Positions 1 through 64,000 are shown, counted from the stretch's first letter. The stretch is 64,000 bases of DNA from Azolla caroliniana (GCA_043228905.1 JBHGNT010000036.1:217520-281519), one strand, 5' to 3'. A program made the numbers and translations. Notes: generated from the sequence alone by a model not told the origin.

Positions 1-994
1 TTGCCATGAATCTTTCAATGCTGCTAGACAATCTATTATTGGGATCTTGATATTGATTAAGTTGAGTGTAATTGGTTTTTTCAATCCAGATTCATAAACT
101 TTATGGCAAGGATGGTTGCATGATATGGCTAGGACCCTTAAGATCCAGAGTCAAAATCCCTAAAAGATCTATGTTACTTTGAATTAAGATACAAGTGGCC
201 ACTTTGACTTGCGTTAATTGCTTATTGTTATTGTGACAATTACAATAGTTACTATATGGGAAGTTTCTTGTTTCCCCTTTGTTTTTGGGAATTGTTTTTA
301 TAAGAACGTTAGATAACGTCAAAGCTCACTTAGGGGAATAATGATCTTAAACAAGTGAGTACCAAGTGCCAAACCAATTCCATAGAGCAATAGATTGTGC
401 ATCCATGGGCCATAAGTTGAGGAACTCAAAACTGATGATGAGAGAATTGAGAAGATAGTTAGGTGGAATAATGATTAAGGACCACACTTATAAATTTTAT
501 AACCAATTGCATGAAAAAGGAACCCATTGACATTTCACAAACACAACATCGAATGTTTAGAGGAAAAAGGTCACCAAATTACAAGGATCAATTTTGTTAG
601 TCCTCATCATAATTTTTATGCCCAACGATTTAAACTATCCTAAAAAGCACAAAATCTAAACCCCAGAAAAAGCTTGGCCTAGGGAGCAACAGTTTGGGTC
701 TCCCCTTATGAAGTGTACGATATTTCCTCAAGATGTTTCTAATCCTTTCCTGGGCGAAGAGGAAACTTGGATGGAACTCAGACATCTAAAGAAGATGACG
801 AAATCATGCGGACACAAAACTGCTAGAGAGCAAAAGAAGAGGGATAAGAAGGTGAAGCCGAGAAGTATTATTTGAAGAATGCGTCTCTCTTCTTCATGTA
901 GCCAGAATTCGAAGCCATTTCTAATACTCACATATTATGTGTGTGTGAAACCTCAAAATCGATTCCCACACACATACTTTTTATTATTATCGTA

Positions 995-1066
995 GTTACC
1001 TTACCCTAATGGTAAGTTGTTAGCACTACAAGCACTACGTTGTGGGTTCGAAACCCAACTTCCTCA
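995..1066 (+). other. Degenerate tRNA-like (Pol III A/B-box) sequence, possible SINE head
   Basis: A-box-like TACCCTAATGG at 1002-1012 and B-box/T-loop GGTTCGAAACC at 1045-1055, at tRNA-like spacing. No convincing acceptor stem. Confidence 0.4.
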
Positions 1067-1116
1067 CCTCTTTATTATATACTTCTTATATATCTCTTAA
1101 TTCACTAGATGCCACT

Positions 1117-1190
1117 GTGGAATGTAGGGGTTGAACCCATGACCACCTGGTCTCCATTGGGCAACCTTACCAATTGAGCTACATCCATCT
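1117..1190 (-). other. Degenerate tRNA-like sequence, possible SINE head
   Basis: Reverse complement reads GGATGTAGCTCAATTGGTAAGG...GGGTTCAACCCCTACATTCCAC. A box TAGCTCAATTGG (1170-1181) and B box GGTTCAACCCC (1127-1137). Anticodon arm not canonical. Confidence 0.5.
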
Positions 1191-1237
1191 GGGCTCTCTC
1201 TCTCTCTCCTTTTTTCTCACCTCCTTTTCCACGCGTG

Positions 1238-1241
<4 letters not shown>

Positions 1242-1300
<59 letters not shown>
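1242..1300. repeat. (CT)n microsatellite at the 5' flank of the LINE
   Basis: About 29 perfect CT units. Shorter CT tracts at 1194-1208 and inside the following GTC/GCC-rich leader. Confidence 0.95.
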
Positions 1301-1301
<1 letters not shown>

Positions 1302-1775
1302 ACGGCTCTCTCTGTCGCTGTCGTCGTTGTCGCCGCTGTCGCCGTCACCGTCGCCGTCGTCTGCAGCCGTTGTCTGCAGCCGCTGCAACCGTCGCCGTCT
1401 GCTCTCTCTCTCTCTCTCGCTCGCTTCCTCGTCTCTCTCTGTCACCGGCTAGTGTCGTCGCCGTCGCCGTCGCCGTCGCTGCCGTTATCTGCGGCCGTCG
1501 CCGTCTGCCACCGTGCAGTCGTCCACCGTCAGCTGCCGCCGTCTGCCGTCGGCTGCCGTCGTCTACCGTCGTTTGACGACTGCCACCGTCACGGGGTGTT
1601 TTCTTCTCCGTTCTTGATGTGGTGAAGTACCTTTTTCTCGACGAGTTCGTGGGTGGGTTCTTTTGGTGTGCTCGTCCCGTGCTACAAAATGCCGATGTGA
1701 TTGCGACACACACACAAACTCGGCTAAGTCTCGAACCCATTTATTTTACCTTCTTTTTTTCTTATTGACACCACA

Positions 1776-2588
1776 ATGACGTCTAGACGGACTAAGGAAC
1801 TTAAGGATATACAAGACGAGGCTATAAGTAAGGAGGACTTTTTAGATATGTTTAATCGTTTAACAAAAATAGAGATGGATATGAAAAAATGGGTGAAAGA
1901 CACCGAAACCTACAAGAAAAAAGATAGAGAGGAAAAAGATGCCCTCAAGGCCGAAATAGAACAACTTAAAGTAGAAAACATCGACCTTAAAAAACAACTT
2001 AAGGACATCGAGGTATCTCGAGAAGACGATGAAATATCCTCTATAGAGGATATAAAGGACGAAATTAAAAAAATTAAAGAGGAAGTTAATAATAACATAG
2101 AGTTAGCTAAAATGGGTTGGGTAGATGTGGTTAAAAGAAACATTAAAAAAGAAATAAAAGAGGAAAATATTGTTAACACCACCCTTGAAGAAGAGAAAAT
2201 GCGTCAGGCCCGACGCTTAAATGTACGTGTCACTGGGCTCAAGGAAGGTGCATCCCCAAATGAGGACGCACAAACACTTGGGAAAATGTTAGGGTATACA
2301 GAGGCCCTACCTATCACCAAAGCATGGAGGGCCGGGCGTGACACAACTAGGAAGAGAGCCTTAGTCCTTCAATTTAAAGACTTAGACTCTAGAATCACTT
2401 TCTTTAAGAAGAGACCAATCCTTCGAGGAATGGATGGGGACCCCATCTATCTCGATGAAGACCTCACTAAGATGCAAATTGAGCATCGCAAGAGTTGTAT
2501 GCCACGAGTTATGCAAGCTCGTAAAGAAGGCCATCGCGCCTTTTACCGAGACGGGCGAGTGATCATAAATGATCGCACTACTAACTAA
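1776..2588 (+). CDS. LINE ORF1 protein (coiled coil plus RRM-like/CTD region)
   Basis: 270 aa. K/E-rich heptad N-terminus, then RRLNVRVTGLKE...RALVLQF...IYLDEDLT...FYRDGRVIIN, typical of LINE ORF1 proteins. Confidence 0.85.
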   Translation: MTSRRTKELKDIQDEAISKEDFLDMFNRLTKIEMDMKKWVKDTETYKKKDREEKDALKAEIEQLKVENIDLKKQLKDIEVSREDDEISSIEDIKDEIKKIKEEVNNNIELAKMGWVDVVKRNIKKEIKEENIVNTTLEEEKMRQARRLNVRVTGLKEGASPNEDAQTLGKMLGYTEALPITKAWRAGRDTTRKRALVLQFKDLDSRITFFKKRPILRGMDGDPIYLDEDLTKMQIEHRKSCMPRVMQARKEGHRAFYRDGRVIINDRTTN

Positions 2589-2624
2589 CGACGTGTGGCC
2601 CATGTGACAGAAAATGCACTTAGG

Positions 2625-5600
2625 ATGACCCTATGGAATTGTAATGGCGCACTCTGGGCACACCCCGGCCGCCTAGAGGAGATACTAAAGGTATCTGATA
2701 TACTTTTCTTGGTAGAAACACATCAGAGCCCAAATAGAGGACTCCCACGGGTCGAAGGATTCCGTTGGGAGTCCGCTTTTAGACAAACCTCACGTCGACA
2801 CACTACTAGGGGATCTGGAGGTGTCGCGATACTATTTCGTAGAGAGCTACATAATAGGATAGAAATAATGAAGATAGACCCAGAAGCTCGTTTTATGTGG
2901 GTGAAAGTCTCCACAAGCAAAGACCATGCAATATTTTTCGCCATTTGTTACTTTCCCCCAGAAGGATCCCGTTATAATATTAGTGGCTTGACGAGATTAG
3001 TCGATGAAGGAATGCCACATGGGCCTTCTCCATACGAACCCCTATTGGATGACATAATCCGATATTCTTCCCAAGGAGAAGTATTTCTTGTAGGAGACTT
3101 CAATGCGAGAACCCAATCCCGACAATGCACAGTATTTCAGATGAATAGAAACCTAGAAATGGTAAATGTTGATCCTTTAGACATAGGCACCACACGTAGA
3201 TCAAAGGATCAAGGTGCGGACGCCACGAGCTTTGGCCATCACCTGCTTGAACTTGGCAGTCGGCACCAGATGGTCATATATAATGGTTTAGCTAAGTGGC
3301 CGGGCTCGGAAGAGCTCACATGTTTCCCACATGGAGGAGGGGAAAGCACAGTTGACTATCTAATAGGGCGCCCGACAGCTACCCACTTGATTAACTCCTT
3401 CCGAGTGGCCCCATGCCCTATTGGCGCAGACCATAGCTTCTTATACTTCGAGCTAAAATGTGATATCTCTAAGGTCACCAAGTCTAGTCAACCATGCCAT
3501 CACACCACAATACATTTCACACATGAGCTCTCTGACATATACTCTCAACATGTTCAGGCCCATCTCCCCTCCATTGATCCCTCTCTACCGTTAGAAAGCC
3601 TTAGTACAAAACTCACACACATCCTTCACTCCGCAGCAGCTAGCAGTTTCCCATATACAAAACACTCAAATCAAGGTAGATCAGGATCAATGCCACAAAA
3701 TAAATGGTATGACGAGGATTGTAGGGACCTACATAGACAACTTACAGTATCGCAACTCAATGGTAGTATTACCTCCACACAAGCTCGCAAAGAAATGCGT
3801 AAGATGACACGTCGTAAGAGACGAGCGTGGGAGGCATCCCAATACTGGGAACTCTACCATATGCTCATGAGTAGCGATTGCGCCACGGCATGGAAGAGAC
3901 TACGGGAGCCAAGACCACAAACACCCATCGAAGATCCCGAAACTTGGCACACATATACAGAGAGACTTTACCAAATCCCAAACCAACCACCTTTTCCAAT
4001 GCCTTCCACACCCCGGCCTACCACGGGGACACTTTTCACGACCTCTAGGGTCATGAAGGTCATAAAGAAATTACAACATAGGAAGTCCATGGACCACACA
4101 GGATTGCGAGCAGAACACATTATATATGCGAGAGAGTGCCTAGCTCCCTTGCTAACTCTAATCTTCAATCGTGCCCTTGCGGAGGGTTTTCCACCACAGT
4201 GGACTATGAATACAGTGACCCCCATACATAAAGGGGGGGACCCCATGGACCCAAATACATATAGGACGATTATGATAGGCCATACCCTTGCTAAGTTATA
4301 TGGTGCAGTAATGGAAGCAGAGCTTAGCGACTACATGGAGACCCTAAACCTTCGTGCACCTGAACAAGCTGGCTTTAGACGAGCCTTCTCCACTATTGAT
4401 CACATCTTCACACTTAGATGCCTAATTGACCAAACTAGGGCTCGCAAGAAGAGATTATATTGTTGTTTTGTGGACTTCCGCAAAGCCTTTGACACAGTCC
4501 CTAGAGATCGGTTGTCTGATAGACTTAAAAGCTTGAGGATACCAGATGATATGGTATGGGCCATCTACGCACTATATGAACAAGTGTCCGGGTGTGTCCG
4601 ATGCCCAGGTGGCCTATCCAATCGTTTCACTAGCACTATTGGTGTAAAACAAGGTTGCCCCCTATCACCGACGCTTTTTGGGATCTACATTGATGAGATC
4701 ACAGATTTTATTGCTCGTGAGGGAGGCACCGGAGTGGTCCTTGGGGATACGCAGGTTCGTATCTTGCTCTATGCAGATGACATAGTTTTGCTCTCTGAAT
4801 CCGAACACGACCTACAGAGGCACCTCAATGCCTTAGATGACTTTTGTGTACAACGAGGATTGGTAGTGAATCTAGGGAAAACGAAAGTCCTTATCTTCCA
4901 CACATCGGCCCAAGTTAGAGCTAAGTGTCACCTAACTATCTCCCATAGCCCAGTCGAGGTGGTTGGATCGTACGTATATCTCGGAGTCACTTTTAGTGCC
5001 CGCTCAGGTAAATTTTCGATGACACAGGCAGCGAAGGATAGACTCACGAGAGGACATGCATCGCTCTCACTCCTAGAGAGACAATGCCACCAAGCACACT
5101 TTCAAGAGCCACGGACTAAAGGGTGGCTCTTTGACTCATTAGTGACCCCCTCCCTCATGTATGCATCTGCGGTTTGGGCTCCAGGATTACCATCCTTCAT
5201 GTGGACGCAATTAGAGAGACCATTGGTGATGATGCTATCACGCCAACTCCGAAGCAAATCGACTGTACCACATGACATTATTAGGGCCGAGTTCACGTTA
5301 CCCCCAATGCTAGTAGAGGCACTTTTTCAACTTGTAGTCTTTATTGATAGGATACATAGCCAACCACATGATAGAATATCTCATCAAGCCTTTAAGGCCT
5401 CTCGATCATTGTATGAGTCCGGCTATACTAGCTCATGGTATGGCATGATGGTGACTTGGCTTCTTGCGAATGGTCTAGACATTAATAACCTACCTCCCCT
5501 TAGGTACAACCACACGAGTGATAACACCTTAATCTCTCATGAGAACCGCAATAAAGTAATACGCCAAGAAATATGGCAAATTTACACTTGGTGTAAATGG

Positions 5601-6326
5601 ATCACCCCACTAGAGCCACTCCCATCTAAAATGTCGTACTATAAGAAACACTTCATGCACTTCTCTGAGTTAGGTTTTATCACACGGCCAAAATATCTAG
5701 ATGTATTCTTACCACATGCACTAAGGGTTGCCATTGGACAACTTAGAATATCGTCTCACCAACTTGAGATTGAAAATGGCCGTACTAGTGGAGTCCCTAG
5801 GGAGGAAAGGATATGTAGGTTATGTCACATAGAGATAGAGGATGAGTACCACTTTACTTGCAAGTGTCCAACCTATGCCGAGATAAGGGCAAAATACCAA
5901 GACATACTTGGTCCGTCTCCCACCCTCCCCAAACTATTAGATACTCTAGATATAAAGAAATTAGGCAAATACATTCTAGAGCTAAAACAACACAGAGAGA
6001 ATAAATTACAAAATGTTGACAATAATGTTGCTAATGATCACGAACATGTAACAAATGCAGTTTTTCAGGAACCTGAGGAGACAACGAATGCCGACACACT
6101 TGCACCACTCGGCCTTTCCATTGATGAGGCAGAAAACCAGAGAAGAACCAGACGTCCTTGGGTGCCGGGTTTCCAAACAACTCAACGTGATGTGGACGCA
6201 ATATTGAAAATAAGGGAACGTGAGCTACACCGCCTAGAAGCCATGGCTAGGGCACTCTCTACATTGGAACCCACATCAAGACCCTTTGACCCCCCACTTC
6301 TTTTCGAGAGGCTTGGGTGGAAATAA
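2625..6326 (+). CDS. LINE ORF2: AP endonuclease, reverse transcriptase, CCHC zinc finger
   Basis: Uninterrupted frame (open from 2595, first ATG at 2625). APE motifs WNCNG, LVET, GDFNAR, VDY, DH. RT motifs QAGFR, FVDFRKAFD, GVKQGCPLSP, LLYADD, YLG. Zinc finger CRLC..EDEYHFTCKC. Confidence 0.95.
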   Translation: MTLWNCNGALWAHPGRLEEILKVSDILFLVETHQSPNRGLPRVEGFRWESAFRQTSRRHTTRGSGGVAILFRRELHNRIEIMKIDPEARFMWVKVSTSKDHAIFFAICYFPPEGSRYNISGLTRLVDEGMPHGPSPYEPLLDDIIRYSSQGEVFLVGDFNARTQSRQCTVFQMNRNLEMVNVDPLDIGTTRRSKDQGADATSFGHHLLELGSRHQMVIYNGLAKWPGSEELTCFPHGGGESTVDYLIGRPTATHLINSFRVAPCPIGADHSFLYFELKCDISKVTKSSQPCHHTTIHFTHELSDIYSQHVQAHLPSIDPSLPLESLSTKLTHILHSAAASSFPYTKHSNQGRSGSMPQNKWYDEDCRDLHRQLTVSQLNGSITSTQARKEMRKMTRRKRRAWEASQYWELYHMLMSSDCATAWKRLREPRPQTPIEDPETWHTYTERLYQIPNQPPFPMPSTPRPTTGTLFTTSRVMKVIKKLQHRKSMDHTGLRAEHIIYARECLAPLLTLIFNRALAEGFPPQWTMNTVTPIHKGGDPMDPNTYRTIMIGHTLAKLYGAVMEAELSDYMETLNLRAPEQAGFRRAFSTIDHIFTLRCLIDQTRARKKRLYCCFVDFRKAFDTVPRDRLSDRLKSLRIPDDMVWAIYALYEQVSGCVRCPGGLSNRFTSTIGVKQGCPLSPTLFGIYIDEITDFIAREGGTGVVLGDTQVRILLYADDIVLLSESEHDLQRHLNALDDFCVQRGLVVNLGKTKVLIFHTSAQVRAKCHLTISHSPVEVVGSYVYLGVTFSARSGKFSMTQAAKDRLTRGHASLSLLERQCHQAHFQEPRTKGWLFDSLVTPSLMYASAVWAPGLPSFMWTQLERPLVMMLSRQLRSKSTVPHDIIRAEFTLPPMLVEALFQLVVFIDRIHSQPHDRISHQAFKASRSLYESGYTSSWYGMMVTWLLANGLDINNLPPLRYNHTSDNTLISHENRNKVIRQEIWQIYTWCKWITPLEPLPSKMSYYKKHFMHFSELGFITRPKYLDVFLPHALRVAIGQLRISSHQLEIENGRTSGVPREERICRLCHIEIEDEYHFTCKCPTYAEIRAKYQDILGPSPTLPKLLDTLDIKKLGKYILELKQHRENKLQNVDNNVANDHEHVTNAVFQEPEETTNADTLAPLGLSIDEAENQRRTRRPWVPGFQTTQRDVDAILKIRERELHRLEAMARALSTLEPTSRPFDPPLLFERLGWK

Positions 6327-6540
6327 AATTAGGCTTAGTGTATAGTCACTTTCGAGTATACTACATATTGTACACTACTAGAACTCTTTTAGTTTAAGTT
6401 CTATTTTTTTTTACTTAATTTTATTTTTAGTTATGATGACTGGATAAATACTCTATTGTTGTAAACCAATTGTCTCATGGGCCAAATTTGGCCTTAGAAG
6501 ACGTTAATACATCTTTCTTTCTTTCTTTCTTTCTCTCTCC

Positions 6541-7680
6541 CATCAAGCCTTTAAGGCTTCTCGAGCGCTGTATGAGTCCGATTATACTAGCTCATGGTAT
6601 GGCATGATGGTGAGTTGGCTTCTTGCCAACGGTCTAGACATTAATAACCTCCCCCCCCTTAAGTACGACCACACGACTGATAACACTTTAATCTCTCATG
6701 AGGACCGTAATAAAGTAATACGCCAAGAAATATGGCAAATTTATACTCGGCATAAATGGATCACCCCACTAGAGCCACTCCCATCTAAAATAAGGAACTC
6801 TTTATGCACTTCTCTAAGTTAGGTTTTATCACGTGACCAAGATATCTAGATGTATTCTTACCACATGCACTAAGGGTTGCCATTGGTCAACTTACAATAT
6901 CATCTCACCAACTTGAGATTGAGAATGGACGTACTAATGGAGTCCTTAGGGAGGAAAGGATATGTAGGTTATGCCACATAGAGATAGAGGATGAATACCA
7001 TTTTACATGCAAATGCCCCACCTATGCCGAGATAAGGGCAAAATACCAAGACATACTTGGTTCCTCTCCCACCCTTCCTAAACTATTAGATACACTAGAT
7101 ATAAAGAAATTAGGTAGATACATCTTAGAATTGAAACAACACAGAGAGAATAAGTTACAAAACGTTGATAATAATGTTGCTAATGTTTACCAACATGTAA
7201 CAAATGAAGTTTTTCAAGAATAGGGGGAGCCAATGAATGTCGACACACCTGCACCACTCGAGCTTTTCCTTGATGAAGCAGAAAAACAAAGAACCAAACG
7301 CCCTTGGATGCCGGGTTTCAAAGCAACTCGACGAGATGTAGAAGCAATAAAGAAAATAAGGGACCGTGAACTACACTGCCTAGAAGCCATGGCTAGGGCA
7401 CTCTATGCATCGGGACCATGGGTCACACCCACACCAAAAACTTTTGACCTCCCACTTCTTTTTGAGAGACTTGGGTGGAAATGAGATTAGGCTTAGTGCA
7501 AAGTTTTGTACACTACTAGAACTCTTTTAGCTTAAGCTATTTTCCATTATTTTAGTTTTGATGATTGGATAAACACTGATTTTTGTTGTAAACCAATTGT
7601 CTCATGGGCCAAATTTGGCCTTAAAAGACGTTAATATATCTTTCTTCTTTCTTTCTTCTCTCTCTCTCTCTCTCTCTCTT
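6541..7680 (+). mobile_element. 5'-truncated, decayed copy of the same LINE family
   Basis: Colinear with 5382-6540 of the first copy, starting at catcaagcctttaagg. Frameshifting deletion near 6790 and stop codons. Same 3' palindrome (7607-7620) and a CT/TTC tail. Confidence 0.92.
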
Positions 7681-7839
7681 CGGGAGACTTGTCCAATCAC
7701 AATGCAAGAATAGAAGCAAGGCTTTACACTTACAGGTTTCAACATCAATGGTAAGTTTATTTTCTTCCTCCTTTCTGCTCTCTCTCTCTCTCTCTCTCTC
7801 TCCTTGAGGCTTGTCCTCTACAAGAATAAAAGCAAGGCG

Positions 7840-7935
7840 TTTCACCTACAGATTTCAGCTCGGATATTTGAACGATATCATCACCCCTTTCACCTACAGA
7901 TTTCAGCTCGGATATTTGAACAATATCATCACCCC
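7840..7935. repeat. 48-bp tandem duplication
   Basis: tttcacctacagatttcagctcggatatttgaac(g/a)atatcatcacccc twice, one mismatch. Confidence 0.9.
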
Positions 7936-8238
7936 TTTACAAGCCTGCATCATCTCTTTGAAGGCATTTTAGGACCCAACAACACAGGTTTTTATCTCTT
8001 CTTCTTTTATATGTTAGTTTTTCTGGGGAAACCCCCCCTAATTTCTTGAAGCTGTAACCTTTTTATTTTGTCTTGTTGCCTATTCATGCTTTTCATTTTG
8101 GAAAACCTGAAATTTGAAACACATTGAATCCTACAAAAAACTAGTTTTGTTTTTGCCTTGTGGCGGGGTTTTGATATATTGTTGATCAAGCTAGAGTTGC
8201 ATTAGACATGAGTATTATAAGGTGAACAGGGCGCTCAT

Positions 8239-9120
8239 ATGGCAAATCTCGGCAAAAAGCATTGGGAAGCGGTGAAAGGTATTATGAGATACCTCAAAGG
8301 CACAAAGGACTTGTGTATTTGCTTTGGAAAGCAGAAGGCATCTGTCGTCGGTTTTACGGATGCGGACTATGCTGGTCACGCAGACTGCAGGAAGTCTACT
8401 TCAGGGTATGTGTTTACTTTCACAGGAGGAGCGGTCTCTTGGATCTCCAGACTACAAAAGTGTGTTGCATTGTCTACTACAAAGGTAGAGTATGTTGCTT
8501 CCAATGAGGCATGCAAAGAGGCTTTATGGATTTCATATCTAGTGAGAGATCTTGGCATTACAGAGTTACCTATTCTTCATTGTGACAGCCAGAGTGCTAT
8601 CATGCTAGCTCGGAATCCCATCTTTCATGCAAAGACGAAGCACATAGAGGTGAAGTATCACTTCATTAGAGATGTACTTGACAGCAAAAACATTGAGCTT
8701 GTCAAAGTACATACAAATAATAATCCTACAGATCTTCTCACGAAGGGTCTTCCAGCTGAACGATTTGCTCATTGCCGACAGATGATGAGAGTTGGATAGA
8801 TGTATGTATGTAGTTCAGGTTTGTACATACTTGGACTTAGCTGACTTTTTTTTTTGTTTTTTTCTTCTCACGGCACATTGCCTTTAGGTGGGAGGTTGTT
8901 GGGAATAAAGGGCCATCGTGCCTTTTATTAGTGCACGAGTGTGAACGCACTCGTAGCACACTTTTGACTTGTATATACATAATATCGAAAAACCAAAAAA
9001 GAGGTACACTCTTTGTACCCAAGACAACGTGCATCTCTCTCTCTCTCTCTCTGTGTCTCTCACTCAGACTCTCTCCCTCTCTGTTTTTGACCTAAACCCT
9101 AATCCTCGTGCTGCCTTCAA
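8239..9120 (+). mobile_element. Ty1/Copia (Tnt1-like) 3' fragment: RT end/RNase H, PPT, truncated 3' LTR
   Basis: ORF 8239-8799 has HWEAVKGIMRYLKGT, GFTDADYAG, CDSQSAI, KHIEVKYHFIR. Purine tract aggtgggagg followed by TGTTGGG at 8897. Confidence 0.85.
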
Positions 9121-11284
9121 GGGGATGTCCCACAGAGGGTGTGGACAGGAAAGAATGTGTCTTATCAGCATTTAAGGGTGTTTGGATGCTTGACCTATGT
9201 ACATGTTGCTAAAGATCAGAGGTCAAAGCTGGACAACAAGTCCAAGCCTTGTATATTCTTGGGGTACTCGGAAGATGAGTTTGGGTAGAGAATGTGGGAT
9301 CTCCTTGATAAGAAAGTGATAAGAAGTCGAGATGTTATATTCATGGAAGACAAGACAATCGGACACTGGAAGCAACAAAGACCAGAGTCGTCTTCCCAAT
9401 CGACTACTGTTTTGGAGTCAACACTAGTCGATCACTCCCACACAACCAGTCGGTAGACAACAGCTGGCTGATGAAGCCGAATTTGACTTGGCCGACACTC
9501 AATAGCAAATAGATGCACACGAATCAGAGTCGGATGATGAGCTGGTAGAAGAAACCGAATCTGAGTCAGTTGTTGAAGGAAGAAGATATCCACGAAGAAA
9601 AATGAAGACCTCTCGGTATCCAGCCAATCAATATATTCTCGACTGATGAAGGGGAACCAGAATGCTATGAAGAGGTCATGACTGATGTACATAAGGAGAA
9701 ATGGTGTAATGGATTCCTTGCATGAGAACCACACCTATGAGCTGATGGAGCCTGCTTGATGGAAAGAAGGCACTAAGAAACAAATGGGTCTACAAATTAA
9801 AAATTGGAGAAGACAGAAGTACACCTAGGTATAAGGCCCGTATTGTAGTGAAAGGTTTCCAACAGAAAAAGGGTGTTGATTTTGATGAGATTTTTGCTCC
9901 AGTAGTGAAGATGACCTCCATCCGGACTGTTTTGAGTATGGCTGCGAATATGAATCTGGAAATTGAACAATTGGATGTTAAAACAGCATGCTTGCATGGT
10001 GAGTTGGAAGAGGAAATCTATATGCAGCAGCCGGAGGGCTTTGAGGTGAAAGGAAAAGAAAATCTTGTATGTAGGTTGAGGAAGAGCTTGTATGAACTGG
10101 AACAAGCTCCTCGACAATGGTATAAGAAGTTTGAGTCCTTCATGTTGGAATATGGATTCCACAAAACACAAGCCGATCATTGTGTATTTGTGAAGAGGTA
10201 TGATGAAGGTGATTTTAGGATTCTTTTGTTGTATGTGGATGATATGTTGGTTGTTGGACAGAATGCTAAAAAGATTGCAAGCTTGAAGAAAGCCTTGAGC
10301 AAATCTTTTGCCATGAAAGACTTAGGACTGGCAAAACAAATTTTGGGAATGCATATAGTCCGGGACAGGACTAAAAACATGCTATGGCTGTCAGATATAT
10401 GTGACGAAAGTTTTGCAAAGGTTTAACATGCACAATGCGAAATGTGTTGGATCTCCATTGCCGGTGAATTGTAAGTTAAATTTAGGACAATGTTTGAAAA
10501 CTGAGAAAGATAAGGCAAAGGTGGCGTATGCCTCTGTTGTTGGGAGCCTAATGTATGCTATAGTCTGCACGAGGCCGGACATTGCATTTGCTGTTGGGAT
10601 AGTTAGTCACTACATGAGTAATCCTGGAAAGGAACATTGGGCAACCGTAAAATGGATACTCAGATACCTCAAAGGTACTTCGAGTGTATGCCTTAGATAT
10701 GGCTCCGGGAAACCTATGCTCGAACGTTTCACAGATTCTGATATGTCGAGTGATATAGATTCCGGTTGATCCACATCAGGGTATGTGATAACTTATTCAG
10801 GGTGAGCTGTGTCATGGCAATCAAGATTGCAAAAGGATGTGGCTTTGTCAACCACAGAGGCTGAATATATGGTTGCACTAGAAGCTGGAAAAGAATTAAT
10901 TTGGATGAGAGATTCTTTTAATGAACTAGGAATGAAACAAGAAACATTCGTACGTCATTGTGATAATCAAAGTGCTACTGATCTCGCTACGAATGCTGCC
11001 TATCACTCTCGTATAAAACACATTCAAAGAATGTATCATTGGTTGCGAGAGAGAGTAGAAGAATATGAGTTTGTCTTAGCGAAGATTCATACTGACGAAA
11101 ATGGATCAGACATGCTTACTAAAATCTTGCCTACGGAAAAACTTGTTGCGTGCCGACAAAAGGTTGGTTTGGTTGGCTCTTCCCCTACAGGAGTGAAGGG
11201 GGAGTTTGTTATGTAAGATTGTCCCTCCTTGTGGGGGAGTTGGCTGGCCAAATTCGGTTAGAAAGCCGAAATGGGATTTGGTCG
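9121..11284 (+). mobile_element. Second Tnt1-like Copia: decayed INT C-terminus/RT/RH and start of 3' LTR
   Basis: VPQRVWTGKNVSYQHLRVFGC (integrase end), FAPVVKMTSIR, QLDVKTA, LLYVDDML, CDNQSA, with frameshifts and stops. PPT gagtgaagggggag, then TG at 11207. Confidence 0.88.
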
Positions 11285-14200
11285 TGTTGAGAGACAAGCT
11301 CAACATTTGTGCGTAATACGATGCATAACCAGTGCGTAGACTGGGTGCATAAAACCGGTACGCAGACCGGTGCGTAGAAAGGCCGTATTGGTGCGTAGAC
11401 CGAAATGCCGTTAGAAAGATATTCCTCGTAAGGAATACTTTTGGGAGTAAGTGTCGAGGCTCATTTATGAGCAGTCAAGTACTGTCAGTACTTGTGTCAA
11501 CCCATTGTCAGGGCTTGTATAAAAGTGCTCACTGAGCACATCCTATGTACAGATTGAAGATTATTTTTGAATTTAACTTCTCGTGTTACTCTCTCTCTCT
11601 GTCTCTCCCGCGTATACTGAGTAAGCTCAAGCTCTCCATTAAACCTGAGTTTTCTTCCTTCTATTCGGTCTTCATACTTGCTTCTGCACGTTACTTTTTA
11701 CATGGTATCAGAGCGTGAGGGTTGAGAACCTCTCTGCAGCCGACACAGCTTGACGAAGAAGAACAAGAAGAACGATGGATAGAGGCATGGCGAGCTCGCT
11801 TCCAACATAGAAGCTCAACAGAACCAACTACGCGTCTTGGTCCTACAAGATGCACCAATACTTGCTCGGGCACAGCTATTGGAGTTATGTTGAAGGAGCT
11901 AATGACGCGGCACCCGAATCGACACACAGAGACTTCTTGTCGTGGGAGCAATCGGCAAGCAGGGTATTATACTACTTCGCGTCGTGTGTGGGCGAACAAC
12001 TATTGAGCTATGTTCGGGATGCAAAGACGCCGAAGGGTGCGTGGGAAAATGTGAAGAAGATTTTCGCCGCGAGCACCACAGCCAGGAAGCTTCAGCTCCG
12101 ACAGGAGTTGAGCAACCTACGACAACGCGACTTGTCGGTGGCAGACTATACCTCGAAGATCAAGGATATCTGCGACTCCCTCGCCTCCATAGAGGTGAAC
12201 ATCGAGGAGAGCGAGATGGTCCAAATCTGTCTCGGAGGTTTGGCGTCGAAGTTTGGAGCATTCCGAACGGCTGTGTGTACCCGGGAGAATATGCCGTCCT
12301 TTTTCAACTTACAGTCAATGCTCCTGGTAGAGGAGAACCACGCGGGTGCGTCTACAAGCACACACACCGACAACATAATGCTGTACACGGAGGGAGATAG
12401 GCCCCGTGGACGTGGAGGACGAGGCGAGTCGGCGCGTAATGGAGGCGGCCGACGAGATCAAGGAAGAAGGCACCGAAGTGATGCCGACAGCAACTCCGGA
12501 CCCTCCGAAAACAGGGGGAGTCGAAGCGATCAGAGCCGGCAAGGGAAGGCCATCACGGAATGCTGGTACTGTGGCAAGAAAGGCCACAGGGAGAGCGAGT
12601 GCTGGAAGAAGTGCGCCGAGTCGGAGAGGTCTGGTTCCGGACATACCGACAAAGGAAATCGGCAGCGATCGCACTACGCCGAAGGATCCGGAAAAGCCGG
12701 AGAAGGGTCAGTCTTCGTGACGAGACACGAAGCAAACTCAATGAAGCAGTCTGCCTCGCAATCAGACGAGGTGTGGTATGTCGACTCCGACGCGTCAAAC
12801 CATGTGACGTGGCACAAGGAGTGGTTCTCATACCTTGAGAAACCGACGCAACCAGGAGTAGTCGCAACTGGAGACGACACTCCGCATCTGATTGCGAATG
12901 TCGGTGAAGTTCCCTTGAGCCATGTCGGGCAGAAAGGGAAACTTATGAACGTGTTACACGTCCGGATCATCACGAAGAATCTGGTGTCGGTCGGGTAGAT
13001 CGTCGACCAGGGGATGCAGGTTCGGTTTACGCATCTTGGGTGCTTCATTGAGGAAGAAGGCCGTATTATTGCGCAAGGGCACAAAGATGGGAGGATGTTT
13101 ATCCTCGACTCTACTGATGGTGGCACCGCAATGTTTGCGAAGGGAAAAAAAGTCGAGTCAGACATCGACTTATGGCACAAACGGATAGGCCACGTCAACT
13201 ACCAATGGCTTCAAGACCTGCAATCGAAACAAGTGGTGTTTGGATTGCCCAAATTTAGTGGCCGGAAGGCACAAATTTGTGAAGCCTGCCAACTCGGGAA
13301 GCAACACCGACTTCCTTTCCCCAACGAGCGAAACCGGAGCCGGAACAAGCTCGACCTTATACACTTCGATGTATGGGGGCCGGCACAAAACGTTAGTCTT
13401 GGCGGGAGCCGATATTTCGTCTCCTTCATCGACGACCACACGCGGCACACGTGGATCTACCTCATTGAGAGGAAGAGCGAAGTCTTTGACTGTTTCCGGG
13501 ACCTCAAAGGGTTCGTGGAAACGGAAACGGGACGAAAGATCAAGTGCCTGCGGTCGGATAGCGGGAAAGAGTACTTTTCTGGTCAATTCAACGGTTATCT
13601 ACAACAAATGGGAATTCGGCGCGAATTCAGTTGTAGATACACGCCGGAGCAGAACGGCGTAGCCGAGAGGAAGAATCGGTCAGTTGTGGAAGCGGCACGG
13701 GCAATGCTGGAGGAGAAGAGCATGCCCAAGTTCTACTGGGCCGAGGCGGTAAGGACCGCGGTATACATCCAGAACCAGATCGGAGACAAAGTGTCGGCGC
13801 ACGAGCTATATTTCGGAACGAAGCCGAACTTGCGACACTTGAGGGTGTTCGGTAGCATTGCGTATGTGCATGTACCGAAGGAGAAAAGGAGGAAGCTGGA
13901 CGCAAAGGCCGAGAAATGCATCTTGGTCGGTTACTCGGACGAGCAGAAGGGTTATAAGTGCTATAAGCCTCGCACCAAACAAGCGCGTGTTAGCCATGAC
14001 GTTGTGTTTGACGAGTCCGCGTCCTGGTACCAGCCCCCGACTCCGAACCCCGACTCCAATCCGAGTTCTGACGATGAGGTCAGCGAGGCTGAGATGCCTT
14101 CGGATGAGCCCGAAATCGAGACCCGCGAAGAGCCGGCGAGTAGTGGAGACTCGGTCGTGCATTCCCCGCGCAGGAAGCCGAGGAGACGGCTTACGCGCAA

Positions 14201-16905
14201 AGAGAAAGGGAAGAAGAAGGTGTCGGATTCCGGCACGGATAGGGACGAGTCAGACCGACGCGAGTCCGACTCCGAGGGAACCGGTGATGGGACTTTAAAG
14301 GTGAAGTCCGCGTCGACCGAGAAGGCCTCGACATCGGCTGATGTGAGATTACGCCGATCTACCCACCAGAAGAATCCTGTTTTGCGGTTCGGATACAACG
14401 AGTACATGGCGCATCACTATGCGTACATGACCCGTATAGCGGAAGTGTGTGAGCCGGAGAGCTACGTAGAAGCGGCGAAGGACGCGAATTGGTGCACCAC
14501 GATGGAGGAAGAGATGCACGCATTGGCGGAAAACGAGACCTGGGATCTGGTTGACACACCGAAGGGTGTGAAGCCGATCGGATGTAGGTGGGTGTACAAG
14601 GTCAAGTACAACACCGACGGCTCGGTCAACCGATACAAGGCCCGGTTGGTGGCAAAAGGTTACGCGCAGAAACACGGCATTGACTACGATGAGACGTTTG
14701 CGCCGGTCGCGAAAATGACGACCGTCCGTGTTTTGCTCGCAGTAGCTGTGGTGAAGGGGTGGCACCTACATCAGATGGATGTAAAGAATGCGTTCCTGCA
14801 AGGTGACCTTGAGGAACAGGTGTACATGGTACAACCCCCCGGATTTCACTCTAGAACGAACTCCTCGGCAGTATGCCGACTGAAGAAGTCCCTTTACAGA
14901 CTGAAGCAAGCCCCGCATGCTTGGAACATGAAGATCACGCAACAACTGCGTCGGATGGGCTTCGTCACGTCAAAATCAGACTCTTCCCTGTTCATCCGGA
15001 AAGGTCGACTCAGACCGGTTAGTAGTCTACTATATGTTGATGACTTGGTCATCACGGGCGCCGACCTAGGTGAAATCGACCGCGTGAAGCTCCAGCTTGC
15101 GGCATCGTTCGACATGAAGGATCTGGGGGACCTTCATTACTTCCTCGGGATCGAAGTGATCCGCACCCCCGAAGGCATACTAATCAACCAATGTCATTAC
15201 GCGCTGAATATGCTCTTCAAATTCGGGATGGCAGACTGTAAGTCCGTCTCCACTCCTCTGGATAGGACTGTCAAGCTTCGCCCCAATTCCGGCAAGGTTT
15301 GCGACCTGACAAGGTTCCGACAAGTTGTCGGAAGCCTTATCTACTTGACAATCACCTGACCCGATCTCAGTTATCCGGTCGGGGTGATCAGTCAATTCAT
15401 GGCGCGACCTACCGAGGAGCACCTTCAATGTGCGCAACGCGTACTACGGTACGTCAGCGGCACTAAGGACCAGGGACTGCTATATCGGACCGATATAGCC
15501 TCGTAGTTGGTCGGCTACACCGATGCTGACTAGGCCGGCTGTGTCGCCGATCGCCGATCCACGTCCGGACATGCGTTCTCTCTTGGGAGTGCCGCGATAG
15601 CGTGGAGTAGCAAGAAGCAGCCGACAGTTGCACTGTCGAGCATCAAAGTCGAGTACAAAGGAGCGGCTGTCGCAACATGCGAAGCCATATGGTTGAACCG
15701 GCTACTTAAGGATCTGCAGGTGGAGGTGTCCGATCCAACGATGATCTACTACGACAACCTTAGTAGCATCCAACTCGCGAAGAACCCCGTCTTCCACGCA
15801 CGGACCAAGCACATTGAGGTGCACTACCATTTTGTCCGTCAGCGTGTCCTTTCTGGTGAAGTCGAACTTGAATATGTTCCGACAGATCGGCAGACGACCG
15901 ACATCTTCACCAAGCCTCTTGGTCTGGACAAGTTGCGGCAATTTTCGGGTGCGCTTGGGTTGTGTCACTTCGACGTGCCAAACTTGAGGGGGAGAAACGT
16001 CCTAGATGACCACGAAAGGGAGCAGGAAAGGAGCGGAAAAGACCTCGGATCGGCTGAAGAAGCCGAGAGCGGATCCGCGGAAAAGTCCGGAAGCGGACAC
16101 AAGGGGAGTAACCGAAAGAAAGAGCCAAAGCCAACCAGGCATGGGGGAGATGACGCCGTCAAGGGCAAGAAGACCGGAGACGAGTTGGAGACAACCAACT
16201 CGGACGAGAGCGAAAACCGATCGAAGGTAGCCGAGTCAGTGCGGATGTTTGATTCAGATACACTAAATAAACTGAGGGCCGAGCGGAAAAGAAGGCGGCA
16301 GGAGAAGCGCCAACACCGCGACAGCAAGGGACCTGTGAAGGGCCGTGGGAGCAGACAAGCAGACCAAAAGGGTCGAAGCGCGCGGAGTCGAATAGGCCGA
16401 GGAGCGCGAGTGAGGCGTGGAGCTAGGAGAAGCCGGAGCATAGGTCCGACAGAGCAGGCGGAACCTCAAGTTGAGCTTGAGGGGGAGTGTTGAGAGACAA
16501 GCTCAACATTTGTGCGTAATACGATGCGTAACCAGTGCGTAGACTGGGTGCATAAAACCGGTACGCAGACCGGTGCGTAGAAAGGCCGTATTGGTGCGTA
16601 GACCGAAATGCCGTTAGAAAGATATTCCTCGTAAGGAATACTTTTGGGAGTAAGTGTCGAGGCTCATTTATGAGCACTTAAGTACTGTCAGTACTTGTGT
16701 CAGCCCACTGTCAGGGCTTGTATAAAAGTGCTCACTGAGCACATCCTATGTACAGATTGAAGATTATTTTTGAATTTAACTTCTCGTGTTACTCTCTCTC
16801 TCTGTCTCTCCCGCGTATACTGAGTAAGCTCAAGCTCTCCATTAAACCTGAGTTTTCTTCCTTCTGTTCGGTCTTCATACTTGCTTCCGCACGTTACTTT
16901 TTACA
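11285..16905 (+). mobile_element. Complete Ty1/Copia LTR retrotransposon nested in the LTR of an older Copia
   Basis: 418-bp TG..CA LTRs at 11285-11702 and 16488-16905 (about 7 mismatches by eye). TSD GGTCG at 11280-11284 and 16906-16910. PBS TGGTATCAGAGC at 11703-11714. PPT at 16476-16487. Confidence 0.97.
11775..16493 (+). pseudogene. Copia gag-pol polyprotein with in-frame nonsense codons
   Basis: One frame throughout: gag, zinc knuckle CWYCGKKGHRESEC, protease WYVDSDAS, integrase HKRIGH..CEAC plus DDE, RT LLYVDDL, RNase H. Stops near 11808, 12996, 15357 and 15500-15535. Confidence 0.92.
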
Positions 16906-16910
16906 GGTCG

Positions 16911-16960
16911 AATGGGAGTCGGCCGAACATATGTATGTATATATACATACATACATATAC

Positions 16961-16992
<32 letters not shown>

Positions 16993-17591
16993 GTGTGTGT
17001 GTGTGTGTAGGTGTGTGTAGGTAATCGTATATATGTATATGAGATGAGTTAGTATATATAGTGAGAGTCGAACTAGCTGCGTTTGTATGTGGGATAACTT
17101 ACTAAGAGTAAAAACAGTGATAGAAGCGCGAATGTGAACTTAAGTAATTGAGCGCGTGAGGTGTAAGTGAATGTGTTGCAAGAGTAGAGCGATATAGAGA
17201 ACGATAGAATGCTAACACAATAGTGGTTGTGCAAGTGACATAGTGCAAAAGCTGAGCGTGAGAGGAAACAAAGAAATGAGAGTGAAACAGAGAAGAAAGA
17301 GAGACAAAACAGAGAAGCTTTGGAAGCTTCAAAAGTGACAGATACCTACAAGTTAGGGTTTGATGCACTCGGCTGAATTTGTGGTTTCAGATAACAACAT
17401 GACAGTACATCCATACCAAATCAGGTTCTATCATTCCATGTTTGTATTTCTTCTTGTCTCATAGTGGAAATTTCTGTTTGCCGTGGTTTTTCCCTGAAAT
17501 CAGGGTTTTCCACGTAAATCGCGTGCTCCTTGTTTTTCGTTTTGTTTGTGTCTCAGTATATTAGTGGTTTACGTCTGAGTAAAATCTTTCA
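16911..17591 (+). mobile_element. Remainder of the older Copia 3' LTR, including AT/GT microsatellites
   Basis: Resumes after the TSD and contains the U5-like motif gggttttccacgtaaat seen in Tnt1-type LTRs. Putative CA end at 17591 is approximate. Confidence 0.6.
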
Positions 17592-17724
17592 ATAGGGTCA
17601 TTGAAAACTTTGGGGTATTTTGGTAAATATTCAAACGTCAAGGGTATTTCTATTCAGATATTATTTTAAAACCAGTTGAAAACTTCGTCATAAAATTGTG
17701 ATAATTTGTTCTCCTTATTGGCAG

Positions 17725-19257
17725 AACAAGTACTTTGCGGCATCGTGCAGTAGACTTGAACCTGAAAATCTGTGCCAATGGCTATATTGCAGTTGTAGAC
17801 TTGCTAAAACTTGGAGTCAAAACAATGGCTGGGATACCGTTGAGTGTCTACACTGTGGAAGATGTAATGAAGATGCCACCTTGAACTGCACTAGAATAAG
17901 TTCCATAGTTTTAGCAATGACATATAAATCTTGCAAACAACTTTGATTGAGTCTTTGTGGCCTATGTTTCTCTATTGTTTGATAGTTTTTTATGCACACC
18001 TTTCTAGTTGTTTTATAGTTGGTTTTGACCATCACAACACAAATGTGGTAGTGACATAATTCATTGGTTTTTCTATCAACATGCAATATCTTTAATGATG
18101 GTTTATTTGTTTCACAGATTGGATTTTGACTCGAGAGATTAAAGATTACAAGAAAATACAGTGTTTTCATTCTTTTTGTTTTCTTTCTATCTACGTCTGT
18201 TTTGTTGGAGACTCTGGATTGTTTTCATGTTCTTATGTTCAAATTCTTGGTAAAGGCATATTTGTACATTGTAATTTGTGAGTGTTTTTTGTGTGGAATT
18301 ATTTGTGTAGGCTGTAGAACAAGACAATAAGCAACGTTTTGGATTATTGGAGGAAGATGGCGTCCTCTTGATAAGGGCTAATCAAGGACATAGTCTAAAA
18401 GTACGTGGAAAGCTATTTGAATCTAGTTTTGGAAGAGTTTCTCCAATTGGGAGATTTTTGCTTTTCTTGAGTGATTGGCTCTTTGTTTTAGGCCGTGGAA
18501 ACAGAGAAGTTGTTGAAACCAATCTTGTCAGCTGATGAAATTCCTGGTAAATTTTGGGAATTAAATCTACCATGTGTTTATTCTATGAAATTTTATAAGA
18601 ATGCCATTTGTGAATCATCATATCCCTTTATGGGAGCTTTCGATAGGCATGTGTAAATTAGTTCTCACTTTATATTATTTGACAGTTTGTATACATGGTA
18701 CTTCAATGAACAATCTCGATTTAATACTACGTTCTGGATTAAAAAGGATGGGGAGAAATCATGTACATTTTGCAACCGGTTTACCGACGGAGGATGGAGT
18801 AATAAGTGGTATGCCAATTATAATCAGGTTAAATCTGAAGTATATATTGAGATCAAACTTAATTAAGCCATGACTCTCTAAACTTTCCATTGGATTGCAG
18901 GAATGAGATCTTCCAGTGATGTTATAATATACTTAGATTCTAAGAAAGCCCTTGAAGGTCTGAGTTTTCATATGCTTCGTTTTGTATATGAATTTGTTCT
19001 ATCTACATCTACATAGACATGCCATATTGTGTCTGAGTTTTCATATGTTTCATTCTATATATAAATTTGTTCTATCTACATAAATATTCATGTGCCATAT
19101 TGTCTCCAGATGGCATGAAACTATATATGATAATGGAGTAATTTTGACGGAGGGATTTGATGGAGTTGTATTAGCCAAGTACTTTGCACAAGTTGCGAAG
19201 TGGAGAAAATGGAAAGTTGTTCCTTTGAATTTGACGGTTAAGAAAGATTTGGAATAA
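17725..19257 (+). pseudogene. TPT1: tRNA 2'-phosphotransferase (Tpt1/KptA) pseudogene
   Basis: Exons 17725-17872 (TLRHRAVDLNLK), 18311-18400 (DNKQRF..IRANQGHS), 18492-18546, 18686-18808 (CIHGT..GLKRMGRNHVHFA), 18901-18957 (GMRSSSDVIIYLD), 19110-19257 (NGVILTEG). Donor at 17873 is AT. Frameshift near 19128. First exon not found. Confidence 0.9.
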
Positions 19258-22200
19258 CACATGATCCTATTGCCTTTCTCATGACCCTAAAAAGCTATAA
19301 GGATCAGAGTGGGATCAAGGAAGGATGATCAGTCAAGGATTGTGGCGATGATTGAGAAGATGGTACTGTCAACAGACACTAATAGAGGGTACGTGCGAAG
19401 GGGGTGGGGGATATCTAAAAATCCAAAAGCAATGCATTTAGTACCAATTCCACTCCTCACATTTCTTATTGAGATTCATCTAAAAAAGGTATTTATGATC
19501 ATTTTTAATGGAATTCATAGCAAAAGGTATTATGTTCACTGTTTTCCAACAGGTTACTATGTGAAGTAGCCCATAGATGAACATTTATCTATCTGTAAAG
19601 ATATGCACACCAGTGAAATGTGGTTGATAAGAGTTCATTTAGCTCCTTTGTTTGGCATGCGTACATGCAAGGACTTTGAATGTTTAGGTGTGTCGTGATC
19701 AGTGTCATACTCTATCTTAAGATATTCTTCTCAACATCTTTCTCGAAGCTTTAAGTAAATGAGTTTGCCACGCAAGACCTTGAAAATCACTAAATTTCTT
19801 GATCTAGGACTTTGGATGGCTTTTTTGCATTGATTAGGAGTTCTTAAAAAGCTCTAGAAATAATTTTTGAGCAACAGAAGGTTCTAATATTCTTAGACTT
19901 ATGCAGGAATATTCAATGATCTCATTATATAACCCACCCATGGCTCAGGTCCATAGCTCAGAAGTTTTGGGTTTTTACCAATTTTATTGTGCAAGTCTTG
20001 TATGAAGTAATGCACTAGTCTTGTATTGAGTAATACTGTTTTGTGAAATCTCAACCTTTTATCATTTTGTATTTCATCCTTGTATACGTGACAATGTGAA
20101 TTAGATACATCATGATATAGCCATTTGAACCATAATAACATATATAGTTTTTACCTTTACAATGCACATCGTTGGATCTTGTCCTTTTCATACCTTAATG
20201 AATAACACTATCTCATATCATTGAATCTAATTCATTGAATACTAGAATTTAATGCTCCTCTTCATCAAGAACTTTTTCGAGGGGGATTTGTAGTTATAAG
20301 CTCTTCAATGGTGGCTTTGAATGTTTGAGAGCAATTTTTTTCGAGCTCTTGTAGCAAATCTTTGTAACATTTATTTGAATAATTATCAATCTCTTGTGTG
20401 CGCCAGTAGTTTGGCAAGACTCCCACCTTGGACTTGCCTTACCACAAGTTAGAATATGTAAGATTTTGCCTCCAATTTTCATGGGGCATCTAAATGGAAG
20501 GGTTGTGAGCATAACTTGAATATTAGAGTTCAATATTATAATGTCTTCAGCACAAAGTTCAATTGATCATAACGTGTGCACAAGTAGTATAGTAGTGATT
20601 GTTCATTGATAAATGATGCAATCAAGCCCCAAAGCTTTCTCCCCAAGCAATATCAATATCAATATCAAATTCACTACACTACAAAGCATGGTTACCTAGC
20701 ATAGGAACATTTTGGGAATGAGGATATAAATTCGAGAATGGAAGCTGGGGCCAATAGCACACAACATTTGAATTTTCAAATTTTGAATAGAAAAGTGATG
20801 CATAGGTACAAACTTATGAGCAAAAGCATGTCTAAGGACCAACATTTGACCAAATGCATGTTTAGTCAATCATATGTAACAATACTCGGTAGCCATTTGA
20901 ACATTCAAAATATTATGCAATATATTTCTACCTGTAATAAAACCATATTGAGATGGATGAATAAGTTGAGGTAAAAATTTCTTAAGTCTGTTGGATAATA
21001 GCTTTGCAAACACTATGTACAACCCTCCCATCAATGAAATAGGCAACCATTGATGAAATGACTCCGAAGATGGTACCTTTGGTATCAATTTGATTAAGCC
21101 CACCTTCCAGCTCTTAGGCATGAAACCAGAATCCCAACATTGTTGAAACATTTGTGTGAATGGACTCTTAAGCATGTTAGCATACTTCTTAAAAACTTCA
21201 TTTGTAACACCATCCCAGCCATGGCTTTTACCATTTGGACAGTGTAACAATACCTTTTCCACCTCAACTTCTTCAAAATCGGCATCCAATTGTTAACAAA
21301 TATTTGTATTCATGACACTCCCAATTACATTATAAAATTCTTGTCGCGCTTTCAAGACATCCTCATTAATAATCATCTCTGGCCCAATCAAATTCTTAAA
21401 ATGAGTAATACATAACTCAATAACCTTCATTGGGTATACAACAATGTCATCCCCTATCTTAATTTGTACCACATTTGTACGAGCATATGGCAGTCTTAAT
21501 CCTTGAAAAAACATATGAGATTGTGATTGATTATCTATAAATCCCTCCTTTAATTGGCGTAGTCTATAACTTTGACAAGACAAATTCTTCACAATTTCCT
21601 GTACTTGAACTTGAACATCCAAAAGTTCTTCATCATGCGGATTATTCATCAATAGTACATTGTATTGCGTAAGAATATATGAGAACTTATCAATCAATTT
21701 CTTACATCTTTTAGCATTAGTCATACCATACCTACGATGAATATCATTGATATTTTGTAGTGTTATATCCTATGCATGCCATCCTTTTGAAATAACTTGT
21801 TCTGAAAACATGCCAAAAATTTGTTGCATATAGGCATCAAATAAGGAATGTAATAATAACGAAGAATTAAACCTCAAAGGAACTCGATGAAGCAATGTTT
21901 TGTACATGTCTACCCCATGTTTTATTAAACTCAAAACATATGGGAAAATGATCCGATGTCACAACCTCTTGCATAATTGACATATTAAGCATCTCTAGCA
22001 AGGACTCATCATGCATAACATACATTCTATCTAACCTACTCGATGTTTCCTTATATTGCATAGACTGAAATGTAAACCCAACCTCATCTTGATGCAACCA
22101 ATTCCATACATCTAACTTCAAAACCTCTGATGCCAATTTGTCCCAAACTGCTTGCTCAAGAGAATCCATCAACGAGAATCTTTAAGTAGATTGTGAAGCA

Positions 22201-22496
22201 TCAACACACATATTAAAATCACTCATTATCAAACCAACACGGCCCAATGATAGTCGTGAATACATTGAAGACCATAACTCAATGCATTGATTAACACTAT
22301 TGGGTGCATAGATTTCTACCAACCATATCAAATCCTGAAAATACTTTACCTCCATCACCAAAAAACATCCATATGGACCATTATAGACTATATGTGGACA
22401 AAATGAATCACGAATAATCATGACAAACATCCATATGGACCAAAGTATACTTCGTATTCAAGAAGGGAAAACGAAGTGCAATGAGTTTAATGGTGC

Positions 22497-22799
22497 TCGA
22501 CCTTTCATGCGATTAGGAAATTCCACGGCAATGGTCCCGCGAATTCGAGAAGTTACCACCGGAATGGCCAGCCCAATTGCGAATTCCGCAACTGCCACCG
22601 TTAACACTAGTAAAGTGAGTGATTAACCCATCATATCATCCGAATAGACAGAAAATACCGGAGAGTTCAAATTGACAGCCAATAACATTAACTCAATTAG
22701 CATCGGCATAATAGTAATATTCCTTCTATTTGAGAGAATTCCCTGAATACCTGAAAGAGAGGAAATCATGGAAAATGTCAAATATTTGACCAGATCCGT
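22497..22799 (-). pseudogene. nad4L: Mitochondrial NADH dehydrogenase subunit 4L, unedited genomic form
   Basis: 303 nt: (T)[72 protein letters not shown] at the start position and CGA at the stop position. Confidence 0.93.
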
Positions 22800-23019
22800 A
22801 AGAAAAAGTCTTTCTTCGTTTCATAAAAATCGTAGTGAGATTGGTTCTTTATAATCATGGCTGTTTAAAAAGAAGTGAAAAGGGGCAAGTAATCCCATAT
22901 ACCAATATAGCGAAAAGTGACCGAAGCATGATGCAGGTTCGGTTGAAAGGAAGAACCCGCTAGCCCGCCCTGAACAAGGGCAAAGCATTCCGTAGGTATA
23001 TAATCTAATGTGCACTTTC

Positions 23020-23069
23020 CGCATCCTACAGGACTTGAACCTGTGACCTTCAACTTAGAAGGTTGTTGC
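23020..23069 (-). tRNA. trnR: 5'-truncated organellar-type tRNA-Arg(UCU) fragment, non-functional
   Basis: Reverse complement gcaacaacc-TTCTAA-gttgaaggtc-acagGTTCAAGTCctgt-aggatgcg gives the anticodon arm, T arm and 3' acceptor strand. The D arm is lost at the NUMT junction. Confidence 0.75.
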
Positions 23070-24729
23070 GGAATATCCACGCAAATGTAACATAGATCCT
23101 GCTAAATCATGACACTTATGTTCAACTGCACATAAAACATCCCATTCTTTATCAAATAAAGTTTTCCATAATATATATTTCTTATGAGGAGAAGATGCCC
23201 CTCTCACATTCCATGATACCACTTTCATTTAACACCTTTGGTAAGAACTTGCTCTTTATGAGCAAGTGTATTCATGAATGTGCGAACTACTTGTTCAAGT
23301 GCTGCATAAGGATTCGTGTGTACTACATCCCCCCCACCAATACTAGGGTTTTGTTGTCTAGCTCCACGACGAAGTCCTTGATTTAATTGAGGTCGCACCA
23401 CCCTTCATGAAGAATCAAATTGTAATTGATTGAACAATCTTTGGTTTCACACTTGTTTCTACCAAGGATTTTTCTTAAACCCCTCCTTCAATCTCAAATT
23501 ATCTTTTGGGAATGCCTTACCATTAGTATTTTTTATGTCCCTTTGTATGGCAACACCCTTCCCTTTTATCTTATGCTTCACTTGATGCCACTCTCCATCT
23601 TCAACATTTGGGCCATCATTAATACATACTCCATTCTCCTCTCCAACACCTCTAACATGACCATGAACTTTAGGATCTCACTCTAACCCACGAGATGTTC
23701 CTTCATCCCTAACCATATCAACCATTGAAACAATATCCTTCTCACCATCTTCCTTATTTTTCCCTTTGACATTATTTTCCGGGAATAGTTCACCATCATA
23801 TTGGCATTCAACCATAAAATGCCCCAATTTACCACATTTAAAACAATGTCCGGCAAAAGTTTCCCATTGCAGCTTAAAACGAAATTGACCAAATCGAGAT
23901 GTATCAATACTCAACTATCCTGGACGTTTACAACTTGTATCCCATAACATGCAAAATCTTCATTTGTTCAATGAATTAACATGAGGAGTAACCAAAACTT
24001 TACCAATTTGAGACATTAATCCTGGTAATCAATCCCAAAAGAACGAGTTACTACAATCAACTGTCACCCAAATTGGGCATTGTTGTTTTAATAAATCTTT
24101 ATAATCCACCACTGGAACCCATTCCATCACATGCACTAATCTTCTATCAAAAAAGATTGGTACTTTTGCCATCAAAGCCGTACGGTGTTCTGACGATCGG
24201 AAAACCACATAATAGAAACCTCTTGGACCCACATACACATCCTCTTGGACAAAATTACATCAGAAACATGTTTCAACCTTATTCTTGGAAGTTCCGTAAA
24301 ATCTAATAGTCATGTGTTCGTGCAAGCATTCAAACGTTTGAAAAAGGGAAAAATACGTGCTCCTTTTCTTTTTCTTTTTTTTTCATTTGTTTTCATTATG
24401 TACAAATTTAGCTCATAATATAGACCATAGTCAATACAATCAAACGTGTGAATCCAATCCCAACTTTGAGTTGATTTACCCACCCCATGCACGTTGGATT
24501 GAATCACACGCGAATGCGAATGCGAATGATACGTATGATACGTATGACAAGTTTGGAACGTCATTGCGTTTTTTCTTCTTCTTCCAGTTCTCCATCACCT
24601 TCACCCACACCATTATTTCTTCTGTATCTTTCTCTTCATTTTCTGCTCGTCTACTTCTGCATCTTCTACTTACTTCAGTTTCCGACCATTATTTCTTTCT
24701 TCTCCTCAAGACTTTCTTCACCTTCAGTT

Positions 24730-24930
24730 CGTCTTCATCATCATCATCATCTCCTTCTTCTTCTTCTTCTTCTTCTTCTTCTTCAATTTCCGAGTAAGTT
24801 TCTTTCTTCTCCTCAAGAAGACCTTCCTATTCTTCTTCATCTTCTTCTTCCATTGCTGCATCTCCATCTCCATCATCATCTTCTCATTCCATCGCTACAT
24901 CACTTTCTTCTTCTTCTTCTTCTTCTTCTG
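24730..24930. repeat. (TCT/TCA)n microsatellite-rich probable 5' UTR
   Basis: Pyrimidine-rich triplet runs directly upstream of the ATG at 25026. Confidence 0.7.
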
Positions 24931-25025
24931 CAGAATCTTCTTTCCTTTTCTTTTCGATACTCTATTCTTCTTCCATTTCGGAACCTTTCCTTTCTTCTTC
25001 TTGCATCTGTATTTCCAATTCGTCC

Positions 25026-26040
25026 ATGGAGATCTCGAACATGGAACCTAATCCACCTCATAATGACAAAGACAGTGAAACTTTTCTGAATGACTTCTTC
25101 TATGAGAACATCCAGGCCCCTAAATGGATTGATTTCGAACTTCCCGAAGCACCTGTGGATGACTACGAGTGGTTCTGCAAAAGACCTGGTAAGGATATGA
25201 CAATATCACACATCGAGGAATTATAACAGATCTCTTTCCTAAACGAATATCTGCAAGATGTCTCTCTAATTCCTTAAAATAGTTCATTAAACATTTCCTT
25301 AAAATGGTCCCGAAAACATCGTTGTTTCTTGGAACATTCAGTCGTTTTAAAAAAATCTAGAGTTTCTTAATTTGTGCCTACGTGATTTTTAACTATATTA
25401 TGACATACTAACATCTTCAGGCGTTTATTTGATTTTCTTTTTATATTTGTAATCAAAACTTTTATTGGCTATTATTGGATAGACTGGCAATGAAAACTGG
25501 GTGTTGTTTTGACTTGGTTTTGACCCTACAAAATCTCTAGCCATGTTTATACATCAACTAATTGGTTTCTGTTTCATGATTTGGTTTTCATTGCTTCTAC
25601 TTTACGTTACACTTTTTGTCACATTGATAGTGCTTTATCTGAATCACGTCATTATTTGTACTCTAATGTTTAGGTTGTTTTACTGCTACATGAATAATTT
25701 TATGAATCATATTTCATGCCATCATTTTGTCGTTGAAGGTTGCCCACACGAAAAGGAGCTTATTTGCCAATCACCTAAGCCTGAAAAGGAGCTTATTTGC
25801 CAATCACCTAAGCCTAATATTCAAGCTCAGGTGAAAAGCTTTTTATCACTGAAATATTTTATTCAAATTCGGAGCAATTTTTTTTATTTTGTCTAGATTA
25901 ACGTTTTGAGCTATTGGTGACAACTTTATTTAATGTTTTACTCTCTACGCGATTTGCAGACTATTCCAGAAGATATGTGTATGAGTCGAAGATCATCTTC
26001 TAGGACACACTTGGTGGTACCGTCTTCCTTTGCAGAGAAG
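25026..26040 (+). CDS. First three exons of a plant protein with a TPX2-like N-terminal motif (At4g17000-like); 3' part not traceable
   Basis: GT-AG exons 25026-25188, 25739-25830 and 25960-26040 splice in frame. Motif FYENIQAPKWIDF..DD.EWFCKRPGCPHE. Confidence 0.65.
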
Positions 26041-27448
26041 GTGATTACTACATGTGATGGCCTTGCTTCTTCTCTCTTCATCTCTTTTTTCTGTTGCTTC
26101 TAGTTCTCATTGATGGCCACGGATTTTATTTCATCCTCGTTCCTGAAATTGTACATGGTAATGATGATGTTGTACATGGTAATAGAGAGAAAACCAAAGA
26201 GTAGTCACTTGATTTTTTCATTCCTAGTTTTTTCTATTGTTGTGGTGGAAAGAAATGTTTCTTTACCCCCAAGAAACTCACTTCCAGACATTATACTGTT
26301 TGTTTCCAATTCTGGTTGCCATTTTTCTTTCTTCCGAAGAAAATAAGAAATTGTATTTCTGGCTGTCGGGTTTTAGTAATGGAATGTCAACTCACTCTTT
26401 GGATAATGACAGTTTAAATGCCAACCACCCTTTGGACAATGCCAACCCAATGTCACTAGTTATGGAAGGAAGAGATATCAAATACATAAACCTTGTCACT
26501 AGTTACGGAAGAGATACATATTGTAGAAAAAAAGTGTAGGAAGTAGCTACCCAATGTATATATATATAGACATGCGAGATGTCACTTTCTTACAATGCAC
26601 GAAGATGGGATTACCAGACTATCGAATTTGGTCTCACGTTTTAGGATTACCAAACCCTAGGAAGATTGGCTGTTTATTGTGCTTATTGGAGATGATATCG
26701 AAACTAACTGTTAATATAGCTATTAAACATCCAAACCGTTCTTGAAACTTCTTAATATAGCTATTAAAGTTATCTGGTAATGGTGATCTCTACTCTAGCA
26801 ATGCTGCAAACTATTTATGCTACTCTACAAATTAGGACGCATTTGAAGCATATAGAAGCACACATGGTCAATAAATTCTTGATATTGTCATAGAGATAAC
26901 AATGCTCTTTCAACGTGGTAATTCATATAGGTGATCCTCATGTTGTTGCTTCTCAGACTTCCCTATACTTGGTTCTAGGAAGTTCCCAATAAGTTGCTGT
27001 ACTTCCGGCAAAACTTGAAAGTATTCTCCTTCTTGCATACACTCCATAGCTAGGAAAAACAAAGCTTGCTAAAGTTCCCATCATGCTCACCATTTTATGA
27101 TCTAGCATAGCTAGGAGTATTGCCATAATTATAGCATAAGATACTTTCATTTACCATGTACCTTTGATTGTCAATTAAAATTGCTGCAATTAAAAATCGG
27201 AATCATGTTTGCCGCCTAAAATGGGGCATTGTTGTGGCAATGCTTACTGGGGAATGTTTTGGTTGTCTGAGCCCAGCCCTTGTCTGTCAGTCGCAAGAGG
27301 ATGCCAATTTTTGTTCCGTTGGTGTAAATTTCGGTACTTTGAACCATTTGGACAAACTGGATTCACGTAATTTGGGCAGCTGCCTATCATTATCTTTTGT
27401 TTCTTCGTCCTCTTCCAGATAATATTTTCTATGATTGTTTTCAATTTG

Positions 27449-27821
27449 CTTAAATCTTTGAATGAACATTTAAGAGTGTTTGAAGTTGAAAGCTTCTACA
27501 TTTCTGTGGGTTTTTGTCTCACAAGGAGGTTTACCACTAGTAATATAAGGCTGAGAAATAGAAAAAAGAAGTGAGCTTGCACGTTTATCTATCCATTATT
27601 CTTCATGTCAAAATAAATTGAACATGTTACAACAAAGCTGAAATCTTTGAATGAACGTTTGAGCATTGAATGAAAGCTTCTACGTTTCTCTGGGGTTTTT
27701 GTCTCACACGGAAGTTTGCCACTACTAATATAATTAGTGTTGAGAAAAAGAAAAAAGAAGTGAGCTTGCACATTTATCAATCCATTATTCTTTATGCCAG
27801 AATGAATTCAATATGTTACAA
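27449..27821. repeat. Diverged tandem duplication of about 185 bp
   Basis: aaatctttgaatgaac..gaaagcttctac..tttgtctcac..gaaaaaagaagtgagcttgcac..atccattattct..atgttacaa occurs twice. Confidence 0.8.
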
Positions 27822-28701
27822 GAGATTGTATACAGAAATGTATAAAAAGCCTTACGCATTTCATGAATCCATTACAACCGAAGATCAATGCCATTGCCAT
27901 CAAATAGTAATGATTTGTCCAAAATATGGGATGACTTCTTTTTTTTTTTCACATCACAACACTTTGCTTGCACTCGAGATTTCACATGTACAAAAAATGA
28001 TTTTGAAGTCGAATTGTAAAGAACCATATCTTTTCATGGAGTTTGGTTCTATTTTTTTTCATTAAAAACATTGGGTTGGAAAGCTTTAAGGTGAGGTAAA
28101 TATTGAACTGTAAAAAAGTTTCCAATATTCCTTATCAATTTGACAACACTTGGGAGGCTAAAAGCAAACATCATCAGTTGCTTCTTGGAAGTTTTTAAAC
28201 CTCTGGTTTTTACTTGTTTGCAAACTTTTACCTTTTCATATTTTGCTTCGACGTATCTTTATGAGCACCAGGAATGATTGTTTGAGATAATTCCTGTGCA
28301 CAAATACATAACATGAAGATTTGCAAGGTGACTCTTAGGAGATATTTTTTTATGGATTTATCAAATGTGCATTAGAGTTAGTATCGAATATACATCCAAG
28401 AGATCTATGCATTAAATTGCAGATCATGTAGCCATTTAGCATACAAAGTGTAAGTGCGTGTGTGGGCACACACCTGTGCCTGGGCCTTGGAGTTGCCAGT
28501 TTCCACCAATGATTGAGCTTGATTAATGCTTGCAATAAAAAACCAATGATGCAATGAATTACAATGGTTAGAAATATACAGGAATAGGCCTTTTTACTAG
28601 ATCAACTATCTTCGATAAAATAGACTCAAACTTGAGCAGCACTTTCTTGTTGTTGATCGAGTAATCGCATGAGATGTACAAAATAAGGTTTTATAGTAGG
28701 A

Positions 28702-30317
28702 TCAATAAATCTTTAATGGAATAGCCTCAGACTTGATGAGCGATTTCTTGTTAGCTTTGCCCATTGTGACCTTTAAGGACCACCAGAGCATAGGAGTGGA
28801 AAAGCCAATATACCCCACAATCACAAAAGCCCTCAATATCCCATTCTTGTAGTAAGGTGAAGCCATTACGAATAATAAACTCCCAAAAATCAAGAGCCAT
28901 GGAGTTACTAACGGAAAAAAGTGCAAGTCCAAAGCATATGATGTAGCCATAAGAAGAGACAAGGACCCAAAAAGACTAAGGCCCCACCTCATCAATGGAT
29001 GTGTTGTTATTGGAACCATTAGAGATGGCATCAAAAAGCTGACCAAAATGCAACTAGGCACCATCACCTTCGATTTAAGCATTCCTACATAACTAGAACC
29101 ATAGCTTGTCCAAACCATCTTCTTGTGTATGGAAAAAGATCAGCCATAAAGAATTGCTCCTCAGGTCGCATGCATCGCATCATCACGACCACGGCCACCA
29201 ATAATGTTGCATACATTGCTGCCTGTATGTAAAGAACCAGAGCTTCCTCGGTGTATCTGTTGTCAAAACCACACAATGAGGGTCATGGTTAGTGGGGCAT
29301 CGAAATTTGAATGGTCCTTTGTAAAAAAAAGGGCCTCACTCTATAAAGCTATAGGTTGGGAAGAAGCATACAAATAAACATACACTGATAGAGTCAGTTA
29401 AGCCAAAGATAGGCTAATAATAAGTTCATGGACAGTCATTTGGTGTGGAAATTGCACAAGGCTTAGGTGTATAATCAATACTCATGATCTGTTCTGCACA
29501 ACTTGCAATTGGCATCTATTCTTTTCTAGTATAGTTTATCTATTGCATCAAAAGTTCCGTGCTGACTGCAAGCATATGTCATGAGATACTATTCAGCCTA
29601 TGACTTAATTGCAATCCAGACCCTACAGGTGAAAAAAAGGTTGTCTACAACGCTAATAAGAACTCTATATTTAGCTTATATTGATCTCACCTACCTGCAA
29701 TTGGAAATCAACCCCCATCCATTAAGAAGAAAACAACACAAAGCAAATCTGTATGAGAAAGAAAGAATGATGTTGTGTTTACCCAATAGTAGATGCCCTC
29801 ATGTCATGCCAAGCTAGGCCCAAAGGCAAAATAGGCCAAGACCACCAGTACCAAGGCTTAAGTTACAATAATATGAGGCGTCGTATTTGATAAAACAGGT
29901 GATCGATAATTTCCAACAACTAAAACCTCATACAACTAAAATCAATCATTTTCAACAACTAAAACCTCATACAACATGACCAAAATCAATCACTTTCAAT
30001 CATAAAAATCTCATAGTGTTGTGTGAAATTCTTAGAGAAAGAGAGAGGGTCTTGCCTTCAGAACAAAAAAGGCCAGTATGGAATATGCTCTCATTCATTC
30101 CTGATGATGGCTCTTGTGCTTCTGTAACTCCCTGCACGTCTGAACCTATGGTGAGCAAGAAGGAGGAGGAGGAGGAAAAGAAGAAGACCATGATCAAGAT
30201 TGCTTCTCTTCTTCTTCTTCTTCTTCTTCTTCTTCTTCCTCCTCCTCCTCCTCCCCAATTCCTCACCTGTTGCTTCATCTCATGAGAATGCAAGAGCTTC
30301 CATGACCAGAGCATCAT
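28702..30317 (-). pseudogene. Decayed multi-exon gene for an unidentified multi-pass membrane protein
   Basis: Hydrophobic ORFs 29085-29276 and 28702-29118 join by a one-base shift at a T run. Candidate upstream exons near 30051-30317, 29783-29919 (two stops) and 29694-29747. Confidence 0.5.
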
Positions 30318-30749
30318 GTATATGGCGCTGGCCTTTTTCTGGGTATAAAAGGCCTTTGGTTCTCTATATGTACATACTCTCTCTGTCTCTCCATCTATCT
30401 CTCTTGGTGGTCTTTGACTTTATGACTCTTTTTTACCTTGGTACATGTATGTCCCTATGTGTTTATATGTATATGGATGTGTATGTGTATGTGTATGTGT
30501 AAGTATTAAGGTCAAAGCCAACCCTAATTGTTCAAATAGCAACCAATGCACATTGTTGAGTGATAAGGTGGTTTTTCATGCTTGCTACGAAGAGGGTTGC
30601 TTTCTTGAAAAAAACAATTGTGATTCTCAAACCATGTTGTATCAAAAGCTCTTTTAGATATGCACAAGAAGACCCTTACATGGAGTTTGCCTTTGTGTTT
30701 CATCGTAAACATGCCATCATAATGATCATGACCAAAGTTGTGTGATTAG

Positions 30750-32130
30750 TGAGTTTCAAACTGATGGTGGCATCACTCTCTTCTTACAACAATCTACCTT
30801 AATCGTTGAGCTCTTTGTGGCAATGTGGTTTTCTTCTACCACAACATAGGCTGAATATCGAAGAATGATAGCAGCTTTCCTCTTGTAAAGCTCGGGTTCC
30901 TTAATGGAACAAATCATTGTGAGAGCTTGTCCATGCACATTTCAACCATTTCTTGCTCATCGACCCACATATTGATGAAGGCAAGAGCATCATCACACAC
31001 AGACTAAAACTTTGGGGTGTAGTCATAGATGGACACAACTTTTTTTCAATAATATTTAACTCCTACGAGAGTTGAAGTGTGTTGTTCAATGGCCAAGACA
31101 ACCTTTAGATTTTCCTTTGTTCCCTTAGGTGTCATCACATTGGATGGAGGGTGAAGTTTTGATCATAGTGGTAGAGAGGGTTGGAACAAGTGAGGACACT
31201 GCATCTCTCGCAAGGATGGTACAATCGGGAATTTGATTGTATGGTATGAGAGGGGATGATCATATTGGAGGCAATAGGCATTTAATATAGACAAGGAAAT
31301 GTCTTGCACCAGCACCACAACTTCACAAAAACTTTTTAGGTTTCTAGAGAACATGGTGATAAGTCGTGTATCAACCGTTGCTTCAAAGTCTTGTTGATAC
31401 GAGGGTAGCATGGTGATCAAAAGATCAATCATTTGTCTCCTTGTGTGGCATATATTGACATAGATAATGATGCCCCAAGTAGTGTAGTTGTGACTTAGAA
31501 TATAAAGATTCAAAGTAATCTTTCAATGCATAGTTGGGTATTTCAAGATCATTATTGACAAAGTTGGTCATGACCTTAGCATTTTGATTTTCATAGGATT
31601 ATTGTCATGAGGGTGGGGGGAAATTGGCTAGTTTAAGTGACCTTTAAAGAAGATCCATTGTGCATTAAGGGAATCTAACTAGGGACATTGTTGGGAGAGG
31701 GCATAGAATGCAAGTTCCATGCAAATATGTAGTTGTGTAGTGAACGACTTTCAAAAGCATGTGTCATTGAAGAAAAGGAACACAATGGGGATTGCATGCT
31801 AGACAGTTCTTAAATCAAATTACCCACATCATTGAAACATCTTATTGTGTCATGCGGGGACAAATGTTGATCATACCCACACTTTTCCATTGTAGAGTGT
31901 TGGGTATATGGCTAGGACAATTTGTTGCTCAATGCCAATCTCCAGGTGGAGATTATATATTCTCAATCATCTATTAATGTACCGCAACCTTTGTATGAAT
32001 CCACCGTGGGAACCATTGGCCCATCATTATGGGAAGACACTCCCTTGGTGTGATCAAAGTCTTTTGAGACTAAGAGTTGTCATAAGTCTTGCCACCATAC
32101 CTTGTTCCGTTCATCATTTTGGAAATGCAT
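30750..32130 (-). mobile_element. Highly degenerate retroelement (Ty3/Gypsy-like integrase) remnant
   Basis: Only faint resemblance to the S.FHP..DG.T..N and PLP..MD motifs. No long ORF. Confidence 0.3.
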
Positions 32131-35100
32131 AGGGTATCAAAAGAATGGCAAGTTGTCAAAGAATAACTTTTTTTTTTTACGAGGGTTATATAATGCATGG
32201 TTAGGATTTGTAATTACCATAGTTTAATGATAATCTTTCTTAATCAATCGATTCTCATATTTCACCTTCAGCTAGAGTGCTCACACATCCCTAATCACAA
32301 TTCTTCACTTCATTTTCTCTAAGTTCATCAAATTTCTCGTTTTAAGCAAGAGTTCTTTCTTAGTCCTTCAAAAAAGCATCAGGTCCAAGACTAATAAAAT
32401 GATAGTTTTGTTTTTTCCAAAAAATATAAAATGGTAGTTAGTTATCTGAGCATCTGACTAAGAAATAAAAATGTAGAGAGATAAGTTTGAGAAAGAAACA
32501 ATACATTTTTATACCCAAAAGGAATTGCAGTTTGAAATCTTAATACTTCCTTTTGAGGATTATATATCAAATGGATAATCACAGAAGAAACATGGAGCAA
32601 AGTGTCCTTTCAAGAGCAGACAACCATTGACTTCTTAAAAAATGAGCCTTTTGTTCCTGTTTACTTGCATTCATCGCTTGCTTGTACTCAACAGTAATAA
32701 TAGTACCTGACAATACACACCATCTAGGTTTTCGTAAGTTTAACCCTAACTGGTTAAAACAGAGAAAAACTCTAAAAATAACCAAGTTTTTCTTTATTCC
32801 CCAATGCCTCCAAGTATTCTTTTTAATAAATGCGGGTATCTTTCTCCAAATGTTGGTTCAAAATGTCCAAGTGTCTCATATGCTGATATACACGGAAGAG
32901 GGATACAACATGAAATTTGATGTGCACATTGAGCAGAAAATCATTACTAAGGGGAAAAGACCAAATTGTTAGAAAGAATGACTGAATGTTGTGTGACAAT
33001 GTTATGGCCTAGCATGTTAGAGGAACAACTAACAAACCAGCATGGTATATATGAATATATAAGGTTAGGAGAAGAGAAAATCTCTCTTTAGAGCAAAGGT
33101 CCTTTCCAAATTTATCAGGCCACAAAAACTAAAATGTCGTGCTATTGCTCTGGAATAGGAAATTGGAATAGCAATCATTATCCATCTCATTGTCTCATGA
33201 ACTCTCACCCATGTTGGTGTCTTTGTAACTGGAGCTATGCAAGGATTCATCAATATGTTTACTCCCCCAGATTCCCTGTTGTGTGGTTAGAGTTTCAACC
33301 TCCAACAGTTACACGAGGATAATATCTGGAAGTTTTCTCAAACTAACAGGCCAAATTCTAATGACTATTACTCATACGGCATCACAAAATTCTCTTAATG
33401 CTGGAATTAAAAATGTACACGATCATTATGTGGTCACGATTTACCCATCTTTCTCAGATGGAGTGACAATAACAATATCTAGAGTTAAAACAAGCATCCC
33501 CATGACTGATTGTGTGGTCCTCATGCTACCTAGTGATGTTTTTAAAAACGAGATCAATCAAGGTATGGCTATATGAAGGCTCATGTTACTGACGAATGTT
33601 TACTACATAATTAGCTTTCAATATATTGCCATAGAATTTTGGGTATTCAGGATATGAAATAATATAAGTGGGAAGTTGGTTTTGGCTCATTAGTGAGAGG
33701 CTCACTGAGTCCTACTATAGCTGAGTTTTTAGGTCTCCCCTATAAATGAATTTCATGATCTCCCTAATTACAACATTGTTTCCCCAAGTTAACACCATTG
33801 AGGCTTTTTAAGCGTTGATGTTTTTAAAAATCATCTTTCTCAAACTCACAATTGCATTTATCTCCTTTTTGAGCTAAATCAACAAATGCAATGAAAATAA
33901 ATTGAGGTTAGGTTAACACATACAAGAGGTAACCATCATGACATGATCGTCATGACTTTCATAACTATAATAGTTTTATCGCCTCATCCCTCACTTCAAC
34001 TACAATTGTTAACATTGATATATGTAACTATAATCATCAGAATTTAACATCTGATATCAATACATTGATCCATATGTCGATTTCAAAAGATTTGGCTACA
34101 AAACGTATATACTATTGTGGCACTATATTCTAAAGCAATTTTCATGTCTGAACGTAGATTTCCTTGCCTACTAGACGCTCATGATTCATGCATTTGTAAT
34201 TTAGTAGAACCTTCCAATATTTCAAGAATGAATGTTGAAAGTCGGTTGGAGCACCAAACAAAAACAAATGAAAGTTACACAAACCGCTTTAATGCGCGAG
34301 GAACAGAATCATTTGAGAGCTTTGGTTTCTTGGCCATGGAGATTTCTTGACTCTGAGCTTCAAGTATCGGCCTTTTAGCTGAGATGATATTATCTTGTTT
34401 ACATTTCTGTCTCCTACCAGGCTTATTTCGCCCTTTTAACTTATTCTTTAAGACAATAGACTTTCCAGCTAGTATTGCAGCAACCCTATTTGGCTCTAAA
34501 GCTTGTCGGCTCTTCATCTGATGATGTTCAGTAGGATCACGGCGAACAACTCCTATTTGTTTCGGATCGAGTACAATTGATTCAGGCTGCAATTTAGCAA
34601 GAAGAGAATGAACCTCAGCTTCTCTCCTCTGCTTAATCGTCTCAAATGGATTTGCAACGTAAGTGTCAAAGTTAGCCTCCCCTGACCCTGGCACAAGACT
34701 AACTTTGACACTTACGTTGCTAACTTATCTTCATCAAATATCACTCGTCGACTAAATATAAATCTTTTGGATTTTGGGTCATATAATCGATAACCCTTAT
34801 AGCCATGAGGTTCGCCATACCCAACAAATATTGTGCGAACTGCGTGATTATCTAATTTTGATCGAGTTTCTAAGGGTACGAGTGCATATGATGGACATCC
34901 AAAGATTCTTAGATTTTCATAATTTGGATTTTTTCCAAACCACAAGGAAAATGGAGTTGTCCTAATTGATCGACTATATGTTCTATTGAATATATAACAA
35001 GCGGTTGAAACGGCCTCTTCCCAATATGTTCGGGGAAGGTTTGCAATGGCGAGCATGCTACGAGTGGCGTCCATATACAACCGGTTTCGCCGTTCAGCCC

Positions 35101-35179
35101 TTGAATTGTGTTGGGGTGTATATGGGATGGTAAACCGTTGTTGAATCCCATGGTTTTGGCAATAAGTTTGGAAGTTTTG

Positions 35180-36532
35180 GGACTTGACTATTCTGAGACA
35201 TTTTCACCCGTCCTCCGTATGGCATCTTTTCGGCTCCTAATGGCTCTAGCCACCATTCTTGATCTCGAAGTACATCATTTGGATGTACAAACGGCATTTC
35301 TACATGGTGATTTACCTGAGGAAATCTACATGTCCCAACCTCCTGGGTTTGAGTCACAATCTCAACCAAACTATGTGTGTCGATTACATCGATCACTTTA
35401 TGGACTCAAACAATCTCCTAGGTTATGGTTTCAAAAATTTAACAATTTTATGCTCTCACATGGCTATTCTAGATTGTTATCAGAACCAAATATATACATT
35501 AGACATAATCATTCATCTAATCGGTTGTTAGTGGTAGCATTATATGTTGATGACATTCCTATAGTCGGAACACCATCTGAAATTACTCAAGCAAAGCTAG
35601 AGCTTTCCAAAGCATTTTCAATAACAGATTTAGGTCCCCTATCTTATTTCCTAGGCATGCAAGTTACGCGTAATCGTAGTATGGGCACCTTGATCATTCA
35701 TCAAAATAAATTCATTAATGAAATTTTGAAATCCTTCGGAATGCTAAACATTAAACCTTGCACTACTCCCTTATCATTAACATGTAACTTAAGCATATCT
35801 GATAGTCCAACCACAAAAAGAGATATTAATTTTATGCAACAATTTCCTTTTAAACAATTAATAGGAAAACTTCGATATTTAGTCACAGGGACTCGTCCTG
35901 ACCTTTGTTTTGCAATTAACTATCTTTCACGCTTTATGCATAACCCTGGTCTTATGCATTGGAAATCACTTCAACGAGTTATGCGATATTTAAAACACAC
36001 ATCTAACTATGGATTAACATATAAACGATCCCAATCCGAAAGACCAATCAAATCACTTGTTGGTTGGTCTGATTCGGATTGGGGGGGGGACATTGATTCT
36101 CGTAGATCTACTGCTGGTTTTTCTTTTATAATGGCAGGAGCAGCAGTGACGTGGCAATCGAAAAAACAAGAATCTGTGACACTCTCATCTGCTGAAGCTG
36201 AGTTCGTAGCAGTGGCATTGGCTGCTAAAGAAGGATTATGGTTGCAAACAGTGATAAAAGAACTCCAACTATGTGGACCACTCCAATTGAAAATCTTCTG
36301 CGACAATATATCATGCATCTACTTAACGAAGAATCCAAAGCACTCAGAGAAAACAAAACATGTGGATTTAAAATATCACTTTATACGAGAGTTAGCCGAA
36401 GAAAACAAGCTTACATTAGAGTTTACATCAACAAATCATATGTGGGCTGATTTTCTAACAAAGGCTCTCCCTCCGGACAAATTTGAAACTTGTTGTGAAA
36501 ATTTAGGATTACAACGGTTCACAACTAATTAG
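35180..36532 (+). CDS. Copia RT/RNase H, 3' part of pol (partial)
   Basis: Open frame GLDYSETFSPV..HLDVQTAFLHG..LYVDDI..GWSDSDWGG..CDNISCI..KHVDLKYHFIRE..ADFLTKAL. Confidence 0.9.
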   Translation, partial: GLDYSETFSPVLRMASFRLLMALATILDLEVHHLDVQTAFLHGDLPEEIYMSQPPGFESQSQPNYVCRLHRSLYGLKQSPRLWFQKFNNFMLSHGYSRLLSEPNIYIRHNHSSNRLLVVALYVDDIPIVGTPSEITQAKLELSKAFSITDLGPLSYFLGMQVTRNRSMGTLIIHQNKFINEILKSFGMLNIKPCTTPLSLTCNLSISDSPTTKRDINFMQQFPFKQLIGKLRYLVTGTRPDLCFAINYLSRFMHNPGLMHWKSLQRVMRYLKHTSNYGLTYKRSQSERPIKSLVGWSDSDWGGDIDSRRSTAGFSFIMAGAAVTWQSKKQESVTLSSAEAEFVAVALAAKEGLWLQTVIKELQLCGPLQLKIFCDNISCIYLTKNPKHSEKTKHVDLKYHFIRELAEENKLTLEFTSTNHMWADFLTKALPPDKFETCCENLGLQRFTTN

Positions 36533-36544
36533 TTTATGGGGGGG

Positions 36545-36785
36545 TGTTGTAATAAACTAATTAGTGTAAATAAGTAAATAAGAAAGTAAATACAAAACGT
36601 AACCTTATGATATGAAAAGGTGCACCCCAAAAATAGGGTGCACCTATAACCACCACATTCTCTCTCTGTGGTCGGTTGGTTGGTTGTAGAGAGAGAGACA
36701 CAAACACACATTATCATAAAAACATTCTTTCTCCCTCTCTTTCTCTCTCTCCCTTTCTCCCTCTCTTTCTATTTCTCGTTTACCA
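36545..36785 (+). repeat. Single 241-bp LTR flanked by PPT upstream and PBS downstream
   Basis: G tract, then TGTTG at 36545 and CA at 36785. PBS TGGTATCAGAGC at 36788-36799. Internal inverted repeat aggtgcaccc/gggtgcacct at 36618-36645. Confidence 0.9.
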
Positions 36786-36879
36786 TATGGTATCAGAGCG
36801 GTGAAGGAGTCCAACCCCACCAAGATTTGTGTCGCGGTGTTAATAACGAACGTGCGAATTAAAGAAACGACTTTCGACC

Positions 36880-39800
36880 ATGTCAAACGGTGGAGTGATA
36901 GCAAATGTGACGGCAAATGCCGCCCAGGTATCGTCTCGCACTTATCATATTGAAAAATTGAATGATAAAAATTATCAACCATGGCGTATGACCATGGAAA
37001 TTATATTAGAACAACATGACTTGTTAAAAATCGTCGATGGAACCGACGTGTGCCCCGACCCCACAAATGCACTTGGTGTGCAAACATGGAAGCGGCGTGA
37101 TTTAAACGCTCGCTTAGAACTTCTCCTTCATATGGAGGACACACTTAAGCAAAGTGTGAGAACCTTGACTACCTCCAAACAAATATGGGATAGATTAGAG
37201 GCTGATTACCTCCATACGGACGTTACGTCCCAAGTTGCAAATTTAAAAACATTAATAAATATGAATATGAATGAAAATGATGATGTTGATACATTCGTTA
37301 AAAATTGGAGACTTCGACTTGATGATGTAATCCTTTCAGGACTTAGTTTGCCAAGTTCCGTTCAATCTGCCCTCTTGTTAGCCGCCCTACCCCCATCATG
37401 GCAACCATTTATAAGTACAAAATCCACATCCGCCAACATTAGTGTCCCAACATTAGTTGCATCAATCTCACAAGAAAACATACTTCGTAGGGCAATAAAT
37501 CAACCCTCCTCATCTCACACCGCACTTTATATCAAACATCCAAATTACAATAAAAAACCTTACAATAAACCTAAATCAACATACCAACCTAATAACTCCA
37601 AATTTTATTCACGAACCTCTAAATTTAACGATTCAAGGAATCATAACAAATCTAGGTTCCTTAGATCCTTTTGTAAAAATTGTCAAAGGAGCGGACATGA
37701 AACGAAAGATTGTTATAGGAATTCTAACAACGGGAAAAGAACATATAAAGAAGACCAATCTTATAATGCATCTCATGATGACTACGATCCAAATAATCAC
37801 ATATGTGATAATGACCAAAATTCCGATGAAGATAATGAAGATTCTTTCATTGCCTTCATGGCCCTCACTTCATTTAACAATTCTCCCACTTCAACGTGGA
37901 TTCTTGATACAGGTGCCACATGTCATCTCACCTCAAGAGTTGAATGGCTCAAAGACTATAAGGCCTTAGAACATCCTTTCCCGGTTAGATTTGGGAACAA
38001 TGGGGTTGAATATGCCCTTGGACATGGGACTGCTCATCTTGAACTTTCTGATGGGAACTTCATTGAAATCAATGAAGTTTACTATATACCTAACATAGCC
38101 AAAAACTTGATATCTGTCAATAAACTCACGAATGATAATACATCCGTCGAGTTTTATCACAAATATTGTATCATTCGTCATAAGACACCCTCTGGACGAG
38201 GCTATGTCGTCAATTGTCCAAGACAAGGATGTCTTTACCTTCTAGGCCGCTCTGTGGTACCTGCTGAAGAAGCACACCACATAGATGATTCAAACACATC
38301 AAACTATATGACCTTATTATGGCACTATCGATTAGGTCACTTAAACCATCAAACAATGGTTCACATGGCCCGACAACATATAGCAATTGTCTTTACTCTT
38401 CCTCGTAAATCGAAATTATCCCTTTGCGAAGGGTGTATATTTGGAAAACTTTCTAACTCGCCATTTCCATCCCATCCTACAACGACCACCAAACCCCTCC
38501 AACTAGTACATACGGATATATGTGGTCCTTTGTCTACCCCATCCCTATCTGGAAATGTATATTTCCTAACATTTATCGATGACTTTACTCGGTTCACGAT
38601 GGTCACGTTTCTCAAGACAAAATGTAGTGATCAAGTCCTTGAGAAATTTAAAGCCTACCACAAACTTGTAACAAATCAACAAGATTTACCCCTTAAAGTA
38701 CTACAATCAGACAATGGTGGAGAATTCAAGTCCCAAAACTTCCAAACTTATTGCCAAAACCATGGGATTCAACAACGGTTTACCATCCCATATACACCCC
38801 AACACAATTCAAGGGCTGAACGGCGAAACCGGTTGTATATGGACGCCACTCGTAGCATGCTCGCCATTGCAAACCTTCCCCGAACATATTGGGAAGAGGC
38901 CGTTTCAACCGCTTGTTATATATTCAATAGAACATATAGTCGATCAATTAGGACAACTCCATTTTCCTTGTGGTTTGGAAAAAATCCAAATTATGAAAAT
39001 CTAAGAATCTTTGGATGTCCATCATATGCACTCGTACCCTTAGAAACTCGATCAAAATTAGATAATCACGCAGTTCGCACAATATTTGTTGGGTATGGCG
39101 AACCTCATGGCTATAAGGGTTATCGATTATATGACCCAAAATCCAAAAGATTTATATTTAGTCGACGAGTGATATTTGATGAAGATAAGCTAATATCTAA
39201 TCCTCACCCACATCATGGCCATGAAAAGATACAAGATGAGACTACCATGTCTAACATTGAATCTAATAAAGAAATAATATCATCACCTACTAATTCTTGG
39301 CGGGCTCCACAAATGTCCTCGGAAATTCAACAAGTCACACTTGACCATATGCCAATTAACCCTCCTCCACTAATGCATTCATCTCTAGAGGTTCGCCTAG
39401 AAGTCCCAGTTTCAACCAATGACTCCAACTTATTGCCCCTAATAACCAAACAATCACAACAAACTGATGTACATACTCCAATTTTAAACACTAACTCTAC
39501 GCAAACTAAACAAAGGCTTAATAAACAATTTAGCACTCATAAGGAAAAGCCTTTAGATAGAACACAATTAACTCACATTGATTATTCAGGTTCCCATCCT
39601 ATTCAAAATCTCTTGATCCCACTACGAAGATCCTCACGCCTTAATGGTAAGGGGAAAACCAATGGTCACAATGATGCAAAAGTAATTAAAATAGGATGTA
39701 GAAATACCTCATATCCCACTAATAGTCAACATGTAGAAGATAAAAATTGTTGTGACAATGCGAAATCACCTAGTTCACTTAGCCCTACATCGACTCCAAA

Positions 39801-40811
39801 GAAAGTTCGTACTATTCAAGATCTTTATGATCACACACAAAAAATTGATGCCCTTGTTGCGGACCATCGATTTGAACCTGAGTTTGCTTTTTCGGCTCTT
39901 GGTTCCCCGACAACCACATCAGACGTCTCTGATGATCCCTTAACTATCAATGAGGCATTGCAAAGTCCAGATCGTGTAGAATGGCAAGCCGCCATGGCAA
40001 AAGAACTTGAATCTCTTGAGGCCAATAAAACATGGACTCTAGTACCACTCCCAATGGGACGCTCACCTATTTCATGCAAATGGGTGTTGAAGAAAAAACT
40101 AAACCCTGATGGTACTGTTGCACGTTACAAAGCTCTACTTGTAGCTCGTGGTTTTTCTCAAGTTGAAGGACTTGACTATTCTGAGACTTTTTCACCCGTC
40201 CTCTGTATGGCATCTTTTCGGCTCCTAATGGCTCTAGCCACCATTCTTGATCTCGAAGTACATCATTTGGATGTACAAACGGCATTTCTACATGGTGATT
40301 TACCTGAGGAAATCTACATGTCCCAACCTCCTGGGTTTGAGTCACAATCTCAACCAAACTATGTGTGTCGATTACATCGATCACTTTATGGACTCAAACA
40401 ATCTCCTAGGTTATGGTTTCAAAAATTTAACAATTTTATGCTCTCACATGGCTATTCTAGATTGTTATCAGAACCAAATATATACATTAGACATAATCAT
40501 TCATCTAATCGGTTGTTAGTGGTAGCATTATATGTTGATGACATTCCTATAGTCGGAACACCATCTGAAATTACTCAAGCAAAGCTAGAGCTTTCCAAAG
40601 CATTTTCAATAACAGATTTAGGTCCCCTATCTTATTTCCTAGGCATGCAAGTTACGCGTAATCGTAGTATGGGCACCTTGATCATTCATCAAAATAAATT
40701 CATTAATGAAATTTTGAAATCCTTCGGAATGCTAAACATTAAACCTTGCACTACTCCCTTATCATTAACATGTAACTTAAGCATATCTGATAGTCCAACC
40801 ACAAAAAGAGA
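36880..40811 (+). CDS. Copia gag-PR-INT-RT polyprotein, truncated late in RT
   Basis: Uninterrupted: IEKLNDKNY, CKNCQRSGHETKDC, WILDTGAT, WHYRLGH..CEGC, HTDICGP/SDNGGEF/AERRNR, LYVDDI. After 40811 the frame runs into antisense UTP7. Confidence 0.93.
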
Positions 40812-43800
40812 CGATATACCACCACTATGGCCAATACCCATACTATCTTCATATGGGCAGAAGCAAAAGTCTTGTATTTGCCATCCCTTTGGTAAGTGAT
40901 GTGTCATGTAAGGCTTAGATTGCCTTGAAACAAGTGCATCTTTCCATATCTCAACATTAGAGATTTGATCAACCGCTAAAAGACCCCGTTGGCTTACATC
41001 TAGCGATTTAACTGGTGATTTTGAGAAGTAAGCATGAAGAGGAGTAAGTTTCCTCAAATCAAACACTTTAACCTTCCCATCCATACCAGCTGTGATCATC
41101 TGGTTTCCTTGTGATTCAAAAGCTACGACGGTCACAAGCCCACGATGGCAAAGTAAGGAAACAAGTGGCTTGCTCATATTAGGACTCCATATAGTTACAG
41201 TTCCATTGCTATGTCCAAGACCAATAACTGCATTATAGGGATTCATTCGCAGCACATCGCATCGTCCTAACCCGGACTTGTGCTGGGCCACACTAGTACC
41301 AGTACTAGTATCTTGATACCTAAGCGTACCGAATTTGTCGACTGAAACAAGCAAGAAATGATGTGGCAGAAATTCTAGCTCCAAAGGATAAGTGTGATCC
41401 TGCAGAATTAGTTAACAGTGTTATTATCAAGCATCAATAGAACCAGCAAAGGAATGGCTGCTGATACAGTTCAAAAGAAGTTATATACTTTCAAGCAATG
41501 AATCTCTGTTCCTTTCTTGTCATATATGTAAACATATCTGCAAAAAAGACAAGGATGAGAAGAAGATTCGGTGGCTGTGCTATTTACTTAGGCTTGGTGC
41601 ACAAAGTTTAGGAAAACTAACTTCTTCTGAGCAGCTGCATAAAACAACTCATTATGCAGGAATTATACATCCCTTGTCGTTTCGGCCACCTGTTTTGCAC
41701 ATTAACCAAAGTCAATTATAATTTCATCATCAAACTAGAAATTTATGCTGATTGCCAACACACATACATAAACTCTCTCTCTCTCTCTCTCTCTCATTAA
41801 CTGTAGTGAAAAAAGAATTGACAATGCTACTCTTTTTAAACATTGACATTCAGAAATTGGATATGAACATGGTGTTCCTTGCATCTAGTAAAAATCCATG
41901 CACAATAATTAACATCTACTATGTGTTCACTTCTTCCTCTGTTTCCTTTCCATATCTAGACACAAGCATGCTGAAAGATGCAAACTAGAAATATGCTATA
42001 CACTATTGGTCCCCCAGAAAGGGATTGGTGAGTTATTAAAATATACTATATGTATACTAAGTATTAAAAATGAAAAAGCTTCCATTTTGTTTTTGTTCCA
42101 ATTTCTCAGCCTGAATTTGAGGATTCAAGATAGAGCTTAATAGAAACCAAAATAGATGTAGATTTACCACGCATAGTAAAACCCTATAGTTTGTTATTAG
42201 TGATTAAGGGTAATCGTTACCTGCAATTCTGATACAAGTTGGGATTCCTACCAATTCATGATTGCGAGGTGACTTTTCCTTCCTCCAATTACTAGATAGC
42301 GTCCATTACGAGTGAAATCAATTGCATAAGGTCCCAGAATTGTATCATCATTATAAGTTCTCAATAAACAGAAAATATCCTACAGAGACATTATGGGGAT
42401 ATCAAAAACTAGTAACATAAATTGAAATCAAGGGATCATGCTCATGGTTATTTATGAATTTTCCATGCCTTCAATTTTCAAGATCACTAGAGATAACCTT
42501 GAAGTTGACTATCGAAAGCCTTTCGGGCACTCGCCAATTCAACATTGGGAAGAATGGCTTCTTGGGAAAAATTCTTTGTTTGTTCAAGTCCTTCAGCTTA
42601 ACCACTGCATCAGAAACAACCACTAGATAAAAAATCTGCATAGAAGGTGTGCTTGCAATCTCAAATTTATCAAATACAATGTGTATAAACATTTCAGAAA
42701 TTGGTACGTACACGGCTTCATTAAACTAGCATGCGTACATAGGATGATTATTGAAGAGAGAAAAAGGCACAAACCTGCTCAAATTTCACAGCAGTACATG
42801 CAAACTTCCCTATTATCTCTTCTCTCTACCGAAGCTACCCTCTAAGCTTCTTATCAGTTAGGTCCTGTTACAGATGAAGGATCAAAGATGTGGTACATGA
42901 AGGTATTTCTAGAGAGCGGAGGATGAGGGATAAATTAAAACAAAAAACCAGCAAAAAAATTGACTATTACCTTCAATGGAACCCTTCCACCTCGAGCATA
43001 TTTGATTTCTTCAGGAGTGAGCTCTGGCAATGACTCTGAATCCTCCATTGCTGCTCCCAAAATTCCACCCTTGAAATTTCTGTGTCTAAAGAAATATTAA
43101 ATTAATATTTCAACAAGCCCTAAATTTACTGCAATTAAAAAGTTCGCAAATGCCCTTCATTTCTCTCTGCCCTTAACCTATTTTCAATTAAGTAAAAACT
43201 ACCTTTATTTCCCTAAATGGCCCTAAATTTTCATTAATTCTACGAAGCCACCTAGAATAATTACTTGTGCTATGTGAGAAATTATATGGTCAATTTTCTC
43301 TTTTCCTCTCTTTCGACAATTGACCAGGGGCATTTATGGAAATAATGAACATCTTGGCAGTTATTTCAAAGGTTTTCCTTTTTGTCCATTAGCTTCTTGA
43401 TGCCTAATATCAATGTTCAATTAAAGAACCAATTCCAAATTTCAAGTCTAACATTCCCTGAAACTTTGAAATTTTCACTTGGAATGTAGAAAACAAGACA
43501 TGCTTCTCTTTTTTTCCTTTTGAAATACACACATCCAATATGCAGAGAGATTGTCTCTGTAAGATTACTCAACACTAATAAGCTGACATGTTTTTTCCTT
43601 GCAACATTATAAGACACAATCGAGAAATCAGAGTGGTCAATCACTTTCAATCCTCATCTATGCAAGGACAAAGAATTTACTCTGCACCTCTTAATCCTCA
43701 TGGAAGTTCAGAAGTGCTCTCATAAATATTATGAATCACGCTGAGAAACTATGCAAAACCTCCTTTTTTATTAACAACTACAATTTTTATATTAGCTCAA

Positions 43801-44618
43801 GTCTCTCGCAATTCATTTCTTAGTTGATAGATTAAATTATCAGATTAATTTCTATATAGAAGGTCTACCCGTTTTTTTTTAACAAATTCTCAAGCATAAT
43901 AAATATAGCTTAGTGATCTAACAATTAATAATTCCCAATCTATGGCATTATATTCCGGTTTTAGATCATCACATGCATGTATTTCAGTTCAAACCATTAT
44001 ATTGTGTAGATTATGCTAACAATCAACTTATATGCCATTCGTCATATGCGTGGATTTATCTTCAAATCAAATCATGACAGATTTGTATATGCATGTGCAG
44101 ACCATTCAGTTAAAATATGTCTATAATATTTTCAAATTATTTGGCTCAGATATGTGTGTTTATGTTTCGAATCGTTAGGTTTTAAATCTGTGCAATCTGA
44201 TAAAAAGGGAGTGTAGAAAAATCTAAAAATATTGAACCATATACCTGGTTTTAAACTTTGTTTCGTTCGGCAAGTGAGGAGGTAATCGAGCAAATCTGCT
44301 TCCACGAAGAGCTCAACGATCCTCTTCCGAAAGGTTTTCTAATTGAGCATCGTTTACCTTGATACTTTTCTTCATTCTAAGTTTGAATATGGAAAATGAG
44401 GACCAGATTAGGGTTTTGATCATCAGGTAAGAGAAACTCGCCCGAATATCTTAACAGGGCTCATCTTGGATTCTTGATACTTCTCTTCATTTTAAGTAAG
44501 GAGAAGATTAGTGTTTTGAGCATCAGGAAACACAAGAATAAATTAAAACGTAAGAGTATGGCCGACGTTGTAAATACATTCAGGTAAAGAGAATTTGCGT
44601 GGCCGCGCGCGCGTGCGT

Positions 44619-44621
<3 letters not shown>

Positions 44622-44658
<37 letters not shown>
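44622..44658. repeat. (GA)n microsatellite
   Basis: About 18 GA units upstream of the UTP7 pseudogene. Confidence 0.9.
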
Positions 44659-44661
<3 letters not shown>

Positions 44662-44972
44662 GCACTTGAAGAAACCCTAAGATATGTTCAGAGGAAACCC
44701 TGAATCTTCTTCTCCACGCAGGAAGAGGAGGAACCTCATGCAGACCATGTCATTCAAAAGACCTCCGAAATTACCGTGAATAATAACCATGGTTATGTGT
44801 ATGTGTATGTGTATGTATGTATGTGTATGTGTATGTGGCTCGTGTCTATTCTACATCAAATCATAAAGAGGGTTGGCGAGGGAATCGCGGCCACAGACGG
44901 TGTAGGTCGCGCATGCGATATGCACCGTCAGATTTCGATAAGGAAGAACACGCGAAAAAAAAAGTTGTCAAA

Positions 44973-45088
44973 GGTCGCCCAACTCTGAGTCGATGGTCGC
45001 CCAACTCTGATTGTTGCAAGTTGCCCAATAGTTTTAGGTCATCCAACCTTGACATTTGCAGGTTGCCCAACCGATTGGTCGCCCAACC
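44973..45088. repeat. Cluster of about six GGTYGCCCAAC-like motifs, probable subterminal repeats of the MULE
   Basis: Motif copies near 44973, 44995, 45019, 45037, 45061 and 45077, downstream of the transposase ORF. Confidence 0.55.
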
Positions 45089-45610
45089 AAATGTATCATT
45101 TCGACCAAAATCTTCAAATAAGCTTGTTCATTACCCTTAAAACTTACAATAACATATCAAACAGTCACAAAATCCAACCTTAAATTATTCAAAATCGACG
45201 ATCTTTACCATACTTATGTTAAAACAAATAATCATATTAAAACATAAAAGTTAAAAGTTAAAAAACTTAAAACAGAGAACGTAAATCCACTTTAAACACC
45301 GTAAACCCAAATCAAAGGATGACATACTTGAATAAGGAAACTTAAAACATAAATCAACATATTACATACTCCCAAATGCACTCATAAATCAACATAAATC
45401 CACTTGAAACATTGTAAACCCAAATGCACCGGTCCGCAAAACCACTCAAGCTATGTTTATGGCTCATCCGAAGATGATGGCAAGATGCAACCACAATTCT
45501 TGCAACAATCAACATTTGAGTCCCTTGATCTAAAGGTCAAGGCATCACATCTTCTCTGTTGCACATATTGGCAACTGCCTCCTAGCTCGACTTGCGCCTC
45601 TTTGCATTTT

Positions 45611-48280
45611 TCATGTGTGTGCCTTGGAAGTGTTTGGGGAGCTGCCAATAAGATCTTGTGAAATGTTGATTGATGCTCCCCTTTTTGCACCAATTGCTAG
45701 CTTACGCCCTATGGATCCACGGTCTTCTTCATTGGTTGGTTTCAGTGCACCTAGGTGATACACCAACGCCTGACCTATTTCTTCAATGAACTCCATACAT
45801 GCCAAAATTGTTGCACGGTCGAGGGATCGTAACCCTTGCCTAAGACATTGAATAGCACCCTCAACCGTTTGTATTTTCGACTCCCATTCCTCCATTTGTG
45901 ATGTTATAGGGTTTGTCTCCTCGACTGGTTCTACCTCTGTCTCCACTTCCATCTCTGTGAAATGGTCATTGCACATATAGGTTGCATGATCTATAAAAGG
46001 CAACGACCCACATAGATGTGGCATGTGCCTCTCTATAATCATCCTGATGCCGAGTATATGCTTACATTTACTCGTAGGGTCTTGGCAATCACAATATGAA
46101 CATTGGAGCAATACATTATACCATACATTCGGTTTTGTCAAGCTCAATATTTTTAACCAATATCGAGGCTCGTCCACAATATGCATTGTCACATCATTAG
46201 TTTCATACCTCTCTAGTAGCCTTTCGGCCTCTTTAAGTCTTGTTGTTTGATCCCCACAATTTGCACGTGGTGCAAATCTACCACTCTCACATATTTCTTG
46301 TCGTTGCTTGTACCATTCAATAACAGTACCCCCGATGCAAGTGCCAGTTTGACTGTCCTCGATTAAAACATGCACAAGATCGGTAATTGATCGGTTTATC
46401 CTCCCTCTTAAGGTAGTATATTTGATAAACTGCCAATGTCTCTCCACGAGATTGGTAGTGTCAACATGTCCATAGTTGAACATTCTACCAAATTTGGGCC
46501 ACAGTTTCCTCCACACACATGTCAGGCCACACCATCCTCCTTCTATATATTGCCAAACACCTGGCTTGTTTGCATATTCTACCTTTAACTCCTCACATTG
46601 GGCATTGAATGTGGATTTCGTAATGCATTGCATGAGCTGGCACATTCGATTATAAAGATGGTTTCTCTCAGTTGCACTTACCTTTGGCAACAAGTTGTCC
46701 AACCATGCTTTTTTTGCGTGGAAGTGACACAACAAAAGCCGACAATGTGTTTGCGACCTTTGCCCATTTGTAACTATCCAAGATAATCAGTCTGTTGCAA
46801 CCACATTACTTATGGCATTATATGATGTCCAACTTTTATCGATGACTATGGCATTTGGCCTCACATTGGGCATCCGTGCAAATATGACTCTCAAGCAAGT
46901 TTCTAAAGCTACTTGCTCATGGTTAGACCCCTTATCAGAATTACATATCATGTACCATAATGGGATACCAACTCCCATGGCATTTGGGGCCACAACTGCA
47001 TATAATGGCAAGCCAAATTGGTTTGTTTTAAACGTGGAGTCGATTGCCCAAGAGTTGTTTATTGACAATCGCTCACACATCTCTAACATCCATTCATCTT
47101 GGAGCACCAAGATGAATGGTTGCCTTGCGGGAGATCCATATTCACCAGGCAAGTAGGGTTGGACATGAGCCACCTTCCCAAGATCTCGGAGGGCATAGGC
47201 ATCTTGCATCATCAAAGACCAATCAACCCCTGACATGGCACTCCCAATTTTTAACTTGTTGGCCATGTTATTAACCTCCTTTGGTATCATAAAGAACCTA
47301 TAACTCACAAGGTCTAATGGACTAGCCTTGGACTTATGATATGCTTCCTTACACATGCTCATCCGTGCCACATGAAACCCTAAACCAACATCAAAAAGGT
47401 AATCTCTACAACAACTTATAACATTTGGGGCCACTGGCAAATAGTACGCATCTGGTCTACTTCTTGGTACATGACCCGTATGAGGTCCATATATTGAAAC
47501 GGTCACTGTCCCATGGTCAACCCCGCCATTCATTCGAGCGTTCACATGAAAACTACACCCACATCAAGATGAATGCTTTCTACGTCGAGTGCATGGATAT
47601 TGCTTGTTGGCCACACCGCATCGGTGACAATTATACCTAGTTACATGTGCACCCCTTGTGATCCCTGTATGGAAGCGTGTGTGATACCTCAATTGAACAT
47701 CTATGAGCATATCATCAACCCTATGTGCCTCTATCTTGATCACTTCTATGGGTCTAGACTTTTTATATTTCACGACACTTGTCCCCTCCATGTCAGATGG
47801 AGTTAACCTCAACACAACTTGACAACCACATTGGTCAATCACTGCTTTCACATACGCACTAGGGATCCCATGGTCACGAAGGTCATTGGACCAAAGTCTC
47901 TTTAACTTTGACAGAGTACTTGTCAAAGAACGGTGCGATGCGCCGCAATGTGACACCAATACTATCTCCCTCCATTTCTCTACGTGCGTAATCTGAAGAT
48001 GAGGCGATGCCTTAAGGTGTATTGCATTCTCATTTCTAAGCGTGAGACAACTCTTCATGCGCCTCCATGCATGTAAATTAAGAGGTGCACCCCTTGTGAG
48101 TGTGCTTAATATTTCAAATGTTACCTTAACTTGACCCAATAAATCTTTAAGCATTAAATCGTACATGAAGGGATCAACCTCCTCCGCCCCTTCTTCGGAT
48201 GAAGCCGACTCATAGTCTTCGGATGTAGACGAATCCTAGTCTTCGTCGATGGTTGCGGAGTATGGTGATGCATAAACCAT
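45611..48280 (-). mobile_element. Mutator-like (MULE) DDE transposase with SWIM zinc finger, inactivated
   Basis: One 890-codon frame broken by three in-frame stops (near 48237, 47564, 46787). Motifs IDSTFKTNQFGLPL, IVIDKS, LCHFH, TTNLVERHW and SWIM CDCQDPTSKCKH. Confidence 0.88.
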
Positions 48281-48424
48281 CCTCAGAATCATACAAGGAC
48301 GTTGTCATGCCTTACAGCTCCGGATCGTTGCGTGAGTCGGGTGGGAACCGCTGGGGTTTTCGACTAGGAGGAATGAAAATTCTAAGGCAATTAAGAATAT
48401 GAAATATATTGTAAGAACGAAAGA

Positions 48425-48510
48425 TTTAGGGTTTAGGGTTTAGGGATTAGGGTTTAGGGTCGGGGTTTAGGGTTTAGGGTTTAGGGTTTAGGGTTTAGGG
48501 TTTAGGGTTA
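48425..48510 (+). repeat. Short interstitial telomeric tract, about 12 TTTAGGG units
   Basis: Same orientation as the terminal array, with two variant units (ATTAGGG, TCGGGG). Confidence 0.95.

Positions 48511-64000: not shown

What the first reader, a model, noticed from the sequence alone, without database searches (positions are those of the whole stretch)
34699..40811. Inside-out retrotransposon: a 1.13-mer of a 4,988-bp 1-LTR circle integrated without integrase hallmarks
Seen: the element reads RT-RH-PPT-LTR-PBS-gag-PR-INT-RT, with a single LTR in the middle and both ends inside pol. 644 bp are repeated at an offset of exactly 4,988 bp (35180-35823 = 40168-40811, about 2 mismatches by eye). 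The UTP7 exon is continuous across the insert (GGISS | LVPG, about 2 bp lost) with no TSD, so this looks like one event rather than erosion of two elements. Known: integrase yields LTR-bounded copies with a 5-bp TSD, and 1-LTR circles are common by-products usually regarded as dead ends. Inference: a break was repaired by copying more than one turn around an extrachromosomal circle, or from a shared-LTR tandem template. That would be an alternative route of LTR element spread.
Basis: partly seen in the sequence, partly recalled or inferred. Interest (0 to 1): 0.85.

Follow-up and report, generated by a model that had tools for sequence, protein, structure and literature searches.

The report
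Inside-out retrotransposon patched into chromosome break
In a plant (likely a fern), slightly more than one full turn of a jumping gene's DNA, starting and ending mid-gene, sits inside a dead copy of a housekeeping gene without the marks of normal jumping, most likely because DNA repair copied it in to patch a break, possibly from a circular by-product usually regarded as a dead end.

Summary
The inside-out order is confirmed. Positions 35180-40811 hold 1.13 units (5,632 bp; unit 4,988 bp) of a Ty1/copia element with one central LTR and 642/644 identical RT overlaps. Contigs of other samples carry the empty UTP7 site: 2 bp lost, no target-site duplication. The right end matches the target at 10 of 12 bases. 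The UTP7 copy carries four stops and a frameshift upstream. The best reading is one double-strand-break repair with template switching and no integrase (about 0.75). Because switching is visible in the insert, a circle is not required. A 1-LTR circle (about 0.35-0.4), an LTR-to-LTR switch on linear cDNA or a normal copy, and a shared-LTR tandem all give this order. No genome was available to look for the donor, and none of four runs bridged the left junctions, so misassembly is unlikely but not excluded. One event does not show a route of spread. The scan's notes returned no earlier case of this structure.

The parts
34275..34698 (-). UTP7 (WDR46/BING4) last exon, 3' part, to the stop codon
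   Evidence: 98.6% to P0001 aa 201-340; BING4CT profile 36-79
34654..34675 (+). host stretch that served as template of the filler
   Evidence: 22/22 inverted match to 34699-34720
34699..34723 (.). 25-bp filler: 22-bp inverted copy of the left host flank plus 3 bp (a second short flank copy, 34719-34726, or one substitution in the INT piece)
   Evidence: longest match 22 versus at most 10 for 4,948 control starts
34724..35187 (-). inverted copy of the integrase 3' half (source 38726-39189)
   Evidence: 464/464 identical; SH3_retrovirus hit
35180..35187 (.). 8-bp microhomology shared by the inverted INT piece and the start of the RT piece (template-switch junction)
   Evidence: 620 of 24.9 million position pairs in the unit have such a match
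35180..35823 (+). RT overlap, first copy
   Evidence: 642/644 to 40168-40811
35180..36532 (+). RT 3' part and RNase H to the stop codon, no internal stop
36538..36544 (+). G run of the polypurine tract, abutting the LTR
36545..36787 (+). single LTR, 241 bp (TG..CA) or 243 bp (TG..TA)
   Evidence: related LTRs L006 and L010 share the end through the final TA before unrelated flank
36788..36799 (+). primer-binding site (initiator-Met type; label recalled)
36880..40811 (+). gag-PR-INT-RT reading frame without a stop, cut inside RT by the host junction
   Evidence: Pfam gag, Pol_BBD, gag_pre-integrs, rve, SH3, RVT_2; motifs
38726..39189 (+). integrase segment matching the inverted piece
40168..40811 (+). 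RT overlap, second copy
40800..40811 (.). right junction: 3 bp shared exactly with the host, 10 of 12 bases like the intact target site
40809..41399 (-). UTP7 last exon, 5' part
   Evidence: 96% to P0001; BING4CT profile 1-34
41477..43048 (-). UTP7 exons 1-6; four in-frame stops (exon 2 twice, exons 4 and 5) and a frameshifting deletion at the start of exon 3: pseudogene

Best explanation
A 6.1-kb three-piece insert of one Ty1/copia family (22-bp inverted flank copy, 464-bp inverted integrase piece, 1.13 permuted units with one central LTR) replaces 2 bp of a UTP7 pseudogene exon without a target-site duplication, and most likely arose in one double-strand-break repair by microhomology-primed copying with template switches rather than by integrase. 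Inferred steps: (1) A break formed in the exon. (2) The left 3' end folded back and copied 22 nt of its own strand. (3) One end paired with element DNA through short homology (10 of 12 bases on the right, 0-3 on the left). (4) Synthesis ran 5.6 kb through the element, passed from one side of the LTR to the other and re-read 644 bp of RT. (5) It changed strand once at an 8-bp match to copy 464 bp of integrase. (6) The ends were joined by end joining of the polymerase-theta or polymerase-delta/NHEJ type. The direction of synthesis cannot be read from the product. Passing across the LTR needs a template on which PPT-LTR-PBS is continuous or can be bridged: a 1-LTR circle is the single most likely (about 0.35-0.4 overall) but is not shown.
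For: Shown in the sequence: exact inverted 464-bp piece with 8-bp overlap and 22-bp inverted flank copy. No 5- or 6-bp direct repeat at the borders; the two 4-mers found overlap insert bases. Empty site bridged by contigs in 3 of 4 runs (X1, X2, X6) and read as a loose end in X1, X2 and X7, giving a 2-bp loss. The right end is one of only 2 of 4,988 sense positions (0 of 4,988 antisense) with this much likeness to the target (pattern chosen after seeing it). The two RT copies share letters that differ from most or all family contigs of organism A (35602/40590, 35359/40347), pointing to one donor lineage. Precedent: 5-34 bp foldback inversions and two same-locus pieces in inverted orientation with 2-11 bp microhomology at yeast breaks (10.1101/2024.03.07.583931, passages); flank-templated fillers as a polymerase-theta mark in Arabidopsis (PMC10923293, passages).
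Against: None of 4 runs (X1, X2, X5, X7) has a contig bridging 34699-34723 or 35180-35187, so the junctions rest on the window alone. Both differences between the RT copies lie in the first 37 of 644 bp (chance about 0.003, post hoc), with the family letter in the first copy at both sites. This hints at a second template and is not what two laps of one circle predict. The yeast inverted pieces are 50-150 bp, far shorter than here. No donor could be looked for. Enzyme dependence is not testable from sequence.
Confidence: 0.75

Rival explanations
1. Donor variant A: the template was an extrachromosomal 4,988-bp 1-LTR circle, made by reverse transcription or by LTR-LTR pop-out, and copied for more than one turn.
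For: The offset equals one LTR plus one internal region. Both laps share donor-specific letters. 1-LTR circles are documented for plant copia elements (PMC10462705 and PMC9324142, passages). It needs no extra switch at the LTR.
Against: The two clustered differences between the laps. The same order follows from variants B and C. No eccDNA data. TE circles are described as generally considered dead ends (PMC10462705).
Confidence: 0.37
2. Donor variant B: the template was a linear two-LTR molecule (free cDNA, whose end forces the polymerase off, or a normal chromosomal copy), and the growing strand jumped from one LTR to the other over 240 bp of homology. No circle existed.
For: The insert shows a switch on only 8 bp, so a switch on 240 bp is easy to accept. 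The family is multi-copy (element bins roughly ten or more times deeper than host bins, a rough figure). A related normal 3' LTR-host junction exists (L004). A second template would explain the clustered differences.
Against: It needs one more switch than a circle. Nothing in the LTR marks a crossover that I could test without the family's copies.
Confidence: 0.24
3. Donor variant C: the template was a chromosomal shared-LTR tandem, copied from inside the first RT to inside the second.
For: Such tandems are common in plants (PMC11899658, passages) and are the main product of integrase-independent Tf1 insertion (PMC11042837, passages). A related metagenome contig, L002 (87% identity), also reads RH-PPT-LTR-PBS-gag-INT. 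Two internal regions could differ by 2 bases.
Against: L002 is a low-coverage short-read contig in which two LTRs may simply have been collapsed. No tandem of this family is seen. The differences cluster instead of spreading along the 644 bp.
Confidence: 0.2
4. The structure is an assembly or library artefact (mis-join between family copies, or an amplification chimera).
For: No run bridges the two left junctions. Every sample with cover at the site shows it empty. Inverted joints with microhomology also arise in amplified libraries (recalled).
Against: The host resumes within 2 bp. The filler copies the local flank. The right end sits at a rare likeness to the target. The two RT copies differ. 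A mis-join between repeats would not produce these together.
Confidence: 0.1
5. An ordinary integrase insertion expanded to a tandem in place and later lost both outer LTRs and the TSD.
For: Copia elements insert in exons (PMC10462705). In-place tandems form by unequal LTR recombination (PMC11899658).
Against: It needs two deletions of kilobases that remove only 2 host bases in total, plus an inversion and a filler, in an insert with 2 differences in 1,108 duplicated sites.
Confidence: 0.04

Closest known systems
[quoted passage not shown]
   Same: Tiny target deletion, short inverted flank copy, two pieces of one donor in inverted orientation joined by longer microhomology (8 bp here; 2-11 there), short microhomology to the host.
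   Different: Natural allele rather than an induced break; pieces of 464 bp and 5.6 kb rather than 50-150 bp; the long piece crosses the LTR and exceeds one element unit.
Integration of circular genomes without integrase: endogenous caulimovirids in plants (PMC10377300, passages) and Merkel cell polyomavirus (PMC7470373, passages)
   Same: Integration as filler by NHEJ or microhomology repair; more-than-unit-length, permuted and rearranged copies.
   Different: There the circle or concatemer is the known form of the donor. Here the donor is an LTR retrotransposon that has its own integrase, and a circular template is only inferred.
Tandem LTR retrotransposons with a shared LTR (PMC11899658, passages; 10.1101/452573, part 1 of 2 read)
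   Same: PPT-LTR-PBS junction with internal sequence on both sides.
   Different: Those have three LTRs, outer LTR ends and often a TSD. Here there are no outer LTRs and the host lost 2 bp.
Integrase-independent Tf1 insertion by Rad52 single-strand annealing (PMC11042837, passages)
   Same: LTR-retrotransposon DNA entering the genome without integrase.
   Different: Tf1 inserts at PBS/PPT-like sites or into existing elements. Here both junctions are inside pol and the target is a gene.
Ty1/copia superfamily (Pseudoviridae)
   Same: gag-PR-INT-RT-RH order, PBS, PPT, short LTR.
   Different: Lineage not assigned: closest proteins are unnamed at 64-66% identity and named ones are at most 48%.

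Membership tests
Integrase-made Ty1/copia insertion | gag-PR-INT-RT-RH domain set with PBS and PPT | tested here: met
   (present once per 4,988-bp unit, in permuted order)
Integrase-made Ty1/copia insertion | LTR at both ends of the insert | tested here: not met
   one LTR in the middle; ends in filler/INT and in RT
Integrase-made Ty1/copia insertion | 4-6 bp target-site duplication | tested here: not met
   no 5- or 6-mer repeat; empty site shows a 2-bp loss
Templated insertion at a repaired double-strand break | small or no loss at the target, flanks colinear with the empty site | tested here: met
Templated insertion at a repaired double-strand break | filler copied from the break flank | tested here: met
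   22/22 inverted; controls at most 10
Templated insertion at a repaired double-strand break | microhomology at junctions | tested here: met
   8 bp at the internal switch; 3 bp exact and 10/12 at the right end; 0-3 bp at the filler
Templated insertion at a repaired double-strand break | dependence on polymerase theta, or on polymerase delta plus NHEJ | not testable with these tools
   needs mutants
Re-integration of an extrachromosomal 1-LTR circle | circularly permuted order with one LTR | tested here: met
Re-integration of an extrachromosomal 1-LTR circle | repeated part identical (same molecule read twice) | tested here: inconclusive
   642/644, shared minority letters, but two clustered differences
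Re-integration of an extrachromosomal 1-LTR circle | no chromosomal tandem donor; circle present as eccDNA | not testable with these tools
   no genome held; no eccDNA data
Shared-LTR tandem retrotransposon (in place) | three LTRs, outer ends at LTR termini | tested here: not met
   self-search of the insert finds one LTR in the window
Tf1-type integrase-independent insertion | junction at PBS/PPT homology or inside an existing element | tested here: not met
   junctions lie in INT and RT; target is a UTP7 exon
Autointegration product | rearrangement junction formed by an LTR end | tested here: not met
   the inversion junction joins INT to RT with 8-bp microhomology; criterion recalled

The most novel reading that the evidence does not exclude
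This is a natural, heritable footprint of a 1-LTR retrotransposon circle re-entering a plant chromosome: a break end invaded the circle and copied 1.13 turns. The 644-bp direct repeat could later recombine and release the whole 4,988-bp unit again, so such inside-out copies would be a hidden, integrase-free store of LTR elements that LTR-pair annotation tools do not see. Read-through from the host promoter across the 464-bp inverted pair could also turn the locus into a silencing source for the family.
Probability: 0.35. Interest if true: 0.7.

Novelty: new variant of a known kind. Interest (0 to 1): 0.48.

Why it matters
Whether retrotransposon circles ever return to plant chromosomes is open: PMC10462705 (passages) calls them generally a dead end and lists re-insertion as a question. 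This locus gives a precise signature to screen long-read assemblies for: PPT-LTR-PBS in the middle, ends inside pol, overlap longer than zero, no TSD, filler. It also gives diagnostic letters that can identify the donor. Even if the donor proves to be a tandem or a linear copy, it is a clean natural record of multi-switch break repair over 6 kb in a non-seed plant. Its weight is limited: it is one event, in a pseudogene, with unverified junctions.

Tried and rejected
Whole-genome search for donors, tandems and other permuted copies: not possible, no genome held. Cluster look-up of the intact UTP7 relative P0001 could not be made. Expression: no RNA holder listed, which is no evidence either way. 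Lack of cover at 34701-34722 in four runs is not proof of absence; X5 and X7 are shallow (host depth about 4). One X5 contig (record 21, depth 3.8) lies on 40799-41052 with 0 listed differences, which would include three insert-specific letters, but only 13 bases lie on the insert side, below the tool's 31-base bridging rule, so I did not count it. Viral-contig scan with the integrase: 14 pattern matches, none confirmed. Metagenome LTR scan: 13 loci, 10 aligning to the element; the two complete solo-like LTRs (L006, L010) show no 5-bp TSD, so the family's own TSD was not measured. Lineage assignment (Ale or other) failed: no named close relative, and the paper search gave listings only. The two 4-bp repeats near the borders were rejected as a TSD because they overlap insert bases and the empty site shows a loss. 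Autointegration, in-place tandem erosion and Tf1-type annealing were rejected (see membership test). The age estimate (70-140 thousand years; 95% range 8-500; recalled plant rates) is not relied on, since the two differences may come from a second template. Nine of my ten paper searches sought a precedent; their listings and the passages I read showed no single-LTR, more-than-unit-length, pol-bounded insertion. The library lacks most subscription journals, and I read no supplements.

Full report
Setting. The window ends in a TTTAGGG array (61242-64000) behind a 178-bp satellite, so the locus lies about 20 kb from a chromosome end. The host gene's closest named relatives are from the ferns Ceratopteris richardii (80%) and Adiantum nelumboides (77%), so the host is likely a fern. 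No genome is held for the window.

Observation check. At an offset of 4,988 bp the window is identical over 35180-35823 and 40168-40811 except at 35200/40188 and 35216/40204. Pfam places RT at 35180 onward, and gag, protease, integrase and RT in a stop-free frame from 36880 to the right junction. The RNase H stop (36530-32), a G run (36538-44), an LTR starting TG at 36545 and a primer-binding site at 36788 lie between them. A self-search of the insert finds no second LTR in the window. So 35180-40811 is 5,632 bp, or 1.129 units, with one LTR in the middle. The LTR is 241 or 243 bp; two related LTRs in metagenome contigs share the end through the last TA.

The first 481 bp of the insert are not RT. 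Positions 34724-35187 are an exact inverted copy of the integrase region 38726-39189 (464/464). It overlaps the start of the RT piece by 8 bases that fit both; only 620 of 24.9 million position pairs in the unit offer such a match. Positions 34699-34720 are an exact inverted copy of host bases 34654-34675; 4,948 control starts taken from the element match the flanks for at most 10 bases. The three bases between them can be read as a second short copy of the same flank or as one substitution.

The empty site. BING4CT profile positions 1-34 lie on one side of the insert and 36-79 on the other. Eight related proteins have one more residue there, Ile in 7 and Leu in 1. Of 22 runs listed I laid five. 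In one search, contigs of X1, X2 and X6 (3 of 4 runs) join 34697 to 40806. In one search, loose ends in X1, X2 and X7 (3 of 4) give the intact letters: the window lacks exactly 2 host bases and duplicates none. X1's contig differs from the window at 9 of 439 aligned bases and may be the working paralogue. X2 and X7 match the window's left flank without a difference, so window-like alleles exist without the insert. No 5- or 6-bp repeat flanks the insert. The last 12 bases of the insert match the intact target at 10 positions. Only 2 of 4,988 sense positions (one is the real end) and 0 of 4,988 antisense positions meet the pattern I could count from window letters alone; the pattern was chosen after the fact.

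Result against. None of X1, X2, X5 and X7 has a contig across the filler or the inversion junction; the family contigs run on into normal element sequence at 34724 and 35187. One shallow X5 contig overlaps the right junction by 13 bases with no listed difference, too little to count. The insert is therefore either polymorphic or an artefact. I put artefact at about 0.1, because a mis-join would not return to within 2 bp of the same exon, copy the local flank and end at a rare likeness to the target.

The host gene. All seven UTP7 exons are present. Exon 2 has two in-frame stops, exons 4 and 5 one each, and exon 3 starts with a frameshifting deletion. An intact 97% relative exists (P0001). The target is a pseudogene. 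That it was dead before the insertion is inferred: X2, which has the empty site, also holds a contig identical to the window over 34212-34517, where the window differs from P0001 at two residues. This would explain why the insert was tolerated.

The donor. In 13 of the 40 difference rows shown (597 in all), every laid contig of the three organism-A runs has another letter than the window's element. About 5 such sites would be expected from mutation after insertion at the rate seen between the duplicates, so the donor was probably a somewhat diverged copy; the runs are other samples and are filtered. At two sites the two RT copies share a letter that most or all organism-A contigs lack (35602/40590, 35359/40347), so both derive from one donor lineage. 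The two differences between the copies lie within the first 37 of 644 bp (chance about 0.003, post hoc). The first copy has the family letter at both, and the second copy has Cys where the two closest relatives have Arg. This is unexplained: either two later mutations 16 bp apart, or a short patch copied from another family member next to the inversion junction.

Mechanism. Shown: three pieces, microhomologies, flank-templated filler, 2-bp loss, no TSD, no terminal LTRs. Inferred: one break repaired by microhomology-primed synthesis with template switches and finished by end joining. The yeast study 10.1101/2024.03.07.583931 (passages) reports both features at induced breaks: 5-34 bp foldback inversions, and two pieces of one locus in inverted orientation with 2-11 bp microhomology, which it says can also form in extrachromosomal DNA. 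PMC10923293 (passages) treats flank-templated fillers as a polymerase-theta mark in Arabidopsis. Crossing the LTR needs a circle, a tandem or a jump between two LTRs. One-LTR circles are real for plant copia elements and can come from cDNA or from pop-out (PMC10462705, PMC9324142, PMC12786077; passages). Shared-LTR tandems are common in plants (PMC11899658, passages). A related contig, L002, reads PPT-LTR-PBS at 87% identity but may be a short-read collapse, and L004 shows a normal 3' LTR-host junction. My split: circle 0.37, LTR jump 0.24, tandem 0.20, artefact 0.10, in-place erosion 0.04, other 0.05.

Comparison and novelty. It fails the membership test for an integrase insertion, for an in-place tandem, for Tf1-type annealing (PMC11042837, passages) and for autointegration. 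It meets the three sequence tests for a templated insertion at a break. It works like the integrase-free integration of caulimovirid and polyomavirus genomes (PMC10377300, PMC7470373; passages). A search for circle-mediated translocations in 306 fungal genomes found none, with repeats masked (PMC9694575, passages). All truncated EVD insertions in PMC10462705 kept two LTRs. I also read part 1 of 2 of 10.1101/452573 and passages of PMC11790251; neither describes this structure. Nine searches for a precedent showed no single-LTR, pol-bounded, more-than-unit insertion; the library lacks most subscription papers and I saw no supplements. The scan's own notes gave no match by sequence. By words they returned seven permuted-LTR gypsy cases with integrase-made ends and one permuted fungal block, and one diatom filler case; all are unchecked and concern different structures.

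Verdict. As arranged, the long frame has no RNase H, PPT or 3' LTR behind it, so the copy would not transpose directly. Recombination between the 644-bp repeats could in principle release the unit as a circle (inference). One event in a pseudogene does not establish a route of spread. New variant of a known kind; interest 0.48.

Noticed in passing
window 48425-48509: About 12 TTTAGGG telomere repeats, in the same orientation as the terminal array, sit directly before the 12.7-kb 178-bp satellite (48510-61242), which ends in the true telomere. This may be an older healed chromosome end onto which the satellite block was added.
   Followed up: no
window 1728-6326 +: LINE with two stop-free frames back to back (286 aa; 1,245 aa with endonuclease and RT), apparently intact.
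   Followed up: partly
window 11703-16493 +: Another copia element (PBS at 11703; gag, integrase and RT in frames separated by stops). Its RNase H frame runs on into a long charged, low-complexity tail with no Pfam match.
   Followed up: partly
window 45611-48235 -: MULE transposase remnant in one frame with internal stops, ending about 190 bp before the internal telomere repeats.
   Followed up: partly
window 34724-35187 and 38726-39189: The 464-bp perfect inverted pair, 3.5 kb apart, lies inside the UTP7 pseudogene transcription unit. Read-through RNA would be antisense to the element and could fold into a hairpin. No RNA data.
   Followed up: no
L002 1-3420: Related copia (87% identity) in a metagenome contig with the same RH-PPT-LTR-PBS-gag-INT order and a 174-bp LTR: a real tandem or circle junction, or an assembly collapse.
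   Followed up: partly
window 36545-36787; L006, L010: This subfamily's LTR appears to end in TA rather than CA, while relatives L002 and L004 end in CA.
   Followed up: partly
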